Positions 1-64,000 of a stretch of 64,000 nucleotides of DNA are shown here, piece by piece. Made by a program: the position numbers and the translations under genes. Every line of letters starts with the position of its first letter. Positions within the stretch are counted from its first letter, which is position 1. The DNA comes from Desulfomicrobium sp. GTDB lineage: Bacteria; Desulfobacterota; Desulfovibrionia; Desulfovibrionales; Desulfomicrobiaceae. Under the pieces are notes generated by a model that was not told the DNA's origin, searched no databases, and saw only the letters and a list, made by a program, of their open reading frames with translations. Where the stretch lies: positions 66,680-130,679 of the forward strand of contig JBFWJY010000002.1 of NCBI GenBank assembly GCA_050252955.1. The letters are read 5' to 3'.

Positions 1-34
1 CCCGCAGGCAAAACTTCTTTTCCAGGAAAAACCG

Positions 35-1249
35 GTGGCCGCCGACGGGCTCGAGCCTTGGCAGAAATCGCTACGGCAGGCCCTGGGCGAAGCGGAACCC
101 CGACTCTCGACCTGGATGGTCCACATCCTGGACGGGGTGGGCAGGCGCGGGGATGTGTTGTGGGAGCGGCTCCGGTTTCTCTTTGCCCAGCTGGAGGTGC
201 CGGCCACGGAAGCGGAAGATTTCATCCGCCGCTTCGACAAATGGCTCCTGGACATGGACTACGACCATGTCGACGAATTCCGCTCCGAACTCCAGTACCG
301 CATGGCCCTGGCCCTGGAACTCGAAGACGAGGAGGACGAGCGCAACCGCCTGTTCCTGAAGCTCTCCGCCGGGCTCGGCAAGACCCGCGAGCAGCTGACC
401 ATGCGCATCGACCAGCTCCTGGCCATGACCGGGAGCTACGACGACGCCTTCTGGGAAGAGCTGGAAGAAATCCTGCTCATGGCCGACGTGGGCGTAAGCG
501 CCACCCAGGAACTTTCAAAACGCCTGAAACCCAAGCTGCGCCAGGCCGGCACGCGGGACGCGGCGGCCTTCAAGGCCCTCTTGAAAGCGGAGCTGGCCGA
601 GGTCTTCATCGAACCCAAGACACCCACTGTGCCTCAGCCCCCGGAAGTGGTGCTCATGATCGGCGTCAACGGCGCGGGCAAGACCACGACCATCGCCAAG
701 CTGGCCCACCGCGCCCAGATGCAGGGCCGCAAGGTTCTGGTGGCGGCCGGGGACACCTTCCGCGCCGCGGCCATCGAACAGTTGCAGGTCTGGTCCAAAC
801 GGGTCGGAGCGGGGTTCTATGCCAAGCCCCATGGCAGCGATCCGGCGGCGGTGGCCTTCGAGGCGGTGGATCACGCCATGAAGGAAGGCTACGACCTGGT
901 CTTCGTGGACACGGCCGGACGGTTGCAGACCAAGCACAATCTCATGGAAGAACTGAAGAAGATCAACCGCGTGCTCGGCAAAAAGCTCGATGGCGCGCCG
1001 CACCGGACCATCCTGGTGCTCGATTCGACCACGGGCCAGAACGCCCTGTCCCAGGTCAAGCTCTTCTCCCAGGCCGCGCCCGTGGACGAGATCGTGCTGA
1101 CCAAGCTCGACGGGACAGCCAAAGGCGGGATCATCGTGGCCATCGCCCTGGAGTTCAAGATTCCCATAAGCTTTGTGGGCCTGGGCGAAAAAATGGAAGA
1201 CCTGCGCCCCTTCTCCGGCCAGGAATTCGCCAGCGCCCTTTTCGATTGA
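35..1249 (+). CDS. ftsY: Signal recognition particle receptor FtsY
   Basis: SRP-type GTPase motifs GVNGAGKTTTIAKLA, DTAGRL and TKLDGTAKGG follow an acidic N-terminal region. GTG start at 35, but the frame stays open back to nt 2, so the true 5' end may lie outside the window. Confidence 0.9.
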   Translation: MAADGLEPWQKSLRQALGEAEPRLSTWMVHILDGVGRRGDVLWERLRFLFAQLEVPATEAEDFIRRFDKWLLDMDYDHVDEFRSELQYRMALALELEDEEDERNRLFLKLSAGLGKTREQLTMRIDQLLAMTGSYDDAFWEELEEILLMADVGVSATQELSKRLKPKLRQAGTRDAAAFKALLKAELAEVFIEPKTPTVPQPPEVVLMIGVNGAGKTTTIAKLAHRAQMQGRKVLVAAGDTFRAAAIEQLQVWSKRVGAGFYAKPHGSDPAAVAFEAVDHAMKEGYDLVFVDTAGRLQTKHNLMEELKKINRVLGKKLDGAPHRTILVLDSTTGQNALSQVKLFSQAAPVDEIVLTKLDGTAKGGIIVAIALEFKIPISFVGLGEKMEDLRPFSGQEFASALFD

Positions 1250-1253
1250 CCGC

Positions 1254-1275
1254 GCGGGCAGGGACTCCTGCCCGC
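1254..1275. terminator. Hairpin between convergent ftsY and DUF1499 genes
   Basis: GCGGGCAGG-gact-CCTGCCCGC, a 9-bp perfect stem, lies between the two stop codons (1249 and 1281). No clear T-run. Confidence 0.45.
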
Positions 1276-1280
1276 CTCCC

Positions 1281-1700
1281 CTACTTTCCGTCGCCCATCG
1301 CCGAGGCCTTTCGCAATCGTTCCACCCGGCGGCGGTTCGCTCCCAGGTCCCACCATCCGAGCCGTGACGCGGAGCGGACCTGCGCCATTATCCCGTCCCG
1401 GCGACACTCGAGATCGTCGACAAAGCCGAAAAGGCGCGACCGGAACGTCGCGTGCAGATAACCGTCGTCCTCGCGCTCGATGGTTCCGCCCTGGGCGATG
1501 ATGGCCAGGCGCAAGCGCTTCCAGCCCTCTGCGCCCTGCAGGAAAAGGGGGGCGATGTTCGCGTCCCGCCCTTCCGAGACAACGCAGTTGGGAGATCCCG
1601 GACACGGCCTAAGGCGGCCGTCTTCAACCCCGGAACGCGTGGTCAGGGCGCAGGATGCCATGCCCAGGCAGACAAGAATGACCAGGCAGGATTTTTTCAT
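1281..1700 (-). CDS. DUF1499-like lipoprotein
   Basis: Signal peptide MKKSCLVILVCLGMASC with a lipobox-like Cys. The GSPNCVVS motif is as I recall for DUF1499. Start chosen at MKKS (1700), not the upstream ATG at 1709. Confidence 0.7.
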   Translation of the reverse strand: MKKSCLVILVCLGMASCALTTRSGVEDGRLRPCPGSPNCVVSEGRDANIAPLFLQGAEGWKRLRLAIIAQGGTIEREDDGYLHATFRSRLFGFVDDLECRRDGIMAQVRSASRLGWWDLGANRRRVERLRKASAMGDGK

Positions 1701-1763
1701 GACATACACTCCACTTCTTTTCGCGGTTGCACTGTCCGGAGGACACCCGCCCGACCGGAGATG

Positions 1764-2606
1764 TCACATGGAATCAAATGCAGGCATGAGCGCCTCCGCC
1801 TCTCCGGCATCGATGCAAGGCCAGTCCGGCAGAAGGGAGGCCGTGAATCCGGGCAGATCAAGACGCCAGTGATGCAGGTAAAGCCCGCCCGGCTCCCCTG
1901 TCCCGTAAACCGGATCGCCAACCAGGGGATGGCCGGTATGGGCAAGATGGGCGCGGATCTGATGCCTGCGCCCTTTGAGGATTTTCACCAGAAGCAGGGT
2001 GTCGCCATCAACATGACGCACCGCCCTGGCCGTGGTCCAGCGCAGGGACGAATCCTGCTCCGGGATCACGCGCACCACGCGGCGCTTGTCGTCCAGAATC
2101 CTGTCCCTGACCTGCAAGACGTCCAGCGATCCATGGGCCAGGGCCAGATACCACTTGCAGACCCGGCCCTCGTCCTGCCAGGCTTTATATGCCGCCGCAT
2201 CCGCCGCGCCCGCCGCGGCCAGGACCAGGCCGCTGGTCAGGCAGTCCAGGCGGTTCAGCAGTTCCCACCGCTCCAGACCGAGTTCAGGCAGGCAGGATTC
2301 AAGACTGGAGGCACCCCGGCCGGCCACGGTGTGCAGGCCGCCGGGTTTGGCCAGGGCCGCGAAGCGCTCGTCGCGGGCCACGATCCCGACACCGTCGCAG
2401 ACCGGAACCACTTCCTCCGGGACCACGCCGACGCGCTGACCGGGATGGACCAAAACACCCTTGGCGCATCTTCTGCCGTCGACCAGGACGCGACCGTCGT
2501 CGATCAGGGTTCGACAACGCCTGAGCCCAAGCCCCAGCCGCCCGGCCAGGGCCTTGTCCAGCCGAACAGGCGGAAAATCTTCGGGATAGATGAAGGAATC
2601 TGTCAT
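1764..2606 (-). CDS. RluA-family 23S rRNA pseudouridine synthase (S4-like N-domain)
   Basis: Catalytic-region signature HQIRAHLAHTGHPLVGDPVYG and RLDCLTSGLVL (Asp motif). N-terminal S4-like segment. Start set at MTDSF (2606). Confidence 0.85.
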   Translation of the reverse strand: MTDSFIYPEDFPPVRLDKALAGRLGLGLRRCRTLIDDGRVLVDGRRCAKGVLVHPGQRVGVVPEEVVPVCDGVGIVARDERFAALAKPGGLHTVAGRGASSLESCLPELGLERWELLNRLDCLTSGLVLAAAGAADAAAYKAWQDEGRVCKWYLALAHGSLDVLQVRDRILDDKRRVVRVIPEQDSSLRWTTARAVRHVDGDTLLLVKILKGRRHQIRAHLAHTGHPLVGDPVYGTGEPGGLYLHHWRLDLPGFTASLLPDWPCIDAGEAEALMPAFDSM

Positions 2607-2681
2607 GCTACACCGTGAACCGGTCAAGGGAGCTCGGACCGTGACCGGGAACCATCGACGGCGAAACGACGCGGACGCGCG

Positions 2682-4145
2682 TCATTGCGGAGGGTAACCG
2701 GGCCGCTCCTGCTCGACAATGGACAGCCATGTCGAGGTCAGCTCCTTGTCCCACTGCGTACCGGCACCGCGGTCCAAAGCGTACATGACCTTGCTGAGCG
2801 GCAGGGATTGCCGGTAAGCCCGATTGGAGGTCATGGCCTCATAGCTGTCCGCCAGACAGATGATACGGGCCATGAAGGGCACGGCGTCGCCGGCCAGCCC
2901 GTCGGGATAGCCCTGGCCGTCAACGCGCTCGTGGTGGTGGTAGATGATCCGCGTGACGTCGTTCATGGCCCCGACCTGCCCCAGGATTTCCCGGCCCATG
3001 GAGCTGTGGCGCTTCATGGTTTCGTATTCCTCGTCGGTCAGGGCACCGGGCTTGTTCAGGATATGATCCGGGATGCCGATCTTGCCGATGTCGTGCAGCA
3101 TGCCCGCGATGTGCAGACGGTCGAGCTCCTTGCTCCCCAGGCCCAAAGTCCGCCCCAGGCGGCAGGCATACTCGGCCACGCGCTCCGAATGCCCACGGGT
3201 GTAATAATCCTTGAGCTCAACCGCCTGGGCAAAAGAGCGGATCACATCCTGGTTCATGGTCCGCAGACGCGAGTAGAGATGAGAGTTTTGCAGGGCCGAA
3301 GCGGTGTGCGAGGCGAAAACGCCCAACAGTTGCAGATCCTGCTCGCAATAGAGGGGATTGTCCCGGTCGCGGACCAGGGTGATGACCCCGATGCGTTTTT
3401 GCGGAAGGTCCAGGGGCACGGCCATGACCGAATAGGGAAAGCCTTCTGGAAACAGGGCCGAATTGAAGGACGACTGCCGCAGGGTGAACTGGTCGAGAAG
3501 GTAGGACTTTCCTTGCTGCAGAATTCTGTCGCACAGCTTGGTCACGAAAACGCGCAGAACGCCATTGGTCTCAAGCAGGCGCCCCTGCATCAGGTTCGGC
3601 CCGCGTTCGAGCATTTCCGGCAGGAGCAGACAGATGGCGTCGGGGGAGAAATTCTCGCGCAGGTGGATCAAAAACTCTTCCACCACGGCCACATGGTTGA
3701 GCTGAGCGCCAAGACGCTTGCTCAGGCCCAGCATGCGCACCACGGCGGAGAGCTTTTCCTGCTCCTTGCGGCTTCTGCGCTGTTCGAGGATGGAACGCAC
3801 CCGCAAGAGCAGATGCTTGATGTCGAAGGGCTTGGCAATGTAATCCGCCGCGCCGTTCTTCATGATGTCGACAGCGGTCTCCGTGGTCCCGTAGCCGGTC
3901 ATGACCAGAAAATCCACGTCCAGCTGGCGCTTGCGGATCTGGCTGAGCAAGTCCTGACCGTTCATGTCGGGCATGCGCAGGTCGCTGATGACCAGATCAA
4001 ATCCATGCGCCCCGAGCTTGCCCAGGGCATCCTGCCCGTTGCCGGCCAGAGTCACGTCGTAGCCCACCCCGGAAAGCGCCTCTTCACAGATCTCCCGGAG
4101 CGCAGGTTCGTCATCAACCACCAGCACGCGAAAAGCTGTCGTCAT
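2682..4145 (-). CDS. Response regulator with HD-GYP output domain
   Basis: REC domain (RVLVVDDEPALREI...DLVISDLRMPDMNG...AKPF), central GAF-like region, then HD-GYP (HDIGKIGIPD...HHHERVDGQGYPDGL). Start at MTTAFRV (4145), preceded by GGTGAG. In-frame upstream ATGs exist at 4172 and 4202. Confidence 0.85.
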   Translation of the reverse strand: MTTAFRVLVVDDEPALREICEEALSGVGYDVTLAGNGQDALGKLGAHGFDLVISDLRMPDMNGQDLLSQIRKRQLDVDFLVMTGYGTTETAVDIMKNGAADYIAKPFDIKHLLLRVRSILEQRRSRKEQEKLSAVVRMLGLSKRLGAQLNHVAVVEEFLIHLRENFSPDAICLLLPEMLERGPNLMQGRLLETNGVLRVFVTKLCDRILQQGKSYLLDQFTLRQSSFNSALFPEGFPYSVMAVPLDLPQKRIGVITLVRDRDNPLYCEQDLQLLGVFASHTASALQNSHLYSRLRTMNQDVIRSFAQAVELKDYYTRGHSERVAEYACRLGRTLGLGSKELDRLHIAGMLHDIGKIGIPDHILNKPGALTDEEYETMKRHSSMGREILGQVGAMNDVTRIIYHHHERVDGQGYPDGLAGDAVPFMARIICLADSYEAMTSNRAYRQSLPLSKVMYALDRGAGTQWDKELTSTWLSIVEQERPGYPPQ

Positions 4146-4311
4146 TTTCTCACCATCAGGGAAGATCGCCGACATGAGCTGCCCCCCGGAGTTCGTAAAC
4201 ATTTGTGAACCAATTCTTTTTAGTGAAAAAACAAAAGTCTGACAACACGAGGAAAAGCAAAAATAATCCTTGCCAACCAAAATCATCTTAGGTAGATGCC
4301 ATTTCCTCAAT

Positions 4312-4388
4312 CGGGATGTGGCTCAGGCTGGTAGAGCGCTGCGTTCGGGACGCAGAGACCGGAGGTTCAAATCCTCTCATCCCGACCA
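4312..4388 (+). tRNA. tRNA-Pro (anticodon CGG)
   Basis: Cloverleaf read by eye: acceptor CGGGATG/CATCCCG, anticodon stem CTGCG/CGCAG with loop TTCGGGA (CGG), T-arm GGAGG-TTCAAAT-CCTCT, encoded CCA. Confidence 0.9.
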
Positions 4389-4399
4389 TTAGAAAACAA

Positions 4400-4435
4400 G
4401 GGGTTAGATGTAAAAGTCTAACCCCTTTTTCTTTT
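4400..4435 (+). terminator. Rho-independent terminator after tRNA-Pro
   Basis: GGGGTTAGA-tgtaaaag-TCTAACCCC followed by TTTTTCTTTT. Confidence 0.8.
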
Positions 4436-4484
4436 CCTAAATATCTTGAGCAGTGGATAAACAGCGCCCTGGCTGTTGGTTGGT

Positions 4485-4540
4485 TGTAACGCGTCACTTA
4501 GTTTTGGACCAAGTGACGCTTAGTTTTGAATTTTGAAACA
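4485..4540. repeat. Prophage terminal repeat, fibre-proximal end (attR-equivalent)
   Basis: TGTAACGCGTCACTTAGTTTTGG-accaa-GTGACGCTTAGTTTTGAATTTTGA holds two direct copies of a C(A/G)CTTAGTTTTG motif. The core CTTAGTTTTGAATTTTGA (4519-4536) recurs inverted at 39931-39948. Confidence 0.8.
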
Positions 4541-4639
4541 GGCCGCATTTTGTTCACCAGGGCACGGTCCAACACCATCAATTTTTCGCCTCGTAAACAC
4601 CGCCTTGCTGAACAAAATTTCTGATCGTGTCCGCGGTCA

Positions 4640-4663
4640 CTTGCCCCGCTGCCGCGGGGCAAG
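4640..4663 (-). terminator. Stable hairpin downstream of tail-fibre gene
   Basis: CTTGCCCCGC-tgcc-GCGGGGCAAG, a 10-bp perfect stem 15 nt past the fibre stop. No T-run, so terminator function is uncertain. Confidence 0.35.
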
Positions 4664-4677
4664 ATCAGGGTTCTGGA

Positions 4678-5724
4678 TCACAGGGAGTCACAGACGCCGC
4701 GCAGGCCGACAGTGCCATTCGCGTCCCACGGAATCGCATGCGTGTAGAGACAACGCGCGCCGCAGTACACGCCGGCGCTCCAATAGCCCCCGCCAATGAA
4801 CGCACGCCAGGAAGCGTGGTACACGCCACCGCGCGGAATAGCGGCGTCCTTGCCGACGTTTACGGCCGCAGTGCTCCATACCCATGTTCCGCCAACATCA
4901 TAATGATCATCGAGCCAGTCCCAGAGATTCCCCGCAGCGTCCACGACATTATACTGGCTGACAGCCTTGGCCACCGCCCCAGCGAGCGCCGGGCCCGTGT
5001 TGCTCGTATGCCCCCAGGCCGTGTCATTGCTCGAATTCGAGCCCTGAGGCGCTCCCTCTGCGTAGCGCAGAAACTCTTCCACCGTCGGGAGGCGCTTGCC
5101 CGCGTTGCTGATCAGCTGGTGGAAGTCGGACCGGCTGTAAATGTTGTCACGGATCAGCGCAGCCCCGTACCTACTCACGGGGATATTTTCTGGCCAAGTC
5201 CCGGGTCCTTCCGAGTTTAAATAGATATCCACCCAGAGGCGGCCGGGGACAACCTCGACCATTCCCGACGGGTCGCAGGACGGACGATGGTGTAAGTCCC
5301 AGCACGAATTCGGCACGATGCCGACAGGCGGGACGTATGTTGTATTGTATCTGTAGGCGATGCCACGAACGCGCCCGACATGAAACCCGCCAACCTTGCG
5401 GCTGGTCTCGGCAGACTGCCCGACCGGATATGTTGAATTCTTGGACGCCAGCCACGCAGCAACGCCGCTTGGATCCTGGATGGCATATATATAGATGTCG
5501 TCTCCAAGCGTGAGACTCGAAAAGGACCCATCGTTGTTACCCTCGGCAAGCGGATCCCACCCCAGGGCCTGGCGTAGGAGGTACCCCTTACCGTTGCCAC
5601 CGATATTGACCATCCCCTCAGGGAGCGAAAGCACTTCGCCGCCTGGCTCCTTGGAAATAGATCCCAGCAAGCTAAAAAAACCGGCCGCCTGGGCCGGGAT
5701 GATAAACAAATCTCCTGCAGCCAT
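4678..5724 (-). CDS. Tail fibre / receptor-binding protein with C-terminal FGE-sulfatase (C-type-lectin-fold) domain
   Basis: Last gene of the tail module. C-terminal motifs AAGNLWDWLDD, RGGVYHASW and GLRGVC resemble the GNVWEW / RGGSW / GFR signature of FGE/CLec-fold domains. Confidence 0.7.
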   Translation of the reverse strand: MAAGDLFIIPAQAAGFFSLLGSISKEPGGEVLSLPEGMVNIGGNGKGYLLRQALGWDPLAEGNNDGSFSSLTLGDDIYIYAIQDPSGVAAWLASKNSTYPVGQSAETSRKVGGFHVGRVRGIAYRYNTTYVPPVGIVPNSCWDLHHRPSCDPSGMVEVVPGRLWVDIYLNSEGPGTWPENIPVSRYGAALIRDNIYSRSDFHQLISNAGKRLPTVEEFLRYAEGAPQGSNSSNDTAWGHTSNTGPALAGAVAKAVSQYNVVDAAGNLWDWLDDHYDVGGTWVWSTAAVNVGKDAAIPRGGVYHASWRAFIGGGYWSAGVYCGARCLYTHAIPWDANGTVGLRGVCDSL

Positions 5725-6048
5725 TTATACCTCCTGAAGCTCTGCAATTTTAGCTAACACTTCGCTTTCCGAATACCCTAGAATCTCAATGGTTGCGCCC
5801 TGGGCGAAGGCGCGGCGCTCCTGTCTGCGACGCCCATCTTCCTGTTCCAGAACGATATACTCCGGGGCCTCCCCATCGGGAGCCTCCCCCTCATCAAGAT
5901 ACCTGTCGAACTGGTAGTCCCACCGGCCCGACAAGAGACCCTCCAAGTGGCGGATGGCGGCCCGCCGATCCACTTCACCCACCAGGCCGGCGACGCAGAT
6001 CCGCTCATAATCTTCGCGCGTCTGAAGGCGCGCAGGAACTCCGTGCAT
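5725..6048 (-). CDS. Hypothetical protein (fibre-associated position)
   Basis: Start set at MHGVPARL (6048), directly after the upstream stop at 6050. The ORF-track extension to 6261 overlaps the upstream gene out of frame. No recognisable family. Confidence 0.5.
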   Translation of the reverse strand: MHGVPARLQTREDYERICVAGLVGEVDRRAAIRHLEGLLSGRWDYQFDRYLDEGEAPDGEAPEYIVLEQEDGRRRQERRAFAQGATIEILGYSESEVLAKIAELQEV

Positions 6049-6049
6049 A

Positions 6050-6394
6050 CTATCCCTCCTGGATGGCCAGACAGCCATCGATCGTAGATAGGTTGATAAA
6101 AGAGGCCGCCCTGACGGCAGCCACAAGGCCAGCTTCAAGCGCGTCCAAGTCCCCGTCGTCCAGCACGCCAGGCGCGTGCCTGTTCGCGATGAATTGAGCC
6201 ACGCCGGCCGCAATGTGGGCGGCCTGCCTGTTGGCCCTATTCTGGATCTCCAGGCGGGCAAGCCCTGGCTGGTGCCCGCGAAGCCGGAGCGTGTGGGATG
6301 TGTAACTCGCCAACGACTCCAGCTCTCCGGCTGCCTCTGTCGCGTCCGGAGCGAACGGCAGGATCTCGCTTACGGCCCCTTCATTAAGTGGCAT
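6050..6394 (-). CDS. Tail-fibre N-terminal (baseplate-attachment) domain protein
   Basis: The stretch ILPFAPDA...NRANRQAAHIAAGVAQFI...DDGDLDALEAGL resembles the conserved N-terminus of P2/Mu-type tail fibres. Confidence 0.55.
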   Translation of the reverse strand: MPLNEGAVSEILPFAPDATEAAGELESLASYTSHTLRLRGHQPGLARLEIQNRANRQAAHIAAGVAQFIANRHAPGVLDDGDLDALEAGLVAAVRAASFINLSTIDGCLAIQEG

Positions 6395-7070
6395 AGTCGC
6401 CTCCTTCTATAGGTATGAGTTTCTTGGCCCACGATCCCGAGCCCCACCCGGCAAGCGCCTCGGACTCGCAATTCCAGGCAAAGAGCGGCCCCGGCGATAC
6501 GGCGACCGCAAAAAATTCCACTTCCACACCGGCAGGCTTGAGGGGGATGTATTGCTGCAGAAGCAGCTGCTGCATAATCGCGCTCATAGGCATTGCGGAA
6601 ATGCCGACAATCATACTCATGTCCCCGGAATCCTCGATAAAAACCACGGATCCTTCCACCGAAAACGCCGACGCCCAAATCTCGTAAGCAGACGGGATGG
6701 TCCCGTCCCACGAGTTCGCCGCGATCTTGGCCTTGAGCAGAGTCCTGTAAACATCGTCCGGGAGGCTGACGACTCCCGTTTCCGGGTCGTACCGCCCCCG
6801 CCAGATCCCTTGGCCCCATCCCAGGCCGTCCACGTTCCAACTGAAATACACATCATCGAGCGGGGCCCTGACATTGCGGGAGCGGCCAACACGCACGCCT
6901 ACAGCGTCGAGCTGAACGCCGACAGCCGTGTCCACATCAAAAGCGTGGCGCATGTCCTGCAGCAAGGCCTCCAAGTCGCAAAGCGGCTTGACCAGTGCCT
7001 CCACGGCAGCAGCAAAGCGCGGGCGCTGGCGATGCTGCGAAGTGATCAAATCAAGATATCGCTCAGGCAC
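6384..7070 (-). CDS. Baseplate wedge protein, Mu gp48-like (DUF2313)
   Basis: Lies directly after the baseplate-J gene. N-terminal MPERYLDLITSQHRQRPRF...LDAVGVRVG resembles DUF2313, from memory of the family. Confidence 0.7.
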   Translation of the reverse strand: MPERYLDLITSQHRQRPRFAAAVEALVKPLCDLEALLQDMRHAFDVDTAVGVQLDAVGVRVGRSRNVRAPLDDVYFSWNVDGLGWGQGIWRGRYDPETGVVSLPDDVYRTLLKAKIAANSWDGTIPSAYEIWASAFSVEGSVVFIEDSGDMSMIVGISAMPMSAIMQQLLLQQYIPLKPAGVEVEFFAVAVSPGPLFAWNCESEALAGWGSGSWAKKLIPIEGGDYAT

Positions 7071-8232
7071 TCACCACCTCCAGCTCGACGTCATCAAGGG
7101 CGCAAGACGCGGCCGCGTTGAAGTCGATGGATAGGTTCTCAGCCGAGAGGGAATCCCCGATCCCGATCTGCAGCGAGAGCACATCGAAAGACCTCCGGTC
7201 GGCCACCGGCTCAGCGGCGTTGATCGGGGTGTACAGCTTGGACAGCATCACATCTTCGCCGATTTCGAGGGCGCTGATGTGGGTAGACAGGTTTTTGCGG
7301 ATCGTCTCGCCAGTAGCCGAGACATAGCCGGAGAGGGGGCGGATCGACACGCGAACGGCCACGGCGACGGGCGTCGGGCGGAAAAACTTGATTACGCTCG
7401 CGGATCCGTAAACATCACGGAGCCCCACCTCCACATCGCCATGCGTCCCGCAGCCAGGCGTCTTCTTTAGGGCTATGGCCGTGGCGACAGCCTGCGCGTC
7501 ACCGCCTTCGACAACTAGGGAGACGCTATGGGGCGGAAGACCATTACTGTCTTCCACCGAGGAGTCGTTTTCATAGCCCCGGCACCTGGTCACGCCAGAG
7601 ACGGAAGAGACACCGCCCACAATCCCGTCAAAAACTGTCTGGGATGGAATGGCGGTGCTGATGCGCTGCCGCCCCCTAAGGTCCGCGTCCGTTTCCACTG
7701 CAGACCCGGGCACGGCCGCTTCTGCATTCGTCACCGCCTGCCAGCCATAGACAGGGGTCGCGATATTCGTGATCTCTCCGGCGGCGGCCCGGATCTCTCC
7801 CGGATCCTCGGCCAGGGCCGTGACGGTGATTTCGCCACCGACCGGGATCGTCAGGCCTGGCAGAAGCCAGCGCTGGTCTGCCGTGTCCGTGGCAACGCCG
7901 CCGGAGATAACGGTTCCCGGGCGGCCGATCACCCTCAGGTCCACCTGGCTATGAGACGCGCCACGACGACGCAGGCCGTTCACCTTCACCACGCTGGACA
8001 ACCCTGCGCCCTGGGCAGTTTGGGGCGAAAACGCGTTGTACACGCTGGCCGCCAAGGTGTGGCAGTCGTGGATCCGCAGGGCGAAGATGGACAAGAGTTG
8101 GCCCTCCTGGGAGTCCGGCTCCAGGTAGACGTCCTGGCCGAAAATTCCCCGGAACTCCCCTTTCAGATCCTCCAGGATCTCGGAGTAGTCCGGGATGTGA
8201 ACGCCGTGCTCATTGATATATGCTGTTGCCAC
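7063..8232 (-). CDS. Baseplate J-like protein (Mu gp47-like)
   Basis: 389 aa, between gp25-like and gp48-like genes. N-terminal YINEHGVHIPDYSEILEDLKGEFRGIFGQDVYLEPDS is typical of the Baseplate_J family. Confidence 0.8.
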   Translation of the reverse strand: MATAYINEHGVHIPDYSEILEDLKGEFRGIFGQDVYLEPDSQEGQLLSIFALRIHDCHTLAASVYNAFSPQTAQGAGLSSVVKVNGLRRRGASHSQVDLRVIGRPGTVISGGVATDTADQRWLLPGLTIPVGGEITVTALAEDPGEIRAAAGEITNIATPVYGWQAVTNAEAAVPGSAVETDADLRGRQRISTAIPSQTVFDGIVGGVSSVSGVTRCRGYENDSSVEDSNGLPPHSVSLVVEGGDAQAVATAIALKKTPGCGTHGDVEVGLRDVYGSASVIKFFRPTPVAVAVRVSIRPLSGYVSATGETIRKNLSTHISALEIGEDVMLSKLYTPINAAEPVADRRSFDVLSLQIGIGDSLSAENLSIDFNAAASCALDDVELEVVSA

Positions 8233-8585
8233 TACATCACCTCCTGAACGGTTGTCGGGCCGTAAACAGTCTCAATGGTCAGGTTGACGGTCAGGCGCCG
8301 CGTTTCACCATCGAGAAAGCTCTCATAGCTCGTGATGGCGGCCACGCCTTCGGTTTCTCGAACCCGCTCCCGGATCACGAGGTCATAGCTCTCCTTGGTA
8401 TGCTTCCCAAGGACCGCCGGGGCATACGGCGTGCCCTCGGCCAAATCGAGGAACCATTCCCCGCGAAGCAAGCGCAGGCGGGTCACGACGGCCTGAGCCA
8501 CCGCCAAGGGAGTGTCCCGCAGGTAGTCGGCATCTCCATGGCCCATGATCATGTCCCCCTTGTCGTCGAGGCGGCGATACATCAT
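8232..8585 (-). CDS. Baseplate gp25/W-like protein (Mu gp46-like)
   Basis: 117 aa, in the position between spike and baseplate J. Start overlaps the upstream stop (ATGA). Confidence 0.6.
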   Translation of the reverse strand: MMYRRLDDKGDMIMGHGDADYLRDTPLAVAQAVVTRLRLLRGEWFLDLAEGTPYAPAVLGKHTKESYDLVIRERVRETEGVAAITSYESFLDGETRRLTVNLTIETVYGPTTVQEVM

Positions 8586-9349
8586 TGCGGCACCCCCGTC
8601 GTTCCGCTGCCCGGCTGCGTGTCGCCGTGCCGGTGCCCCATCTGGCTGATCCCGCCGGCCACCTGGTCGCCGGTGCTCGAAATGCTGCCCGTAAAGCTCG
8701 CCTGGGAATCGCCGCCGCCAAGTCCGGACATGGACAGGCTATTCGCCTGGATGTTGACCACGGGAGCCGTCAAATTGATGCTTGTGGACGCCTCCATGGT
8801 CACGTCGCCGCCGGGGGAGAGCTCGACCTTCGCGGCCGGGTTCTGCGCAAGGATGGTATAGTCCGGGGCCATGGTGACGTGCGCCTGACCGTCATCGGTC
8901 CGCAGCTGCACGCGCTGCGTGTCCACGGCGGGGGAAAGAGTCTTGGCCCTAGCCCTGGGGCCGACCAGGGCGAATCCATCAGAAAGATCGTGCATGCGGC
9001 TGTCCGGGGCCTGGGCGACGCCGCCGCTTTGCCACCACCCGTCAATGCACCGACTCGCGAAGACGACCAGGCAGGCGTCCCCGGGCTTGATCGGGTGCGT
9101 CAGCGTGAACCCTCCCCCGGAAGGAAACACCACAGGGACGTCGACCAAAAGCGGGAGATTGACAGCCGAGGCTTTGCCAGTCTCGTCTTCCTGCATGCCC
9201 TGGATAGCTGGCTGCACGGCCACGGTCATGGCCTGAGGGTCAAATGATTCCACCAGCCCGGGCAGCGCCGTCCACATTTCTGCCTGCTTGCCGTCGAGGG
9301 CGGCCCGGAGGCCCTCAACCGGATCTTCGATTCGTTCTCTGCGGTCCAT
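8582..9349 (-). CDS. Baseplate central spike (Mu gp45 / gpV-like)
   Basis: N-terminal OB-like region (LPGLVESFDPQAMTVAVQPAI...), beta-helical repeats and a C-terminal HRHGDT (HxH apex motif). Confidence 0.75.
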   Translation of the reverse strand: MDRRERIEDPVEGLRAALDGKQAEMWTALPGLVESFDPQAMTVAVQPAIQGMQEDETGKASAVNLPLLVDVPVVFPSGGGFTLTHPIKPGDACLVVFASRCIDGWWQSGGVAQAPDSRMHDLSDGFALVGPRARAKTLSPAVDTQRVQLRTDDGQAHVTMAPDYTILAQNPAAKVELSPGGDVTMEASTSINLTAPVVNIQANSLSMSGLGGGDSQASFTGSISSTGDQVAGGISQMGHRHGDTQPGSGTTGVPQ

Positions 9350-10278
9350 CAGCGCACCATGTCCAAGGGAAGGTAAGAGGTGTCATCCAGGCCGATACAC
9401 AGGGCGTCGGCGTACCAGTCGTTTCCGCGCGTATCCCCCACAAAGTCCAAGCGCAGGATCCGATACAGCCCGTCATGATCCAGGCGCGGCGGGTAGACGG
9501 CGCGCATCTTCAGGTCTGTCTTGACCTGCTGCACGCTCTTGTTGTCGAGCTTGATCCGTCCGCCGATGCGCAGCGACGGGTTGAGCAGGCAGCGGACCTT
9601 GATTCCCTCGTTGGTCTGTTCCGGAGTTCCGATCAGGCCGGTCTCGTGCGTCAAAACCACGGCCTCCCCGGGAAGATACCCGGAGGCCTTCACGACCTGC
9701 ACCTTGCCGTCCTGGAAGGACCATTCGCACCCAGAGTCACCGGCGGCATCCCGCATGTGTTTACGGGCCATCCCGTACATGACCTTTCCGCGCGGGAGCC
9801 CGTTGCCTCCCGGGTCTGTCATGTGGCCTTCCTGGACTCCTTTCTCGGAGAATGCGCCCTGGCAAACCTTCATGCGATCTGCCGGCGTGCTCCCGGCCGC
9901 CAAGGTGGCGTTGACCACTGCGTAATTGTAAGCCCAGTCCCCGTCCGCCGCGATGATTTCAAGCCAGGTGTCCGTGCCGTTTTCGCGGCCCCGGCGGACC
10001 TGCCTGATGTTGCCGGAAAAGATGATGCCGAAACCGCCCTGGTACCCGGCTTGAAGCACCACCTGGGAAAACTCTCTGCGGATGGAGTTGGCCGTGGTCT
10101 CGGAAGGATTGTAGACGCGGATCTCTGCGCTGTTCGGAGTCTCGACGGCCCCCTTCGACACCTTGAAAACCACGCGCAACTCGCCAAGCTCAAGGCCTTG
10201 CCCATTGCTCCCGGCGACAACCAGGGAGCATTCACGCAACCACTGGCGCCCAGCTTCGGGGGCTTTCTGTTCTGTCAC
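9349..10278 (-). CDS. Baseplate hub protein (Mu gp44 / gpD-like)
   Basis: 309 aa, immediately upstream of the spike. Called from order and size, as in Mu P and P2 gpD. Confidence 0.6.
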   Translation of the reverse strand: MTEQKAPEAGRQWLRECSLVVAGSNGQGLELGELRVVFKVSKGAVETPNSAEIRVYNPSETTANSIRREFSQVVLQAGYQGGFGIIFSGNIRQVRRGRENGTDTWLEIIAADGDWAYNYAVVNATLAAGSTPADRMKVCQGAFSEKGVQEGHMTDPGGNGLPRGKVMYGMARKHMRDAAGDSGCEWSFQDGKVQVVKASGYLPGEAVVLTHETGLIGTPEQTNEGIKVRCLLNPSLRIGGRIKLDNKSVQQVKTDLKMRAVYPPRLDHDGLYRILRLDFVGDTRGNDWYADALCIGLDDTSYLPLDMVR

Positions 10279-10589
10279 GCTTCCTCCACAACAAAGACCA
10301 GGTCCGCGCCGTCGCCAAGGTTTTCAAGCGTAGGCGGGAGCGATGAATCCACCCAGAGCTCACCGCCAAGCCCCAAATAGGCGTGCTGTTCGAGCAGGTC
10401 GCAGCCGGTCGTAAGAGGGACCCCGGCCAGAATGGCAGAGGCCCCGTCTTGGCTCAAAATATCCAGGTGCCAGCCGCCTTCCTCTGCCTCGAACCATCGC
10501 ACCCGCAGGCGGTATTCCGTTCCGGCGAGCGTGATGCCGAAGCTTTGCGGCTCCGGAGCCAAAGGGATCGTGTAGAAAGATCTTGCCAT
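10275..10589 (-). CDS. Hypothetical tail/baseplate protein
   Basis: 104 aa, translationally coupled on both sides within the tail module. No family recognised. Confidence 0.5.
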   Translation of the reverse strand: MARSFYTIPLAPEPQSFGITLAGTEYRLRVRWFEAEEGGWHLDILSQDGASAILAGVPLTTGCDLLEQHAYLGLGGELWVDSSLPPTLENLGDGADLVFVVEEA

Positions 10590-11122
10590 CAGCCCAGCCC
10601 TCCCTTGAGCATGCTTTGCCGCTTCTGGGGCTGCTTCTGGCCCTTATCCTCGGTTCCTCCCGTCTTGGAGGCAGAGCGTTGGCGGCTCCTCGGGACAGTG
10701 GCCACCCTTGTCTTGACGATGATCACCTCCCGGCACTCAGCCACGAACGCCAGAACCGCCTCGGAATCCGGGTCCGTGATCACGCTCAGGCGCTCCAGGA
10801 GCATGTTCTTGTACGCCCGCTTGCCGGTGATGATATCGAAGGGCTCGCGGCTGCGCTGCAACTCCAGGAGCTGCTCGTAAAACTCGACGCTTGGACGGCC
10901 GCCGCTGTCGGATTCACGGGCATCGGAGACACCGGCCCGGATCGTCACCTTTTCGGCCATCCGGAACGCGTGGTCATTGATGCTTGCGCCCTGTTCCACC
11001 GGGTGCTCCGTGATCTGCAGGCTGTCCTCGTGGGACTCCTCGACGACCACGTCAGGGAACAGTTCCCCCAGGGAGCGGCGGGGGCGGATCAGAACGGGCT
11101 CCTGGCTCTGCGACATGCTCAT
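10589..11122 (-). CDS. Tail/baseplate-hub-associated protein (post-tape-measure position)
   Basis: 177 aa directly after the tape measure (ATGA coupling). Function inferred from position only. Confidence 0.5.
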   Translation of the reverse strand: MSMSQSQEPVLIRPRRSLGELFPDVVVEESHEDSLQITEHPVEQGASINDHAFRMAEKVTIRAGVSDARESDSGGRPSVEFYEQLLELQRSREPFDIITGKRAYKNMLLERLSVITDPDSEAVLAFVAECREVIIVKTRVATVPRSRQRSASKTGGTEDKGQKQPQKRQSMLKGGLG

Positions 11123-12771
11123 CTTGCCGCCCCTCTCATGTGGCGCACCATGTCAGCGTTGACCTGGCCCTGCTTTGCCGCCGCGCGCTCTCCGGCCACC
11201 ACCGGGTCAGAGGTCGTAATGTGGATGTCCGTCTTGGCGTGCAGCTCCATGTTCCGGGCCGCTGCCCCCTCCATGGCCGCCGCCTGGGACGGGGCCGGGG
11301 CAAGGGCCGGGGCGCTGGTGGCCTGCACCGAAAGGGAGGCTTCGGCCATGGCCGAAAGTCCGGCTTTGTCCTTGACCCAGTCCGGCATCCACTCCATGAG
11401 CCCCGCGATCTTGCTTCGCACCCAGTCAACGGCCTGCCCCAGGATACCCGTGATGGACTGCGCAGCAGCGCTTGCCCACCCGGCGAAGTCGGGGAAGTTT
11501 TGCTCGACGCCCGACCACATGCCTTCGAAGATGGCGAGAACAGCGCCAGCCAAGCCCTGGAACGCACCAAACGCCGTGTCAGCAAGGTTCAAGAAGAGCG
11601 CCTTCCCGGACTCTATGGCCCCCGCCAGGTCGCCGTGAAACAAGGCGATCAGGATGTCCGCCAGAAGCTGGACGGACCGGATCACGCGCCCCAAGGTCTC
11701 GCGCATCGTCTCCAAGGCGGAAGCGATGGCCGCAATGGCGCCCTTGCCGAGTTCGAGCAGTAGGCCCGCCAGCGGCTTCAAAATTTGAACGACCTGGTCA
11801 ATAGTTGCAGCCCAGGGAGACCAGTCGAAATAGCTTTCCCCGCCCTCCATGAAGGTCAGGTAGTCGTCCACAAGGGCGATGATCCCCAGGAGCCCGGTGA
11901 TGATCATGCCCATAGGCGTGGCCAGAAAGCCAAGATTCAGGAGCTTCCAGACCGCAACCAGGCCCACCAGCCCAAGCACCAGGCGCTGCTGGCCATCGTC
12001 CAGGCGGTCGAACCAATCGACCAGGCCGGAGATTACCTTGACGGCGCGGTAAACAAAGGCGCTGATCACCGACGACACGCGAAGGACGATGCTGATCAAG
12101 AACTCCATCACCCGACGGATCCGCCCGAAGTTCTCGACCACGACCTTGCGCAGGTCCACCAGGTCGCGACGCATGCGCCCGATAAACGTCACGGCCACGG
12201 CCTTGGTCAGCATGGTGGCCACGGTTTTCAGCTTGGCCAATTCGGCTAGAAAGCCCTTCGATGCTTCCGCAGCCTGCTTGGCGTCCGTCCCGGCCACGGC
12301 GTACATCTTCCGGAATTCCTCCCGGAGCTCCGAGACATCCGACGTCAACATGGGGATCAGAGTCCGGTCGATCCCCATCCGGTCGGCAAAAAGCTTGCGC
12401 TGCACTTCGGACATGCCGCGCATGCGATTCCCGACAACCTCCAGCGCCTTGGCCGCGTCCTTGATCCGAGGATTACGGGAGACCAAGGCCTCCATGCTCC
12501 TGGTCACGGCGTCCAGGCTGGATCCGGACTGCTCGGCCACATAGCCCAGCTCTTCCAGCCTGTCCGTCGTGGTGCCGAGCTTTTCCGCCTGCAGGGCCAT
12601 CTCAGACTCTGCCGTGGCCACCTTCACCATCCCGGCAAAGATCCCGGCCGCCGCGAGCTTCACAGCCACACCGAAAGCCGCGACTCTCGTCAGCGACGAT
12701 TTCAGCGACTGCTCGTCAGCTCTGAAGCCCACGGAGGCTAGGAATTCGGCGATGACTCCGCCTGTGCTCAT
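11119..12771 (-). CDS. Tail tape measure protein
   Basis: 550 aa, alpha-helical with hydrophobic segments. Follows the chaperone pair and precedes the hub genes. Confidence 0.8.
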   Translation of the reverse strand: MSTGGVIAEFLASVGFRADEQSLKSSLTRVAAFGVAVKLAAAGIFAGMVKVATAESEMALQAEKLGTTTDRLEELGYVAEQSGSSLDAVTRSMEALVSRNPRIKDAAKALEVVGNRMRGMSEVQRKLFADRMGIDRTLIPMLTSDVSELREEFRKMYAVAGTDAKQAAEASKGFLAELAKLKTVATMLTKAVAVTFIGRMRRDLVDLRKVVVENFGRIRRVMEFLISIVLRVSSVISAFVYRAVKVISGLVDWFDRLDDGQQRLVLGLVGLVAVWKLLNLGFLATPMGMIITGLLGIIALVDDYLTFMEGGESYFDWSPWAATIDQVVQILKPLAGLLLELGKGAIAAIASALETMRETLGRVIRSVQLLADILIALFHGDLAGAIESGKALFLNLADTAFGAFQGLAGAVLAIFEGMWSGVEQNFPDFAGWASAAAQSITGILGQAVDWVRSKIAGLMEWMPDWVKDKAGLSAMAEASLSVQATSAPALAPAPSQAAAMEGAAARNMELHAKTDIHITTSDPVVAGERAAAKQGQVNADMVRHMRGAAR

Positions 12772-13402
12772 TGCGCTTGTCCTTTTTTGGAGGCCATGTA
12801 GCGGCGCTCGTTCTCGTGTCGTACGGCCAGGGCGTCATTCATCAGGGCGATGTCCCCCAGGGACACCGTCCCGTCCTTCAAGCTCTCGTATCTGCACATG
12901 CCTTCAAGCACCGGCCTCATTATCCAATCCTCTCCCCCGGGCAGGCTCACCCATGCGACACCTTCCGGAGCATCCCCCCCAGGCCGGAAAGGGAGGGCAG
13001 GTCGGCGAAAAAATCGGACAGATTCACCGCCATGACCTTGGCCGAGATGGTCAGCATTGCGGGCAAAGACAGGCTGTACATCGTCGCCCCGCCTTTTCGG
13101 ACAGGAGCCCATCCGCCACCCGGGTTCTTGCATTCCGCAGCTTCAAGGCACGCGTTGATCACGTACTCCGCGTCCGCGTCGGACAATGCAGCCACGGCCT
13201 CGGCAAGCGAGGAGACAACCGGCCCGATGTCTCCGGCCACATCCACGACGTTCCCGGAATCATCCTTCTTGATCTCAAGATCACTTCCAGCCAGGCTGGC
13301 CAACTTGCCGAGGCAAGGGGCCAGCCTGCGCACCACGTGCAGCTGCTGAAAGGCATCCATCTTTCCGGCCCGGAAAACCCTATCCTTAACGCTAAATTCC
13401 AT
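12768..13402 (-). CDS. Tail assembly chaperone, predicted -1 frameshift long form
   Basis: The -1 frame is open from 13133 to 12768. The slippery heptamer T TTT TTC (13013-13007, coding strand) lies in the overlap. The extension's stop overlaps the tape-measure ATG (ATGA). Confidence 0.5.
12947..13402 (-). CDS. Tail assembly chaperone (short, in-frame product)
   Basis: 151 aa between the tube and tape-measure genes. Contains slippery T-TTT-TTC near its 3' end. Confidence 0.7.
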   Translation of the reverse strand: MEFSVKDRVFRAGKMDAFQQLHVVRRLAPCLGKLASLAGSDLEIKKDDSGNVVDVAGDIGPVVSSLAEAVAALSDADAEYVINACLEAAECKNPGGGWAPVRKGGATMYSLSLPAMLTISAKVMAVNLSDFFADLPSLSGLGGMLRKVSHG

Positions 13403-13411
13403 TGCTCACTC

Positions 13412-13867
13412 CTAGATGATTTCCGGCGTTCCAGAGCCAAGGACCGTGGAGATCTGGCCCGCGTGGAACGTCCACGCCAGCTTCCCGCCGTCCACCGCAT
13501 AAGGGTTGGAAGGCATCTTGGCGAAGGCCACCTGCGTGCAGGTGACGGCGTCTCCGGACTGGGCATTGCGGATTGCAATCGTGTTCCGCCCATGATTCTG
13601 GCTGGATCCGGTCTGGTAGTTGTAGAGGTTCTGTAACTGGGCGTTGACCGGGGATGTCCGCAAAAGCGTAACCGTCACAGTGCCCGACTTGTCCCCGCGA
13701 AGGCTGTGCATCACCGAGCCATCCGCGCCCACGGTCATGATGTTCTTGTCGCCTGCGGGCTCGATGACGATGCCTTCTTCGGCATTGCCGGACCCGCTGC
13801 CAAGTTGAAACGATCCTCCAGGGCCTTCCAGGGCGGCCTGGACATCCAAAAAGCTGTACGCTCCCAT
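13412..13867 (-). CDS. Tail tube protein (DUF3277-like)
   Basis: AYSFLDVQAALEGPGGSFQLG...EEGIVIEPAGDKNIMTVGADGSVMHSL matches my memory of DUF3277 tube proteins. Lies directly after the sheath gene. Confidence 0.7.
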   Translation of the reverse strand: MGAYSFLDVQAALEGPGGSFQLGSGSGNAEEGIVIEPAGDKNIMTVGADGSVMHSLRGDKSGTVTVTLLRTSPVNAQLQNLYNYQTGSSQNHGRNTIAIRNAQSGDAVTCTQVAFAKMPSNPYAVDGGKLAWTFHAGQISTVLGSGTPEII

Positions 13868-13879
13868 GCTTCTTACTCC

Positions 13880-15358
13880 TTAACGGTTCACGTCCACCTG
13901 GACGTCGACAAAGTGCACCGCGCCGGCCAACTTGACCGCAACCTGGATGGGCGGGGCCTTGCGCTGTTCGCGCTCGGACTGAGGCTGCTCATCGATAGGC
14001 TGGGCGTAGATGTACCACCCGGCGGGCAAGTAATCCCCGCGCTGCAGCTGGCCAAAGCCATCCGCATTCCAGGTGCCCGGGGCTACCAGGCCATTGTTTA
14101 CGGCTTCGGCCAAAACTTTGGAAATTGTGGTCACGATCTGATTCACACCGGCGTCGGTCTGCGGGATCTTCGTCTTGCTCTGGTACAAGAGGTTGTAGCA
14201 CTCGTTTTGAATCGCGTTCTGCAGCCAGTCCAGGCCGTGGACTTCGTCGAAGAACGCGCCATTTGCCATGACGCCTTCCTGCAGAATGGCCGTATCGTTG
14301 TCGTACCGGACGAAGACGTTGCAGCGCTTCGAGACCAGCGCCTGAGCCTGGGTCTCGGTCAGTCCTTCGGCCACCACACCGGGTTCCTGTTTGAACTTGA
14401 GGGTGATGGTCGACCTGTTGGCGTTGAAATTGACCGTAAAGGCCCGGCCAGCGGCAGAGCAGGCAGCGTACTTGTTGCGGCTGTACTGGACGAAAGTGCG
14501 CAAGCGGGACAGCGCCTTCAGGCGAGAAGCAAGGTCATCTGTTACCGTGGTCGAAAGCACCCGACTATTCGTGATGGTCGTCATGTAGATCCTGCTCTTG
14601 GAGCTGGCCTCCACAAACCCGGCCACAGCCACGTGCTCATCATCGGTGATGGTTTCCGCGAAAGTCAGGCCGTACCAATCGCCAGAAGCGTCAGCCAGCG
14701 CCACGGCGCATTCCAGCGGGGTTTCCGCGTCCATCCCAGCCACCAGGGGCAAGGCGAGCTCTTCAGTCAGAGCCATGCGCGCGGACAGGTCCGTCCCGGT
14801 TCCGGTGGCTTGGGCGAATCCAATCGTCTGCCCGTCGCCAGCCGTGACCGAGGAGATGACGAAGCTGGCTCCCGTCCAGGCGCAGGCCGCGCCCTCCACG
14901 GCTAAAGCGGCAGAAATGACGGAAGCGACGCCGTTCATATTGGTCTGCCCGGTGAAGTCCAAACCCGTCACCGTCGCCCCGGTGCCATTGATCACCATCC
15001 CCAGGCTGCCGTTGGTGATCGTATTCCAGGCGCTGGCGTCCAGATCCGCGTCCGCAACCAGGCCGCCCTTGAGGTACGCCGGGCTCGGAGCCTTGACCCA
15101 TCTTCCAATGGCCAGGATCGAAGGCTTGGGACTCTGCGAGAAGAACAGTTCGGCAGCCGCGTATTCGGGAGACTGCACCCCGAAGTCGTCGGCAATGCCG
15201 GAGATGCCGGTGTAGAGGCGGATTCTCTCGACGTGGTCAATGACGTCGCTTGCCCCCACGATACACAAGACGCCGAAGTTACGGCGGGCCGCCGCGAGCG
15301 GCTGCAGGTTGACCGTCACCTTGACGACGCGGTCCACGGATAATGCGTTTTGAGCCAT
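13880..15358 (-). CDS. Tail sheath protein (DUF3383-like)
   Basis: 492 aa, first large gene of the contractile-tail module, upstream of the tube. Confidence 0.7.
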   Translation of the reverse strand: MAQNALSVDRVVKVTVNLQPLAAARRNFGVLCIVGASDVIDHVERIRLYTGISGIADDFGVQSPEYAAAELFFSQSPKPSILAIGRWVKAPSPAYLKGGLVADADLDASAWNTITNGSLGMVINGTGATVTGLDFTGQTNMNGVASVISAALAVEGAACAWTGASFVISSVTAGDGQTIGFAQATGTGTDLSARMALTEELALPLVAGMDAETPLECAVALADASGDWYGLTFAETITDDEHVAVAGFVEASSKSRIYMTTITNSRVLSTTVTDDLASRLKALSRLRTFVQYSRNKYAACSAAGRAFTVNFNANRSTITLKFKQEPGVVAEGLTETQAQALVSKRCNVFVRYDNDTAILQEGVMANGAFFDEVHGLDWLQNAIQNECYNLLYQSKTKIPQTDAGVNQIVTTISKVLAEAVNNGLVAPGTWNADGFGQLQRGDYLPAGWYIYAQPIDEQPQSEREQRKAPPIQVAVKLAGAVHFVDVQVDVNR

Positions 15359-15374
15359 GATTTTCTCCTGGGCG

Positions 15375-15983
15375 CTATTCGCCCGTGTTTTCTAGCCAGC
15401 AGGCCCTGGGGCAGGAGTCGCATCCCGTAGGCACGCTGATTCCCGGCGCGTAAACACGCCCTGAAACTTGTACGATGTTGAGCGTGGGGCATGTCCGCCT
15501 GGTCTCATACTGCAGGACCATGAGCAGATCAGAGCGGGCCAACCACTGGGCACGAACCACCTCGGGAACTTCTGTGATATCGCTTGCCCTGGTCAGCGCC
15601 AGCCCGTGGGGCCGCAAAAAAGCCCTGTTCTGCTCCAGGTGCGATCCGTCCCGCAGGGTCTCGGCCAGATCCATGGATTCGGGGCCGTAGAAGGACACGA
15701 GAACCGAAAGCTCCCTGGTCGAGACAATCTCATCTTGGCCGTCACCAACTGCAGCGTGCTTGATGACGGGCAGTCCGATCCGCCTATTGCCGACGATGCC
15801 GAAGGCGCACCAGCCAACCCCAGGCGCTGGAACGCGAGGAACCGCGGCTTGCCACCTCGGCCTCACCAGGTCCCCAGGCAGGCCCGCCACTCCGGCGATG
15901 AAGTCATGCAGGATGTCTTCAAGGGTGGCCCGACCAGGCCCCGGACTGACCGGGAGAAAACCGCCGGTTGCGCTCGTGTTCAC
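15375..15983 (-). CDS. Hypothetical neck/tail-terminator-position protein
   Basis: A GTG start at 15983 overlaps the upstream TGA (GTGA). The ORF-track start at 16037 would overlap the upstream gene. Confidence 0.5.
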   Translation of the reverse strand: MNTSATGGFLPVSPGPGRATLEDILHDFIAGVAGLPGDLVRPRWQAAVPRVPAPGVGWCAFGIVGNRRIGLPVIKHAAVGDGQDEIVSTRELSVLVSFYGPESMDLAETLRDGSHLEQNRAFLRPHGLALTRASDITEVPEVVRAQWLARSDLLMVLQYETRRTCPTLNIVQVSGRVYAPGISVPTGCDSCPRACWLENTGE

Positions 15984-16342
15984 GGCTGCACCTCCAGGAC
16001 CGCCACGGCTTTGGTGAAGCCTGCGTGCTCCCGCCAAGCCTCAGCCGTTGCGACGCGGTACTTGCCGCCACGATAGTGCACCAGGTCTGCCTGGATGGAC
16101 CCGCCGCCGGCGGACAGCTCGGCAGGCGTGAAGATGAGAATAGACTCCTTGGCCCGGTCGCCTTCGGGCAGAAGCTCGCGCTCCTTTCCCGGCGCGGGCT
16201 GGATATTCCCGTCGGCAGAGAGCAGGGCCGAGGAAGTCTCCGCCCTGCCTTTGGCGCTCACGGTTTCCGTGACGCGCTCGTAAACAAAGGCAGTCCCGCC
16301 CATGTCCGGGTCCATCAGGATGTCGAGAAGATCCACGCCCAT
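15980..16342 (-). CDS. Hypothetical head-tail joining protein
   Basis: Start MGVDLLDIL at 16342 overlaps the upstream stop by 1 nt. Upstream part of the track ORF rejected. Confidence 0.5.
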   Translation of the reverse strand: MGVDLLDILMDPDMGGTAFVYERVTETVSAKGRAETSSALLSADGNIQPAPGKERELLPEGDRAKESILIFTPAELSAGGGSIQADLVHYRGGKYRVATAEAWREHAGFTKAVAVLEVQP

Positions 16343-16920
16343 CACCTCACCACCAGGGCAGAATTGCCCTTCTTGCGAACCACGTAAGTGTAGGCCTTGC
16401 GAAGCTGGCCCGTGTCGACCAGCGGATTGACCGCGCCGCGTTCGCGGCGGCTCTTGCCATAGGTGGCCACGGTCCGGCCGGACTTGCCCGTGCGCTCCCC
16501 GATCTTCTTTCGAGCGTCCAGGGTAGAGTCCGCCAAGGGTGGCCACTCGTTACTCACAAAACGAGCGCGGACAGCGTTCTGTCCGAGGATCCCGATCTTG
16601 TTGAGCGCCGTGTTTACGGCCGCCGCGTTGCCTATCAACGCCTGCCTGGCAGCGTCCTTTAGGATCTCGACCGCGTCCTTTTGGATGTCGCCGATGCCAG
16701 GCAAAAGAGAAGGGCGCGGGGGGAGCCCCCGCTCAGGAACGCCGAACTCATGCACGTAGGCCAGGAGCGCATTCGAAACCCCGGAGTCTCCGGCCGCCTC
16801 GCGGGAGGTCTTGTCTTCGGGGACGCCGATAAAGACGTCCTGGGAAGTCAAGGCCGCGAGCGCCTGCCGGACGGCAGACAGGTCCATGCTGACCTGCCGG
16901 ACACTCATCTCCGGATTCAT
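16342..16920 (-). CDS. Virion morphogenesis / tail completion protein (Mu G / HK97 gp10-like)
   Basis: Start MNPEMSV at 16920 (ATGA coupling). C-terminal NPLVDTGQLRKAY resembles the gp10/G family motif. Confidence 0.55.
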   Translation of the reverse strand: MNPEMSVRQVSMDLSAVRQALAALTSQDVFIGVPEDKTSREAAGDSGVSNALLAYVHEFGVPERGLPPRPSLLPGIGDIQKDAVEILKDAARQALIGNAAAVNTALNKIGILGQNAVRARFVSNEWPPLADSTLDARKKIGERTGKSGRTVATYGKSRRERGAVNPLVDTGQLRKAYTYVVRKKGNSALVVR

Positions 16921-17315
16921 ACGACCACGCCCCCAGCGCCCACGAGCTGCGCCATTTGCCAATACTGCTTCCCGTAGATGGTATCGTTCCAGTGGCCCGC
17001 CCCGATGTTACCGGTGGCCGCAGCCCCGGCCCGTGACTCGCTCTTGGACACGCCGCCCACGGACTTGCTGACCGAGACAACAGGGCCGGCGGCCGCGTCC
17101 ATGCCGCCGGTCCCGTCCTGTGACTTTATCGCCGCCCGCTCCAGGGTCAGGTGATGGGCCGCATGCAGACAGCACCCGTCAGCCCACCAATCCCCCCAGC
17201 GCTCCGCAGAAAGCTGCTTCTCGGCCAAGGCCAAGGCAAACAGCACGCGGCCATCCGGGAACAGCTCCACGGTGAACTGGGGAAACGATTCTCTGAATTC
17301 CTGTACGGTCGGCAC
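16917..17315 (-). CDS. Head-tail adaptor (DUF4054-like)
   Basis: FRESFPQF...ALALAEKQL...WGDWWADGCCLHAAHHLTL resembles DUF4054. Lies after the capsid module. Confidence 0.6.
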   Translation of the reverse strand: MPTVQEFRESFPQFTVELFPDGRVLFALALAEKQLSAERWGDWWADGCCLHAAHHLTLERAAIKSQDGTGGMDAAAGPVVSVSKSVGGVSKSESRAGAAATGNIGAGHWNDTIYGKQYWQMAQLVGAGGVVV

Positions 17316-17317
17316 GG

Positions 17318-17737
17318 TTAATTCTCCTCGGGTTCGGTCTTGGCTTCGGCGTCAGGGTCGACGTCACCGGCGGGCGCGTCGGGGCCTTTGTCCTTGTCGC
17401 CATCCGGATCCTGGTCGCCCTCCTCGGCCTGATCCGCTTCAAGGATCATGGCGACCAGCGCGTCTTTTTTCGGGGAGCCCTGCACCTCGACGCCCATTTC
17501 TGCAGCCATCTTCTTCAGGCTGGAAACGGTCATCGAACGCAGCTTGTCTTCCGAAAGCCCGGTTTCATCGGCATCATCCGGAAGGACCGCAGCGCGGCCC
17601 TCCCGAATGCATCCCTGGACAAACCAGTTCCCAAGCTCTTCTTCAGAGAGTTCATGCACACCAGGCGTAAACACCCGCAGCTTCTTCCCCGAGGCAAAGC
17701 GAACCGAGAACGTGGACGAAACAGAGATCTTTTTCAT
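17318..17737 (-). CDS. Hypothetical protein with SAP/Rho-N-like motif and acidic tail
   Basis: LSSLKKMAAEMGVEVQGSPKKDALVAMIL is followed by a D/E/P-rich C-terminus. Confidence 0.6.
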   Translation of the reverse strand: MKKISVSSTFSVRFASGKKLRVFTPGVHELSEEELGNWFVQGCIREGRAAVLPDDADETGLSEDKLRSMTVSSLKKMAAEMGVEVQGSPKKDALVAMILEADQAEEGDQDPDGDKDKGPDAPAGDVDPDAEAKTEPEEN

Positions 17738-17740
17738 GGT

Positions 17741-18682
17741 TTAATCCCCGTCCTGGTAGGCCAAGGTTTCAGGGTAGACGAATTCCACATGGCCGATCTT
17801 GCCGAAGTAGACGGTCAGCTGGCTGATGCCGCGATGCTCAAGCGGGGTCTTCTGCAGGGGCACCAGGGGGAAGCGGACGTATTCGGGGCGGCGGCTGTAG
17901 ACCACGGTGCGATCTTTGCCAGCAGCGCCTCGGCCGGTCAGCCACTTGAGCGGGTGGATTTCCAGGGGCCGTCCGTTCTGGGCGTTGGAAATGCACTCTT
18001 CGGCGATGTAGCGCAGAAGGCTCTTGCTTCCGGCCGCGCTCACCGGCTTGACCAGGCGGGCGAACTTGCGCGGCGAAAGCCGAAGCTGGTCCGGGACGAC
18101 AGCGTACCCGCTGCGCTCCCACGCCGTATTGATCAGGTCGTTGATGTCATCCAGGATCATATTCGGAGTGGTCGTTTCGGCATCCCAGTCCAGGGTGGAG
18201 TTTTCAGCATGGACCGCAGGGTTCGTGCACAGGCCCACGGCGCCGACCTGGTCGTCACCGATGTAGATCTGCTCATCCACGTCCATGTTGTACTTGATCT
18301 TCATGCCCTCGTACTTCTGGGAATCGAGGGGACGACCAATCTTCTGAGCTGCCTCCAGCTCCACCAGGCTCCACCCGAGCTCCATGGCCCACAAGTGCAG
18401 AGGAGAGGGCGTCTTGCCGATGTCGACCGCGATGCCGGGAATGGCCGTGGTTTTCTGGCCGACCCAGTTCTTGCCGTTCGGGGAAATGCCACCGGCGGCC
18501 GCGAACGTGGTCACGGTGAAGGAAGAGGATTCATCAGCCATGGTCACGTCTTCGCGCAAATCGATGTCGCGGGGCCACGTGACCGAATGCAGGGGGAGGT
18601 GCAGCGTTTGGTCGAGGCGCTCAAGCTCTCCGACCAGGAAGGCCCCGGCTGCATCTACAGTGCGTCTGTCATAGGTAAACAT
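17741..18682 (-). CDS. Major capsid protein (DUF2184-like)
   Basis: 313 aa, downstream of the scaffold/protease and decoration-like genes. Family assignment is from memory. Confidence 0.7.
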   Translation of the reverse strand: MFTYDRRTVDAAGAFLVGELERLDQTLHLPLHSVTWPRDIDLREDVTMADESSSFTVTTFAAAGGISPNGKNWVGQKTTAIPGIAVDIGKTPSPLHLWAMELGWSLVELEAAQKIGRPLDSQKYEGMKIKYNMDVDEQIYIGDDQVGAVGLCTNPAVHAENSTLDWDAETTTPNMILDDINDLINTAWERSGYAVVPDQLRLSPRKFARLVKPVSAAGSKSLLRYIAEECISNAQNGRPLEIHPLKWLTGRGAAGKDRTVVYSRRPEYVRFPLVPLQKTPLEHRGISQLTVYFGKIGHVEFVYPETLAYQDGD

Positions 18683-18691
18683 TTTCGCTCC

Positions 18692-19168
18692 TTAGATGTT
18701 GAAGGCGATTTCGACATTGCCCGAAGCATCGGGCGCGCCCATGAAGATGCACCCGGGCACAGCCACGCCCTGGGACATGGCGATATCCCCGACGACAAAG
18801 CTTCCCGTAGCCGTAAACACGACCTTGACGGGCGTGCCCTTGACCGGCGTCGAAGTCTCGGCAGCGGACATTTTCACGGACATGTAGCCGGAGCGCATCA
18901 CGTCTCCGATCTGTCCGGCCTCGATGCCACCGCCACCCAGGACGTTGTCGGCAAGCGCACGGGCCTGGAAGGGGAACGGGCGGGCCAAGAAGCCGTAAAC
19001 GCCTTTGGCCTCGACAGTGGCCGCCACGATCTTTCCGGCAGCGTCCAGCTGGACAGGGCCGCCGAAGGCAATGGCGGAAGCGGCCACGGCCGGCTCGACC
19101 TGGGCGTCCGCCTGGCGGGAGATGTTGCCGGGGAATCCGGCGGGCATACGTTCAGTAAATACGGGCAT
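18692..19168 (-). CDS. Putative head decoration/cement protein (DUF2190-like)
   Basis: 158 aa, Gly/Ala-rich beta protein between the scaffold and the major capsid. Confidence 0.45.
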   Translation of the reverse strand: MPVFTERMPAGFPGNISRQADAQVEPAVAASAIAFGGPVQLDAAGKIVAATVEAKGVYGFLARPFPFQARALADNVLGGGGIEAGQIGDVMRSGYMSVKMSAAETSTPVKGTPVKVVFTATGSFVVGDIAMSQGVAVPGCIFMGAPDASGNVEIAFNI

Positions 19169-19176
19169 GTTGCCTC

Positions 19177-20439
19177 CTATTTCCCGGTCAGGGAATCACG
19201 GAATTTGCGGTTAAGGGCGTTGATGTCCGCCGGGGTGACGGCCTTTTTCGCGTCCGCCGTCTTGCGCTTACCGGCAAGGGCTTCCGCCGTGCGGTCGTTA
19301 TTGCGGGCGGCGACGACCTCGGACGCGGCCATGAACGCGGCGTCAAGGGTCAGGCAGTCAGCCTTTCCGATGGCGGTTCCTCGCAGGCATCCGTCCACGA
19401 CCCTGGCGACAGCTTCGTCCTTCATGGCGCTGCGCAAGGACATGCGCTTGACCGTGCAGGCCGAATCGCTCGTATTGAAGCGCAGGCCCGGAGCCAGGAG
19501 CCCGGCACGGCGCACAATGGCGGCGTCTGCGGTCTTGCGCTTCGAGGCGCTGTCCTTGGCCTTGGCCGGGTCGTCTTCATCGGCGGCCGGATCTTCATCC
19601 GCGGCCTCTTCATCACCCAGGGGGTCTTCGTCCTCGCCAGCCTCGGGATCTTCATCCTCGTTCTTGGGCGGGATACGTTCCACCAGGGTGCGCAGCAGGA
19701 CCAGGATTTCGTCCAGCTTCTCATCGCTGTCCGTGGCGGTCTGCTGTTGCTCTTCGGGGGCCTCTTCTTCGTCCTTGGCCACCTCTTCAGCTGCCTCGTC
19801 GAGAGCGGCCTTCACCTTGGGGTTCTTGAACAGACGGTCCAGGAAGCCCGACTTCTTTTTCTTCGGCATGTGAGACTCCTTGTCTTGAATTGCGCAGCGG
19901 CTACCGCACCGTCCGTGCGGCACCAACGCGATATGATTGCCAACAATGGCGAACTGCCGCCCAACGCCCGGCGCCATCTCTTCGTATTCGGCGTCATAGC
20001 CACACGACACTTCCCGCAAGGGCTTGTCTTCGGGCTTCCCGCCTTGCTTGGGCGCGATCAGGAAAATAGCCTCCTGGTCCGTGATCAGCAGATCCGCGAG
20101 CAGCAGATCCGAGGCCTCTCCCTCCCCACGCCGGACATTCTGAGCATGGCCACAGGTCAGCTCTTTCCAGTTGTCGGGAGTCACAAAGTCTTCGGGGTGG
20201 CCGACGGTCACGGGCTTGCCCTCGAACGACGCTACGGTCTCGGGGGCAAAGACGTCTTCGGGCTGCCGATACACCAGCACCGTTTCTTCGGTCGCATGCG
20301 CGGCAATCTCTTCCGGGAGCTCTTCAGGCAGGTAGTGCATGACCCCAGTCCGGGCGATGGGCACGTCCAGGCACAGAAGATAGCCTTCTGGCGTGATCCG
20401 GATATTCTCGGAAAGGGCGCTGGTAGTATGGTAACGCAT
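19177..20439 (-). CDS. Prohead protease/scaffold protein (Mu I-like, DUF2213)
   Basis: N-terminal MRYHTTSALSENIRITPEGYLLCLDVPIARTGV. Central, highly acidic scaffold-like tract (EDEDPEAGEDEDPLGDEEAADEDPAADEDD). Confidence 0.7.
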   Translation of the reverse strand: MRYHTTSALSENIRITPEGYLLCLDVPIARTGVMHYLPEELPEEIAAHATEETVLVYRQPEDVFAPETVASFEGKPVTVGHPEDFVTPDNWKELTCGHAQNVRRGEGEASDLLLADLLITDQEAIFLIAPKQGGKPEDKPLREVSCGYDAEYEEMAPGVGRQFAIVGNHIALVPHGRCGSRCAIQDKESHMPKKKKSGFLDRLFKNPKVKAALDEAAEEVAKDEEEAPEEQQQTATDSDEKLDEILVLLRTLVERIPPKNEDEDPEAGEDEDPLGDEEAADEDPAADEDDPAKAKDSASKRKTADAAIVRRAGLLAPGLRFNTSDSACTVKRMSLRSAMKDEAVARVVDGCLRGTAIGKADCLTLDAAFMAASEVVAARNNDRTAEALAGKRKTADAKKAVTPADINALNRKFRDSLTGK

Positions 20440-20641
20440 GAGGCCAACGCTATGCGCGCCGGCCTCTTGGGGTCAGTCGGAATGAATTCAGCGTGAGGAA
20501 GGTGGGTTTGTAAGAGCGAGCGAACCTAGCAGGACGCTCTGTAAACGGCCCGTAAACGGGCTAGAATCGATCGGATGGGAAAAACCGGGGCGTTGTTCGG
20601 TTCTGAGGCTTGAACGCCTCTCAGGGCAAATATGGACGTTT

Positions 20642-20878
20642 TCACGCCGTGGGCTCCAAGGCGGGCTCACACTGGTCGAGTTTTACCGCTCCGGAGGCCC
20701 ACGTGTGCTCCCCGTCAACGTCGCCGATCAGGAACTCGGTTTCATAGGCGCGGCCGCCAAGCAGGTCGATTACCCGGCCCGTCGTACCGATCGGAAGCCG
20801 ATGAACGACCGAATGGTCAAAAACGTCTTCGACGTCCAGCGGCGTGACCAGGCGGATAGTGCCCCCTTCGCGGATCAT
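20642..20878 (-). CDS. Small DUF4926-like protein
   Basis: 78 aa. GTTGRVIDLLGGRAYETEFL resembles DUF4926 as I recall it. Its ATG overlaps the MuF stop (ATGA). Confidence 0.6.
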   Translation of the reverse strand: MIREGGTIRLVTPLDVEDVFDHSVVHRLPIGTTGRVIDLLGGRAYETEFLIGDVDGEHTWASGAVKLDQCEPALEPTA

Positions 20879-22131
20879 GTCGTGCTCCTCTTCTTCGGAA
20901 TGTAGCAGCTTGTCAGACGCGGGACGGTCGAAATGTTCCGGCCCGATTTGTCCCTGTCGTAAATCCAGGCGCTGAGCACGTCAACGGTCGTTCCGTTTGG
21001 ACCCGTAACCGGCGTCAGAATTTCGAAGCGCTCCCCATGCTCATCGGCCTTCCCTCGCTTGGCCGGGAGGTGCGGGGCCAAGGACATGATCTGGCTCTCG
21101 ATCAGATCCGCATGGCTCGGATCAGCCCCGAGCAACTTCTTGAACAGGACCGCCTTGGCCCGTCCGCGCGGATCCGCAGCCTCAGGATCCAGGGAATACG
21201 CCGTCAGCTTGCGTCGGTCGAACTTGGCCCGTTCCACGTTGACCAGGGGAGACTCCGGCACGTGCGGGATGACGTGGCTTGTGGACTGCTTTTCCCATTG
21301 CGACAGAGCGGACTTGGTCCCGGTCTCCATCTCTGTTTCCTGCGTGGGCATCGGTGACGCGTAAACGCCACCCGTTTCCCTCGGGATAACCGGCTCAGGA
21401 TAGCACCGGCAATTCGGGAACTCCCCAGCATGGCCCGTCATCCTGTCGATCGTGGGCGGGTTGTCCCATTCCACGAACTTGCCTTCCATGGCCCGGTGGC
21501 TTTCGCGCGTGTCCCCGTCCCTGGTTGTCCGCCAAATGTAGCCCGTCGATCCAACGGACCGGGCGCGGGCCGTGGTCAATGCGGTTCCGGCCTTGCTGAC
21601 TTCCGTCCTGGCGATGGTCAAGGCTCGCGACTGATTGACTTCGCCCACGCGTTCGATGCGCTTGGCCAGATCCTCGGCCCTGGACCCGGCCGCCATGTTC
21701 TCGCGCACAATGCCGCCCACCTGGTCGGCCGCGCCGATGACCATGGACCGAATCAGACTGGCGTTCTCCTCGATGCGCTCACGGACGGCATCGCCCACCT
21801 CTCCCGAAGACAGAAGGGTGCGGACGTCCAGGCCCATGCGCCCAGCCAGGGAGCGCCACGCCTGGTCATTCTTGCGGCGTACGCCCGTCACCATACTGGC
21901 CGCCGCCTGCCTGGCCCACGGGTCGATCACTTCGGCATATTCGCGCAGCGCCTGCTCAGCCTTCTGGGGGTCCCGGCGGGCCACCTCGGCAATCTTGGAC
22001 GCGACAGCGGTCAGCTGCCGGGCATAGCGCTTCGTAGCCACCTTGGACGGCGCAAAAGACGACGAATTGTCAGCGTCGCCCCATCCCCATGACCGCCCCT
22101 GGATCGGGCGGTCCCATTTACTGCCCGGCAC
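20875..22131 (-). CDS. MuF-like head morphogenesis protein with extra C-terminal DUF6883-like module
   Basis: MuF core ...TARTEVSKA...WRTTRDGDTRESHRAMEGKFVEWDN...FPNCRCYPEPV. GTG start at 22131, 8 nt after GGAGG. The last ~122 aa (KLTAYSLDP...GRAKAVLF...GPNGTTVDVLSAWIY...PRLTSCYI) look like a separate domain. Confidence 0.7.
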   Translation of the reverse strand: MPGSKWDRPIQGRSWGWGDADNSSSFAPSKVATKRYARQLTAVASKIAEVARRDPQKAEQALREYAEVIDPWARQAAASMVTGVRRKNDQAWRSLAGRMGLDVRTLLSSGEVGDAVRERIEENASLIRSMVIGAADQVGGIVRENMAAGSRAEDLAKRIERVGEVNQSRALTIARTEVSKAGTALTTARARSVGSTGYIWRTTRDGDTRESHRAMEGKFVEWDNPPTIDRMTGHAGEFPNCRCYPEPVIPRETGGVYASPMPTQETEMETGTKSALSQWEKQSTSHVIPHVPESPLVNVERAKFDRRKLTAYSLDPEAADPRGRAKAVLFKKLLGADPSHADLIESQIMSLAPHLPAKRGKADEHGERFEILTPVTGPNGTTVDVLSAWIYDRDKSGRNISTVPRLTSCYIPKKRSTT

Positions 22132-23518
22132 CAGGCCACCCTCCGGCAAGCTCTTCAGGAAGACGCCCCTCAGGCAGCGGCGGCACCGAATCTTCTTTCT
22201 TGGCCTCTTCGATGTCCTGGTCCGTGATGCCTTCGAATCTGCCGGAAGTCCGGCTGGAATCTCGCAGCTCGGACAAGGCATGGGCGCGGGTGATGACGCC
22301 GCCGGCGTAGAGCGCTGAAACAGCTTGCGCGTCTGCCGTGGCGATTTGCGAGCGCTCCATTTCCGTCGGGCGGTACAAGGACCGGAAAACGAAGTCGAAG
22401 CCGTCAGGCAGGGGTCTGCCCCATATCGATTGCGACAAGATGGCAAAAAGCGCCTCCATCGGCGCGTGCAGGTCATCTTCCTGCTTGGTGCTGATCGTGT
22501 CGTAATAGGTCCGAAGGTCGGATTCGCCTGTGCTAAAGCCCTTGGAAGACTGCCCCAAGAGTCGCACCAGGGGAATGCCCGTGGCCCCGGATATCTGCTC
22601 CGAAAAGGCCTGCAGGGCGTCGTAGATGCCCGCGAACGTCCATCCGTGGGTCGTAAACGTATCGTTCTTGTCCAGCAGCGTGATGCCCTCGTTGGACTGC
22701 ATTTGGCGCACCATCGTAAACATCTTGAGAAGCGCAGCCTCGGCTTTGCCCCCGGTGGCCAGGATTTCGCGCAGCCGGTCAACGCCGATCACCCGCAGAA
22801 ACGAGCGATACAGCATGTTCGCGGCTCCATGGGTGGCGCTGTCCAAGGCAAGGATCCGGTCATAGGCGCGGTCGACCATGCTCCCGCCCCAATACTGCTC
22901 AGAACGGCGGGCCTCGTCTGGGAGCTCCACGCCCACGAACCGAATGGCCCGGCTATGGTGGATCGTCTGTCCACGCAGCGCCTGGGCATGCACCCGGTAC
23001 CCGACAGGATACCCCAGCATCGGCCCCAGCTCGGTGATGCCTTCGTCCAGGGGGGTGACCTGGTGCCGGTCCAGCACGTAGAGCCCACGGAATGCGCCCT
23101 TGGCCACCGCAGAGACGTCCAGGGGGGTCGACAAGTCTTCACCGTCGATCAAGATCACGGCGATGGCCCCGCCATAGAGCCCGGCCCACTTGATGGCGTC
23201 CGTCAGCCGGGCATGGACCCCTGTCCGGCGCATCTGCCGCAAAAGCTCTTCCTTGTCGCCTGGGTCCATCTGAGAGCGTATCTCCACGCCACCGCTGATC
23301 ATGTCCTCGGCAACGACGTCGATCATGCGACCCACGACCCAGCTGCTGCGGTACATGTCGTCAAGCTCGACTCGGCTCCTGGTCGCATAACGCCCAGGGG
23401 TGTACCCGCTGGCCGCCAGCATGTTGTCTTGGCCCATGCCCAGGCGTCCCGTGAAATTGTCGAAACCGTCCGCGGTGAACTTCTTCCCGCCCGGCTTGTG
23501 GTCCCGTCGTCTACCCAT
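22118..23518 (-). CDS. Portal protein
   Basis: 466 aa between TerL and MuF. Resembles DUF1073/HI1409-type portal proteins, from memory. Confidence 0.75.
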   Translation of the reverse strand: MGRRRDHKPGGKKFTADGFDNFTGRLGMGQDNMLAASGYTPGRYATRSRVELDDMYRSSWVVGRMIDVVAEDMISGGVEIRSQMDPGDKEELLRQMRRTGVHARLTDAIKWAGLYGGAIAVILIDGEDLSTPLDVSAVAKGAFRGLYVLDRHQVTPLDEGITELGPMLGYPVGYRVHAQALRGQTIHHSRAIRFVGVELPDEARRSEQYWGGSMVDRAYDRILALDSATHGAANMLYRSFLRVIGVDRLREILATGGKAEAALLKMFTMVRQMQSNEGITLLDKNDTFTTHGWTFAGIYDALQAFSEQISGATGIPLVRLLGQSSKGFSTGESDLRTYYDTISTKQEDDLHAPMEALFAILSQSIWGRPLPDGFDFVFRSLYRPTEMERSQIATADAQAVSALYAGGVITRAHALSELRDSSRTSGRFEGITDQDIEEAKKEDSVPPLPEGRLPEELAGGWPGAGQ

Positions 23519-24965
23519 TCGCCAATGCCTCCCACACGGACAGTCCGTGCGATTTCAAGTATCTTAGCGCCTGTGTCGTGGCGTCCACCTGGTCATCGTG
23601 CCCCGCAGCGGGAAAACTGATGAGTTCCTGAACATAGTCCCGCACCCAATGGAACATGTCGTCCTCGGGGATAAACACGTTCCCGGCGGCCCACAGAGGC
23701 GTCACGGCATACGCGCGGGACACCTTCGAGCCATCCGGCTCAACCGGCACAAGCCCGGCAATCTCATCCCGCAGGGCGTCCATCACCGCCGGGCCGTTGG
23801 CCTTGTCTTCCACCAGCACCGCAGTGGCCTGGGGGTACTGGGCGGCCATGGTGCACACCGAGCTTTTCGAGGCCGTGAACCCCATTCTGGAACGCACCTG
23901 GTGCAGCAGGAAATACTGCACGCCCTTGCGCCCCCAGACCTGCCCGACAACGAAGTCCGACCCGTCCGTGTCCTTGAACGTCATGTCCCAGGAGCAGATC
24001 ACTTCATCGAAGGCATCCGGAAGGTTCCCGATGTTCCAGCGCCGGATCCAGTCTTCCTGGAAGATGTTGCCGCCTTCCTGCACCGGGTTCTGCTGGTACA
24101 GCGCGCTCCACTGCGCAGGGGACAGCATGGATTTGGTCTCTTGCAGCTTCTCAAGAGGGTGCAGCTCTGGCACCAGGGCGCGGCCGTCGGCATCGATAGC
24201 CGGAAATTTGAGATGCCTCGCCCTGGGATTGTTCTTGGCTACGGTGGCCACCAGGTCGTCTGTCGCCCAGCTTGTGGCCATGATGATGTGCCCGGAATGC
24301 TTGGATAGACGTGTCAGAAAAACCGTCTCGTACCAACGCTGAATGGTCCGCTTGATGGTCGAAGAGCGGGCCTCTTCCTCGTTCTTGATCGGGTCGTCTA
24401 TGATCCCGATGTCCACGGACTTACCCGTGAGAGGGCCGCCCACGCCTGCGCATACGTAATATCCCCGGCGCCCGGGGATATCGAATCGATCGGAGTTCCG
24501 CAGGCTTTGCCCCTCCATCGTCACAACCCGCTTGGGGTTGAGCGATATCTCCGGGAAAAGCATCCTGTAGGCGTCATCCATCATCAGCCGCTGAACATCC
24601 CTGTTCATGTCCCGAGCAAGGTCTGCGGCATACGAGCACGCCGCCAGCCTGGAATCCGGATAACGTCCGAAGACAAACGGCGGGAAGCTCCTCGACACCA
24701 GCTGGCTTTTCCCATGCTGCGGCGGGGCCTGCAGAAGCAGGACAGGCCGCCGGCCTGCTGCCACATCCTCCAGGAACTCATCTAGGGCCGCGCATACGGT
24801 CGTTGAGAACACGCTATGGTGATACCCGGGGAACGTGTAGGAAACAAAAGACGCCATAGTCCTACGGGCGCGTTCGGCCTGAAGCCGACGCAATTCCCGC
24901 TCACGGACGGCGTCTTCAAGCCTGGGCTGCTGCAAGTTCCGAGATTTTGCGTTCAAGTTCTTCAT
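23511..24965 (-). CDS. Terminase large subunit
   Basis: Walker A-like QAPPQHGKS, Walker B-like VDIGIIDDP, C-terminal nuclease region (VEDKANG...HDDQVDA). The start could instead be M37 (24857). Confidence 0.85.
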   Translation of the reverse strand: MKNLNAKSRNLQQPRLEDAVRERELRRLQAERARRTMASFVSYTFPGYHHSVFSTTVCAALDEFLEDVAAGRRPVLLLQAPPQHGKSQLVSRSFPPFVFGRYPDSRLAACSYAADLARDMNRDVQRLMMDDAYRMLFPEISLNPKRVVTMEGQSLRNSDRFDIPGRRGYYVCAGVGGPLTGKSVDIGIIDDPIKNEEEARSSTIKRTIQRWYETVFLTRLSKHSGHIIMATSWATDDLVATVAKNNPRARHLKFPAIDADGRALVPELHPLEKLQETKSMLSPAQWSALYQQNPVQEGGNIFQEDWIRRWNIGNLPDAFDEVICSWDMTFKDTDGSDFVVGQVWGRKGVQYFLLHQVRSRMGFTASKSSVCTMAAQYPQATAVLVEDKANGPAVMDALRDEIAGLVPVEPDGSKVSRAYAVTPLWAAGNVFIPEDDMFHWVRDYVQELISFPAAGHDDQVDATTQALRYLKSHGLSVWEALANG

Positions 24966-25491
24966 CCGTTAGTTTCCTCAAGTCCTGTGCACTACCAAGG
25001 GCCTGCACGCGCCCGCGGACTTCCTCTTCCACCTTGCGCCGCTCTTCCTCCCGGATCCTCTTGGCGAAGTCCTGTTCCAAATGCATGGCGTGGGACAGAT
25101 CCTTGAGCGAGCGGGCGATCTTGGCCACTTCCGCCGCGTCGAACTTCGCGTCCGGATCGGCCGCGCGTTGCTGCATCGCCTGAAAAACAAGCCCTCTCAG
25201 GATCTCGACCAGGAGGCGGCCCTGTTCGCCCTCCAGGCTCTCCGGGCCAAGCTCTTGAGCCAGGGCTCTAGCCATCTCCCTATTCTCGCGCATGGCCTTG
25301 GCCGTCTCGTTGAACTTGGCGGCATACCGACCAATGGCGCTACGGGAAGGGGCCTCCTCGCCAGGGGCGCAGCATTCCGCGATAAACGCGTGCAGCTGGT
25401 CAATCGTCATCTCCCCACGCATCAAGGCGCGGTCCAACTGTTTACGGGTCGACACAGGGAGCTTCATCACAGTGCTATGGCGCGGCATCAC
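24916..25491 (-). CDS. Terminase small subunit-like protein (Mu gp27-like, DUF3486)
   Basis: KLPVSTRKQLDRALMRGEMTIDQLHAFI plus a coiled-coil C-terminus. Lies immediately upstream of TerL. Confidence 0.65.
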   Translation of the reverse strand: MMPRHSTVMKLPVSTRKQLDRALMRGEMTIDQLHAFIAECCAPGEEAPSRSAIGRYAAKFNETAKAMRENREMARALAQELGPESLEGEQGRLLVEILRGLVFQAMQQRAADPDAKFDAAEVAKIARSLKDLSHAMHLEQDFAKRIREEERRKVEEEVRGRVQALGSAQDLRKLTDEELERKISELAAAQA

Positions 25492-25497
25492 ATCCTC

Positions 25498-25803
25498 CTA
25501 GTCCAGCGGCGGGCGCTGGATCCCTTCCACCCGCCTGGTCCCGCGCACGACTTCGACACCCGAAGCGGTCAGGGTCAACGCCGGCAGAGCGCCGATGTGG
25601 TTTAGAGTTACAAGCCCGGCGCCACGCAGGAACTCCGCGTCCTGTGTGACAACGTCCCTGGACACAGGAAGCAGATAGCTTTCCAGGGCAGCCCCCATCA
25701 GGCTTACGCTCATCCTGCGGTCCGGCTCCTCGTTTAAGAAGCAAAGCATGGCCAGCCGGCGCTTTTCGGCCACCTTGCGCTGAAATTCCTCAATGTGATT
25801 CAT
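25498..25803 (-). CDS. Hypothetical protein (winged-helix-like)
   Basis: 101 aa, ATGA-coupled to the upstream gene. No secure family. Confidence 0.5.
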   Translation of the reverse strand: MNHIEEFQRKVAEKRRLAMLCFLNEEPDRRMSVSLMGAALESYLLPVSRDVVTQDAEFLRGAGLVTLNHIGALPALTLTASGVEVVRGTRRVEGIQRPPLD

Positions 25804-26189
25804 CCCTTATTCCCCATGTGGACTTCGGTTAGCAGATCGACAGCCTTTTCCATTCGCTCCGTGGCCCTGGCTTGGCCGTTGACCTTTTGGGCCAGACCCT
25901 TGATGTCGCCCTCGATCTCCTTGAGGCTCAGGGCCAATATCTGCATGTCCTGGCTTGTCGGCAGAGACTTGAGCGCCTGCTCCAAGGCTTTCTTCGCGGC
26001 CTCGCTGTCCCTCTGCTGGGCAGCCAGGGCCTCAATGCGCCCGTCAAAACCTGCCCGGCAGATCTCGCACTCCTCTTGGCGGACAAAGATCCGCTTCATG
26101 GACCACCAGGCCCACAAAACCAGCGCCCAGCCCAATGTTTGCAGCAACCCGGGCAGATACCTGAGCAGCTCCAGGGTTATTTCGTTCAT
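25800..26189 (-). CDS. DUF2730-like membrane/coiled-coil protein
   Basis: N-terminal TM (LGWALVLWAWW) plus a coiled coil. Common in Mu-like prophages between lysis and packaging genes. Confidence 0.55.
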   Translation of the reverse strand: MNEITLELLRYLPGLLQTLGWALVLWAWWSMKRIFVRQEECEICRAGFDGRIEALAAQQRDSEAAKKALEQALKSLPTSQDMQILALSLKEIEGDIKGLAQKVNGQARATERMEKAVDLLTEVHMGNKG

Positions 26190-26401
26190 CTCCAGGTATC
26201 TCCTCGTTCATGTTCCTCTTGGCATTCCAGGCACCGGCAGCAGTTTGGGACGGCCAGGCGTCTCTTCTCCGGGATCTCTTCCTCGCAATCCACGCAGTGG
26301 GTCAGGCTCTCCCGTGCGGCTGTCTTCGGTCGCCGCATGCTCGCGAGCGCTCCTTCCCGGAATAAGCGCTCGGCCTTTTGGGCCGCGTCAATTTCGTCCA
26401 C
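26186..26401 (-). CDS. TraR/DksA-family zinc-finger protein
   Basis: Four-Cys finger CVDCEEEIPEKRRLAVPNCCRCLEC in a 71-aa protein. Confidence 0.75.
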   Translation of the reverse strand: MDEIDAAQKAERLFREGALASMRRPKTAARESLTHCVDCEEEIPEKRRLAVPNCCRCLECQEEHERGDTWR

Positions 26402-26684
26402 TGTCGCCTCCAGTCTGGGCCCCGTAACACTTCACGCAGTCTTCCAGGGCCTTGGCGTACGACCGAAAAATGTCGTCTCGCTCCAAGAAAATTTCCACGT
26501 TCAGCGCGTGGTCGAACGGCAGGGCCGGATCCAAGGCCGGGATGTCCGGGCGGGCTGGAGCCGGGCACTCTGCCACGGGCAAGGCCACGACAACGGGAGC
26601 GGCAGGGGCGACGGGGGCCTTTGCCCCGCACCCGGCACTACCAAGGGCGATTAAGGCGAGTAGCAGCACTGTGACGTGTCGCAT
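26388..26684 (-). CDS. Outer-membrane spanin (Rz1-like lipoprotein)
   Basis: Internal start MRHVTVLLLALIALGSAGC (lipobox). Its 5' end overlaps the i-spanin 3' end in another frame. Confidence 0.7.
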   Translation of the reverse strand: MRHVTVLLLALIALGSAGCGAKAPVAPAAPVVVALPVAECPAPARPDIPALDPALPFDHALNVEIFLERDDIFRSYAKALEDCVKCYGAQTGGDSGRN

Positions 26685-27075
26685 CGTCCACCACCTCCTT
26701 GGCCTCTGCTTCCGTGCGCTCGCGCGTCCGCATGGCCGAAATGATTGCTTTCCTGGCCTCGGCGTCCGCGCGGGCCTGGGCTTCCCTGACAAGAGCCGCG
26801 CGGACATTGCCCTGCAGGGCCTCGGTGGCGTTTCGCGCCTGATCCAGGGCAACCCGAAGCCCGGCCGCCTCTCTTCTGGACTCGGCCAGCTCCGACCTGG
26901 TCGCGGCGTGCTGGGCTTCCTGGGCTGCGAGCTCTCCGCCAAGGGCCGAAACCTTCACATCGTGGCGCAAGTCCTGAATGTAGAGCGCTGCCACGAGCCC
27001 AAGCAGAAGCACGGCCACCCAAAGCCACTTAGAGCCAAGGACCCGTCCGGCCAGAGGGAGTAGGCTACCGAGCAT
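26638..27075 (-). CDS. Inner-membrane spanin (Rz-like)
   Basis: N-terminal TM (WLWVAVLLLGLVAALY) then a long coiled coil. ATG at 27075 is preceded by GGGGG; the track start at 27087 is TTG. Confidence 0.7.
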   Translation of the reverse strand: MLGSLLPLAGRVLGSKWLWVAVLLLGLVAALYIQDLRHDVKVSALGGELAAQEAQHAATRSELAESRREAAGLRVALDQARNATEALQGNVRAALVREAQARADAEARKAIISAMRTRERTEAEAKEVVDDATRHSAATRLNRPW

Positions 27076-27700
27076 CACAGCCCCCAAGCCCCCATCCGGC
27101 GGCCTGATAAAGGGGCCCCCAGCGGTTCAGGATCCGCTCTGGGTAGCCCCTGTTTTCCTTGAAATTTGCGGCGGAACGCCCGGAGTTGAACCGGGTAACA
27201 TCGTTCCAGCTTAGTGGATCCATCCCCTTGGATGCGGCCAGGCGCTGGTCTCGCTGCACCCACCCCAGGCCCCCATTGTACGCCGAAAGCGTAAACGCCC
27301 ACCGGTCGCAGTCCGAGGCCGCCCGGACCCGGTTCCAGATCCATTTGTCGTAAACAATCATCGCCCTGATGGACCACGAAGCAGAGAACGGCATGGGCTG
27401 CCCGGTCTGCGGTGCTACCTCGGGCAACCAGCGCGATGTCGCAGGCATGAACTGAGCCAAACCCTGCGCGCCCACTGGCGACACGGCCCGCTCGTTCCAC
27501 CTGGACTCTTGGTGGATCTGACCCGCGAACGTGGCTACGGGAGCATTAAGCCCCCACTGAGCTCTCGCCTCGCGAATCAGAAGGGCACGGTGCTGTTTGG
27601 CCTGGGCGGGAATGAGAGGGGAGGCCACAGCCTCCCAGACGCCCCACCAGAAGAGCGCGCAAAAGGCCAGGACGGCCAGCAGGCCCCAATTCGGCCTCAT
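27065..27700 (-). CDS. Endolysin, SLT-type lytic transglycosylase with N-terminal signal-anchor
   Basis: GQIHQESRWNERAVSPVGAQGLAQFMPAT (catalytic Glu motif). The hydrophobic N-terminus LLAVLAFCALFWWGVW suggests SAR-type export. Start at 27700 (ATGA coupling). Confidence 0.8.
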   Translation of the reverse strand: MRPNWGLLAVLAFCALFWWGVWEAVASPLIPAQAKQHRALLIREARAQWGLNAPVATFAGQIHQESRWNERAVSPVGAQGLAQFMPATSRWLPEVAPQTGQPMPFSASWSIRAMIVYDKWIWNRVRAASDCDRWAFTLSAYNGGLGWVQRDQRLAASKGMDPLSWNDVTRFNSGRSAANFKENRGYPERILNRWGPLYQAAGWGLGGCDAR

Positions 27701-28170
27701 AGCCCAAGCCCCACGGCCAGCATGCCGACAGTGAAGGCCAGGGCCAGACAGACCACGCACACGCTGAAAATCCGCTCGTAGCCGTCGGCAATCTCAAAGT
27801 CCGCGCCGCCCTTGACGTCTGCGTCCGGATCCTCGCGCCAATCCGTCGCCAGGTAGCGCGACGGGTTCGCAATGGGCACCAGGGCCAGCCAGACGCACCC
27901 ACCGACGACGCCGCCAAGCGGGGCCAGTAGGAGCTTGTAGAGCACCACCGGGAGCTGCTGCGGGCTATACAACCACACCACGCCACACAGGGCCACGATA
28001 GCGATCAGGCAGTACACGATCTGGAACCTGGTTGTGCTCAAAAGGCCATCCAGACTCTTGGTCACAAGCGGCAGCAGGGAGCCCTGGAAGAGACTTGCAG
28101 CCTTTTCCTTGATCCCGCCGATGCCCTTGGCGACAAGGCCCCGGAAAAAATTCAATGCATTCTTGAACAT
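27697..28170 (-). CDS. Putative holin / lysis membrane protein
   Basis: 157 aa with about 3 hydrophobic helices, directly upstream of the endolysin. Confidence 0.6.
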   Translation of the reverse strand: MFKNALNFFRGLVAKGIGGIKEKAASLFQGSLLPLVTKSLDGLLSTTRFQIVYCLIAIVALCGVVWLYSPQQLPVVLYKLLLAPLGGVVGGCVWLALVPIANPSRYLATDWREDPDADVKGGADFEIADGYERIFSVCVVCLALAFTVGMLAVGLGL

Positions 28171-28210
28171 AAAAAAGCCCTCCTAGAGCTGGTGATACTC
28201 TTGGAGGGCT
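28171..28210 (-). terminator. Hairpin plus T-run immediately upstream of the holin start
   Basis: Coding strand AGCCCTCC-(19 nt)-GGAGGGCT-TTTTT-ATG. The 3' arm doubles as the holin Shine-Dalgarno sequence. Confidence 0.4.
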
Positions 28211-28264
28211 TGGCGGGATAAGACGAAATGTTTCGGGGTGAAAAGTCCTTCTTCTGCCTATCGC

Positions 28265-28657
28265 TTACTTCGTTTCAGGGTGATCGACAAGAGTGTTTGC
28301 CGATTTGATCGGCAGGGGAAGCTGCTTGGCCCCCGCCGTCGCGCTGGACAAGATATACACATAGCGGTCCGTGACGCCGCATTGCTCTGCTATCTCAGCC
28401 TTTGTCAGCCCTTCATCGAGCAGCTGAAGCACCTTGGCTTTGCAGTGTTCGCGGCGGCCGTTCGGGACCACGATATCTTCCCCCGGATAGGCCGCGCAAA
28501 GCGCCTCCATCCCATCCACGCCGACCAGCTTGGCCAGCCAGTGGTCCGGGCTCGCCTGGCGCGGGACATAGAACTTGATGCCGCCCTTGCCCCTGGTCAG
28601 CACCAGGGCCATGTCATCACCGAGAATGCTCACGAGCTCAGGATAGCTGACCCACAT
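28265..28657 (-). CDS. Mor/C-family transcriptional activator
   Basis: C-terminal HTH (GLTKAEIAEQCGVTDRYVYIL) and the position between GemA and the lysis genes, as for Mu Mor/C. Confidence 0.65.
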   Translation of the reverse strand: MWVSYPELVSILGDDMALVLTRGKGGIKFYVPRQASPDHWLAKLVGVDGMEALCAAYPGEDIVVPNGRREHCKAKVLQLLDEGLTKAEIAEQCGVTDRYVYILSSATAGAKQLPLPIKSANTLVDHPETK

Positions 28658-29199
28658 TACTGAACCCTCCGCCCGTGTTTATGAGCGTCCCGGATCAGGG
28701 CCACGATCACGCCGCGCAGCTCCATGGCAGAGGCATCCTCGAAGCTCTTCACCTTGCCGCCGGTCTGGCGTTTCAAGATGGCCATGGCGTACCCCCATGG
28801 GACGTCCGTACCCTCGACGCGGCCCTTCTCTGATAGCAGCGCCTCGATCTTGCGGATCTGCGCATCAACGTCATAGGGGTCTGCGCTTTTGCGGCGCGGC
28901 GTCGGCTGGAAGCCCAAGCGCTGAAGGTGCAGAAGCAGATCGTTCAGGCCGGTCATATCCAGATCCTTGCTCGAATCCACGCCGAAGCGCTCCGACAGGA
29001 TACCCCTGTAGATTTCATCATCCAGCCCCAGGCGCTGCTTGGCGATATGCACCTTGGCCAGCATCGCCTTCTGGTTCTCGCGCTGCAGCCCGCCGCGTTT
29101 ACGGGGCGCGACCTTGGCCGGGTCCTGTTTACGGGCCGGGGCCTTGGCCAGCGTCGCTGGATCCACGGGCTTTCCGGTGAAAATCGATAGAACGGTCAT
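28657..29199 (-). CDS. GemA-like protein (Mu gp16, DUF1018)
   Basis: MLAKVHIAKQRLGLDDEIYRGILSERFGVDSSKDL...LLLHLQRLGF. ATG at 29199 is preceded by GAGGAG at 5 nt. Confidence 0.7.
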   Translation of the reverse strand: MTVLSIFTGKPVDPATLAKAPARKQDPAKVAPRKRGGLQRENQKAMLAKVHIAKQRLGLDDEIYRGILSERFGVDSSKDLDMTGLNDLLLHLQRLGFQPTPRRKSADPYDVDAQIRKIEALLSEKGRVEGTDVPWGYAMAILKRQTGGKVKSFEDASAMELRGVIVALIRDAHKHGRRVQ

Positions 29200-29267
29200 C
29201 TTGACTCCTCGGCTGCTCATCAGGCCCGGGCCGCCACGCCCGGACGACCTCCCGCAGGAGGTTTCGC

Positions 29268-29738
29268 TTATCGTCTGCTTGCCGTCCCGTATTCCTCAAG
29301 AGGCATGTCCAAACCCTTGCGGACGGCGGTCCAGCATTCCGGGCAGCGCCTCCAGTAGCCAGCCGGCATCGGCTGCCCGCAATCTGCGCAGCGCTTCCCG
29401 CTGGACTGCTTGGAACGCCATGAGGCCCGTTCAGGGCGGGGTGCTCGCTTCAGCTTAGCGGCGGACCTGGCGTTTGATTTCTCCGCCATAACGTCGCCCC
29501 TGACTTTCTCAACCCACGCCATGGTGGGCTCAAATTCGACTCCCCACACCTTCAACATGGTTGTGCGGATGACCACGGCCTTGCACCTGCCCTCAGCGGG
29601 AAACCTGATCATATACATGGCAGAGAGTGCGGTTTTGTTGGACTGAACATAAGGCATCCGCATCCCCCGAGGGCCGCGCAGCCTGCCGTCAATGCTCAGT
29701 TCATATTCCGGATTCTCCGGGAGCACCTTCCAGCTCAT
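29268..29738 (-). CDS. NUMOD4-motif protein with C-terminal zinc ribbon
   Basis: WKVLPENPEYELSIDGRLRG (NUMOD4-like) and CADCG...CPEC. Confidence 0.6.
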   Translation of the reverse strand: MSWKVLPENPEYELSIDGRLRGPRGMRMPYVQSNKTALSAMYMIRFPAEGRCKAVVIRTTMLKVWGVEFEPTMAWVEKVRGDVMAEKSNARSAAKLKRAPRPERASWRSKQSSGKRCADCGQPMPAGYWRRCPECWTAVRKGLDMPLEEYGTASRR

Positions 29739-30160
29739 GGCCTTTCCTCCCTCGCAACGATGTCCTCAGCGGCGACGTACCGCGTTCCACCGTAGACCGT
29801 CACAGGCACCATCCAGCGGCCGTCATGGGCCAGGATGAACGGCCCAACCGTAAACCCGCCCTCGACCCGTGTGCGCCCTTCATCCTCGATTCGCACGCTG
29901 ATCCTTGACCCCCTTCGAAGGCTTGGGCGCGGTGCCGGAGCACCCACTGTTCCCAGCGCAGCCGAAGCGACCAGGTGGGCGAGGCCGTCACGATCCAGAA
30001 AGAGCACTTCGCCCTCGGGGCCATCATGCCAGCGACGGTCGACTCGGACACGGAAAAGGCCCTCGGGGCCTCCGTGGATCTCCGCCGGGGACAGTTCAAA
30101 GCGGGTTCGCTTCGTGCCCATCCTGACACTAAAGCCGCCTGTAAAAATGCGATTATCCAT
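29735..30160 (-). CDS. Hypothetical early protein
   Basis: Start MDNRIF at 30160, preceded by GAGGAG. The upstream part of the track ORF (to 30484) overlaps other genes. Confidence 0.55.
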   Translation of the reverse strand: MDNRIFTGGFSVRMGTKRTRFELSPAEIHGGPEGLFRVRVDRRWHDGPEGEVLFLDRDGLAHLVASAALGTVGAPAPRPSLRRGSRISVRIEDEGRTRVEGGFTVGPFILAHDGRWMVPVTVYGGTRYVAAEDIVAREERP

Positions 30161-30171
30161 GCAAAGCTCCT

Positions 30172-30276
30172 CTAAACCCGGTCGCCCATGAACAAGGCGA
30201 GAAACACGAAAAGAACCGAAGCGGCATTGTGCTCCAAGGCCAAGATGAAGGCGATAACTACACAGACCGCCCTCAT
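30172..30276 (-). CDS. 34-aa hydrophobic micro-ORF
   Basis: MRAVCVVIAFILALEHNAASVLFVFLALFMGDRV. Its ATG overlaps the upstream TGA (ATGA) and its TAG sits inside the next gene's SD region. It exactly fills an otherwise empty gap. Below the ORF-track size cutoff. Confidence 0.45.
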   Translation of the reverse strand: MRAVCVVIAFILALEHNAASVLFVFLALFMGDRV

Positions 30277-30710
30277 GCCTGTCGACACTCCACAGCATGG
30301 GCGTCACGATAGTGCGAAAGAATCTCCCTGATGCGGTCAAAGTCTTCCGCCACGACAGTGCAGCCAAGGCTTTCAAGCATGGTCTCAGCAGGCCCCATGA
30401 TGATTGACGCCCGGCGCTCAGCATCATCCCATGACAGGAGTGGGGCCAGCGCCACTTCCAATGCTTCCAAATTCTTGCGTGCATACAGCAGCTTCTTGTT
30501 CTGCGTCGTCAGGATCTGCCGGTGGCGTTCGCTTTCGGCCAGCTCGGACCCAAGCCCACGAAGCTGCTCTTCCTGGATCGACAAGGTGCCAAGGGCCGAC
30601 CGAAGATGTGCGTCTTGTTCTTCCAAGCGGTCCGCAATGGCCTGCAGCACCCGGTGGCTGAGTGTCTGGTTGTTGGCGCGGATCAGGTTGACCATCTGTT
30701 CAGTTGTCAT
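30273..30710 (-). CDS. Hypothetical coiled-coil early protein
   Basis: Start MTTEQM at 30710 (ATGA coupling). Confidence 0.55.
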   Translation of the reverse strand: MTTEQMVNLIRANNQTLSHRVLQAIADRLEEQDAHLRSALGTLSIQEEQLRGLGSELAESERHRQILTTQNKKLLYARKNLEALEVALAPLLSWDDAERRASIIMGPAETMLESLGCTVVAEDFDRIREILSHYRDAHAVECRQA

Positions 30711-31261
30711 TCTTCCCCCCTCTGTATCCCAAGCCGCTCCCGCCACCCCTTAATCCCTTCGGACAGGGGCACGATGGGCTTGTCGTCATGCTCCGGGTCC
30801 CGGCGGCGCTGTTGCGGTTCCTGGGGCCTGAATTTCGCTTCATTTTCCTTCTTCACATTGCCCTGGTGCCAAGCCTTTTCAGCGACCTCGTAAACAACCG
30901 CCCTGAGATAATTGTGACCGTCGAGCGGCCGCTCCAGCTTGCCCTGGGCGTCCCGGTCCAGCATCGTCTGAATGCCCTGAACCCAGAACTCCGGACGGCT
31001 CGGCACCACGCGCTGGCCCTTCCAACTCATGTCCTTTTCGGCCACCAGGTCGCTCAGCTCCGCCACGATCCGGCCCACGCGCTCCCAGGTCAAAACCCTG
31101 GCTGACGCTGGCTTGCGGAACATGCCGAGGTACGCCCAGCAGAGGCGAGGCAGGTCGCCGGGCAGCTTGCCGACAGCCACCACGGCCCGCTTGGCATCGT
31201 CGTCCACCAGGAAGGATTCCAGGGGGCCATAACCCCCGCAGACTGGGCAGGTGGCTTTCAT
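30707..31261 (-). CDS. Hypothetical early protein with N-terminal CPVCGG zinc-ribbon-like motif
   Basis: Start MKATCPVCGG at 31261 (ATGA coupling with the upstream gene). Confidence 0.55.
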   Translation of the reverse strand: MKATCPVCGGYGPLESFLVDDDAKRAVVAVGKLPGDLPRLCWAYLGMFRKPASARVLTWERVGRIVAELSDLVAEKDMSWKGQRVVPSRPEFWVQGIQTMLDRDAQGKLERPLDGHNYLRAVVYEVAEKAWHQGNVKKENEAKFRPQEPQQRRRDPEHDDKPIVPLSEGIKGWRERLGIQRGEE

Positions 31262-31665
31262 GCTTCCACCAACTCGATGGATTTGAAGGTCTTTTCGTAG
31301 TGAGTGCGGACGGCGCGAACTGATGGGAAGTACGAATAAAAACACACGAATTTTTTATCCATATCCCCAAGATACTTCTTTGCTTCACGCTTTCCGAAGC
31401 GCTTTGCGAACTTCGCGGCTCCATCCCGCTCTTTTTTTGGCCAAAGATAACGTTCGTGACGCCTCATGTAAGCCTGTTCTGGGCAGGGTTTCGTGACATC
31501 AAGCCACGCACCTTTCGCCCAGCCATCAACAAACACTAGGATTACCATCTTCATTTTGTCAGTACGGACTGCCAGCTCCACGTCCCTGCCATCCACACGC
31601 AGGGACATCTTGGCACCCGGAAAGCACAGCCTATCTTCAACCTTCTTCCAATCTTCGCGATTCAT
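31258..31665 (-). CDS. Hypothetical early protein
   Basis: 135 aa, ATGA-coupled on both sides, somewhat AT-richer than its neighbours. Confidence 0.55.
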   Translation of the reverse strand: MNREDWKKVEDRLCFPGAKMSLRVDGRDVELAVRTDKMKMVILVFVDGWAKGAWLDVTKPCPEQAYMRRHERYLWPKKERDGAAKFAKRFGKREAKKYLGDMDKKFVCFYSYFPSVRAVRTHYEKTFKSIELVEA

Positions 31666-31910
31666 GCCGCCGCCTGCCGACCGGCTTCCTTCAGACGCTG
31701 TCCGGCCTCGCGCACCAGCCCCAAAAGTTCGTCACCGAACCCTTCGAGCTCCAAAACAGCGTCCACCGCGCGGTCTTGCTCGTAACGATCCTCGAAGTTG
31801 CAGCGGTCTTGGAGGGTGCGAACAACGCGCTTCACGCTGCCAAGATGCTCCTTTGACTTCTGTTCGACTTCTGAGAGTAGCCAGCTCAGGACTTCTTCAG
31901 CTTCGCACAT
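31662..31910 (-). CDS. Hypothetical small acidic early protein
   Basis: Start uncertain. ATG at 31910 (MCEAEEVL) chosen; alternatives at 31940 and 31946. Confidence 0.4.
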   Translation of the reverse strand: MCEAEEVLSWLLSEVEQKSKEHLGSVKRVVRTLQDRCNFEDRYEQDRAVDAVLELEGFGDELLGLVREAGQRLKEAGRQAAA

Positions 31911-32125
31911 AGACTCATCTTCTCCTTGATTCGTTTCCATTCCCATGCGCAGTATCTCTTCCCGTCCGCAGCGGGCGGGAACACTGTTTTGCCGCAATAG
32001 CTGTCATCCCGCCCATTTCGAAGCTTTCGCTTGTTCCATGCGCAGCAAAATTCCTTACAGAAGCTGCGGGGCACTTCGTCGATCGTTGGGGTGTTTTCCC
32101 TGGTGATTACTTCTGTTCCGCCCAC
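31886..32125 (-). CDS. Hypothetical Cys-rich small early protein
   Basis: GTG start preceded by GAGGAGG at 6 nt. 79 aa with 6 Cys. Confidence 0.55.
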   Translation of the reverse strand: MGGTEVITRENTPTIDEVPRSFCKEFCCAWNKRKLRNGRDDSYCGKTVFPPAADGKRYCAWEWKRIKEKMSLCAKLKKS

Positions 32126-32346
32126 TTAAAACCTCCTCGCTGATTCGATGGTGGCGACGAACCCCAACGGTTCGCCGCCACTCTTGATTCAGCCACCCGT
32201 CTCGTGGGTGCTACGGTGCGGTCACGGCCAGGAGGGACCGCCCGCGCTGCAGGTGTTGCCGAGGTGTATGTGTCCCGACAGGGGCACCGCCTGCTGGGCC
32301 GATATCGTGACGGCGAGAGACCTCGCCGCCACTCGGGGCCAACAGG

Positions 32347-32946
32347 CTAGACCGATGCCATATCCAGCGGAACGGCCGTGTAGCGATCCCCAGCGACGCG
32401 CTCGTACAACCTGAAGTAGGCCGTAGTTCCCGTCACCTGCAGGCTGTCGGAGATGGCCTCCATGGCCCTCAGCCATCGGTCGTCGTCGATGTTCAAGCGG
32501 CGCAAGCCCAAGATGCGGCCCGTATTGATCTTCCCCTCTCGGTCGACCTGGAAGGCGTCATTTATGAGCGCCTGCAGCTCCGTGCGGCTGCCCTTCGTCC
32601 ACTCCCTGATGCATTCGTCGATCAGGGCCTTGGCCGCCTGCAGCCGTTCGTCAAAACTCAGGTTCTCGGAGATCTGGCGGCGCAGCTTGAAGCGGCCGTC
32701 AAAGCTCATCAGCGTCACATTGCCTTTCTGCCCGCCCACCTGGGCGTCGTACTTTTGGGCGGCCAGGGACACGAAAGCCTCAATGTCGCCCATGATCTCC
32801 GCCTTGAGCTTGCGTATCATCTCTTGCGCGGCCTTGATCTTCTCCGCCTTCTCCACGACCAGCTCATCCCGAGCCAGGTCGATGGGCTGGATCTGCTCCA
32901 ATGGCACCAGGTGCCCGGCAGCGTTCTTCTTGTAACCTTCCATCAC
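32347..32946 (-). CDS. DUF3164-like protein (conserved Mu-like early protein)
   Basis: GNVTLMSFDGRFKL...FDERLQAAKALIDECI matches my memory of DUF3164. Confidence 0.65.
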   Translation of the reverse strand: MMEGYKKNAAGHLVPLEQIQPIDLARDELVVEKAEKIKAAQEMIRKLKAEIMGDIEAFVSLAAQKYDAQVGGQKGNVTLMSFDGRFKLRRQISENLSFDERLQAAKALIDECIREWTKGSRTELQALINDAFQVDREGKINTGRILGLRRLNIDDDRWLRAMEAISDSLQVTGTTAYFRLYERVAGDRYTAVPLDMASV

Positions 32947-33179
32947 ATTGCCTCCTTGAACTCGTTCTCTTCGATCACTTCGACCACTTCGGGCTCTTCT
33001 GCCGTTGCCTGTGCTGCGGGGCGTGGCACCACAAGGTTCCGCTCCATCTCTTCCGCCGTGTCCGCAGCGGCGGCCAAGTTGGAGCGCACAATGCGGATCA
33101 GCGCCGCCTGCTCGTTGCTTACTTGGTGCATCAGAGTGCCCAGGGCCGCCGCGTTGTTTCTGATTTCGTTACTGACCAT
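32943..33179 (-). CDS. Hypothetical small early protein
   Basis: ATG at 33179 is preceded by GGAGGG at 5 nt. The upstream part of the track ORF was rejected. Confidence 0.5.
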   Translation of the reverse strand: MVSNEIRNNAAALGTLMHQVSNEQAALIRIVRSNLAAAADTAEEMERNLVVPRPAAQATAEEPEVVEVIEENEFKEAM

Positions 33180-33546
33180 TGTTCCCTCCGTGGGGGCATT
33201 CGCCACGGCAGGCCCGGAACAGCCTGACCGCGAGCGGGTTGATTGATGAAAAAGGTTGATCTTGATTTTGACGACAGCGCTCAGCGCTGATGTGGCCAAG
33301 GACGGGGCATTCAACGCCGCCCAGGACGGCCTCCACGCGGGCTTGGATGAAGTCCAGACGGGCGTGGTGGGCATTGCGAATCGCCAGCGACACCAGGGCC
33401 GGGGAAACGCCCAGTGAGGCGGCTACGGTGCGCATACTGGATCTGTCGCAGGCCTCGGCAAGCGTCACCACCCACTCCGGCAGGTACATGGGCAGGACTT
33501 CGCCCCACCCCGAAAGGGCCAATTTCATTGCGCTTTGCCGTTTCAC
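33169..33546 (-). CDS. Putative HTH DNA-binding early protein with Cys-rich C-terminus
   Basis: MRTVAASLGVSPALVSLAIRN (HTH-like) followed by CPVLGHISAERC...CRGEC. Confidence 0.5.
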   Translation of the reverse strand: MKRQSAMKLALSGWGEVLPMYLPEWVVTLAEACDRSSMRTVAASLGVSPALVSLAIRNAHHARLDFIQARVEAVLGGVECPVLGHISAERCRQNQDQPFSSINPLAVRLFRACRGECPHGGNNGQ

Positions 33547-34148
33547 AGGTCGTCCCTGCCTTCCGGGTCAGCGGCGTAAACAACCTTGTCCGTGTTCGGG
33601 TCGAAGAGCTGCTTTACGCGCAGGATCTGCGGGGCCTTGCACCCGGTGAAGCGGGCGCGAATGAAGCGGAACCGCTCCCCGGACTGAACCAGGTAGCCGC
33701 CACGAGCCAGCCAACCGCAATAAGTCTTGGCCTCGGAGTGGGCGACGGCAGCGCCGGGGATGCTGGCCGCGTGCATGAGCTCCCTGGGGGAGAATTCGCC
33801 CAGGATCTGCATGGCCTTCCACATCCGGTTGCGTCCAGATTCGGGCAGCATGGTCCCGTCCTTGCGGACGCGCGGGGCGCGCACGCCAGTGTCGTTGATC
33901 AGTTCGAATCGCATCGGCTCGAACCGAACGGCCAGCCCCTTGCCCACGATCCCGGCCCGGACCAGGCCGACCAGGTAGTCCTTGGCCTTGCTGTCCGAAA
34001 TGGCGGCGTCGCGGTCCTTGCCGGTGTTTACGGCGCGGCACAGGTCGCGGATTGTAAACACTCGAAGATCCCGCATCGCCGCCCACAACCGTTCCCGGTC
34101 GGTCAGCACTCCCGCCGGGGAGCAATGCCTTGCGGGTGCCTGACTCAT
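33543..34148 (-). CDS. Hypothetical protein with internally duplicated winged-helix-like domain
   Basis: RERLWAAMRDLRVFTIRDLCRAV...AKDYLVGLVRAGIV is repeated as RNRMWKAMQILGEFSPRELMHAA...AKTYCGWLARGGYL. Confidence 0.6.
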   Translation of the reverse strand: MSQAPARHCSPAGVLTDRERLWAAMRDLRVFTIRDLCRAVNTGKDRDAAISDSKAKDYLVGLVRAGIVGKGLAVRFEPMRFELINDTGVRAPRVRKDGTMLPESGRNRMWKAMQILGEFSPRELMHAASIPGAAVAHSEAKTYCGWLARGGYLVQSGERFRFIRARFTGCKAPQILRVKQLFDPNTDKVVYAADPEGRDDL

Positions 34149-34885
34149 GCGCTCCTCCGGCGGCTCGGGGCCTCCCCTGTGTACAGTTCGCGGGAGCCCC
34201 AGGTGGTCAAGTCCATCACGTCCCGGCCTTCCACCTGAGCCTGCTCTTCGATCCGCGAGATGTTCACGCAGATCCGCCGCACCGATCCCCCGGCCACGTC
34301 GTGAATCTTGGCCAGCAGGTCGTCCGCAATCTGCACCTTGGTGGAGTGCAGTTCGGACAAGGTCTTGCAGTCTTCAAGGCTCGCTGGTTGAGCAGGCGCC
34401 CAGTCCAGCACGCGGCCGTGGAAGCGCTCCCAGCGCTTCAGCTTGCCCGGAAGGCCCTCTTCGCCGATGAGCATCACCGGGGCCTGGCTGGCTTCGTATA
34501 AGTCCCTGATGATCTCAATCGTGCCCCTTTCGAGCAGGTAGTCCACTTCGTCGACGATCAGGGGGCGCTTGCTCAGAGCCAGCTCCTCGGCAATCTGGTC
34601 GCTCATCTCGGCCACGGTTTTGGCCGGGAGAACGCCCAGGCCTTTCAAGATGGCCTGGTGGGCTGCCTTGCGGGTCCAAGAGGAGCGGGCCTGCACATAC
34701 ACGGCATCACAGTGGATGGTTGCCACCGTGGCGGCCGTGGACTTGCCGTATCCGGACGGTCCGTAGAACACGACGATCCCAGGCAGGTGCGCAGGGCGCG
34801 TGATGGCTCGTCTCAGAGTGGACAGGCACATGGCGACATTTCCAAGCGGTGCTACCCCGGGGCCGGGGTTGGGGACTAGGGACAT
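34145..34885 (-). CDS. MuB-like AAA+ transposition ATPase
   Basis: Walker A FYGPSGYGKST and Walker B LIVDEVDYL. Lies directly downstream of the transposase. Confidence 0.85.
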   Translation of the reverse strand: MSLVPNPGPGVAPLGNVAMCLSTLRRAITRPAHLPGIVVFYGPSGYGKSTAATVATIHCDAVYVQARSSWTRKAAHQAILKGLGVLPAKTVAEMSDQIAEELALSKRPLIVDEVDYLLERGTIEIIRDLYEASQAPVMLIGEEGLPGKLKRWERFHGRVLDWAPAQPASLEDCKTLSELHSTKVQIADDLLAKIHDVAGGSVRRICVNISRIEEQAQVEGRDVMDLTTWGSRELYTGEAPSRRRSA

Positions 34886-34948
34886 GACAGGTTCTCCTTG
34901 AAGGTTGTGGTTTAGGGCCTTGCGGCCCTGGTCGATAATTCTGAAATT

Positions 34949-37027
34949 TTAACCGTTTACCGCGCAAATCTGGTACATTTGACGAAACCCATCAGCCTCA
35001 TTGCTGGCCGCGTAAATGCGGGCCCACTTGGCCTCCGCTTCGGTCAGGTCCTCGCGCGCCTGAAGGACCAGCAGCAGCTTGTAGCGCTGCTGGGCAGTCG
35101 CCGGGGGCACAAAGCCCGGCACGATCTCACGTGCCTGCTCGGTGACGGCCACGGCGGGGATGTGGGCGTTTACGGCATCGGCGGCGGCTTCGAGTTCCGG
35201 GGTGGTGTAGACGGTGGAGCGCTGGTCAACGCCCTTGGCGCGAATGGCCTCTGCGCGCTTGCGGTGGTGCTCGCGGATCACGGGCATGGCCTGGCCAGCC
35301 TCGGTCAGCTTGGCCATGGCGCGCATCTCCTTGGACACGGCCTTTGGAGCCGCCTGGCTGACGCGCCGCATGGCCTTGGCCTCTTCGCGCATCTGGTCAG
35401 CGCTCAGGGCGTCTGTCCGCGATGCCTTGCACATAAAGTTGCCGTCATCGTCGAACACATACGCCCAGGACAGGTCCGCAGGATCCATTCGGACCTGCAC
35501 GCGGTGGCCGACCAGCCCGCCCAGCTCCGGCGCGACATAGAGGCCGGAGGCGCAGCGCAGGCCCTTCTTGCCCACATCTCGGAACCCGCCGCCGCTGGCC
35601 AGGGGCACCAGCAGGACGTCCAGGGCGCGTTCATTTTCAATCCGCCTGACCGGCATGATCCATTCCTGGGCAACTTCCCAGGGCGTGCGGCCGCCCAGCC
35701 CTGCATGGGGGCGGTGGGCATAGGTGTTTTCGCACCAGTCGTCGCAAAAGGCCTGCAACTCCTGGGGGGAGAAGGCCATGGACAGCTCCTGGGGGTTCTT
35801 GCGATCCATGAGGCGCTTGGCGAAGGCCTCGCGCTCTCGGATCTCCTGGCGTGTGGCCACATTGTGGCCCACATAGCAGGGGCAGATCGTCAAAAGATGG
35901 TGCGAGAAGGTCCGGAACGCGCGTTCGATCCCCGGTTTCAAATCGGGCCGGAACGGGGGCAGGATGGTCTGCAGGACGCCCAGCGAATGGAAGACCTGCT
36001 GCAGGTAGCTGGCAACAAAATCCTTGCCGTTGTCGGTCACGACTTCCTCGGGAGCGCCCCAATCAATGAGGCAGCGACGTGTCAAAGCTGCCACATCGCG
36101 GGCCGTGGACGTGGGCACCACTTCCAGCTTCAGGCGACGGTCGAAAATATTGATTACGCCGATGATTGCGTAGCGCTTTCCGTCGGAAAGCATGATGTCC
36201 GAGGGGGTGCCGTCATACTCCCAAAGCTGGTTTTGCCTGACAATCAGCTCGTAGGCGTCGCCACAGGCGGCCATGAAGCGGCTCCGCCACTTGTCCGGCG
36301 CCTGGACATACATCCATTCGCCCGGGTGGGCCTTCTTCCACTCGGAAACCCACGCCTGTAGGCGGCGCAAAGACGGGACTTTCTGAAATTTTGCTTCAAG
36401 CCATTCGCGGATGAGCTGAGTCGAGGCATTGGGGTGCTCGGCCAGCATGCCCAGGATGGATTCGCGCATCAGGGGGGTGCTTTCGATGATGCCCGTTCCC
36501 TTGCGGTGTTTACCAAACTTCCCGCCAAGCGCGGCAGGTCCTTCTTTCTCCTCGGCTTCGAGCCAGTTCTTCACAGAGTTCGGGCTGAAACTCGGGAGCT
36601 CCTCACGCAGCCAGGACTCCGCCTCAATCTCGCCCGCAGCCCACCGCACTGCGAAGGCCTCGCGACACGGAGTGTCCGCAAGGTTGGCCCTGGCCGCGAA
36701 CGATTTGTAAAGGGCGATGATCGCAGTTCTTGTCGCGAACCTGATCTTTTTCTTGCCCTTCAGCTTCATAATATCGGCCAGGCCCGCTTCTTTGGCCGGG
36801 GTGATGGCAGGCGGGGTGTAGGGGCACGACTTGGTGGCGATGCGCACGCTCACGTCTTTGGGTAGGCCTGCGACTGGAAACAGCTTGGCCCTCCCTTCCC
36901 ATATTGCCGGCCATCCTCCTTTTTTTGCCATCTTATCTACAGCCTGCCTGGAGCAACCCAGGATTTGCCCGATGTCTGCGGCAGAGAGCGCCTCTTTTTC
37001 GCTGATGGGCTGATCTACTTTGGCCAT
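34949..37027 (-). CDS. MuA-like DDE transposase
   Basis: 692 aa. N-terminal HTH (ADIGQILGCSRQAVDKMAK), then an rve-type core with DGTPSD, VVTDNGKDF and YAHRPHAGLGGRTPWE. Confidence 0.9.
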   Translation of the reverse strand: MAKVDQPISEKEALSAADIGQILGCSRQAVDKMAKKGGWPAIWEGRAKLFPVAGLPKDVSVRIATKSCPYTPPAITPAKEAGLADIMKLKGKKKIRFATRTAIIALYKSFAARANLADTPCREAFAVRWAAGEIEAESWLREELPSFSPNSVKNWLEAEEKEGPAALGGKFGKHRKGTGIIESTPLMRESILGMLAEHPNASTQLIREWLEAKFQKVPSLRRLQAWVSEWKKAHPGEWMYVQAPDKWRSRFMAACGDAYELIVRQNQLWEYDGTPSDIMLSDGKRYAIIGVINIFDRRLKLEVVPTSTARDVAALTRRCLIDWGAPEEVVTDNGKDFVASYLQQVFHSLGVLQTILPPFRPDLKPGIERAFRTFSHHLLTICPCYVGHNVATRQEIREREAFAKRLMDRKNPQELSMAFSPQELQAFCDDWCENTYAHRPHAGLGGRTPWEVAQEWIMPVRRIENERALDVLLVPLASGGGFRDVGKKGLRCASGLYVAPELGGLVGHRVQVRMDPADLSWAYVFDDDGNFMCKASRTDALSADQMREEAKAMRRVSQAAPKAVSKEMRAMAKLTEAGQAMPVIREHHRKRAEAIRAKGVDQRSTVYTTPELEAAADAVNAHIPAVAVTEQAREIVPGFVPPATAQQRYKLLLVLQAREDLTEAEAKWARIYAASNEADGFRQMYQICAVNG

Positions 37028-37248
37028 CAGGCAGCCCTCCGCGCTTCAGTCCGACCCACAAAATACTCCCTGGGACAGCCAAGGTTGATGAAATATTCGT
37101 ACACCCTGGTGCTGGTGCTGTGCCCGGTGATAAAGCGCTGGATCATTGTTCTGGACAGGCCCATTTCCCTGGCTATGTCGGCTTGCCTGACGCCATTCAG
37201 CGTCATCCACGCCTTGATCCGGCGTGCATTTTTTTCGCTCATCATCAT
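37027..37248 (-). CDS. Small HTH regulator (Ner-position)
   Basis: GVRQADIAREMGLSRTMIQRFITG. 73 aa, immediately upstream of the transposase. Confidence 0.7.
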   Translation of the reverse strand: MMMSEKNARRIKAWMTLNGVRQADIAREMGLSRTMIQRFITGHSTSTRVYEYFINLGCPREYFVGRTEARRAA

Positions 37249-37694
37249 GCTCCCAGCCTTTCTAATAGGGCGCGCTTCTTGGAGGAGCGTTTACGCTCTT
37301 CAATTAGGATCTGGCCGTATTCGGCCAGGACCATGGTCCCTTCGTCCGCCAACCCATGCCCCGTTCCATCGAGGATGGCCGAAATCATGCCGAAGTCCTG
37401 GGTGATCATGCAAAACGCAGTGGCCAGTTCCAGCGGGAACCTCCATTCGCGCTTTCCGCCCGAGCACCAGTTGTGAATATGATTCACTGAAACGGCCTCT
37501 CCGGTCAGCCTGGTCAGTTCCTGCGCCACCTCCTCCCTGGAGAGCTGGCAAGCCGCCAGTGCCTGTGTCAGCGCCTCGCGAATAGCCTCTTTTCGGCATA
37601 ACCGACCGGCACGAATGGAGTTTGTGCCGCCGGAATGCAGGGGGAGGAGGAGCTGCCTTGGAGCAGTGTCCGAGGTCGTGCGTTTTTTTGTCAT
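37245..37694 (-). CDS. First early-operon protein, putative DNA-binding regulator
   Basis: Divergent from the repressor. LSREEVAQELTRLTGEAVSVNHIHNW is HTH-like, with a faint resemblance to the CII (CP76) family. ATG at 37694; the track start at 37706 is TTG. Confidence 0.5.
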   Translation of the reverse strand: MTKKRTTSDTAPRQLLLPLHSGGTNSIRAGRLCRKEAIREALTQALAACQLSREEVAQELTRLTGEAVSVNHIHNWCSGGKREWRFPLELATAFCMITQDFGMISAILDGTGHGLADEGTMVLAEYGQILIEERKRSSKKRALLERLGA

Positions 37695-37820
37695 TGCTCG
37701 TAACAACGCTGCTTGTTAGAGGTTGTTAAATTAAGTTTTTTTGTAAACTTCATGGGAAGAGGAATAACCATCTGAAATGGTCATTGTCAATGGTCAATAG
37801 TGGTTGCTCGTGAAAAATAA
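37695..37820. promoter_or_regulatory. Divergent repressor/early promoter-operator region
   Basis: AT-rich 126-nt gap between divergent genes. Direct repeats AATGGTCA (37776, 37789) and TTGCTCGT(A/G)A (37694, 37804). GGTTGCTC recurs at 37802, 37895, 37907 and inverted at 37930. Confidence 0.55.
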
Positions 37821-38585
37821 TTGTCTACGGTGCAAAAATTGAAGAAAAATAAACAATCTGAAGTGGTTAACGCTAGCGCAACTCCGCACGAAGCGGTTGC
37901 TCAAGTGGTTGCTCAAGATGTTAAAAGTGGAGCAACCACGGTTGATGCTATTTTGGGCAGGATGAAGCTTGCCGTTGGTGTCAAAAGCGACACGGCATTC
38001 GCGAAAGCGATGGGCTTGAATCAATCTTCAGTGTCTGGGGCAAAAGAGCGGCAAAGCGTTCCGCCTGCCTGGTACGTGGCGGTCTCCGAAAATTTCGGGG
38101 CATCCATGGACTGGCTACGGACAGGTGAAGGGGAGATGAAGCGAGGCGGGGCGCAGTTCGCCAAGATTCGACCAGGTGAGAGGTGGGACGACCCGCGCCC
38201 TGGCAGCGAAGACGGCCCGCTCTGGAAGGCAGGCCTGTACCAAAGGCACAAAGAAGAGCCAGAGCCCCAGGCGTCCATATATAATGATAGCGAGGGAGAG
38301 GATTTCGATCTGGCCGAGGTGCTGGCCCAAACCTTGGACATCCTCAAATCAAAGACCGTTTACACGACGGCTATTGTAAGCAATATCAAGGCCTTTCATA
38401 AGGCCATCACCACCGAAAAGAAGATCGACGAAATGCAAGGGCAGCTGAACCAGGCCCTTTCGTCCTTCCAGGACCAGCTCGACAAGACGAACCAGCTCGT
38501 TCAAGGTCTACAGTCCGAGAACGCCCAGCTCCGGCACGACCTGGAAGAATCCCGCGCTGCATCAGCAGTTCGGGACACGGGTTAG
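37821..38585 (+). CDS. Phage repressor (CI-repressor HTH family, PF07022-like) with coiled-coil C-terminus
   Basis: VDAILGRMKLAVGVKSDTAFAKAMGLNQSSVSGAKERQSVPPAWYVAVSENFGASMDWLRTGEG. Start uncertain: TTG 37821, or in-frame GTG at 37830, 37863 or 37905. Confidence 0.75.
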   Translation: MSTVQKLKKNKQSEVVNASATPHEAVAQVVAQDVKSGATTVDAILGRMKLAVGVKSDTAFAKAMGLNQSSVSGAKERQSVPPAWYVAVSENFGASMDWLRTGEGEMKRGGAQFAKIRPGERWDDPRPGSEDGPLWKAGLYQRHKEEPEPQASIYNDSEGEDFDLAEVLAQTLDILKSKTVYTTAIVSNIKAFHKAITTEKKIDEMQGQLNQALSSFQDQLDKTNQLVQGLQSENAQLRHDLEESRAASAVRDTG

Positions 38586-38760
38586 GCTACACCACCATAG
38601 CCTCCTGATGCTACGGGCCGTCGAGAAGATCGGAAACGTGATCGACGCGCGGAAGCTTTGGGAGGAAGTAGGGCGGGCGAAAGACGGGCACACACCAGCA
38701 AAGGCCGCCTGATGTCATACATTTTAAATAGATACACAAACGAAGGGAGTATTTTTCGCT

Positions 38761-39882
38761 ATGGGAAATGTCATCATCCAGTCAGTTGACGATCTATTCG
38801 GATTCATGGCGTTAACTTTGACTGGAGAAGCGAGATGGGATGAGGTAGATCTTGATCGACTTCATGTGACTATCCCTGTGCGTGTTTACGGCCCTACTCG
38901 GGACGGCAGGATTGACCCTCCAGGCGCGCAGCTTATCCAGGATCTGCAACGACATGCCGTAAAGGCTTTTCGAGAAATTGGAGATACTACAACTGGCGGG
39001 AGAAGCACGCAACTTCGCGTCTCTGTTCAAGAAAATTGCGATTTTTGGGACATCGATGCTACTGCACTTATCAAAGAGGCAATACTCAAAATGTCTGGAG
39101 ATCAAATTACAGCTGCCATATTTTTCTTTTTAATACTTGGTGCTGGATATTTTGTTTTTAAAAAGCACCAAGATACAAAATTAGAAATTATGAAATTGCA
39201 AATTGCTTCTGATGAAAAGAAAGCGCTATACGAGCATGAAGAAAAAATGATTACAGGACTTTCTGAATTACGCGAAAAATCAGAAGAAAAAAACGGCATA
39301 GCGTTGCAAGCATTAGAGGTTTCCAAGGAGTCGCTTGCCGTTGCGCACGACTTTGCATATAAGATGATCCAAAATGCAAATTTAAGCGGAGATGATGCAC
39401 AGCGGCCTATTAGAAGGTTTTCGAAAACACTTCGAAAGAATGAGACATTATCAATCGGTGGAGAAGAAAGACTTACAAAGAGAGAGGCATTAGAAGCAAT
39501 TGGAAATATTAAAAAAGATGATTCACTTTATTATACACATGCAGATGAGACCTACGGTATTGCCGGATTAATTTTTAGCGGTGAATCTCAAGGGCTGCGA
39601 GTAATTTTTGAAGGGCAAGAATCATTTGCGATTTTGGAAAGGCTTGATGCAGACATAAAAAGTAAAATTTTAGAAATAGCCGACGAAAGTATGGAAATGA
39701 AAAGCGTTCGAAACATGCCTTTGCAGATGGATATATATTTTAAATCAAGCGGAATTAAATACGGTGTAGTTATTGGGGTTGGCCCAAAGCGTCCAAAATT
39801 AAATCACTATACTTTATCCCAGATCCCTGGAGGAGTCCCAGCAGCCGACTGGATCATCCCTGGAACAAGAGCCATTTCATAA
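38761..39882 (+). CDS. Orphan AT-rich membrane protein (prophage cargo)
   Basis: 373 aa. One central TM (ITAAIFFFLILGAGYFVF) followed by a K/E-rich coiled-coil region. Purine-rich GAAGGGAG upstream and its own terminator. No family recognised. Confidence 0.75.
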   Translation: MGNVIIQSVDDLFGFMALTLTGEARWDEVDLDRLHVTIPVRVYGPTRDGRIDPPGAQLIQDLQRHAVKAFREIGDTTTGGRSTQLRVSVQENCDFWDIDATALIKEAILKMSGDQITAAIFFFLILGAGYFVFKKHQDTKLEIMKLQIASDEKKALYEHEEKMITGLSELREKSEEKNGIALQALEVSKESLAVAHDFAYKMIQNANLSGDDAQRPIRRFSKTLRKNETLSIGGEERLTKREALEAIGNIKKDDSLYYTHADETYGIAGLIFSGESQGLRVIFEGQESFAILERLDADIKSKILEIADESMEMKSVRNMPLQMDIYFKSSGIKYGVVIGVGPKRPKLNHYTLSQIPGGVPAADWIIPGTRAIS

Positions 39883-39889
39883 TAGACGC

Positions 39890-39935
39890 GGGGATCTTAT
39901 GTCAGCGGTTCTGACATAAGATCCCCTATTTCAAA
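39890..39935 (+). terminator. Rho-independent terminator of the cargo gene
   Basis: GGGGATCTTATGTCAG-cggtt-CTGACATAAGATCCCC (16-bp perfect stem), then TATTTCAAAATT. Confidence 0.8.
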
Positions 39936-39990
39936 ATTCAAAACTAAGTGGCGCAAACCCAAAAACGCCAAAATTTAAGTGGCGCGACCA
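39931..39990. repeat. Prophage terminal repeat, repressor-proximal end (attL-equivalent)
   Basis: The reverse complement reads TGGTCGCGCCACTTAAATTTTGG-(14 nt)-GCGCCACTTAGTTTTGAATTTTGA, which mirrors the 4485-4540 end. Confidence 0.8.
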
Positions 39991-40084
39991 CCCGCGCCGC
40001 CCGCAACCAAAACTTCCCACTCAGACGCCCGCCAACCCGCTCCACTCCTCAACATCCATCCCACTATATTCCTCTATTACTCGG

Positions 40085-40295
40085 TGTATCTCGATTCAAA
40101 ACTATCTGTCGCTGCACAACCATGGCTACGCACCGAACTAGCATCCTGGCTTGGTACGACCTTCCCATATCCTCTGGGCCCATGGAAGGAACCAACAACA
40201 AGATCAAGATGCTCAAAAGACCGGCGTACGGCTACCGGGATCAGGAGTTCTTCAAACTCAGAATTCTGGGGATCATGAAACCAATTACGCTTTAA
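40085..40295 (+). pseudogene. ISL3-family transposase C-terminal remnant
   Basis: ILAWYDLPISSGPMEGTNNKIKMLKRPAYGYRDQEFFKLRI matches the conserved ISL3 transposase C-terminus; the N-terminal ~350 aa are absent. A possible IR remnant (AAACGACGAAGAACC) lies near 40365-40380. Confidence 0.7.
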
Positions 40296-40487
40296 CCGGA
40301 TGAACCAGATTTCTTCAGCTTGCATGGCAGTCCTTCTGATTGAGCTCGGTCAATTCCACATCAAACGACGAAGAACCAGAATTAAGTGATCCGAAGTTTT
40401 CCGGCAGGTCAGAACACGGTTGCACCCCGCCCTTGCCTTGAAGGGCGTGAGATCGTAGAAACACGGCCACGTACCCAGGAGCACTAC

Positions 40488-41333
40488 ATGAAGCCACCCA
40501 TTTCTTTTGGAATAAAAACCGCGATCATCCTAGCCATTTCCGTCGGATTGGCGCTGGCCTTCAACGCCACGCGCCCGGACAGACTGCCTCTGGTCCATGA
40601 TCCGGACAGCATTGCGCAAGCCGCAGCCCTACGCGGGGAAATATCGCTTACAGACGCGGCCCTTCTTTTTGAATCCGGAAAGACGGTTTTTATCGATGCG
40701 CGGGAAGCAGGCGAATTCGCCCTTGGGCATATCGAGGGAGCGTTTTCTCTTGATCCCATGATGTTTGAACAGCAATTTCCAGAACTGCGGGAGCACTTGG
40801 AGGGGGCGGCGACAATCGTCACCTATTGCGACGGGGAATTCTGCGAACTGAGCCATGAACTGGCCGAACAGCTCAGAGGCATGGGATTGCAGGATGTTCG
40901 CGTGCTCAAAAACGGCTGGACCTTGTGGCGGGAGCAAGGCCTGCCCACCGCTGTGGGCGATCAGACCGAGACGCCAAGCCCACAACTCAACGCCACCGAT
41001 ACAGAGCCGGTGGACTCGGAAGCGGGTGAAGCGCCGGGCCAGGCAGGAATGGCTCCCGAACCTGCGGACATGCCGCAATTGCCCCAGCCGCGTGAAAATG
41101 CACCAAATCAGACCGAACCGAACGGGACGGGACAGATGACCCAGCCCCCAGCGCCCTTGGAGCACCCGGACTCGGAAGCCCTGCATCCGGCACCTCTGGA
41201 GCCGGCACCGCAGGAACCGGGACTGCCGGAGCCGACGCCGCTCCAACCCACTCCCCTGGAAATGCCGTCCGAGGAACCGCAGATGCACGACGCAAACCAG
41301 CCCGATCCTGAAGCCCAGGGAGAAAAATCATGA
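40488..41333 (+). CDS. Membrane-anchored rhodanese-domain protein with Pro/Glu-rich tail
   Basis: N-terminal TM, then a rhodanese fold (FIDAREAGEFALGHIEGA...IVTYCDGEFCELS) and a low-complexity C-terminal ~110 aa. Start at MKPPISF (40488). Confidence 0.8.
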   Translation: MKPPISFGIKTAIILAISVGLALAFNATRPDRLPLVHDPDSIAQAAALRGEISLTDAALLFESGKTVFIDAREAGEFALGHIEGAFSLDPMMFEQQFPELREHLEGAATIVTYCDGEFCELSHELAEQLRGMGLQDVRVLKNGWTLWREQGLPTAVGDQTETPSPQLNATDTEPVDSEAGEAPGQAGMAPEPADMPQLPQPRENAPNQTEPNGTGQMTQPPAPLEHPDSEALHPAPLEPAPQEPGLPEPTPLQPTPLEMPSEEPQMHDANQPDPEAQGEKS

Positions 41334-41758
41334 ACGCAGCGTCCCTTGCACGGGGGTCCCGCCTGGTCCTGGCCCTGGTCTTCCTGGCCGCCGCCCCGCA
41401 AAAAATCATGGCTCCCGCCGAATTCGCCGCCAGCGTGGCCAGCTACCTCATCCTGCCGGACGCACTCATCAATTTCACGGCCCTGACCCTGCCCTGGCTG
41501 GAAATCGTCGTGGGCGTCCTGCTCGTGTTCCGCGTCTGGACAGGACAAGCCCTGCTCCTGGCCAACGCCATGCTGATCGTCTTTCTGGGCGCGATAGCAA
41601 GCGCGTATTTCCGGGGCATCGACCTGAACTGCGGATGCTTCTCAAGCTCGCCCGAAGCTACCGCGGACATGCTTTTCTACATCGTCCGCGACATCGTCTT
41701 CGTGGCCATCGGCCTGACGGCGGCTTGGCTCTACCGGCGCGGACACGATTCCGATTAA
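41330..41758 (+). CDS. MauE/DoxX-family membrane protein
   Basis: Four hydrophobic helices and a CGCF motif (DLNCGCFSS) typical of MauE-like proteins. ATGA-coupled to the rhodanese gene. Confidence 0.75.
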   Translation: MNAASLARGSRLVLALVFLAAAPQKIMAPAEFAASVASYLILPDALINFTALTLPWLEIVVGVLLVFRVWTGQALLLANAMLIVFLGAIASAYFRGIDLNCGCFSSSPEATADMLFYIVRDIVFVAIGLTAAWLYRRGHDSD

Positions 41759-43497
41759 GGTCTGCCCGCCCCTGAATCGACCAGGACGCACTCTCGCCAG
41801 CCCCGCACGGAATTGACCAGCCACAATCCCGTGCAGCGGGGCAGATCGTCCTTGCGCACCACCCCCTCCTTGACGCGGCCCTCACGCACCAATCTGGCGC
41901 GCAGAGTGCCCGGCAAAAGACCGCAGGCCATGGGCGGCGTGCGCAATTCTCCATCCAGTTCGACGACCAGATTGGCGATGGTCGATTCCGTCATCTCTCC
42001 CCGCCCGTTCCAGAGCAGCACATCGTCCACCTCCGGCGCTTGCCTCCTGGCACGATCGTAAACCTCCCGCCGCGTGGTCTTGTGGAAAAGAAACGGATCG
42101 TCCGCATCCACCGCCGTCAACGCCAGCGCCACCCGGCACGGCGACGTCGCGGGCAACGGGCGGCGCTCCAGACTCCAGGCTCCGGATCTGTCCAGGGTCA
42201 GACGCAACACCCCCTCCACGCCATCGGCCCCCAGGACCTCCGCTTCAAGCGCGTCCAGCAAGGTCGGCAGGTCCAGCTTGAAATCGAAATACGCAGCACT
42301 GCCTTGCAAACGCCGGCAATGCTCATCAAGAAGAAAAATCCCCTCGCCTTTTGTCCAGCGCATGGTTTCCAGCAGCAAAAACTCCGGGGCCGGAGCGCTG
42401 AGCACGCGGGCCTTGATCCGCGTCTCGCGGAACTCCGCCCCTGGGTCCGAATCCCAGACAATGCCCCCACCCACCCCGTACTCGGCCGTGCCCAAAAGCT
42501 TATCAACCAGCACCGTGCGGATGGCCACGTTGAAACGCGCCTTGCGGCCAGGGCTCATCACCCCGATGCTCCCGGTGTAGATGCGGCGCGGCGAGAGTTC
42601 GAGCTCATGAATGATACCCATGGTCCGGACCTTGGGCGCGCCGGTGATGGACGCGGCCGGAAACAGGGCCTCCATGACCCTCGCCGTCGGCTCCAGCGTG
42701 CGACCACGCACCAGGGAGGTGAGCTGCCAGAGCGTCGGATAACGCTCCACGCGGAAAAGTTCGGGCACGTGCACGCACCCGGGAAGGCAGACCCGGCCTA
42801 GGTCGTTTCTGACCATATCGACGATCATCACATTTTCCGCCCGCTCTTTTTCCGAAACCTCCAGCGCCCGGGCCAAAGCCTGATCCTCTTCGGGCCAGCG
42901 TCCTCTCGGAGCCGTGCCTTTCATGGGGCGGGACCAGACATCCTCTCCCTCCCGTTCAAAAAACATCTCCGACGATGCGCTGCAGACGGCGAAATCGGCA
43001 GTCTCGATGAACGCCGCGTACGGCGAAGGCTGGCGGCGGACGAGGCCCAGGAAGAGATCCCAGGGAGCCTCGCCAAAACGGGCGCGCAGTCGATGCGTGA
43101 AGTTTACTTGATAGGTCTCGCCCCGGGCCAGATACTCGTGGATGCGTTTCAGGGCGCGGCCATGGGCGCAGGCGTCCAGTTCCGAAACCCAATCCAGGTC
43201 GGCGACGGAAGTCGCAGTCCCTGGCGTCACGAGGACGGGGTCGTCGAACAGTCCGAACCAAGCCAGGGGAAACGCCCCGCAGGACGAGTCGGGCATGGCC
43301 GGATCAAAGGCGCGTCCCGCCTCATAGGCCAAAAATCCCACGGCATGAAGCCCGCGTCTTTCCGCTTCCGCTTCCAGGTGGGCGATGAGCGAAGGCACTT
43401 CGTCATGCCTGTGGGCCACAAAAATGGCCCGGGGACGCTCATAGCGCACCCAGGCCGAATGTTCAGCGGAATATAAGACTGCGACGGGCATGGACAA
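41755..43497 (-). CDS. pabB: Aminodeoxychorismate synthase component I fused to class-IV aminotransferase (PabB-PabC-like)
   Basis: Chorismate-binding motifs SITGAPKVRTMGIIHELE, YTGSIG and GGGIVWDSDP, followed by a ~200-aa class-IV aminotransferase-like C-terminal domain. Confidence 0.8.
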   Translation of the reverse strand: MSMPVAVLYSAEHSAWVRYERPRAIFVAHRHDEVPSLIAHLEAEAERRGLHAVGFLAYEAGRAFDPAMPDSSCGAFPLAWFGLFDDPVLVTPGTATSVADLDWVSELDACAHGRALKRIHEYLARGETYQVNFTHRLRARFGEAPWDLFLGLVRRQPSPYAAFIETADFAVCSASSEMFFEREGEDVWSRPMKGTAPRGRWPEEDQALARALEVSEKERAENVMIVDMVRNDLGRVCLPGCVHVPELFRVERYPTLWQLTSLVRGRTLEPTARVMEALFPAASITGAPKVRTMGIIHELELSPRRIYTGSIGVMSPGRKARFNVAIRTVLVDKLLGTAEYGVGGGIVWDSDPGAEFRETRIKARVLSAPAPEFLLLETMRWTKGEGIFLLDEHCRRLQGSAAYFDFKLDLPTLLDALEAEVLGADGVEGVLRLTLDRSGAWSLERRPLPATSPCRVALALTAVDADDPFLFHKTTRREVYDRARRQAPEVDDVLLWNGRGEMTESTIANLVVELDGELRTPPMACGLLPGTLRARLVREGRVKEGVVRKDDLPRCTGLWLVNSVRGWRECVLVDSGAGRP

Positions 43498-43612
43498 GCC
43501 CTATCTTGCGCCCCGACGCAGCGCAACAGGGCAGGAAATCAGCGGTTGTTGGTCAGGCGCTTGAGCAGCCCGGGTTGGCCGCCGCTTGGCCTGCTGAAAA
43601 AGCGGCACAAGG

Positions 43613-43655
43613 AAAAAAACCACGACCGGAAGGCGCCAGTTCCTCCCGGTCGTGG
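43613..43655 (-). terminator. Rho-independent terminator
   Basis: Minus strand CCACGACCGG-(16 nt)-CCGGTCGTGG followed by TTTTTTT, downstream of the small ORF at 43682-43819. Confidence 0.7.
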
Positions 43656-43681
43656 ATACGCGAAAGCCGGACCATCCGGAG

Positions 43682-43819
43682 TCAGGCAATCACGAAGGCC
43701 ACAAGCTGCCCCATGAACTGCACGACATCGGAAACCTGATTCATAAGTGTATCGCTCCAGCCATAAGCAACAAGAGTCGCCATCCCTGCTAGCCAGAAAA
43801 GGTAACATATCTGCTTCAT
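43682..43819 (-). CDS. 45-aa small membrane protein
   Basis: MKQICYLFWLAGMATLVAYGW... preceded by a strong SD (GAGGGGG) and followed by a terminator. Lies in an AT-rich patch. Confidence 0.5.
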   Translation of the reverse strand: MKQICYLFWLAGMATLVAYGWSDTLMNQVSDVVQFMGQLVAFVIA

Positions 43820-44137
43820 GACATTTCCCCCTCGAAAATCTTGATAAGCCTGGCGCCATTGCCGGGCCTTGGACTTTCCCATGAGCAAGGGCCGTGCCTG
43901 AGCGATCATCGAGGGCAACATATTGTCCTGACAGGAATTTTCAGCCTTGTGCCCGAATTATGAGTATTTTGATCAAAAAGCCTTGCGCAAAGACCGTACG
44001 GAGTGCGCAAAACTTCTCTCACTACCCAGACATTTCAAACGGACTTGGCAAAAAATTCTTCCGAAACTTACCTCCTCCATGGAAAAATATTGCAAAAACT
44101 CATTATATTCAGATCGACTGGCCATACATATCAGACG

Positions 44138-44992
44138 TCATTTTTTTGCGTCGGCCCGCTCGCTCAACAATTCATCCAAAAGCTGTCCCAAACGCTCGAG
44201 ATGTGACTTTTCCTCGCTGGCGATCTGTTCGAGAATGCTTCGATTCTGGTCGTTTTGGGTCCAGGCGGCGGAACGCATGTACAGATCCAGGGCCTGGGCC
44301 TCGATGGACATGGCCATGGACACGACGTCCACGGGACTGTCCATGTCGGGCTTGAAGCGCTCCAGGTATTCCTGGGTGGTCATCCCCCCCTCCATGAGCG
44401 GAGTGACGAACTGGCATTCGAAAGCGCCGCGATCGTCCTTGCCGGTCAGCCTGGTGTACTCGGCGAAAAGACGGTCCTTGTGCTTGATTTCGATGTCGGC
44501 CAGCAGCTTGAAGACGCTTTTGATCTTCTCGTCGTAGGCACGATTGACCATGCGCAAATAAAAATCGCGCAGCCCGTCTTCCAGGGAATAGGCCGTGGCC
44601 AGGATCGATTCCGCGCTGTCCAGTTCCGCGAAGAGGTCGATTCCCTCCTCTTCCGCGCCAAAGGCAGCCTGGCCGGTCCAGGCCTTGAAACCGCCTGAAA
44701 TGTTGATGACCTGGTCGTATCCCTTGCCGGCCAGGGTCTGGGCGGCGATGCGGCTGCGGCCGCCGATGGCGCAGTAGACGAGCACCGGCTTGGAACGGTC
44801 GATCTCGGCCAGGGAATCCGTCAGCGCGGCCATGGGGATGAGCTTGGCGCCGGGTATGTGCCCCTCCTCGTATTCACCGGGCTGACGCACGTCGAGGATT
44901 GTCACGTCCTGTAAAGTCTTGTCGGACAGATAATCCCGGGCCTCGTCCGGACTCATGGACTGAACCGGAGTGAAGAATTGCTTCCAGCGCAT
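44138..44992 (-). CDS. Rhodanese / ferritin-like (rubrerythrin-type) fusion protein
   Basis: Rhodanese region ([18 protein letters not shown], active-site loop YCAIGGRS), then two ExxH pairs (DIEIKH, EEKSH) typical of di-iron four-helix bundles. ATG at 44992 is preceded by GAGGAGG. Confidence 0.75.
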
Positions 44993-45081
44993 AGTGAACC
45001 TCCTCAATTTTTGTATCGTTTCACCATGCCCCTTGATCAGGAAAAACTCAATACGACCGGCGCATTGACAACGCCTCAGCA

Positions 45082-45107
45082 ATATCGTATTTTTACGATA
45101 TACGATA
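45082..45107. promoter_or_regulatory. Candidate ArsR-family operator
   Basis: Perfect inverted repeat ATATCGTA-tttt-TACGATAT (45082-45101), with the half-site TACGATA repeated in tandem (45101-45107). It lies 21 nt upstream of the arsR-like ATG, in a divergent intergenic region. Confidence 0.55.
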
Positions 45108-45127
45108 CATCAAACGGAAACAACACC

Positions 45128-45397
45128 ATGACCCATGACCAAACCTTGGCCGCCCTCTGCAAGGCCCTCGGGCACCCCGCGCGAGTGGCGATTCTCAAGC
45201 ATCTCTTGCAGGTTGACAGCTGCATCTGCGGCGAAATCGTGAACATCCTGCCCCTGGCCCAGTCCACGGTCAGCCAGCATCTGAAGCAGCTCAAGGAAGC
45301 GGGCCTGATCCGTGGCGAGATAGAGGGCCCGCGCATCTGCTACTGCGCGGACAAGGACAAGCTGGCCGAGCTCAAAAAACTCATCTCTTCCCTGTAG
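45128..45397 (+). CDS. ArsR/SmtB-family transcriptional regulator
   Basis: 89 aa. [11 protein letters not shown], a CIC motif ([10 protein letters not shown], cf. ArsR ELCVCDL) and recognition helix [16 protein letters not shown]. Confidence 0.85.
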
Positions 45398-45539
45398 GCG
45401 TGACATGAAACCACTCCATCCCTTTCCCATGGCCCCTTCCGGCCCGTGTTCAGGTCCGTGCGCCCCTGACGCGGCCTCCAGCCCTCCTGCCCCGGCACCG
45501 GGAGCGTGCTGAGGCCCGCCGCCGGCCCCTGGTGCAGGG

Positions 45540-46589
45540 GTGGACGATCTTCCGGGCTACAGCATCGAACACTACGTCGAAGCCTTCTTGCCCTCCGCCG
45601 CAGGGCGCATCCCGCGCCTGCGGACCAGCCCCACGGCGCTGGACCGGCTCGGGACCTGCCGGGCCCGGCTCGGCCTTGACCGCAACCACTACACCGTCAA
45701 CCCCGGCCTCTACGCCGTCGGCGCTCCCGACCCAGGCTCCCCGGTGGTCGTCACGGCCAACTACAAGCTGACCTTCGACACGGTCCGCTTCGCCCTGGCC
45801 GGACGCGACGTCTGGCTGCTGGTGGTCGACACGCGCGGCATCAACGTCTGGTGCGCGGGCGGCAAGGGCACCTTCAGCGCGGCCGGCGTCAGTGAGCAGG
45901 TCAATAAGACCGGGCTCGACCGCGTCGTGTCCCATCGCCGCCTGATCCTGCCCCAGCTCGGCGCCAACGGGGTGCGGGCCCGCGACCTGCGCAAGGCCTG
46001 CGGGTTCGAGGCCGTGTTCGGGCCCGTCCGGGCCGAGGATCTGCCCCGCTACCTCGACCTCGGCATCGACGAGGCCATGCGCGAGGTGACCTTCACCCTG
46101 AGGGAGCGCGCCGCCGTCATCCCCGTGGAACTGGTGCTGGGCTGGAAGCCCATCGTGGGCGCTTTCGCCGTGGCGGCGGTCCTGAGCCTCATGGGGCAGG
46201 GCTTCTCCCTCGCGGCCATCTGGAGCCGCTGGCTGGTGGCGGCGGTCGGCACCCTGCTGGGCCTTTTCTGCGGCTCGGTCCTGTTCCCGCTCCTCCTGCC
46301 GCGACTGCCGCGCGTCTTTTCCCTGGGCGGGGCCGGGCTTGGGCTGGCCGGCGCCCTGGCGCTGCCGCTTCTCTTCCCGCACGCCGCCTGGCCGACCCTG
46401 GCCGGGGCCGGGCTGTGGGCCGCCGTTCTCTCGTCATGGCTTGGCCTCAACTTCACGGGCTCCACGCCATACACCTCGCCTTCGGGCGTGGAGAGGGAGA
46501 TGCGCCGGGCCATCCCCGTCCTGGCGGCCTGCACCCTGCTGGCCGCGATCCTGTTCGTGGTCGGAAACTTCGCCGGAGGGACCGCATGA
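45540..46589 (+). CDS. hgcA: Mercury methylation corrinoid protein HgcA
   Basis: Hallmark cap-helix motif GINVWCAGGKGTF (N(V/I)WCA(A/G)GK), with about 5 C-terminal TM helices. GTG start at 45540 (weak SD). The stop overlaps the hgcB ATG (ATGA). Confidence 0.9.
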   Translation: MDDLPGYSIEHYVEAFLPSAAGRIPRLRTSPTALDRLGTCRARLGLDRNHYTVNPGLYAVGAPDPGSPVVVTANYKLTFDTVRFALAGRDVWLLVVDTRGINVWCAGGKGTFSAAGVSEQVNKTGLDRVVSHRRLILPQLGANGVRARDLRKACGFEAVFGPVRAEDLPRYLDLGIDEAMREVTFTLRERAAVIPVELVLGWKPIVGAFAVAAVLSLMGQGFSLAAIWSRWLVAAVGTLLGLFCGSVLFPLLLPRLPRVFSLGGAGLGLAGALALPLLFPHAAWPTLAGAGLWAAVLSSWLGLNFTGSTPYTSPSGVEREMRRAIPVLAACTLLAAILFVVGNFAGGTA

Positions 46590-46861
46590 AACGCTACCGA
46601 CACCTCGAAAACGTGGCCACCCTGGCCTACGACCGCGAGAAATGCGTGGGCTGCGGCCTGTGCGCCACGGTCTGCCCGCACCGCATCTTCGCCGTGCGGA
46701 ACGGCAAGGCCGAAGTGTTGGACCGCGAGGCCTGCATGGAGTGCGGGGCCTGCGCCCTGAACTGCCCCACCGCGGCCGTCACCGTCACGCCCGGCGTGGG
46801 CTGCGCGCAGTACATCATCCAGACCTGGCTGCCGGGCAAACGCGGGACTTCCTGCTGCTGA
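46586..46861 (+). CDS. hgcB: Mercury methylation ferredoxin HgcB
   Basis: Two 4Fe-4S motifs (CVGCGLCATVCP, CMECGACALNCP), an additional Cys (GVGCAQ) and the C-terminal vicinal pair ...TSCC. Confidence 0.9.
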   Translation: MKRYRHLENVATLAYDREKCVGCGLCATVCPHRIFAVRNGKAEVLDREACMECGACALNCPTAAVTVTPGVGCAQYIIQTWLPGKRGTSCC

Positions 46862-46920
46862 ATCCTTGACCGCGGCGCGGAAATGCAGGAATTCTCCGAC
46901 TTCCAAACCACGGAGGAAAC

Positions 46921-47475
46921 ATGCTCGACCGCACCGAAGCCCTGGCCATGATCAAGGCCACCGCCCCCGACCACCTCATCGTTCACGCCCTGGAGACCGA
47001 AGCCGTCATGCGCGCCCTGGCCGCCCGCCTGGGCCAAGACCCCGAAACCTGGGGCCTGGCCGGCCTGCTGCACGACCTCGACTACCCCGAGACCAAGGAT
47101 ACCCCCGAAAAGCACGGCCTGCTGACCGCCGAAACCCTGGCCGGCAAGCTGCCCGAGGAAGCCGTGCACGCCATCGCCCGCCACAACGAGATGAACGGCA
47201 ACCTGCCGCAGTCTGACTTCGATTTCGCCCTGCGCTGCGGCGAGACCGTGACCGGCCTCATCCACACCGCAGCCCTGGTCCGCCCCACCCGCATGCAGGG
47301 CATGGAGGCCAAGAGCCTGAAGAAAAAGATGAAGGACAAGGCCTTCGCCGCCTCGGTCTGCCGCGAGACCATCAAGGAATGCGAAAAGATCGGCCTGGAG
47401 CTGGGCGACTTCCTGACGCTCTCCATCGCGGCCATCACGGGCATTGAGCACGAAGTAGGGCTGGCGGCGTCCTGA
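46921..47475 (+). CDS. HD-domain phosphohydrolase
   Basis: H...HD metal-binding pattern (VHALETEAV...GLLHDLDYPET...HG...ARHN). 184 aa. Confidence 0.75.
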   Translation: MLDRTEALAMIKATAPDHLIVHALETEAVMRALAARLGQDPETWGLAGLLHDLDYPETKDTPEKHGLLTAETLAGKLPEEAVHAIARHNEMNGNLPQSDFDFALRCGETVTGLIHTAALVRPTRMQGMEAKSLKKKMKDKAFAASVCRETIKECEKIGLELGDFLTLSIAAITGIEHEVGLAAS

Positions 47476-47480
47476 GCTTC

Positions 47481-50400
47481 ATGGAAGGCTTCCTCCTCCA
47501 CGCCTCAAACCGCCTGGAAAACCTGGCCGAACTGCTGGCCGAGGTTCTGAAAGCTCCGCTGGACCCCATGGAGCCCGAGACCATTATGGTCCAGTCCGGC
47601 GGTATGCAGCGCTGGGTCTCCATGCAGCTGGCCCGCCGTCATGGAGTCTGCGCGGGCGTGCGCTTCCCGTTTCCCGTCGGTTTCGCCTACGAACTCTGCC
47701 GGGACCTGCGGGCCGACCTGCCCCTCGAATACCCCTTGAGCCAGGAGCGCATGCTCTGGCGCATCACGCACCTGCTGCGCGGCCTGCTGGACGAGCCGGA
47801 GTTCGCGCCGCTGGCGCGCTACGTGCGCGAGGATTCGGAACTCAAGTCCGTGCAACTGGCCGAGCGCATCGCCTATCATTTCGACCAGTATCTCATCTTT
47901 CGGCCGGAGTGGGCCGCACGCTGGGAGAACCATGAACCGAGCGGGAACTTCCTCCTGCCCGGCCACATCGCCAGCGAAGCCTGGCAGGCCCGGCTATGGC
48001 GGGAACTGATCCGGGACATGGGAGGGGAGCATCGCGCGGCGCTGCTGCGACGGACCATCACCAAGCTGGAAAAAGGCTCGTCCCTGCCAGAACTCCCCAC
48101 CCGCGTCTGCGTCTTCGGCATCCCGACCCTGCCTCCGGTCTATCTCGATCTTTTGAAAGCCCTGTCCAGGCACAGCCAGGTGCACGTCTTTTTGCTCAGC
48201 CCCTGCCGAAAGTACAGGGGCGATCTTCTGACGCATCGGGAACGTCGGCGCGCCTACCGCGCGGGAGAACACGCCTCCCCGGAACGACCCGAGGACGCAA
48301 TGCCGCTGGCGGGTCTCGGCGCGGTAGGGAAAGACTTTCTGGAACTGCTGATGGACCGGGACGCGCTGGAAACGGGGCTTTACGAGGAGCCCGACGCGGA
48401 TACCATGCTCGGACAGCTCCAGGCCGACATTCTCGACCTGAACATACGCGACGAAAAGACGGATTTCTCCGACGACTCCATCCAGATCCACTGCTGCCAC
48501 AGTCCCCTGCGCGAAATGGAGGTCCTGAAGGACCTGATCCTCGACCTCCTGTCCAATGACCCGTCCCTCACCCCTCAGGACATCCTGGTCATGAACCCGG
48601 ACATCGAGGCCTACGCGCCGGTCATCCAAGCCGTGTTCGGGACTCCCGGCGAGGACGCCGTTCCCTACTCCATCTCCGACCGCAAGCCCACCAGGGCTGC
48701 CGAAACCATCCGCCTCTTCCTGGAACTCCTGGAGTTCGGCCAGCACCGTTTCGAGGCCTCGCGCGTCTGCGCCCTGCTCGAAGCCCCGCCAGTGCGGCAG
48801 CGCCTGGGCCTGGATGCGTCCGACACGCAGCGCGTGCTGGAGTGGGTGCGCGCATCCGGCGTGCGCTGGGGACTCGATCGGAATTTCCGCAGGAATGCGG
48901 GGCTGGGGGATTTCGGCCAGAACACGTGGGAGAGCGGCCTTTCGCGCCTGTACCTCGGGTACATGACCGGCGTGGCGGACCCGCTGGGCGGCATCGCCCC
49001 GCTGGCGCTGCGCGGCTCGGTCGAACAGGAGCTGCTGGGCCGCGTGACCGCCTGGATCGACGAACTTGCCACCCTGTGGTCCAGGCTGCATGACACGCGC
49101 ACGCCTTCCGCCTGGCGGGACTGCCTGCTCTGGATCCTGGACGCCTTCTTCCCCCAGGACCCCGCCCAGGCCGAGCATCTGCTGGCCATCCGCAGGACCG
49201 TGACCGACCTGGCCGGCGAGATGGACGACTTCGAGGCCGACGCCCGGACCATGCTCCATCTCATCCGCAAACGCCTGGACGAGAGCGGCGGCGAGTCGGG
49301 ATTTCTGGCCGCAGGCCTGACTTTCTGCGGCCTGAGGCCCATGCGCTCCATTCCCTTCCGGGTCATCTGCCTGACGGGCCTGACCAGCACGGCCTTCCCG
49401 CGCCAGGACACGCCCCCGGGCTTCGACCTCATGGCCGCCCGCCCGAGGCCCGGCGACCGGTCCTTGCGCGAGGACGACCGCTACCTGTTCCTGGAGAGCA
49501 TCATCTCGGCCCGGGACAGCGTCATCCTGACCTACCCCGGCCTGTCACAGTCCGACAACGCCGAGGCGCCGCCCTCGGTCCTGGTCTCGGAACTGCTCGA
49601 TTTCCTGGACAAAGGGTGCACGGTTGACGGCCGAAAACCCTCGGAGGCCATTGTTTTCAAACACAAGCTGCAGGCCTTCCATCCGGACTATTTCAGCGCA
49701 GGGTCGCACCTTTTCTCCTACTCTGCCCAGAACCGCGACGCGGCGCTGGCACTGTTTGCCGAGCACCGGTCCAGGCAATTCTTCCCCGCGACCGATGCTC
49801 CCGAAGATGCACAGGCGGAGCGTGACATCGAAATCGACATCGAAGAGCTGACCCGCTTCCTGACCCATCCCTGCCGCCATCTGCTGCGCGGCCTGCGCAT
49901 CGACCCAGGCAGAGGCGAGGACGATTTTCTGGACGAGGAGCCCCTGGCCGCGCCCACGGGCCTCGAAGCCTACGGCCCCTTGCAGGACCTCCTGCGCACG
50001 GCCCTGGACGAGCCCGCCGCCAATCTGGAGGGTCTGCTCCTGGCCTGGCAGCTCCTGCCGCCGGGCCAGGCCGGGACCGACGCGAGCCGGAAACTCTGCT
50101 CCCAGATCCGTGCCCTGGCCGACCAGGCCCGGGCCGTCATCGGCGACGAAAAGGCCGCGCGCCTCGACCTGAAGCTGCCACTGGGCAGGGTCACGCTCAC
50201 AGGCCGCCTCGACCTCCACGGCGACCGCATCGTGACCTGCCGCCCGGCCAAGACCAAAAGCTCGGACATGCTCCGCGTGTGGGTCCGCCATCTGGCCGCA
50301 TCGGCCACGGGCCTTGCCGCCCAATCCATGCACATCGGCACCGATGAATGCTTCCCCGCACCCGAGGCACCGGACGCCCGGAACCTCCTCGAACGGTTAC

Positions 50401-50675
50401 TGCGGATCTATACGCAGGGAATGCGCGCCCCCATCCCTCTTTTTCCCCGGACGTCCCTGGCCTTCGCCGAGGCCCGCTTCAAGGGCCGCAAGCCCAAGGA
50501 GCGCCCCGAGGCTTTGGTGCAGGCCATGCGCCAATGGGAAGGCGGCTACATGGTCAACCCCGAGCGCGACGACCCGCATCTGGCCTTCCTCTTCCGCGAC
50601 GCCGAACCGGACTGGGAGCGCTTCGCGGACGTGGCCGAGGAAATCTACGGCCCCATTCTGGGAGGCGCCCAGTGA
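47481..50675 (+). CDS. recC: Exodeoxyribonuclease V gamma subunit RecC
   Basis: 1064 aa. N-terminus LLHASNRLENLAELL is typical of RecC. The stop overlaps the recB ATG by 1 nt. Confidence 0.85.
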   Translation: MEGFLLHASNRLENLAELLAEVLKAPLDPMEPETIMVQSGGMQRWVSMQLARRHGVCAGVRFPFPVGFAYELCRDLRADLPLEYPLSQERMLWRITHLLRGLLDEPEFAPLARYVREDSELKSVQLAERIAYHFDQYLIFRPEWAARWENHEPSGNFLLPGHIASEAWQARLWRELIRDMGGEHRAALLRRTITKLEKGSSLPELPTRVCVFGIPTLPPVYLDLLKALSRHSQVHVFLLSPCRKYRGDLLTHRERRRAYRAGEHASPERPEDAMPLAGLGAVGKDFLELLMDRDALETGLYEEPDADTMLGQLQADILDLNIRDEKTDFSDDSIQIHCCHSPLREMEVLKDLILDLLSNDPSLTPQDILVMNPDIEAYAPVIQAVFGTPGEDAVPYSISDRKPTRAAETIRLFLELLEFGQHRFEASRVCALLEAPPVRQRLGLDASDTQRVLEWVRASGVRWGLDRNFRRNAGLGDFGQNTWESGLSRLYLGYMTGVADPLGGIAPLALRGSVEQELLGRVTAWIDELATLWSRLHDTRTPSAWRDCLLWILDAFFPQDPAQAEHLLAIRRTVTDLAGEMDDFEADARTMLHLIRKRLDESGGESGFLAAGLTFCGLRPMRSIPFRVICLTGLTSTAFPRQDTPPGFDLMAARPRPGDRSLREDDRYLFLESIISARDSVILTYPGLSQSDNAEAPPSVLVSELLDFLDKGCTVDGRKPSEAIVFKHKLQAFHPDYFSAGSHLFSYSAQNRDAALALFAEHRSRQFFPATDAPEDAQAERDIEIDIEELTRFLTHPCRHLLRGLRIDPGRGEDDFLDEEPLAAPTGLEAYGPLQDLLRTALDEPAANLEGLLLAWQLLPPGQAGTDASRKLCSQIRALADQARAVIGDEKAARLDLKLPLGRVTLTGRLDLHGDRIVTCRPAKTKSSDMLRVWVRHLAASATGLAAQSMHIGTDECFPAPEAPDARNLLERLLRIYTQGMRAPIPLFPRTSLAFAEARFKGRKPKERPEALVQAMRQWEGGYMVNPERDDPHLAFLFRDAEPDWERFADVAEEIYGPILGGAQ

Positions 50676-53600
50676 TGGAGCCCATGAACCTCTGCACCGC
50701 TCCCCTGGACGGCACGACCCTCATCGAGGCCAGCGCCGGCACCGGCAAGACCTACACCCTGACCGGCCTCTTCGTGCGCCTGCTGCTGGAGAAGGGTCTG
50801 ACCGTGGACCAGATCCTGGTGGTGACCTTCACGGACGCGGCCACCCAGGAACTGCGCGGGCGGATTCGCGAACGTCTGACGGAAATTCTGCAAGTGCTGC
50901 AGAGAGCACGCGCGCCCAAAAACAAAGATGCGCTGGAATCCTTCGTGTCCCAGATGACCGATCCGGTCGCCGTCCGCCAGATCGAACTCGCCCTGCGCAA
51001 CTTCGACCTGGCCCAGGTCTTCACCATCCACGGCTTCTGCCAGCGCATGCTCGTGCGCAACGGCTTCGAGTGCTCGGCCCTCTTCGACACGCAGCTCGAA
51101 CCTGACCTCTCGGACCTGCGCCGCCAGGTCTGCGTGGATTTCTGGCGCAGTCGCATCCTGCCCCTTGACGGCCTGACCGGCACGGAAGTGCGCAAGCAGC
51201 TGCCCCCGGACCATCTCACGGAACTGTCCGGCCTGCCCTTCCTGGCCCAGCGCATCCGCATCGTGCCGGACAGCCCCGCGCCGGACCCCGCGCCCCTGGA
51301 CCGGGCGGTGCGTGAGGCATGCGAAAGGCTCATGGCGTCCTGGCCGGTTACGGAATCGGAGGTCCGAACGCTCCTTCTGGCCCGGACGGACAATTTCAAC
51401 GCCCGCCAATTTTCGCCGCAGAAGCTGGATCAGCGTCTGAAAGGGGCGCGCGACTTCCTGAACGATCCGAGGCTCGATGCCAAGGAGCAGCTCAAGGCCC
51501 TCGGCGAACTGACCTCGACGTACGTGCGGGGCATGACCAAAAAGGCCTTCACCGCCCCGGAGCACCCGCTGTTCGACGAGATCCAGGATATCCTGGACCG
51601 TGTCGAGGCCCTGCGGCAGGCGCTGGGGCCCTTCGTGGTCCACCTGCGCCACGATTTCCTCTCGGGCGTGACGGCGCGCCTGGACGACCTCAAGCGGCGG
51701 CGCAACGTGCTGGGTTTCGACGACCTGCTGCGGAACATGCACGCCGCCCTGGCCAGCCCCGAGCTGGTCGCGGCGGCTCGGACCCAGTACCGGGCGGCCC
51801 TCATCGACGAGTTCCAGGACACCGACGGCCTGCAGTACGACATCTTCCGCACCCTCTTCGCCACCGGCGACGGGGAGAACAGCCTGTTTCTCATCGGCGA
51901 CCCCAAGCAGGCCATCTACTCCTTCCGGGGCGCGGACCTGCACACGTACCTTACCGCGGCCGAAAGCTGCGAGCGCGGCATGACGCTGGGCGTCAACTAC
52001 CGCTCCACGCCGGAGCTCATCAACGCCGTGAACCGGCTGTTTTTCAGACCAGACAACCCAAAGCCCTTCCTGGACCCGAAAATCGGCTACCAGCCCGTGA
52101 GCGCCCCGGACGAAGAGCGGGACCGCTTCCGCGAAGACGGGCATACACCCGCGCCCATGGTCCTCTGGCAGGTCAAGAGCGCGGACAAGCCCCTGGCCAA
52201 GGGGGCCCTTGCCCCGCGCATCTGCCGGGCCGTGGCCGCCGAGATCAGCCGCCTGCTGCGGGGCGCGGGCGCAGGGCGCATCCGCATCGGCGAGGCGCCG
52301 CTCCTGCCCGGAGACATCGCCGTTCTGGTCGAGACCCACGCCCAGGGCGAGGCCGTCCACCAAGCCCTTGGCACGCTGCACATCCCGAGCGTCGTGACCC
52401 ACACCTCGTCGGTCTTTGCCAGCCCCGAGGCGGCGGAGCTCCTGTCCGTGCTGCGCGGCATGGCCGAATGCCAGCGCCCGGCGGCCCTGCGCACGGCCCT
52501 GGCCGCGCCCATGATCGGCCTGACGGCCCCGGACCTCGCGCTCATCGACGAGGACGGCGAAAAACTCGAGGCGTGGTTCGATCGCTTCCTCGCCTGCCGC
52601 GAACTGTGGGACCGCCGGGGTGTCATGGCCGCCGCGCGCCGACTCTTCGCAGGCCAGGATGTGCGAGGGCGCCTTGTCTCCCTGCCGGACGGCGAACGGC
52701 GCATGACCAACGTCCTGCACTGTCTGGAACTGCTCCACAGCCGGGAACGCGAGTCGGGCGCGTCCATGCACGCCCTGCTGACATGGTTCGCCCGGCGGCT
52801 CGGCACCGACAGCACCGAGGAATCCCAGCTCCGCCTGGACACGGACCGCGACGCGGTGCAGATCGTGACCATTCACAAGAGCAAGGGGCTCCAATACCCG
52901 GTGGTCTTCTGTCCCTTCATCTTTGGCCGGGCCAGATGCCCCGAGGACCGGGCCCTGATCCACGAAGGCGGGTTGCTCCTCGACCTGGGCACGGAGGAGC
53001 TGCCAAGGCGCATAGGCCAGGCCCTGTCCGAGGCCCAGGCCGAGCGCGTGCGACTGCTGTACGTGGCCCTGACCCGCGCCAAGTGCCGCTGCTACGCGAT
53101 CTGGGGCCGCATCAACGAGGCCGAGACCTCGGGCGCGGCCTGGCTGTTCCACGGGCACCGCGCCGGCGAAAACAGCTCCCTGAACTGGGAAGACGTCGAT
53201 GAGGAGATGGTTAGCGAGGACCTGCTCGAACTGGCGGGCGACGACATTGAGGTCGCGGAACTGCCAGGCGCCGAACCCGAGGCGGGTCCGCCGCAGTTCA
53301 CCCATGCCCCTGACCTGCGATGCCGGGACTGGGACCGCGTTCTGGGCTCCGGCTTCGGGCTGGCGAGCTTCACCGGCCTGACCCGTGGCATGGAACACGG
53401 GACGCGGCCGGGCCTGGATGAGACTGATGCGTCAGGCACCGCTTCGGACGAATGGTCCATGGCGAATTTCCCGCGCGGCGCAGCCGCCGGCTCGTGCCTG
53501 CACAGGGTTTTCGAACGCATCGATTTCGCGGACGAGAGCACCGTCCCCACCGCCGTGACCGAGGCGCTGGCCGCTTACGGCTTCGCCCCGGACTGGCATC

Positions 53601-54184
53601 AAACTGTCCATGACATGGTCAAACGGGTCCTGCACGCGGATCTGGGAGATGCGCTGCGTTTGAGAGGCATCGAACAGAAGAACAAGCTGGTCGAGCTGGA
53701 ATTCCTCTTCCCCCTGCGCCCCGTGACCCGCGAGGCCCTGGCCGCCGTGTACCGGGACGCCGCCGGGCTCCTGCCGCCCGACCTGCCGGAACGCATGGGC
53801 AACCTGCGTTTCGAGCCGCGCCGGGGCTTCATGACCGGGTTCATGGATCTGGTCGTGCGCAGCGGTGAAAAATATTACCTCCTCGATTGGAAATCCAACT
53901 GGCTCGGGCCCACTCCCGGCCACTACACCCAGGACGCCCTGCACGCGGCCATGGCCGACAGCCACTACTTCCTGCAGTACCACCTCTACTGCCTGGCCCT
54001 GAAGCGCCACCTGGCCCTGCGCAATCCAAAGTTCGACTACGCGGAGCACTTCGGTGGTGTGCGCTACGTCTTCCTGCGCGGCGTGGACCCGCAGCGGCCG
54101 GGCCAGGGCGTGCATCAGGACCGCCCGGACCCGCGCTTCCTCGATGCGTTGGACAAGGCCCTCATCGACATGGAGACCCGCTGA
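50675..54184 (+). CDS. recB: Exodeoxyribonuclease V beta subunit RecB
   Basis: UvrD-type helicase motif I (EASAGTGKTYTL), LIDEFQDTD, FLIGDPKQAIYSFRGA and a C-terminal PD-(D/E)xK nuclease (MDLVV...YYLLDWKSN). True start at MEPMNL (50675), not the track start at 50348. Confidence 0.9.
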   Translation: MEPMNLCTAPLDGTTLIEASAGTGKTYTLTGLFVRLLLEKGLTVDQILVVTFTDAATQELRGRIRERLTEILQVLQRARAPKNKDALESFVSQMTDPVAVRQIELALRNFDLAQVFTIHGFCQRMLVRNGFECSALFDTQLEPDLSDLRRQVCVDFWRSRILPLDGLTGTEVRKQLPPDHLTELSGLPFLAQRIRIVPDSPAPDPAPLDRAVREACERLMASWPVTESEVRTLLLARTDNFNARQFSPQKLDQRLKGARDFLNDPRLDAKEQLKALGELTSTYVRGMTKKAFTAPEHPLFDEIQDILDRVEALRQALGPFVVHLRHDFLSGVTARLDDLKRRRNVLGFDDLLRNMHAALASPELVAAARTQYRAALIDEFQDTDGLQYDIFRTLFATGDGENSLFLIGDPKQAIYSFRGADLHTYLTAAESCERGMTLGVNYRSTPELINAVNRLFFRPDNPKPFLDPKIGYQPVSAPDEERDRFREDGHTPAPMVLWQVKSADKPLAKGALAPRICRAVAAEISRLLRGAGAGRIRIGEAPLLPGDIAVLVETHAQGEAVHQALGTLHIPSVVTHTSSVFASPEAAELLSVLRGMAECQRPAALRTALAAPMIGLTAPDLALIDEDGEKLEAWFDRFLACRELWDRRGVMAAARRLFAGQDVRGRLVSLPDGERRMTNVLHCLELLHSRERESGASMHALLTWFARRLGTDSTEESQLRLDTDRDAVQIVTIHKSKGLQYPVVFCPFIFGRARCPEDRALIHEGGLLLDLGTEELPRRIGQALSEAQAERVRLLYVALTRAKCRCYAIWGRINEAETSGAAWLFHGHRAGENSSLNWEDVDEEMVSEDLLELAGDDIEVAELPGAEPEAGPPQFTHAPDLRCRDWDRVLGSGFGLASFTGLTRGMEHGTRPGLDETDASGTASDEWSMANFPRGAAAGSCLHRVFERIDFADESTVPTAVTEALAAYGFAPDWHQTVHDMVKRVLHADLGDALRLRGIEQKNKLVELEFLFPLRPVTREALAAVYRDAAGLLPPDLPERMGNLRFEPRRGFMTGFMDLVVRSGEKYYLLDWKSNWLGPTPGHYTQDALHAAMADSHYFLQYHLYCLALKRHLALRNPKFDYAEHFGGVRYVFLRGVDPQRPGQGVHQDRPDPRFLDALDKALIDMETR

Positions 54185-55947
54185 TGTTCGCCAGCCCCGC
54201 CATCCTGCCCCGCCTCGTTGCCAGCACCTTCTTCACCGAGGCCGACCTCTACCAGGCCCGCTTTGCCGCCTCCCTGGCCCGGCCGGGACACGCCGATCTC
54301 GCGGCAGGTCTGACGGCGCTGGTCTCCCTGGCCGTGCGCGAGGGGCACGTCTGCCTGCGCCTCGGCGACGAAGACGTGCGCGGGCGCCTGGCCACCCTAG
54401 GCCTGGACGGTCTGGAAGGCTGCCTGGACACGGGGATGATCGGCGCGCCCGACTCCGACCTGCCGCTCATCCTTGACGGAGAGCGGCTGTACTTCGCCCG
54501 CTTCTTCCGCGACGAGGCGGCCCTGGCCCGCGCCTTCCTGAGCCTGGCCGCGGCGCCGCCCCGGGACATTCCGGCGGAACTGCTGCCCGACATTTTCAGG
54601 TCCAGCGGAAGTGAAACCGACTGGCAGGACGTGGCCTGCTTCGCGGCCCTGCGCAGCCGCTTCTGCGTCATCTCGGGCGGACCCGGCACAGGCAAGACCA
54701 CGACCGTGGCCCGCATCCTGGCCCTTGCGGTCCGCATGCACGCCGGCACGCCCTTCCGCATCCGCCTGGCCGCGCCCACGGGCAAGGCAGCTTCGCGCAT
54801 GTCCGAAGCCCTGGCCGCGACCTTTCCGGGAGGAAGCCTGCCCCCGGAGCTCGACGCATGTCTGACGCAGGGCGCCCAGACCGTGCACCGCCTGCTCGGC
54901 TGGGGCGCCGGAGGCTTCCGCCACCACCAAGGCAACCCCCTGCCGCTCGACATGCTTGTGGTGGACGAAGCGTCCATGCTGGATCTCGAACTGTCGGCCC
55001 GCCTGCTGGATGCGCTGCCCGAACACGCCTCCCTGGTGCTGCTGGGCGACCGCAACCAGCTCGCCTCGGTGGAGGCAGGGGCGGTGCTTGGCAACCTCTG
55101 CCGCGAGGACGCCGTCAACGCCTTCTCGACGGCCTTCGCGGCCGACGCCGCCAGGGCAGGGGCAAGCCTGCCCGAGGCATCACGCGTCTCGGCCCTGACA
55201 GACCATGTCGTCGAATTGAAGAAGAGCTGGCGATTCGGCGCGGACAGCGGCATCGCCGCCCTGGCCGCGTGTATCGTGGCCGGAGAGGCCGGGAAGGCGG
55301 CGGAACTGCTTTCGCAGCCCCATGATGACCTGGAAATGAAGGAGTGTTCCGGGAAAACGGCCCTGACTGCGGAACTCGGTCCGCTTGTTCGGGCGGCGTT
55401 CAGGGGGCTGGGCACGGAAACGGACCCCGCGCACGCCTTCGAGACGTTCGGAACCCTGCGTCTGCTGTCACCGGTTCGCCAAGGCCCGCGCGGCACCGAG
55501 GCCCTGAACCGCCTGGCCCGCGAGGCCCTCGGAGCGCCGACGGGAGATGGCTGGTATCAGGGTCGCCCGGTCATGATCCTGGAGAACGACTACAGCTTGG
55601 GGCTCTTCAACGGTGACACGGGCATCGCCCTGCCCGTCGGCGACTCCCTGCGTGTCTTCTTCCCGAAGGAGAACGGGTTCGCCACCTTCGCCCCCCCCCG
55701 CCTGCCCCGGCACGAGACCTGCTACGCCATGACCGTGCACAAGAGCCAGGGCTCGGAGTTCGGACACACCGTACTTGTCTTGCCCGAAGAACCCTGTCAG
55801 ATACAGGGCCGGGAACTCCTCTACACGGCCCTGACGCGGACGAAAAAGCAATTTACCCTGATGGGAACGCCGCAACAGATCAAAGAAGCAGTGGAAAACC
55901 CGACCCGCCGGGATTCGGGCTTGGGCGAAATGCTGGCAGACGCGTGA
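54184..55947 (+). CDS. recD: Exodeoxyribonuclease V alpha subunit RecD
   Basis: SF1 helicase motifs ISGGPGTGKTT, MLVVDEASML and AMTVHKSQGSEF. The ATG overlaps the recB stop by 1 nt. Confidence 0.9.
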   Translation: MFASPAILPRLVASTFFTEADLYQARFAASLARPGHADLAAGLTALVSLAVREGHVCLRLGDEDVRGRLATLGLDGLEGCLDTGMIGAPDSDLPLILDGERLYFARFFRDEAALARAFLSLAAAPPRDIPAELLPDIFRSSGSETDWQDVACFAALRSRFCVISGGPGTGKTTTVARILALAVRMHAGTPFRIRLAAPTGKAASRMSEALAATFPGGSLPPELDACLTQGAQTVHRLLGWGAGGFRHHQGNPLPLDMLVVDEASMLDLELSARLLDALPEHASLVLLGDRNQLASVEAGAVLGNLCREDAVNAFSTAFAADAARAGASLPEASRVSALTDHVVELKKSWRFGADSGIAALAACIVAGEAGKAAELLSQPHDDLEMKECSGKTALTAELGPLVRAAFRGLGTETDPAHAFETFGTLRLLSPVRQGPRGTEALNRLAREALGAPTGDGWYQGRPVMILENDYSLGLFNGDTGIALPVGDSLRVFFPKENGFATFAPPRLPRHETCYAMTVHKSQGSEFGHTVLVLPEEPCQIQGRELLYTALTRTKKQFTLMGTPQQIKEAVENPTRRDSGLGEMLADA

Positions 55948-55958
55948 AGCCGCCCGCA

Positions 55959-55978
55959 GTCCTCACGCAAAAGAGGAC
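55959..55978 (+). terminator. Hairpin after recD
   Basis: GTCCTC-acgcaaaa-GAGGAC, 12 nt after the stop. No T-run. Confidence 0.3.
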
Positions 55979-56227
55979 ATGAGACAAACGAACGTATTGA
56001 CTTCGCAGGCAATAAGAAAAACAATGTTTGCAAGAAAATTGGGCTGACGGTCACGAGTTCTTTCTACTGGATAATGCTCTCTTTGCGATGAAGAATCTTC
56101 ATTGACCCATACGCTTACGCCAGTCCAACCATTCATATTCATTACTTTTTTGATGCTTTCCGAGAAAGCTATGCCGGCCCCACAGAAAATATCTAAATTA
56201 TCTAATTTTATTAAAAAAGGATACATA

Positions 56228-57226
56228 ATGTTTAATGAAAAGAGCATTCTTATAACTGGAGGTACGGGATCTTTTGGAAATTCTTTTGTTCCTATGACTC
56301 TGAGCAAATTTAATCCCAAAAAAATTATAGTATTTTCACGCGACGAGATGAAGCAATGGGAGATGGCAAAGAAATTTCATGGCGATTCAAGAGTTCGATT
56401 TTTCATTGGAGACATTCGTGATAAAGAAAGATTGCAAAGGGCTCTGGATGGAGTTGATTTTGTAGTTCACGCAGCAGCGACAAAGATAGTTCCAACAGCT
56501 GAGTACAATCCATTCGAATGTGTAAAAACAAACATTAATGGCGCCATGAACCTTATCGATGCCTGTATCGACAAAGGTGTCAAGCGGGTAGTCGCTCTTT
56601 CAACGGATAAAGCCAGCAGCCCCGTAAACCTGTATGGAGCGACCAAGCTCGCTTCAGACAAACTTTTTGTGGCTGGAAATTCCTACTCTGGTGGGCATGG
56701 AACTCGTTTTGCAGTGGTACGCTACGGCAATGTCATGGGGTCACGCGGCTCGGTCATTCCCTTCTTTCTCTCCATCAAAGACAAGGGAGTTTTGCCAATA
56801 ACCGATGAACGCATGACACGATTCATGATTTCGTTGGAACAAGGTGTCGAACTGGTCTGGCATGCTTTCGAGGACATGGAGGGTGGCGAAATATACGTCA
56901 AAAAGATTCCATCCATGAAGGTCACCGATCTCGCCCTAGCCGTTGCTCCCGAGGCCAAGCTTGAGTTCGTAGGCATCCGACCGGGTGAAAAGCTGCACGA
57001 GCAGATGATCGGTGAGGACGACTCATACTACACGTACGACTACTCAGAACATTACAAGATTCTTCCCGCCATCAACAATTGGTCGAACTGCAGCAAACGG
57101 ATCAAGGACGGCAAAAAAGTCCCAGAAGGTTTCAGCTACACCAGCAACAACAATTCCGAATGGATGACTCCTTCTGAATTAAAATCGTGGATCGAAGCCA
57201 ACCACAACATAATTGGAAAGATCTAA
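56228..57226 (+). CDS. pseB: UDP-N-acetylglucosamine 4,6-dehydratase (inverting), PseB
   Basis: MFNEKSILITGGTGSFG...YGATKLASDK (SDR Y-x3-K). ATG at 56228 is preceded by AAGGA. First gene of the AT-rich island. Confidence 0.85.
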   Translation: MFNEKSILITGGTGSFGNSFVPMTLSKFNPKKIIVFSRDEMKQWEMAKKFHGDSRVRFFIGDIRDKERLQRALDGVDFVVHAAATKIVPTAEYNPFECVKTNINGAMNLIDACIDKGVKRVVALSTDKASSPVNLYGATKLASDKLFVAGNSYSGGHGTRFAVVRYGNVMGSRGSVIPFFLSIKDKGVLPITDERMTRFMISLEQGVELVWHAFEDMEGGEIYVKKIPSMKVTDLALAVAPEAKLEFVGIRPGEKLHEQMIGEDDSYYTYDYSEHYKILPAINNWSNCSKRIKDGKKVPEGFSYTSNNNSEWMTPSELKSWIEANHNIIGKI

Positions 57227-57228
57227 TC

Positions 57229-58389
57229 ATGATTCCCTACGGTCGCCAACAAATCTGCCAAGCTGATATTGACGCGGTAGTTACCGTCCTACGTTCGGAT
57301 TTCCTTACGCAAGGTCCAGTGGTTCCATGTTTCGAGCAGGCAGTCGCAGGCCATGTCGGAGCCGGGCACGGAGTTGCGGTAAACAGCGCTACCTCGGCTC
57401 TACACATCGCCTGTCTGGCACTGGGGCTGGGACCTGGGGAGTGGCTTTGGACAAGCCCAATCACCTTTGTGGCTTCGGCAAACTGCGGGTTATACTGTGG
57501 AGCTAAAGTCGACTTTGTTGACATTGATCCGCGTACGTACAATCTGTGTCCTAACGCCTTGGCGAAAAAACTCGAACATGCGGAGCGTGAGGGTCGCCTG
57601 CCCAAGATCGTGGTCCCGGTCCATCTTTGCGGCCAACCCAGCGACATGGCGGCCATCCATAACTTAGGAAAACGTTACGGATTCAGAATCATTGAGGACG
57701 CATCTCATGCGATTGGCGGTAAATATAGAGGAGAATTCATCGGCAACTGCCGGTATAGTGACATTACAATTTTCAGTTTCCATCCCGTCAAAATCATCAC
57801 AACCGCCGAAGGCGGCATGGCGACAACCAATGATCCTGATTTGGCTGAACGGATGTCCCTCCTGCGGAGTCATGGCATCACCCGCGATCCAAGCGTGATG
57901 ATACATGAACCCGACGGCCCCTGGTATTACCAGCAGATCGATCTCGGATACAATTACCGCATGACCGAACTGCAGGCCGCCCTAGGCGTCAGCCAGATGA
58001 AAAGGCTTGACGAATTCGTCTCGCGTCGCCACTCGCTGGCGCGGCGCTATGACAAAATGCTGGCCGATTATCCTGTGATTACGCCTTGGCAGCATCCCGA
58101 CTCGTATTCTGGCCTTCACCTGTACGTAATCCGTCTGAACCCGAACCAGACTGACAGGCCTCGGTTCAAGGTCTTCGAAAGCCTGCGCAGGCAAGGTATC
58201 GGCGTGAATGTACATTACATCCCTGTTCACACTCAGCCCTACTACCGCAAGTTGGGCTTCAAGCCTGGAGATTTTCCGCAGGCGGAGAACTATTATGCCG
58301 AGGCCATCAGTTTACCCATGTTCCACGCCATGACAGATACTCAGCAAGACTCTGTCGTGGAGGCCCTTGGCAAGGCGGTGAGAGAATGA
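57229..58389 (+). CDS. pseC: UDP-4-amino-4,6-dideoxy-N-acetyl-beta-L-altrosamine transaminase, PseC
   Basis: DegT/DnrJ/EryC1-family motifs (IPYGRQ...DASHA...SFHPVKIITTAEGG). Lies after pseB. Confidence 0.85.
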   Translation: MIPYGRQQICQADIDAVVTVLRSDFLTQGPVVPCFEQAVAGHVGAGHGVAVNSATSALHIACLALGLGPGEWLWTSPITFVASANCGLYCGAKVDFVDIDPRTYNLCPNALAKKLEHAEREGRLPKIVVPVHLCGQPSDMAAIHNLGKRYGFRIIEDASHAIGGKYRGEFIGNCRYSDITIFSFHPVKIITTAEGGMATTNDPDLAERMSLLRSHGITRDPSVMIHEPDGPWYYQQIDLGYNYRMTELQAALGVSQMKRLDEFVSRRHSLARRYDKMLADYPVITPWQHPDSYSGLHLYVIRLNPNQTDRPRFKVFESLRRQGIGVNVHYIPVHTQPYYRKLGFKPGDFPQAENYYAEAISLPMFHAMTDTQQDSVVEALGKAVRE

Positions 58390-59090
58390 AATTAGCTGTG
58401 ATTCCGGCAAGAGGAGGTAGCAAGCGCATTCCTCGCAAGAACATCAAGACATTCTGCGGCAGACCCATGATTGCCTGGACAATCGAGGCGACACGGCAGA
58501 GCGACTGCTTCGACAGGATCATCGTCTCAACCGACGATCTCGAAATTGCAGAAATTGCTAGGCAATATGGTGCGGAAACCCCGTTTATCCGTCCTGCAGA
58601 GCTTTCCGATGATCACACAGGAACAATCACTGTCGTGGCGCACACGGTAGACTGGTGTCTGAGGAACGGCCCAGAGAAACCGGATGAAGTGTGTTGCGTG
58701 TATGCCACTGCCCCATTCATTCGACCAGAAGATTTGCGTCAAGGGTGCGAAGCACTGCTTCGCCATGGTTGCGACTATGTATTTTCTGCAACCAGTTTCC
58801 CGTTTACGATTCAGAGAGCAATCCGAATCAAAAAAAACGGTCGGGTCGAGATGTTTCATCCAGAGCACTTCAATACCCGCTCACAGGACCTGGAAGAAGC
58901 TTATCACGATGCGGGCCAATTTTATTGGGGCCGAGCGCAGGCGTGGCTTGAAAGAAGACCAATATTCAATTCCGACGCAGTCCCGATCCTCCTCCCACGC
59001 CACCGGGTCCAGGACATCGACACCATCGAAGACTGGTTGCGAGCGGAATTAATGTTCAGGGCCCTGACTCAGATTGAGAAAAAGACATGA
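58386..59090 (+). CDS. pseF: Pseudaminic acid cytidylyltransferase, PseF
   Basis: N-terminal AVIPARGGSKRIPRKNI, typical of CMP-sugar synthetases. ATGA-coupled to pseC. Confidence 0.8.
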   Translation: MKLAVIPARGGSKRIPRKNIKTFCGRPMIAWTIEATRQSDCFDRIIVSTDDLEIAEIARQYGAETPFIRPAELSDDHTGTITVVAHTVDWCLRNGPEKPDEVCCVYATAPFIRPEDLRQGCEALLRHGCDYVFSATSFPFTIQRAIRIKKNGRVEMFHPEHFNTRSQDLEEAYHDAGQFYWGRAQAWLERRPIFNSDAVPILLPRHRVQDIDTIEDWLRAELMFRALTQIEKKT

Positions 59091-60655
59091 CCCCAAAGAT
59101 TATCGTATTTCGCGTCGATGCCTCACTGGAAATAGGTACAGGCCATGTCATGCGATGCCTGACTCTGGCCAGCGCCTTGCGCGATCAAGGTTGCGATTGC
59201 CACTTCATATGCAGGGAGCATCCCGGCAACCTGAGCAACCTGATCAGCGAACGCGGGTTCAAGGTATACAGACTCCCCGTGGACAATATGCCGGCGGAAT
59301 TCAGCCCAAGCCCCGATTCGTCAGAATATGCTCCATGGCTTGGGTCAGATTGGCGAACAGACGCGACTCAGGTTCGTTCAACCATATGCGATCTGACCGT
59401 TGAATGGCTAGTTGTCGATCATTATGCCATTGGTTTTCGCTGGGAAAAAGAATTGCGACCGTTTTGCGGCAAGTTGATGGTCATAGACGACCTGGCTGAC
59501 CGCGAGCATGATTGCGACCTGCTGCTGGATCAGAATCTGGTCGAAGGCTGGCAGGAACGCTATCGCGGAAAAGTGCCCACCAATTGCGGCTTGATGCTCG
59601 GTCCCGAATATGCCCTCTTGCAACCCTTGTACTCTGAACTGCACGACAGGACCCCCCCCCGGGAAGGCCTTGTTCGTAGGATAATGGTGTACTTTGGAGG
59701 AGCGGATGCCGACAACCTGACGGGGATAACCATCTCTGCCTTTACGTCACTCCAGACCGAAGACATCGCAATGGATGTCGTCATCAACCCATCAAGCCCG
59801 CATGCCACATCCGTCCGGCACCAAGCAAAAAAAGACCGGCGAATCATTTTGCACGAAAATCTCCCGAGCCTCGCCCCGTTGATGGTTAAAGCCGACCTCG
59901 CTATTGGTGCTGCGGGAGCCACATCCTGGGAGCGATGTTGTCTCGGCTTGCCTAGCCTGGTGATCACGATGGCTAAAAACCAGGAACCCATTGCCAAACA
60001 GTCAGACAAGACTGGATTAGTCCATTGGATTGGGCAGAAGAATAACGTTGATATGCCCAAATTGGCCCAAGCACTCCAGAGGGTGATCAAAACAGGGCTA
60101 TCAAGCGAATGGTCGCAACGCTGCGCCTCCCTTGTCGATGGACAGGGGATAAAGCGAGTTACAGCCTTAACGCTTCTAAACGCGCAGACACATTTAAGGG
60201 CAAGGCTTGCCCGCCTTAAAGATGAGTCCAAGATTTTACAATGGGCCAATGACCCGCTTGTCCGGCTGAATGCGTTTCAACCGCAATCAATTGACCCAGC
60301 CACCCACCGCAAATGGTTCTATGGTCGATTGCGTGATATCGACAACTGTCAACTCTATATTGTTGAAACAGAGAACGGGATACCCATTGGTCAAGTTCGC
60401 TTTGAAAAAAAAGTAGACATGTGGGAGCTTAGCTATGCATTAGATTCTTGCGCCAGAAGTCGAGGGTTGGGAAAACGATTACTTCAAACCGGTATTTCAG
60501 CTTTTCGAGCAAGCATAAAACGAGCAAAAATTATGGCTAGAGTAAAAAAAGGAAATATACGCTCCTGCAAGGTGCTAAGCGATATTAATTTCCAGCTCGA
60601 AAACATAACTGACGGTATAATAACGTATAGCATAGAAATTGTGCAGCAATTCTAA
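59087..60655 (+). CDS. pseG: PseG (UDP-2,4-diacetamido-2,4,6-trideoxy-beta-L-altropyranose hydrolase) fused to PseH-like GNAT acetyltransferase
   Basis: N-terminal FRVDASLEIGTGHVMRCLTLA (PseG signature). The C-terminal ~170 aa are GNAT-like (IGQVRFE...RSRGLGKRLL). Confidence 0.75.
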   Translation: MTPKIIVFRVDASLEIGTGHVMRCLTLASALRDQGCDCHFICREHPGNLSNLISERGFKVYRLPVDNMPAEFSPSPDSSEYAPWLGSDWRTDATQVRSTICDLTVEWLVVDHYAIGFRWEKELRPFCGKLMVIDDLADREHDCDLLLDQNLVEGWQERYRGKVPTNCGLMLGPEYALLQPLYSELHDRTPPREGLVRRIMVYFGGADADNLTGITISAFTSLQTEDIAMDVVINPSSPHATSVRHQAKKDRRIILHENLPSLAPLMVKADLAIGAAGATSWERCCLGLPSLVITMAKNQEPIAKQSDKTGLVHWIGQKNNVDMPKLAQALQRVIKTGLSSEWSQRCASLVDGQGIKRVTALTLLNAQTHLRARLARLKDESKILQWANDPLVRLNAFQPQSIDPATHRKWFYGRLRDIDNCQLYIVETENGIPIGQVRFEKKVDMWELSYALDSCARSRGLGKRLLQTGISAFRASIKRAKIMARVKKGNIRSCKVLSDINFQLENITDGIITYSIEIVQQF

Positions 60656-60731
60656 CACAACAACTTATACAAAACTTTACACATAAAATAATTGAAATAA
60701 ACAAATTTTTCAACAATAAGGTTTTTAAAAA

Positions 60732-61778
60732 ATGACTATTTACATTGATAATCGTCCCATTGGGCCTGATCATCCGCCATATATAATTGCAGAGCTTTCA
60801 GCCAATCACAACGGTTCATTAGAAAAAGCACTCAAAACCATTGAAATTGCACACCAGTGCGGTGCGAATGCTATCAAGTTACAATCTTACACACCGGACA
60901 CACTGACCATCGATTGCGATGCCCCAGACTTCGTCATCAAGGGTGGACTGTGGGATGGCTTCAAGCTTTATGATCTCTACAAGTGGGCGCAAACCCCTTA
61001 TGAATGGCACAAGCCGATGTTCGACCATGCCCGGAAAATCGGCATAACCATTTTTTCAACTCCTTTCGACGAAACCGCAGTGGACCTATTGGAAGATCTT
61101 GGCTCCCCGGCTTACAAAATAGCATCCTTTGAAATCGTAGATATCCCACTCATCCGTTATGCGGCCAGTACCGGCAAGCCCTTGATCATGTCGACAGGCA
61201 TGACGAGCGAGGAAGAAGTCGAAGAAGCGGTTAACGCCGCGCAGGAAGCAGGTTGCGAGAATATAATCTTGCTTCATTGCGTCAGCAGTTATCCGGCAAC
61301 AATGGCACAGGCAAATTTGCGTCAAATTCCAGAGTTGTCCAAAAGATTTCACGTTATCAGCGGATTATCCGATCATACTCTTGGAACAACCGCATCGATT
61401 ACATCTATAGCCCTTGGGGCATGCGTTATTGAAAAACATTTCACACTCAGTAGAAATGAAAAAGGGCCAGATAGTGAATTTTCTATAGAACCAAAAGAAC
61501 TAGAAAAGCTTTGCATAGAAACAAAAAACGCATGGATTTCTCTAGGAAAAAAGGGATATGAAAGAAGCGAAGAAGAACAAAAATCAAAAATTTTCCGTCG
61601 TTCGATTTATTTCACAAGAGATATCCCAGCAGGAACAAAAATTACAAAGGAAGACATTCGACGCATTCGACCTGGAATGGGCCTTGCACCAAAATATTTT
61701 GACATAATTATTGGAAATAAAACAAAAGTCGACATCAAAAAAGGAACAGCAACATCATGGGACAAAATTATCACTTAA
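60732..61778 (+). CDS. pseI: Pseudaminic acid synthase, PseI
   Basis: NeuB-family motifs (YIIAELSANHNGSLE...AIKLQ...SDHT) and a C-terminal SAF-like domain. Confidence 0.85.
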   Translation: MTIYIDNRPIGPDHPPYIIAELSANHNGSLEKALKTIEIAHQCGANAIKLQSYTPDTLTIDCDAPDFVIKGGLWDGFKLYDLYKWAQTPYEWHKPMFDHARKIGITIFSTPFDETAVDLLEDLGSPAYKIASFEIVDIPLIRYAASTGKPLIMSTGMTSEEEVEEAVNAAQEAGCENIILLHCVSSYPATMAQANLRQIPELSKRFHVISGLSDHTLGTTASITSIALGACVIEKHFTLSRNEKGPDSEFSIEPKELEKLCIETKNAWISLGKKGYERSEEEQKSKIFRRSIYFTRDIPAGTKITKEDIRRIRPGMGLAPKYFDIIIGNKTKVDIKKGTATSWDKIIT

Positions 61779-61824
61779 AAGCACAAGCATGTTCCTAGAT
61801 CGCTGTTGCCCAAATCTCTCTTAA

Positions 61825-63162
61825 CTATTTTCGAATACGGAAACAGTCATAGTAAGCAACATCTACATCCAAATTTTTAAAATTACTATTATAAAAACCG
61901 TAGCCTCGAACAATGTCTGTAAACTTCTCAAGTGAGCACGGAACCCATTTTGAATTAAGCCTTGTTTCACGTCTTTTATATTTCTTAAAAAGGGCGAACC
62001 GAATAACGCGCCAAATATGATTGACATACCCTACACATCTCAAAATACTTGACACAAAAATATTACGTTTTGCCTTTTTTCTAGAAAGTTCAACCAATCC
62101 ATCTATAATTATTTCAATTGATTTTTTCCCAGATATAGAAAATATGTATTTCTTCAAAATGCTTTTCCATTCTTCTTTTTTACTTAAAGTAATATAATCA
62201 TAAGGTCTTTCTACAAATCTGCAAAGACTATCCATGTCGTACACATTATAAGAAACAGAATTAGGCAATACTACATCACACTCTTCAGACAAAATTGGTC
62301 TATAACAGACACATGGCACATCCAGCAATAACGCTTCGATAGCAGTTGAGCAGCCATTATGTATTAACAAATCGCTTGCAAGAATCCATGGATGCACATT
62401 TCCTTCACGGACAACTTTCACATTTTCTAAATTATGCAAAGCCGTTTGCCATCGTTCTATGCTTTCTGAAGGATGGGGCCGGAGGATTATCTTGCGGCTC
62501 GGATACCGGCGACTCAACAATTCCGTCATTTTCAGAAATTCATCCCACAGCGCCTCCTCAAAATCATAGAAGTTAAGCAAGTAATCGACTTTTTCCCCAA
62601 GTTCACCACGCAATATCCTTTTCTTGAATTCTTCCCCGCCAATCACGTTATTTGAAAAGCCGTAGCGGGTATTAACAAGAATAAAATCGCCATATTCCTT
62701 TTTTATTTCTTGAACTTTAGAATCAAAAACACGGCGTAGGTCTGCACCAAGAATATCCATCCTTGGATTCCCTGCCTCAATAACTGAACCAGCATAGCCA
62801 GGCATTGCTTTGTAGATTACCTGTCGATGCATTCCACCCCACGCAAAAATCATATCCACAGTTTCAGCAACTCCCTCCCCCACTCCAAACTTACAATACT
62901 GATCAAAGTCGCCAGCAAGACCCTCTTCATCGCTTACAGCTATTAAATAGCCCATTTTTTTTAGCTGTTTAAACAAGACAGGATACTCTGAATGAAGACT
63001 CTTATCCAAAAAGATACCTGGCTCTGAAAACCTACATAACCGTCGAACCATATCTTCAAGACCGATAACGACGTCAAAACCTGCTTCCGCTGCACAGCAC
63101 GCCAGCAAAGTCTTTGCATCCAGTTCACGTGATGTCGTTTCAACTGTTATATAAAGTTTCAT
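61825..63162 (-). CDS. Surface-carbohydrate biosynthesis protein (TIGR04396-like), function unproven
   Basis: 445 aa, very AT-rich, convergent with pseI. The family resemblance is from memory only. Confidence 0.6.
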   Translation of the reverse strand: MKLYITVETTSRELDAKTLLACCAAEAGFDVVIGLEDMVRRLCRFSEPGIFLDKSLHSEYPVLFKQLKKMGYLIAVSDEEGLAGDFDQYCKFGVGEGVAETVDMIFAWGGMHRQVIYKAMPGYAGSVIEAGNPRMDILGADLRRVFDSKVQEIKKEYGDFILVNTRYGFSNNVIGGEEFKKRILRGELGEKVDYLLNFYDFEEALWDEFLKMTELLSRRYPSRKIILRPHPSESIERWQTALHNLENVKVVREGNVHPWILASDLLIHNGCSTAIEALLLDVPCVCYRPILSEECDVVLPNSVSYNVYDMDSLCRFVERPYDYITLSKKEEWKSILKKYIFSISGKKSIEIIIDGLVELSRKKAKRNIFVSSILRCVGYVNHIWRVIRFALFKKYKRRETRLNSKWVPCSLEKFTDIVRGYGFYNSNFKNLDVDVAYYDCFRIRK

Positions 63163-63324
63163 TAAAATCCTCGAATCTTAGATGTTGAGTCAGACTGAAC
63201 TTTGCAAGACCGGGCAGCATCATTTTCCGCAAATCCGGCGGCAACCGTCTGCCCGATATTCCAACCCAAGCCTTGCCAAATACCTAAATACGACTGTATC
63301 TATACCAAAACGGAGCACAGTATT

Positions 63325-64000
63325 ATGACCATCCGAAAAATCTGGAAAAACCTGATCTGGTGGCAAAAATCCCTAGCCATAACAACCTGCTGCGTGGCCC
63401 TTTATGCCGCCTTCGGGTTTCTTCTTCTGCCGCGCATTGCAGGCTACGTGCTGGTCGAAAAAGTTTCTCCGGCCTTGAGCCGTCAGATCAGCGTCGGGGA
63501 GATCCGGATCAATCCCTTTGCCATGACCGCCGATGTCTCGGATTTCGCCATCAGCGAGCCTGACGGCAGCGGCGAGTTTGTCGCCTTTGACAGGCTCCAC
63601 GCCAATCTCGAACTCTCCTCCATCCCACGGCTGGCCCTGGTCGTTCGAGAGGCCCGGGTGGACGGTCCGCGCATTCATATCCGGCTAGACGCGGACGGGC
63701 AAACCAATTTTTCCGACCTGACCGCAGCACCGGGGGAGCCGAAGCCCGACAAACCGGGCGAGCCCATGCTTTTGCCGCTTATCGTCGAGCCCTTCACCGT
63801 CGGCAACGGCACTCTGACCTTCGAGGACCAAGCAAAGGGCGTCAGTCATGTCGTGGACCAGATCCAGTTCAACCTGCCCCGGTTCTCCTCGCGCAAGAAG
63901 GACTGGGAAACCTTCATGACGCCGACCTTGTCCTTTCGGGTCAACGGCGCGCCATTCAATCTCGAAGGGCAGACCATCCCCTTTTCCGATTCCCTCAAGA
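63325..64000 (+). CDS. DUF748/AsmA-like membrane protein (5' part; runs off the window)
   Basis: ATG at 63325. N-terminal TM (LAITTCCVALYAAFGFLLL), then ISVGEIRINPFAMTADVSDFAI...LELSSIPRLALVVREARVDGPRIHI. The frame stays open to nt 64000. Not in the ORF track because it has no stop. Confidence 0.7.
   Translation, partial: MTIRKIWKNLIWWQKSLAITTCCVALYAAFGFLLLPRIAGYVLVEKVSPALSRQISVGEIRINPFAMTADVSDFAISEPDGSGEFVAFDRLHANLELSSIPRLALVVREARVDGPRIHIRLDADGQTNFSDLTAAPGEPKPDKPGEPMLLPLIVEPFTVGNGTLTFEDQAKGVSHVVDQIQFNLPRFSSRKKDWETFMTPTLSFRVNGAPFNLEGQTIPFSDSLK

Follow-up and report, generated by a model that had tools for sequence, protein, structure and literature searches.

A MuF head protein with a C-terminal DUF6883 domain and a coupled DUF4926-type gene in a Mu-like prophage of a Desulfomicrobium-like host: a probable polymorphic toxin and its immunity gene

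The window, a 64,000-nucleotide stretch of DNA analysed as a whole, contains a Mu-like transposable prophage of a Desulfomicrobium-like host. The element occupies ~4.6–38.6 kb of the window (34 kb) and was found in two of 25 genomes of the genus. In addition to MuF, it carries genes for MuA, MuB, a c-type repressor, Gp27, TerL, and cement and capsid proteins. The MuF gene sits between the portal and protease/scaffold genes, and the features of this part of the prophage are as follows.

22118..23518, minus strand: portal gene (Phage_portal_3; Pfam E 4e-94), whose end overlaps the start of MuF by 14 nt
20875–22131, minus strand: MuF gene, with a GTG start and a TGA stop
21382..22131, minus strand: N-terminal region and core of MuF (P0001 residues 2–251), ending at ...FPNCRCYPEPV; presumed capsid- or portal-targeting part
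21247..21381, minus strand: linker or pre-toxin stretch (residues 252–296, 45 residues), conserved only among MuF-DUF6883 proteins
20899..21246, minus strand: DUF6883 / BECR-Tox3 domain, a predicted toxin (residues 297–412; Pfam)
21208–21210 and 21196–21198, minus strand: codons of K309 and Y313, candidate active-site residues on the first helix
20908–20913, minus strand: codons of T408/S409 on the last strand, which together with R369 are further candidate active-site residues
20642..20878, minus strand: 78-aa immunity candidate, a divergent DUF4926 protein with an SH3-like beta-barrel
20440..20641, minus strand: 202-nt spacer from the cassette to the protease/scaffold gene
19177..20439, minus strand: DUF2213-family prohead protease/scaffold gene (Pfam E 4.7e-45; PHROG head maturation protease)

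Translation of MuF starts at the GTG at 22131–22129, and the protein is therefore 418 aa long. This codon is preceded at a distance of 9 nt by GGAGG, and its position is identical in P0003, a homologue with 96% identity. Residue numbers used here follow P0001 (419 aa), which begins one codon before the GTG. The first 250 residues of MuF make up an ordinary minor head protein of the MuF/SPP1-gp7 type, with Phage_Mu_F (PF04233) at residues 139–244 (Pfam E 1.1e-21, 78 bits versus a cut-off of 29.6) and a further match of the core to TIGR01641 (SPP1 gp7). A tblastn search of 50,697 phage records yielded 506 MuF matches. Since all of the matches listed stop near residue 250–253, with none spanning 80% of the protein, the core boundary is placed at ...CRCYPEPV, in agreement with a previous reading of the DNA (hereafter, the sequence-only reading). 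In the same kind of records, neither the C-terminal module nor the 78-aa ORF had a tblastn match, and the 8-kb head region had none by megablast. Within the linker, W280 and E281 are invariant in an alignment of MuF-DUF6883 proteins, and the junction at which other C-terminal alleles are exchanged lies at ~residue 270–276.

The sequence-only reading had named the C-terminal module following the linker as DUF6883, and Pfam bears this out (PF21814; E 3.5e-14, 53.4 bits versus a cut-off of 27; 56.7 bits in the genome search). An AF2 model of the domain (pLDDT 94.9) is composed of three helices (model positions 23–30, 38–51 and 55–71) and four strands (74–80, 83–93, 99–110 and 122–127), the topology of Colicin-like BECR proteins (pre-alpha helix, alpha helix and four-stranded sheet). 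Its top PDB match in Foldseek is 6CP9, the CdiA-CT of Klebsiella pneumoniae 342, with a probability of 1.00, although the match is moderate (E 4e-3, TM 0.57/0.64, 15–18% identity). As modeled, the last 120 residues of the MuF protein are a DUF6883 (BECR-Tox3) domain with a predicted colicin-D-like BECR fold. A phmmer search of PDB sequences with the domain gave nothing meaningful, and the domain has no match in NCBIfam or PADLOC. When the family profile was compared with PDB sequences, a borderline, partial match of ~40 residues to QueD (6-carboxytetrahydropterin synthase; E 0.0015) was obtained, but it was judged spurious because Foldseek did not rank the QueD fold. The Ct_MAD profile of Jamet et al. 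(2017) spans 251 positions, and the 19 letters with which its consensus begins do not resemble the window's 120-residue domain.

Across 154 DUF6883 domains, the characteristic residue is kept at K309 in 152, Y313 in 153, K327 in 151, R369 in 132, W390 in 153 and T/S409 in 145; K309, Y313, K327, R369 and S409 are all present in the window's domain. The conserved residues are located on the first helix and the last strand, which is where the BECR preprint (bioRxiv 10.64898/2026.08.28.747851) places Colicin-like active sites. Judging by the secondary structure of the model, the candidate residues would cluster in space. At column 321, just after the first helix, the window's domain has Asp, whereas 122 of the 154 family members have His; a histidine is important for catalysis in CdiA-CT Kp342 and colicin D (PMC9086364; bioRxiv 10.64898/2026.08.28.747851). 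This histidine is also missing from several of the closest MuF relatives. The other 32 family members do without it, often with Asn instead, and it may therefore be dispensable. Within the MuF clade of DUF6883 proteins, H341 does not vary. Compensation by H341 for the lost H321 was considered and rejected, as the association is weak (10/32 versus 18/122, p 0.04).

The 78-aa ORF is joined directly to MuF. As the sequence-only reading had described, the MuF TGA (20877–20875) overlaps the ATG of the ORF (20878–20876) as ATGA; GAGGAG lies 8 nt upstream of this ATG. The resemblance to DUF4926 that was proposed along with the overlap fails for the protein by itself (P0002), which scores below the Pfam cut-off of 29.1 bits (PF16277; E 0.015, 15.1 bits). 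It holds at the family level, where 15 of 18 homologues match DUF4926 (best E 7.1e-07) and a UniRef entry with 96% identity is named “DUF4926 domain-containing”. From such comparisons, the assignment is credible for the family only. The AF2 model of the protein (pLDDT 90.5) matches SH3 folds, and searches of PHROG, NCBIfam and PADLOC returned no match.

The spacer that follows the ORF is the downstream boundary of the cassette. It contains two tandem CCGTTTAC copies 11 nt apart, a sequence present five times in the window versus 0.9 expected, and the matching position in relatives has dyads of the CGTT(T/C)A..(A/G)AACG type. The spacer is possibly a late-promoter or activator site. Neither an ORF of at least 60 aa nor an HTH gene was found in the gap. 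A scan of positions 20300–21500, confined to sigma-70 consensus promoters and intrinsic terminators, found neither, and Rfam returned nothing for 19000–23000 other than a sub-threshold radC match inside the cement gene.

DUF6883 is carried by 833 proteins among 1.84 billion representatives, and in almost all of them it is C-terminal, with a median of two residues beyond the domain. Its N-terminal partners include Phage_Mu_F (8 proteins), RHS (5) and PT-TG (2), plus one protein each with PT-HINT, CdiA-type DUF637/Fil_haemagg_2, eCIS_core and WXG100. A survey of MuF homologues, which the sequence-only reading had put forward as a check, found that the C-terminal extension is absent from ~35 of 48 genomic and 43 of 80 viral relatives, which stop at the core. 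A relative at locus L017 matches the same MuF core to residue 276 and then diverges into an unrelated 199-aa tail containing HELAH, followed by a different 71-aa ORF. Neither of these two has a Pfam match, and the HELAH motif prompts the idea that the tail could be a metallopeptidase. By sequence comparison, the extension is optional and swappable rather than integral to MuF.

The small ORF is distributed with the domain and not with the core. A homologue is located downstream in 12 of 13 MuF-DUF6883 loci in the first set, and in 28 of 37 viral MuF-DUF6883 loci versus none of the 43 core-only loci (Fisher p 4e-14); in most core-only relatives, the protease/scaffold gene comes directly after MuF. 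The statement of the sequence-only reading that the two families form adjacent pairs elsewhere also proved right. A strong DUF4926 gene is found downstream of DUF6883 in all four non-MuF contexts, namely Rhs/LysM, CdiA-type, T6SS-linked Rhs and stand-alone, and the stand-alone form occurs as two-gene pairs at loci L057 and L058. The product of the 78-aa ORF is an SH3-like protein of the DUF4926 type, and its gene accompanies DUF6883 wherever the domain occurs.

These features are best explained by a polymorphic toxin of the MuF kind and the immunity gene that belongs to it, located in the head-morphogenesis module of a Mu-like prophage, a reading to which we assign a probability of roughly 0.8. 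Four characteristics of MuF polymorphic toxins are found here: an N-terminal MuF domain, a place among the packaging and head genes of a temperate phage or prophage, a variable C-terminal domain common to other toxin families, and a small ORF (<150 aa) downstream. That the domain and the 78-aa ORF form a toxin/immunity cassette of this kind is very probable. The sequence-only reading had suggested an effector with a cognate partner, and this part of it is supported by the occurrence of DUF6883 on other toxin families, the BECR fold and the co-occurrence of the partner. Counting against the explanation as a whole are the missing column-321 histidine, the moderate match to 6CP9, the sub-threshold DUF4926 score of P0002 alone, and the failure of the scan to find a sigma-70-like site that could express the immunity gene in a lysogen.

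In the proposed mechanism, the C-terminal domain would be a metal-independent endoribonuclease that employs Lys309 and Tyr313 of the first helix and Ser/Thr409 of the last strand in catalysis. The window's domain is probably an active RNase. A tRNase would be the most likely kind, although tRNA as the target is a tentative assignment, with the odds somewhat against it. The MuF part would carry a few copies into the procapsid via the portal, and delivery of the toxin to the next infected cell would accordingly accompany that of the DNA; the chances of such putative virion delivery are about even. Binding of the 78-aa protein would keep the toxin inactive in the cell that produces it and, if the protein is expressed there, also in lysogens.

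The substitution at column 321 also admits a reading without toxicity, in which the C-terminal domain is a BECR module of attenuated catalysis, with RNA or DNA binding or a structural function in the head as its role, as has been proposed for the inactive MuF-C/PBECR domain of Mu gp30. The small ORF would then encode a chaperone or a partner in assembly. In its favor, Asp stands in place of the family histidine here and several close relatives have lost that histidine, Iyer et al. (PMC5512222) describe an inactive PBECR in the MuF of Mu, and the fourth match in a BFVD search is a MuF C-terminal domain protein (probability 0.98). This reading is unlikely, since the other candidate catalytic residues listed above are kept, conservation across the domain is strong in the clade, and a DUF4926 partner is inherited together with it, a retention to be expected only where the domain is harmful. 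Similarly unlikely is a further reading, in which the MuF-DUF6883 proteins of Desulfovibrionales Mu-like phages form a clade with a different RNA target. Their active site may be rearranged, because the usual His is lost and His341 is invariant, and the injected RNase would act early in infection, in counter-defence or in the takeover of the host, rather than as a toxin for inter-bacterial competition. Its targets could be, for instance, particular tRNAs or guide RNAs, as Iyer et al. (PMC5512222) speculated for PBECR domains.

Alternatively, the pair might serve mainly as a toxin-antitoxin or superinfection-exclusion module of the lysogen (abortive infection or prophage addiction) and not as a virion-delivered effector. 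The existence of the stand-alone pairs indicates that a DUF6883/DUF4926 module can function without a delivery domain, but in this prophage the toxin forms part of a structural head protein encoded in a late operon, and the sigma-70 scan detected no separate promoter for it. Mu-like prophages keep their late genes silent in the lysogenic state. Moreover, the other partners of DUF6883 are secretion or delivery domains, and a lysogen module is quite improbable. The 78-aa ORF could also be an independent accessory gene, anti-CRISPR or otherwise anti-defence, in a slot that is variable among relatives and, as in Pseudomonas Mu-like phages, lies just upstream of protease/scaffold. Its analogous position had led the sequence-only reading to this idea, which was not sustained because the family of the ORF is tied to DUF6883 and absent after core-only MuF genes. 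Homologues are also encoded after DUF6883 where there is no phage context, in Rhs, CdiA-type and stand-alone loci, the ORF is translationally coupled to MuF, no aca-like HTH gene or promoter-like site adjoins it within the regions scanned, and it has no PADLOC or PHROG match. The accessory-gene reading is very improbable, being largely refuted by the co-occurrence data. Finally, position in the head module is all that would favor a conserved morphogenesis gene like Mu G, an outcome that the sequence-only reading had named as counting against its own proposal. The ORF is missing from every core-only relative, many of which have MuF and then directly the protease gene, and PHROG has no match for it; its distribution refutes a Mu G-like identity, which is hardly credible. 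The toxin/immunity reading is preferred over all of these.

The architecture itself has already been described computationally, in 2017 (MuF toxins, PMC5576092; PBECR, PMC5512222) and in 2026 (BECR-Tox3/DUF6883 with DUF4926), and its discovery here adds little, as the literature already contains both the DUF6883/DUF4926 pairing and the fusion to MuF. The two enzymatic types of MuF toxin that have been tested, Apk2 and Bxa, do not include an RNase. The window copy is a clean, intact, single-copy example in a complete Mu-like prophage of a cultivable Gram-negative anaerobe, and could serve for testing the packaging and injection of a MuF-fused RNase and its RNA target.

Anti-CRISPR loci of Mu-like phages have their own promoter, a downstream aca (HTH) gene and independent variation, none of which was found for the 78-aa ORF (sigma-70 sites being those scanned). 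CdiA-CT Kp342 is a ColD-like tRNase with the active site K157/Y160/H170/R252/T255 (PMC9086364), and it is stimulated by EF-Tu/EF-Ts/GTP. Like the window's domain, it has Lys and Tyr on an N-terminal helix and, ~100 residues further on, Thr/Ser on the last strand. The window's domain differs in lacking the equivalent histidine, in its delivery system and in its SH3-like immunity protein; CdiI Kp342 is not among the best 50 fold matches listed for the 78-aa model. The PBECR/MuF-C domains of polyvalent proteins and Mu gp30 (PMC5512222) are likewise BECR RNase domains fused C-terminally to MuF or portal and predicted to be packaged and injected. The available text describes them as injected effectors and does not mention a cognate immunity gene, whereas DUF6883 comes with one and is also common to Rhs, CdiA and T7SS-type toxins.

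The MuF toxins of temperate phages (Jamet et al. 2017, PMC5576092) share with the window copy a MuF beside the prophage portal gene, a swappable C-terminal toxin common to other families, and a small downstream ORF. The tested members, Apk2 (p)ppApp synthetases and the Bxa ADP-ribosyltransferase, are the sole characterised ones according to PMC12226406 and PMC11699363, and in contrast to these the window toxin is a predicted RNase. Known toxin domains in Jamet et al. are mostly from Firmicutes, whereas the window copy has a Gram-negative host. The closest likeness in family terms is to BECR-Tox3, for which the association of DUF6883, DUF4926 and Phage_Mu_F has been reported (bioRxiv 10.64898/2026.08.28.747851): the toxin family, the downstream partner family and the frequent Phage_Mu_F fusion are the same, as is the placement in the Colicin-like branch of BECR proteins. 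Relative to other BECR-Tox3 members, the window copy lacks the usual histidine and has a divergent DUF4926 partner that is under the Pfam cut-off alone, and its setting is a Mu-like transposable phage in a Desulfomicrobium-like sulfate reducer.

A Mu-like transposable prophage occupies ~4.6–38.6 kb of the window. In addition to its Mu-type transposase, it encodes a MuB-like AAA protein, DUF3164, Gp27, an SLT lysis enzyme, a DUF3383 sheath and baseplate J, with a CI-type repressor gene on the other strand. The genes of the head module follow one another on the minus strand in the order listed.

Features of the prophage around the MuF gene
34949–37027: Mu-type transposase (rve and Mu-transpos_C)
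23511–24965, minus: large terminase, head module
22118–23518, minus: portal (Phage_portal_3, Pfam E 4e-94)
start at 22131, minus: MuF gene (Phage_Mu_F and DUF6883), between the portal gene and the 78-codon ORF
20642–20878, minus: 78-codon ORF, downstream of MuF
20440–20641, minus: 202-nt spacer between the 78-codon ORF and the protease/scaffold gene
19177–20439, minus: DUF2213 protease/scaffold, followed by the cement protein and then the major capsid protein

MuF homologues occur in only two of 25 genomes of the genus, and the prophage is therefore accessory. Each domain is single-copy in its own genome, three IMG/VR contigs carry copies that are 97–99% identical, and an annotated protein of Desulfomicrobium macestii is 96% identical to the 78-aa product.

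Several other features of the region can be recorded. The spacer holds two copies of CCGTTTAC (20541–20548 and 20552–20559, 11 nt apart), a sequence found five times in the window against 0.9 expected; relatives at only ~50% protein identity have tandem CGTT(T/C)A..(A/G)AACG dyads in the matching position. The spacer also contains a GC-rich hairpin ending at the protease ATG, and these repeats and the hairpin could be a late-activator site or promoter. The second domain of the tail fibre (4678–5724, minus) is Mtd (E 3e-20), a type of fibre tip that diversity-generating retroelements employ. Just past the prophage repressor, a 373-aa ORF without a Pfam match (38761–39882, plus) has a third-position GC of 0.33 versus ~0.75 in its neighbours and looks like foreign cargo. 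Over a series of plus-strand ORFs at 56000–64000, GC falls from ~0.68 to 0.42–0.54, probably marking another horizontally acquired island.

The MuF gene starts at a GTG codon (22131) that is preceded by GGAGG at 9 nt, and it shares 14 nt with the end of the portal gene. Since a homologue that is 96% identical (P0003) starts at the same codon, the protein has 418 residues; residue numbers used here follow P0001, which begins one codon before the real start. Pfam places Phage_Mu_F at 139–244 and DUF6883 at 297–412, both above cut-offs, in agreement with the DUF6883 assignment made in the sequence-only reading. The ATGA shared by the MuF stop and the small-ORF start, also described there, is present in the sequence, with GAGGAG 8 nt upstream.

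Judged by sequence comparison, the C-terminal extension is not part of MuF proper. None of the 506 MuF matches among 50,697 phage records covers 80% of the query, and those listed end at residues 250–253, just past CRCYPEPV, where the core had been proposed to give way to an appended module. Absence of the extension from MuF homologues, a check proposed at the outset, proved common: ~35 of 48 relatives on one-genome-per-species contigs stop at the core, and the best 80 IMG/VR loci comprise 43 without the extension and 37 with it. The ~10 genomic relatives that carry it belong to the Desulfovibrionaceae, Telmatospirillum and one Selenomonadaceae MAG. The extension can also be exchanged. Locus L017 of a Desulfovibrionaceae MAG (JAVBNZ010000022.1, 371–2019) has the same MuF core, with 47% identity to residue 276, followed by an unrelated 199-residue tail containing MWHELAHAAH and an unrelated Cys-rich 71-aa ORF. 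Neither tail nor ORF has a Pfam match, and together they may be an undescribed MuF toxin/immunity allele. With the swap junction near residues 270–276, this arrangement is the exchange of warheads by which polymorphic toxins are defined.

A full HMMER pass with the last 135 residues of MuF against 1.84 billion representatives (E ≤ 1e-3) recovered 833 proteins with a DUF6883-type domain. The domain is the extreme C-terminus in almost all of 161 matches examined (median of two residues beyond); it stands alone in 30 and follows 150 or more residues in 89. Recognisable partners in 96 matches with long N-termini are Phage_Mu_F (8), RHS repeats (5), Phage_portal (2), PT-TG (2) and, once each, PT-HINT, DUF637/Fil_haemagg_2 (CdiA-type), eCIS_core, WXG100 and T4 gp19. 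Zhang et al. 2012 and Jamet et al. 2017 give criteria under which DUF6883, as the tip of so many delivery scaffolds, counts as a toxin domain.

Homologues of the small ORF lie downstream of 12 of the 13 first-examined MuF-DUF6883 loci (profile E 1e-41 to 7e-8), and the small ORF at the Telmatospirillum locus, outside the scored set, looks similar. Among the best 80 IMG/VR loci, the partner is directly downstream in 28 of 37 with MuF-DUF6883 but in none of the 43 core-only ones (Fisher p 4e-14), which supports the suggested cognate pairing. The nine MuF-DUF6883 loci lacking a recognised partner include four with an adjacent 79–87-aa ORF and one with an incomplete flank. Adjacent ORFs of this size in L090, L093, L095 and L096 (IMG/VR) and in L013 match neither the immunity profile nor Pfam, and the diversity of partner genes may extend beyond DUF4926. 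The proposed resemblance of the window's own product to DUF4926 is weak when it is searched singly (E 0.015; 15 bits versus a 29-bit cut-off), and gains credibility only across the family, of which 15 of 18 members match (best E 7.1e-07).

In Pseudomonas Mu-like phages, the acr site lies upstream of the protease/scaffold gene. The small ORF has the same position, and on that likeness, which is limited to place, it had been suggested to occupy an anti-CRISPR slot. However, the cassette has no aca-type HTH gene, a consensus scan of 20300–21500 found no sigma-70-like promoter, the 202-nt gap holds no ORF of at least 60 aa, and the small ORF has no match in PADLOC or PHROG. The slot is usually empty, since in many core-only loci no more than ~20 nt separate the MuF stop from the start of the protease/scaffold gene. 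The ORF instead tracks the toxin domain. The deciding test between cassette and slot came from DUF6883 contexts without phage, namely a Rhs/LysM protein (L055), a CdiA-type protein, a T6SS-linked Rhs (L056) and stand-alone 110-aa genes (L057, L058): in four of four, a strong DUF4926 gene of 65–81 aa follows, in line with the adjacency of the two families described in the sequence-only reading. An anti-CRISPR-slot gene is thus a very improbable reading.

The AlphaFold2 model of the toxin domain (51-sequence alignment; pLDDT 94.9, pTM 0.86) has three helices followed by a four-stranded sheet. In the PDB, its best match is the toxin chain of 6CP9 (E 4e-3, TM 0.57/0.64), which alone reaches a probability near 1. 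The chain is the CdiA-CT toxin of Klebsiella pneumoniae 342, which belongs to the colicin-D-like BECR tRNases and cuts the acceptor stem of tRNA-Ile(GAU), relying on a Lys-Tyr-Thr triad together with His and Arg (K157, Y160, H170, R252, T255) (PMC9086364). The highest-ranking BFVD matches (TM 0.75 and 0.69) come from uncultured siphoviruses, share the domain and are named "minor capsid proteins"; the fourth is a "MuF C-terminal domain" polyvalent protein. The 78-aa protein is modelled as an all-beta SH3-like barrel (pLDDT 90.5), a predicted fold unlike that of CdiI of Kp342, which is absent from the 50 fold matches listed for it. This difference accords with the rule that toxins of one kin can be paired with immunity proteins of unrelated fold (PMC9086364).

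Near-invariant positions over 154 aligned domains are K309 (152), Y313 (153), K327 (151), W390 (153), G336, G367, R369 (132), G378 and T/S409 (145). The first helix bears K309 and Y313, and the last strand S409; a BECR preprint assigns Colicin-like active sites to these elements (bioRxiv 10.64898/2026.08.28.747851). The K-to-T/S spacing is ~100 residues, close to the 98 of the Kp342 toxin. Position 321, directly behind the first helix, holds His in 122 of 154 members but Asp in the window's domain; this histidine is also absent from the homologues P0004 and P0007–P0010. H341 is invariant in the ten MuF-clade proteins, with only weak enrichment among domains lacking H321 (p 0.04). Since K, Y and S are kept yet the family histidine is missing and H341 is weakly associated, RNase activity is likely but not assured, with a probability of roughly 0.65.

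Alongside the established domain identities, fold, conserved residues, optional and swappable extension and partner-gene coupling, a mechanism can be proposed. SPP1 gp7, as cited in PMC5576092 and PMC12226406, is a MuF protein that attaches to the portal; each capsid contains a few copies of it, and efficient infection depends on it. By analogy with these properties, the MuF part would bring the predicted RNase into the capsid and then the next cell, and the partner protein would block it in the producing cell. Roles proposed for MuF toxins and MuF-fused domains are inter-strain competition (Jamet et al., PMC5576092) and either takeover of the host early in infection or counter-defence (Iyer et al., PMC5512222).

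The year 2017 brought both the definition of MuF polymorphic toxins (PMC5576092) and a description of MuF-BECR RNase fusions (PMC5512222). MuF toxins tested so far include Apk2 and Bxa (PMC12226406, PMC11699363). The 2026 preprint names DUF6883 as BECR-Tox3, commonly followed by DUF4926 and often fused to Phage_Mu_F. The architecture is therefore already known, and the window case adds only small distinctions: its phage is Mu-like and transposable with a sulfate reducer as host, its toxin domain belongs to a subclade lacking the histidine, its partner is divergent, and the same MuF core carries a sister allele in L017.

What the first reader, a model, noticed from the sequence alone, without database searches (positions are those of the whole stretch)
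38586..39935. AT-rich orphan membrane protein co-oriented with the repressor at the extreme prophage end
Between the repressor stop (38585) and the terminal repeats (39931-39990) sits a single 373-aa ORF (38761-39882). It runs in the repressor direction, opposite to the ~55 lytic genes. It has its own purine-rich ribosome-binding region and a 16-bp perfect-stem terminator. It is visibly far more AT-rich than the rest of the phage, especially its 3' two thirds, which suggests recent acquisition. The product has a soluble N-domain of about 115 aa, one TM helix (ITAAIFFFLILGAGYFVF), a K/E-rich coiled coil and a C-terminal domain. I recognise no family. Established precedent: genes next to the immunity gene and expressed in the lysogen (lambda rexAB after cI, P2 old/tin/fun) are typically exclusion or abortive-infection functions. 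In canonical Mu the repressor gene lies directly next to attL, with no gene in between. This is my best candidate for an undescribed prophage-encoded defence or exclusion function.
Basis: partly seen in the sequence, partly recalled or inferred. Interest (0 to 1): 0.7.

Follow-up and report, generated by a model that had tools for sequence, protein, structure and literature searches.

The report
Swappable cargo gene beside prophage repressor
A Mu-like prophage carries, just after its repressor gene, a horizontally acquired membrane-protein gene in a slot that sister phages leave empty or fill with other genes, including candidate anti-phage genes, which makes it a good but untested candidate for a new phage-exclusion function.

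Summary
ORF 38761-39882 (+, 373 aa) follows the CI-like repressor near the end of a Mu-like prophage (about 4485-40118). Its GC is 0.41 against 0.62 for the phage, and a 16-bp hairpin follows it.

Three corrections:
- The phage end is at 40118, not 39990.
- A conserved 34-codon small ORF (38608-38712) lies between the repressor and the gene.
- The protein is not an orphan. It belongs to an uncharacterised family of about 98 clusters (PHROG 6191, no known function) under strong purifying selection (dN/dS about 0.09).

Between conserved junctions, sister phages have:
- an empty slot (2 contigs);
- this gene;
- a ClpP-like SDH protease;
- two proteins matching PADLOC defence candidate PDC-S42, one at E 3e-34 and one weakly.

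In nine distinct Mu-like lineages the family gene directly follows a homologous repressor. Where late genes come next, terminator-like hairpins separate it from them. It also occurs alone beside a type I R-M/NERD island and in a chromosome.

A confident AlphaFold model (pLDDT 83.5) shows an N-terminal alpha/beta domain, a TM helix, a helical hairpin and a C-terminal OB-like barrel. It has no significant match to any solved or predicted viral structure.

Most likely it is a lysogen-expressed, envelope-anchored exclusion or defence protein. That function is inferred, not shown.

The parts
4485..40118 (.). Mu-like (transposable) prophage, about 35.6 kb
   Evidence: MuA-type transposase with rve and Mu-transpos_C domains. 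Terminal inverted repeats at 4519-4542 and 39925-39948. Homology with relatives inserted elsewhere stops at 40118. The left end is inferred by analogy from ...GCGTTACA.
37821..38585 (+). CI-like repressor (HTH plus C-terminal coiled coil)
   Evidence: PF07022 at E 6e-10. Homologous to the genes upstream of family members in other Mu-like phages.
38608..38712 (+). Conserved 34-codon small ORF (MLRAVEKIGNVIDARKLWEEVGRAKDGHTPAKAA). Its TGA stop abuts the slot junction.
   Evidence: Same length and frame in the window, L004, L023 and L025, although L004 shares only 73% DNA identity. Translation is not shown.
38712..38721 (.). Left junction of the cargo slot, ATGTCA(T/G)ACA, where backbone homology ends
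   Evidence: Alignments with L023 and L025 stop at 38721-38724. The same junction is seen in L004, L034, L035 and L036.
38742..38749 (+). Shine-Dalgarno-like GAAGGGAG, 11 nt before the ATG
   Evidence: Read directly from the sequence.
38761..39882 (+). Cargo gene, 373 aa, member of an uncharacterised family (PHROG 6191)
   Evidence: dN/dS is 0.08-0.10.
38761..39096 (+). N-terminal alpha/beta domain (aa 1-112), with the conserved motif G44...RID52..GA56..I.DLQ63
   Evidence: AlphaFold model, pLDDT about 80-92. Conservation. Lowest dN/dS of the gene, 0.045.
39106..39159 (+). Hydrophobic (TM) helix, aa 116-133, with near-invariant G129
   Evidence: Hydrophobicity and family-wide conservation.
39160..39405 (+). 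K/E-rich helical hairpin or coiled-coil linker (aa 134-215), variable in length across the family
   Evidence: Helices 131-166 and 177-208 in the model. Length variation in alignment A2. Highest dN/dS of the gene.
39406..39795 (+). C-terminal OB-like beta-barrel domain (aa 216-345), with invariant D262 and R344 and the motif GxGxxR
   Evidence: DSSP order b-b-b-helix-b-b at pLDDT 90-96. Only weak Foldseek hits to OB folds. Invariant columns.
39890..39926 (+). 16-bp perfect hairpin after the stop codon. Its core, ATGTCAG-N5-CTGACAT, is backbone sequence and forms the right junction of the slot.
   Evidence: Fold result. Comparison with L023, L025 and L036.
39937..39954 (.). Transposase-site-like repeat TTCAAAACTAAGTGGCGC
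   Evidence: Repeated at 39968-39985 and 40095-40112, and inverted at the other phage end.
39968..39985 (.). Second repeat CCAAAATTTAAGTGGCGC
40095..40118 (.). End-proximal repeat TTCAAAACTATCTGTCGC plus the terminal TGCACA. The phage end is at 40118.
   Evidence: (repeat I10).

Best explanation
The 373-aa gene is an accessory cargo gene (a 'moron'). It occupies a hypervariable slot at the 3' end of the repressor transcription unit of a Mu-like prophage, just inside the attL-type end.

It encodes a single-pass membrane protein with four parts: an N-terminal alpha/beta domain, a TM helix, a helical-hairpin stalk and a C-terminal OB-like barrel. The family is uncharacterised (PHROG 6191) and habitually sits downstream of the repressor in transposable phages.

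Most likely it is read through from the repressor promoter in the lysogen. Most likely it acts at the cell envelope to exclude or abort infection by other phages. One possible mechanism is that the membrane-tethered OB domain or the N-domain intercepts incoming phage DNA or entry proteins at the inner membrane.

Shown: accessory status, the hotspot, horizontal acquisition, purifying selection, the architecture and the synteny with the repressor. Inferred: lysogenic expression, the anti-phage function and the mechanism.
For: 1. Hotspot. Between the conserved junctions ...GCCTGATGTCA(T/G)ACA and ATGTCAG-N5-CTGACAT, sister phages show five states:
- empty, 41-43 nt (L023, L036);
- this gene (window, L014, L009, and L004 with an extra small ORF);
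- a ClpP-like SDH protease, PF01972 (L025);
- a 279-aa protein matching PADLOC PDC-S42 at full length, E 2.9e-34 (L035);
- a 302-aa protein with a weak PDC-S42 match, E 1.3e-4 (L034).

2. Each cargo has only a 30-95 nt leader, and three of the four are 30-39 nt. There is no terminator-like site between the repressor and the gene, and no consensus promoter.

3. Synteny. The family gene directly follows a homologous HTH plus coiled-coil repressor in nine Mu-like lineages.
- In L030 the gap is 10 nt, and a strong terminator-like hairpin follows the gene before the endolysin gene.
- In L029 terminator-like hairpins precede the lysozyme gene.
- In Maridesulfovibrio it is the last gene of a prophage present in three 100% identical copies.

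4. Autonomy. The gene also occurs without a Mu-type repressor. One case is next to a tyrosine integrase and a NERD/SEC-C plus type I R-M island (L001). Another is an integrase/Bro-N element (L010). A third is alone in a chromosome (L019-21).

5. Horizontal spread. The close subfamily has GC 0.41-0.45 in backgrounds of 0.53-0.69.

6. dN/dS is 0.08-0.10.

7. Architecture. The AlphaFold model has pLDDT 83.5, and the hydrophobic helix is conserved across the family.

8. Precedent. Exclusion genes lie in the repressor transcript of the Mu-like phage Fc02 (PMC9936078). Accessory low-GC regions occur in Pseudomonas Mu-like phages (PMC4378225). The lambda cI-rexAB and lactococcal sie2009 arrangements are from my own knowledge.
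Against: - There is no functional, transcriptional or phenotypic evidence.
- No family member matches any PADLOC model.
- There is no demonstrable homology to PDC-S42 (hhalign probability 1.7%).
- PDC-S42 is itself only a candidate. No paper in the searchable library mentions it.
- Defence-island association rests on one context (L001).
- The steady linkage to one repressor family could instead mean a role in the lysis-lysogeny switch.
- No catalytic motif was found.
- Topology is unresolved. Flank charges favour N-out/C-in (K+R 84 against 141), but exporting a 112-aa N-domain without a signal peptide is unusual.
- The OB assignment rests on weak Foldseek hits (best E 1.4e-2, TM-score at most 0.38).
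Confidence: 0.5

Rival explanations
1. It is a lysogenic-conversion factor that benefits the host envelope for reasons unrelated to phage defence, such as stress tolerance, adhesion or competition. It sits in the only prophage position that is expressed in lysogens.
For: - Same positional evidence as the main explanation.
- A stand-alone chromosomal copy lies between metabolic and signalling genes, with no mobile-element genes within about 6 kb.
- Small lipoprotein, secreted or TM proteins often lie just upstream (L004, L010, L015, L017).
- The weak structural resemblance of the C-domain includes glycan-binding OB folds, such as pertussis toxin S2/S3 and staphylococcal SSL proteins.
Against: - Two alternative cargos in the same slot match a defence candidate, one at full length and one weakly.
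- One non-phage context is a restriction-modification/NERD island.
- Nothing points to a specific envelope function.
Confidence: 0.2
2. It modulates the lysis-lysogeny switch. It would be a membrane-anchored partner of the coiled-coil repressor that couples envelope or physiological signals to repressor stability or induction, in the way lambda RexA/RexB have been reported to assist the switch.
For: - The gene is linked to one homologous repressor family in nine Mu-like lineages, sometimes only 10 nt apart.
- Both proteins carry coiled-coil segments.
- A precedent title was found in the literature search (bioRxiv 10.1101/2021.04.19.439022; title and abstract only were read).
Against: - The closest relatives of this phage have an empty slot or unrelated cargo, with the same repressor C-terminal region.
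- In L014 the repressor N-terminal half shows no nucleotide match to the window while the cargo is 99% identical.
- The family also occurs without any Mu-type repressor.
Confidence: 0.12
3. It has a lytic-cycle function, in lysis control, DNA entry or exit, or as the first gene of the late operon. In BcepMu-like layouts it lies just upstream of the endolysin and late genes.
For: In L016, L017/18, L029, L030 and L037-42 the gene points the same way as the lysis and head genes and lies 0-3 genes before the endolysin.
Against: - Terminator-like hairpins separate it from the lysis genes in L030 and L029, and it is tightly coupled to the repressor gene.
- In the window and in Maridesulfovibrio it lies at the opposite end from the late genes, in the opposite orientation.
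- It is dispensable in sister phages.
- It is also found outside phages.
Confidence: 0.05
4. It is a decaying or non-functional AT-rich insertion, so the ORF is fortuitous.
For: Atypical composition and no match to any annotated family.
Against: - dN/dS is 0.08-0.10 at dS up to about 0.9 or more.
- There are 98 homologous clusters sharing one architecture.
- The AlphaFold model is confident.
Confidence: 0.01

Closest known systems
PHROG 6191 (phage protein family, function unknown)
   Same: The window protein matches at E 3.4e-10 over aa 3-216. 34 of 44 aligned family members match, the best at E 4e-26. This is the same family.
   Different: The PHROG has no annotation. The match to the window protein covers only the N-domain, TM helix and linker. 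BLAST-level searches with four family members found no copy in 50,697 GenBank phage records.
Lambda cI-rexA-rexB arrangement (own knowledge)
   Same: Accessory genes lie downstream of and co-oriented with the immunity repressor, are dispensable for phage growth and include a membrane component.
   Different: Rex is a two-gene system and RexB has four TM helices. Here there is one gene with one TM helix and an OB-like domain. No sequence similarity was found, and lysogenic expression is not shown.
Lactococcal Sie2009 and S. thermophilus Ltp superinfection-exclusion proteins (own knowledge)
   Same: Small envelope-anchored proteins encoded in the lysogeny module next to the repressor. The proposed mode of action, blocking DNA entry, would be similar.
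   Different: Those are Gram-positive proteins of about 160 aa or lipoproteins. They share no sequence family with this protein, which is 373 aa with three folded parts.
Exclusion genes olg1 and gene 10 in the regulatory region of the Mu-like Pseudomonas phage Fc02 (PMC9936078)
   Same: A transposable phage with exclusion functions associated with the repressor transcript. This shows that such genes exist in this region of Mu-like phages.
   Different: Those genes lie upstream of the repressor or overlap on the opposite strand. Olg1 is a 7.9 kDa protein. Homology to them was not tested here.
Defence-gene hotspots of P2-like phages and P4-like satellites (PMC9122126; seen in the search, abstract only)
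   Same: Conserved flanks bracket interchangeable cargo that includes anti-phage systems, in a prophage.
   Different: Different phage type and position. Here the slot lies at the repressor-proximal transposon end, and the cargos seen are single genes of 280-373 aa. Two slots also carry a small extra ORF.
PADLOC candidate PDC-S42
   Same: It occupies exactly the same slot in sister phages (L035, and a weak match in L034) and is of similar length.
   Different: No significant profile-profile similarity (hhalign probability 1.7%, E 0.028). It shows no strongly hydrophobic segment by eye in the alignment. It is itself unvalidated.

Membership tests
PHROG 6191 | Significant match to the family HMM | tested here: met
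   E 3.4e-10, aa 3-216 against profile positions 7-240 of 338. 34 of 44 homologues match.
Accessory cargo ('moron') in a hypervariable phage hotspot | Presence/absence or replacement among close relatives, between conserved flanks | tested here: met
   Five slot states share the same left and right junctions.
Accessory cargo ('moron') in a hypervariable phage hotspot | Composition that deviates from the phage backbone | tested here: met
   GC 0.406 against 0.617, and GC3 0.33. The same holds in all 11 contexts examined.
Accessory cargo ('moron') in a hypervariable phage hotspot | Its own promoter and terminator | tested here: inconclusive
   The hairpin at 39890-39926 is strong. No consensus promoter was found, and the leader is only 39 nt. 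The same scan also found no promoter for the repressor gene, so it is not informative for this host.
Known and candidate anti-phage defence systems (PADLOC-DB 2.0) | Match to any defence-protein HMM | tested here: not met
   No hit for the window protein at E up to 1. For four distant members searched at E up to 0.01, the only hit was a stray Cas1b match at E 0.009.
PADLOC PDC-S42 | Homology to the PDC-S42 family | tested here: not met
   hhalign of alignment A2 against A3 gave probability 1.7%, E 0.028.
Superinfection-exclusion proteins of temperate phages | Encoded in the lysogeny module, co-oriented with the repressor | tested here: met
   plus nine related lineages.
Superinfection-exclusion proteins of temperate phages | Membrane or envelope location | tested here: inconclusive
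   One conserved hydrophobic helix. No dedicated topology predictor was available. Flank charges suggest the C-terminus is inside.
Superinfection-exclusion proteins of temperate phages | Expressed in the lysogen and blocks entry of superinfecting phage | not testable with these tools
   Needs RNA-seq and phage-challenge assays.
Lambda Rex-type abortive infection | Two components: a sensor plus a polytopic membrane channel | tested here: not met
   A single gene with a single hydrophobic helix.
OB-fold domain (C-terminal, aa ~260-345) | Five-stranded barrel with a helix between strands 3 and 4, and structural similarity to known OB folds | tested here: inconclusive
   The DSSP order E263-273, E276-283, E286-291, H297-313, E317-328, E331-340 fits. 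The best Foldseek matches are OB domains (pertussis toxin S2/S3, AspRS/LysRS anticodon domain, SSL, IF1, LEF-3), but E is at least 1.4e-2 and target TM-score at most 0.38.
Mu-like transposable prophage (the host element) | DDE transposase with a Mu C-terminal domain, repressor and Ner-like divergent genes, and repeated transposase-site-like sequences at both ends ending in CA | tested here: met
   Domain hits. Repeats and ends. Independent insertions of relatives.
Mu-like transposable prophage (the host element) | 5-bp direct target-site duplication | tested here: not met
   At the inferred ends the flanks are TTGGT on the left and ACCAT on the right. The left end is inferred only by analogy.

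The most novel reading that the evidence does not exclude
The family is a new single-gene anti-phage system: a membrane-tethered OB-fold protein. Transposable phages carry it in their repressor operon. The repressor-to-attL interval of these Mu-like phages is a previously unrecognised defence hotspot that could be mined for further systems (SDH protease, PDC-S42-like proteins and others).
Probability: 0.4. Interest if true: 0.75.

Novelty: new variant of a known kind. Interest (0 to 1): 0.6.

Why it matters
Prophage hotspots have been productive places to find new bacterial immune systems, but none has been described for transposable (Mu-like) phages of sulfate reducers and gut anaerobes.

This window provides three things:
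- a precisely delimited slot with natural empty, filled and alternative alleles;
- a family of about 98 clusters under strong selection, with a confident structural model and no known relatives;
- a simple experiment, comparing isogenic lysogens or expression clones against phages.

If the protein excludes phages, it would add a new architecture to the defence repertoire: a membrane anchor plus an OB-like barrel. It would also explain why this gene travels with the repressor. If it does not, the slot still shows how Mu-like phages exchange lysogeny-expressed cargo.

Tried and rejected
- Pfam, NCBIfam and PADLOC scans of the protein gave nothing. A Pfam scan of 44 homologues gave only stray single hits.
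- Searches of PDB sequences with the single protein and with the profile gave nothing meaningful.
- AlphaFold with only 5 close sequences gave pLDDT 41.9 and was unusable. The 44-sequence alignment was needed.
- Foldseek against PDB and BFVD found no match at E <= 1e-3, only weak OB-like hits and uncharacterised phage proteins.
- The word-index search with the profile was swamped by its candidate cap and added only one protein not already in hand.
- The search for related loci with the divergent alignment failed for lack of a conserved stretch.
- Both genome-contig scans found nothing, with the family alignment and with the transposase. The host species' representative genomes apparently lack this phage.
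- tblastn of four family members against GenBank phages found no match.
- Homology between the family and PDC-S42 was suspected from a similar N-terminal pattern. hhalign rejected it, both with single sequences and with a 10-sequence alignment.
- P0089 (1048 aa) looked like a repeat of the C-terminal motif. It is a Listeria-Bacteroides repeat protein and the match is spurious.
- Rfam over the slot gave nothing.
- The sigma-70 consensus scan found no promoter anywhere in 37400-40300, not even for the repressor, so it is uninformative here.
- A 5-bp target duplication was sought at several candidate end positions and not found.
Full report
**1. The observation**

The ORF at 38761-39882 (+) is real. 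It is 373 aa with an ATG start, and GAAGGGAG lies 11 nt upstream. Its neighbours are as follows.
- Upstream and co-oriented is a 254-aa protein with a phage CI-repressor HTH domain (PF07022, E 6e-10).
- Divergent from these are a Ner-like HTH protein, a 153-aa protein and a 692-aa transposase with rve and Mu-transposase C-terminal domains.

Most long ORFs of the element are on the minus strand. The gene has GC 0.406 (GC3 0.33) against 0.617 for the phage. Its first third is at 0.48 and the remainder at 0.36-0.38. A 16-bp perfect hairpin follows the stop codon (39890-39926, dG -32.8 kcal/mol, z = -6.7 against shuffles). Its U-tract is weak, and the consensus terminator scan did not list it.

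**2. Three corrections**

First, the phage does not end at 39990.
- The repeats there (TTCAAAACTAAGTGGCGC at 39937-39954 and CCAAAATTTAAGTGGCGC at 39968-39985) have a third copy at 40095-40112.
- Homology with independently inserted relatives stops at 40118 (...GCTGCACA). Beyond that point the flanks of L023, L025, L036 and the window all differ.
- This spacing, one end-proximal site followed by a gap and two inner sites, is the attL-type layout of Mu (own knowledge).
- The other end is inferred at about 4485, next to a tRNA-Pro gene. I found no direct 5-bp target duplication.

Second, a 34-codon small ORF (38608-38712) lies between the repressor and the gene. Its length and frame are conserved in four phages, including one with only 73% DNA identity. 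Its TGA stop abuts the slot junction.

Third, the protein is not an orphan (section 3).

**3. The protein family**

- Pfam, NCBIfam and PADLOC give nothing for the protein. PHROG 6191 (unknown function) matches at E 3.4e-10.
- The word-index search found only four relatives at 59-87% identity.
- The exhaustive profile search of 1.84 billion representatives found 98 clusters at E <= 1e-3, of which 47 are at E <= 1e-10. Nearly all are 310-430 aa.
- A 44-sequence alignment shows one shared architecture. D262 and R344 are invariant. G44, D52, A56, Q63, G129, L321, G339 and G341 are near-invariant.
- 34 of the 44 sequences match PHROG 6191. None has a consistent Pfam domain.
- dN/dS is 0.08-0.10 over the gene. 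It is lowest in the N-domain (0.045) and highest in the linker. The gene is therefore functional.

**4. Structure**

With five sequences AlphaFold failed (pLDDT 41.9). With the 44-sequence alignment it gave pLDDT 83.5 and pTM 0.66. The model has four parts:
- an alpha/beta N-domain (aa 1-112);
- a hydrophobic helix (aa 113-133);
- two long helices (aa 131-166 and 177-208);
- a C-domain whose strand order, three strands, a helix (aa 297-313) and two strands, is that of an OB fold, at pLDDT 90-96.

Foldseek found nothing at E <= 1e-3 in PDB or BFVD. The best PDB hits were OB domains: pertussis toxin S2/S3, the AspRS/LysRS anticodon-binding domain, SSL proteins, IF1 and LEF-3. They had E >= 1.4e-2 and target TM-score <= 0.38, so the OB call is tentative.

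The hydrophobic helix is conserved across the family. The flank counts over 44 sequences are 84 K+R on the N side and 141 on the C side. By the positive-inside rule this puts the C-terminal part in the cytoplasm. Topology remains unresolved, because exporting a 112-aa N-domain without a signal peptide is unusual.

**5. The slot is a cargo hotspot**

Relatives were fetched through the transposase and through a junction motif, then aligned to the window.
- The backbone ends on the left at ...CACACCAGCAAAGGCCGCCTGATGTCA(T/G)ACA (window 38712-38721).
- It resumes on the right at ATGTCAG-N5-CTGACAT followed by TTTCAAAATTCAAAAC.

| Slot content | Where seen |
|---|---|
| Empty: 41-43 nt with a GC hairpin | L023, L036 |
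| This gene | window; L014 (99% identical); L009 (87%) |
| A 60-aa TM/zinc-ribbon small ORF plus a 59% homologue | L004 |
| A 338-aa ClpP-like SDH protease (PF01972, E 3e-16) plus a small ORF | L025 |
| A 279-aa protein matching PADLOC candidate PDC-S42 over its full length (E 2.9e-34) | L035 |
| A 302-aa protein matching PDC-S42 weakly (E 1.3e-4) | L034 |

All cargos point the same way as the repressor. Three of the four cargo types start 30-39 nt after the junction, and L034 starts about 95 nt after it. That leaves little room for a promoter of their own, and no terminator-like site lies between the repressor and the window gene. Read-through from the repressor promoter is therefore the simplest expression model. 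This is an inference.

In L014 the cargo is 99% identical, while the repressor's N-terminal half has no nucleotide match to the window. The cargo therefore moves independently of immunity specificity.

**6. Recurrent synteny with the repressor**

In every Mu-like context examined, the family gene follows an HTH plus coiled-coil repressor. These repressors are homologous to one another (phmmer E 1e-5 to 1e-57). The contexts are:
- the window and L014, L009 and L004;
- a Maridesulfovibrio prophage present in three 100% identical copies at three sites, where the gene is the last one, 222 nt from a ...TTCA end;
- five phages with a BcepMu-like layout, where late genes follow: L016, L017/18, L029, L030, and a gut-metagenome phage seen in 149 index blocks.

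In L030 the gene starts 10 nt after the repressor stop, and a strong terminator-like hairpin follows it before the endolysin gene. In L029 terminator-like hairpins precede the lysozyme gene. The gene therefore belongs to the repressor unit, not the late operon.

The family also occurs without a Mu-type repressor:
- next to a tyrosine integrase, with a NERD/SEC-C protein and a type I R-M system downstream (L001-3);
- in an integrase/Bro-N element (L010);
- alone in a chromosome, at GC 0.41 against 0.69 (L019-21).

The close subfamily keeps GC 0.41-0.45 in hosts of 0.53-0.69. Distant members sit near their backbone GC. This points to recent horizontal spread of the window's subfamily.

**7. Interpretation**

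The data fit an autonomous, dispensable, lysogeny-expressed cargo gene. The positional precedents are:
- exclusion genes in the repressor transcript of the Mu-like phage Fc02 (PMC9936078);
- accessory low-GC regions in Pseudomonas Mu-like phages (PMC4378225);
- lambda rexAB after cI and lactococcal sie2009 (own knowledge).

Together with the PDC-S42 alleles in the same slot, these make an envelope-level phage-exclusion or abortive function the best reading. I give it about 0.5.

The rivals are weighed as follows.
- A phage-unrelated conversion factor (0.2).
- A switch modulator acting with the repressor (0.12). This is weakened by the empty and replaced slots and by the repressor-free contexts.
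- A lytic function (0.05). This is weakened by the terminator-like hairpins, by the gene's orientation in the window and by its dispensability.
- A junk ORF (0.01). This is refuted by the selection analysis.

The family is not a member of any known defence family. PADLOC gives no hit, and hhalign against a PDC-S42 alignment gives probability 1.7%.

**8. Novelty and verdict**

Prophage cargo hotspots and repressor-linked exclusion genes are known kinds. This slot, in Mu-like phages whose identified hosts are Desulfovibrio and Maridesulfovibrio, and this protein architecture have no described counterpart in the resources I could search. The function is unproven. The finding is a well-supported candidate with a clear experimental path. 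Interest 0.6.

Noticed in passing
window 29207-29269 (-): A type II hammerhead ribozyme (Rfam RF02276, 72 bits against a gathering score of 37, E 4e-13). It lies inside the prophage, in the gap between two minus-strand ORFs (28657-29220 and 29268-29738).
   Followed up: no
window 38608-38712 (+): A 34-codon small ORF just after the repressor stop. Its length and frame are conserved in four phages (window, L004, L023, L025), including L004 at 73% DNA identity. Its stop codon overlaps the slot junction. No Shine-Dalgarno sequence is evident, so it could instead be a conserved RNA or DNA element.
   Followed up: partly
window 38712-38718 and 39899-39917: The heptamer ATGTCAG brackets the cargo slot in every relative. 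One copy sits at the left junction. An ATGTCAG-N5-CTGACAT hairpin sits at the right junction. This could be a recombination signal or only conserved backbone.
   Followed up: partly
window 40119-40295: The phage end at 40118 abuts the C-terminal fragment of an ISL3-family transposase (PF01610, E 1e-14, profile positions 190-240 of 240). The other flank is a tRNA-Pro gene (4312-4388). The two flanks do not look like one interrupted target, and there is no 5-bp direct duplication (TTGGT against ACCAT). This suggests a rearrangement or an imprecisely placed left end.
   Followed up: partly
L014/L024 versus window 37751-38262: A near-identical phage from another metagenome has no nucleotide match over the repressor's N-terminal half and its upstream region, while the flanking regions are 88-98% identical. 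It may be a heteroimmune variant carrying the same cargo.
   Followed up: no
L026, L027, L028 (Maridesulfovibrio assembly GCA_048612815.1): Three 100% identical copies of a Mu-like prophage lie at three different chromosomal sites. Each ends ...TTCA, 222 nt after the family gene. This is a sign of recent replicative transposition.
   Followed up: partly
L022 1-551: In this relative, taken from an isolate genome, homology stops 16 nt after the repressor stop. It is replaced by what looks like a tandem-repeat region (a recurring peptide pattern in the ORF translations, about 22 aa). The phage end and slot appear to be lost.
   Followed up: no
L004 5700-5893; L010 6585-7097; L015 89-607; L017 4421-4933: Family genes are often preceded by an unrelated small envelope protein. 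Examples are a TM/zinc-ribbon small ORF, a PEGA/SHOCT lipoprotein, a secreted tRNA_anti-like OB protein and a lipoprotein. These may be further lysogeny-expressed cargo.
   Followed up: no
window 56000-63500: A second low-GC stretch (0.35-0.55, against about 0.65-0.70 for its neighbours) holds several long ORFs, mostly on the plus strand. It may be another horizontally acquired island.
   Followed up: no
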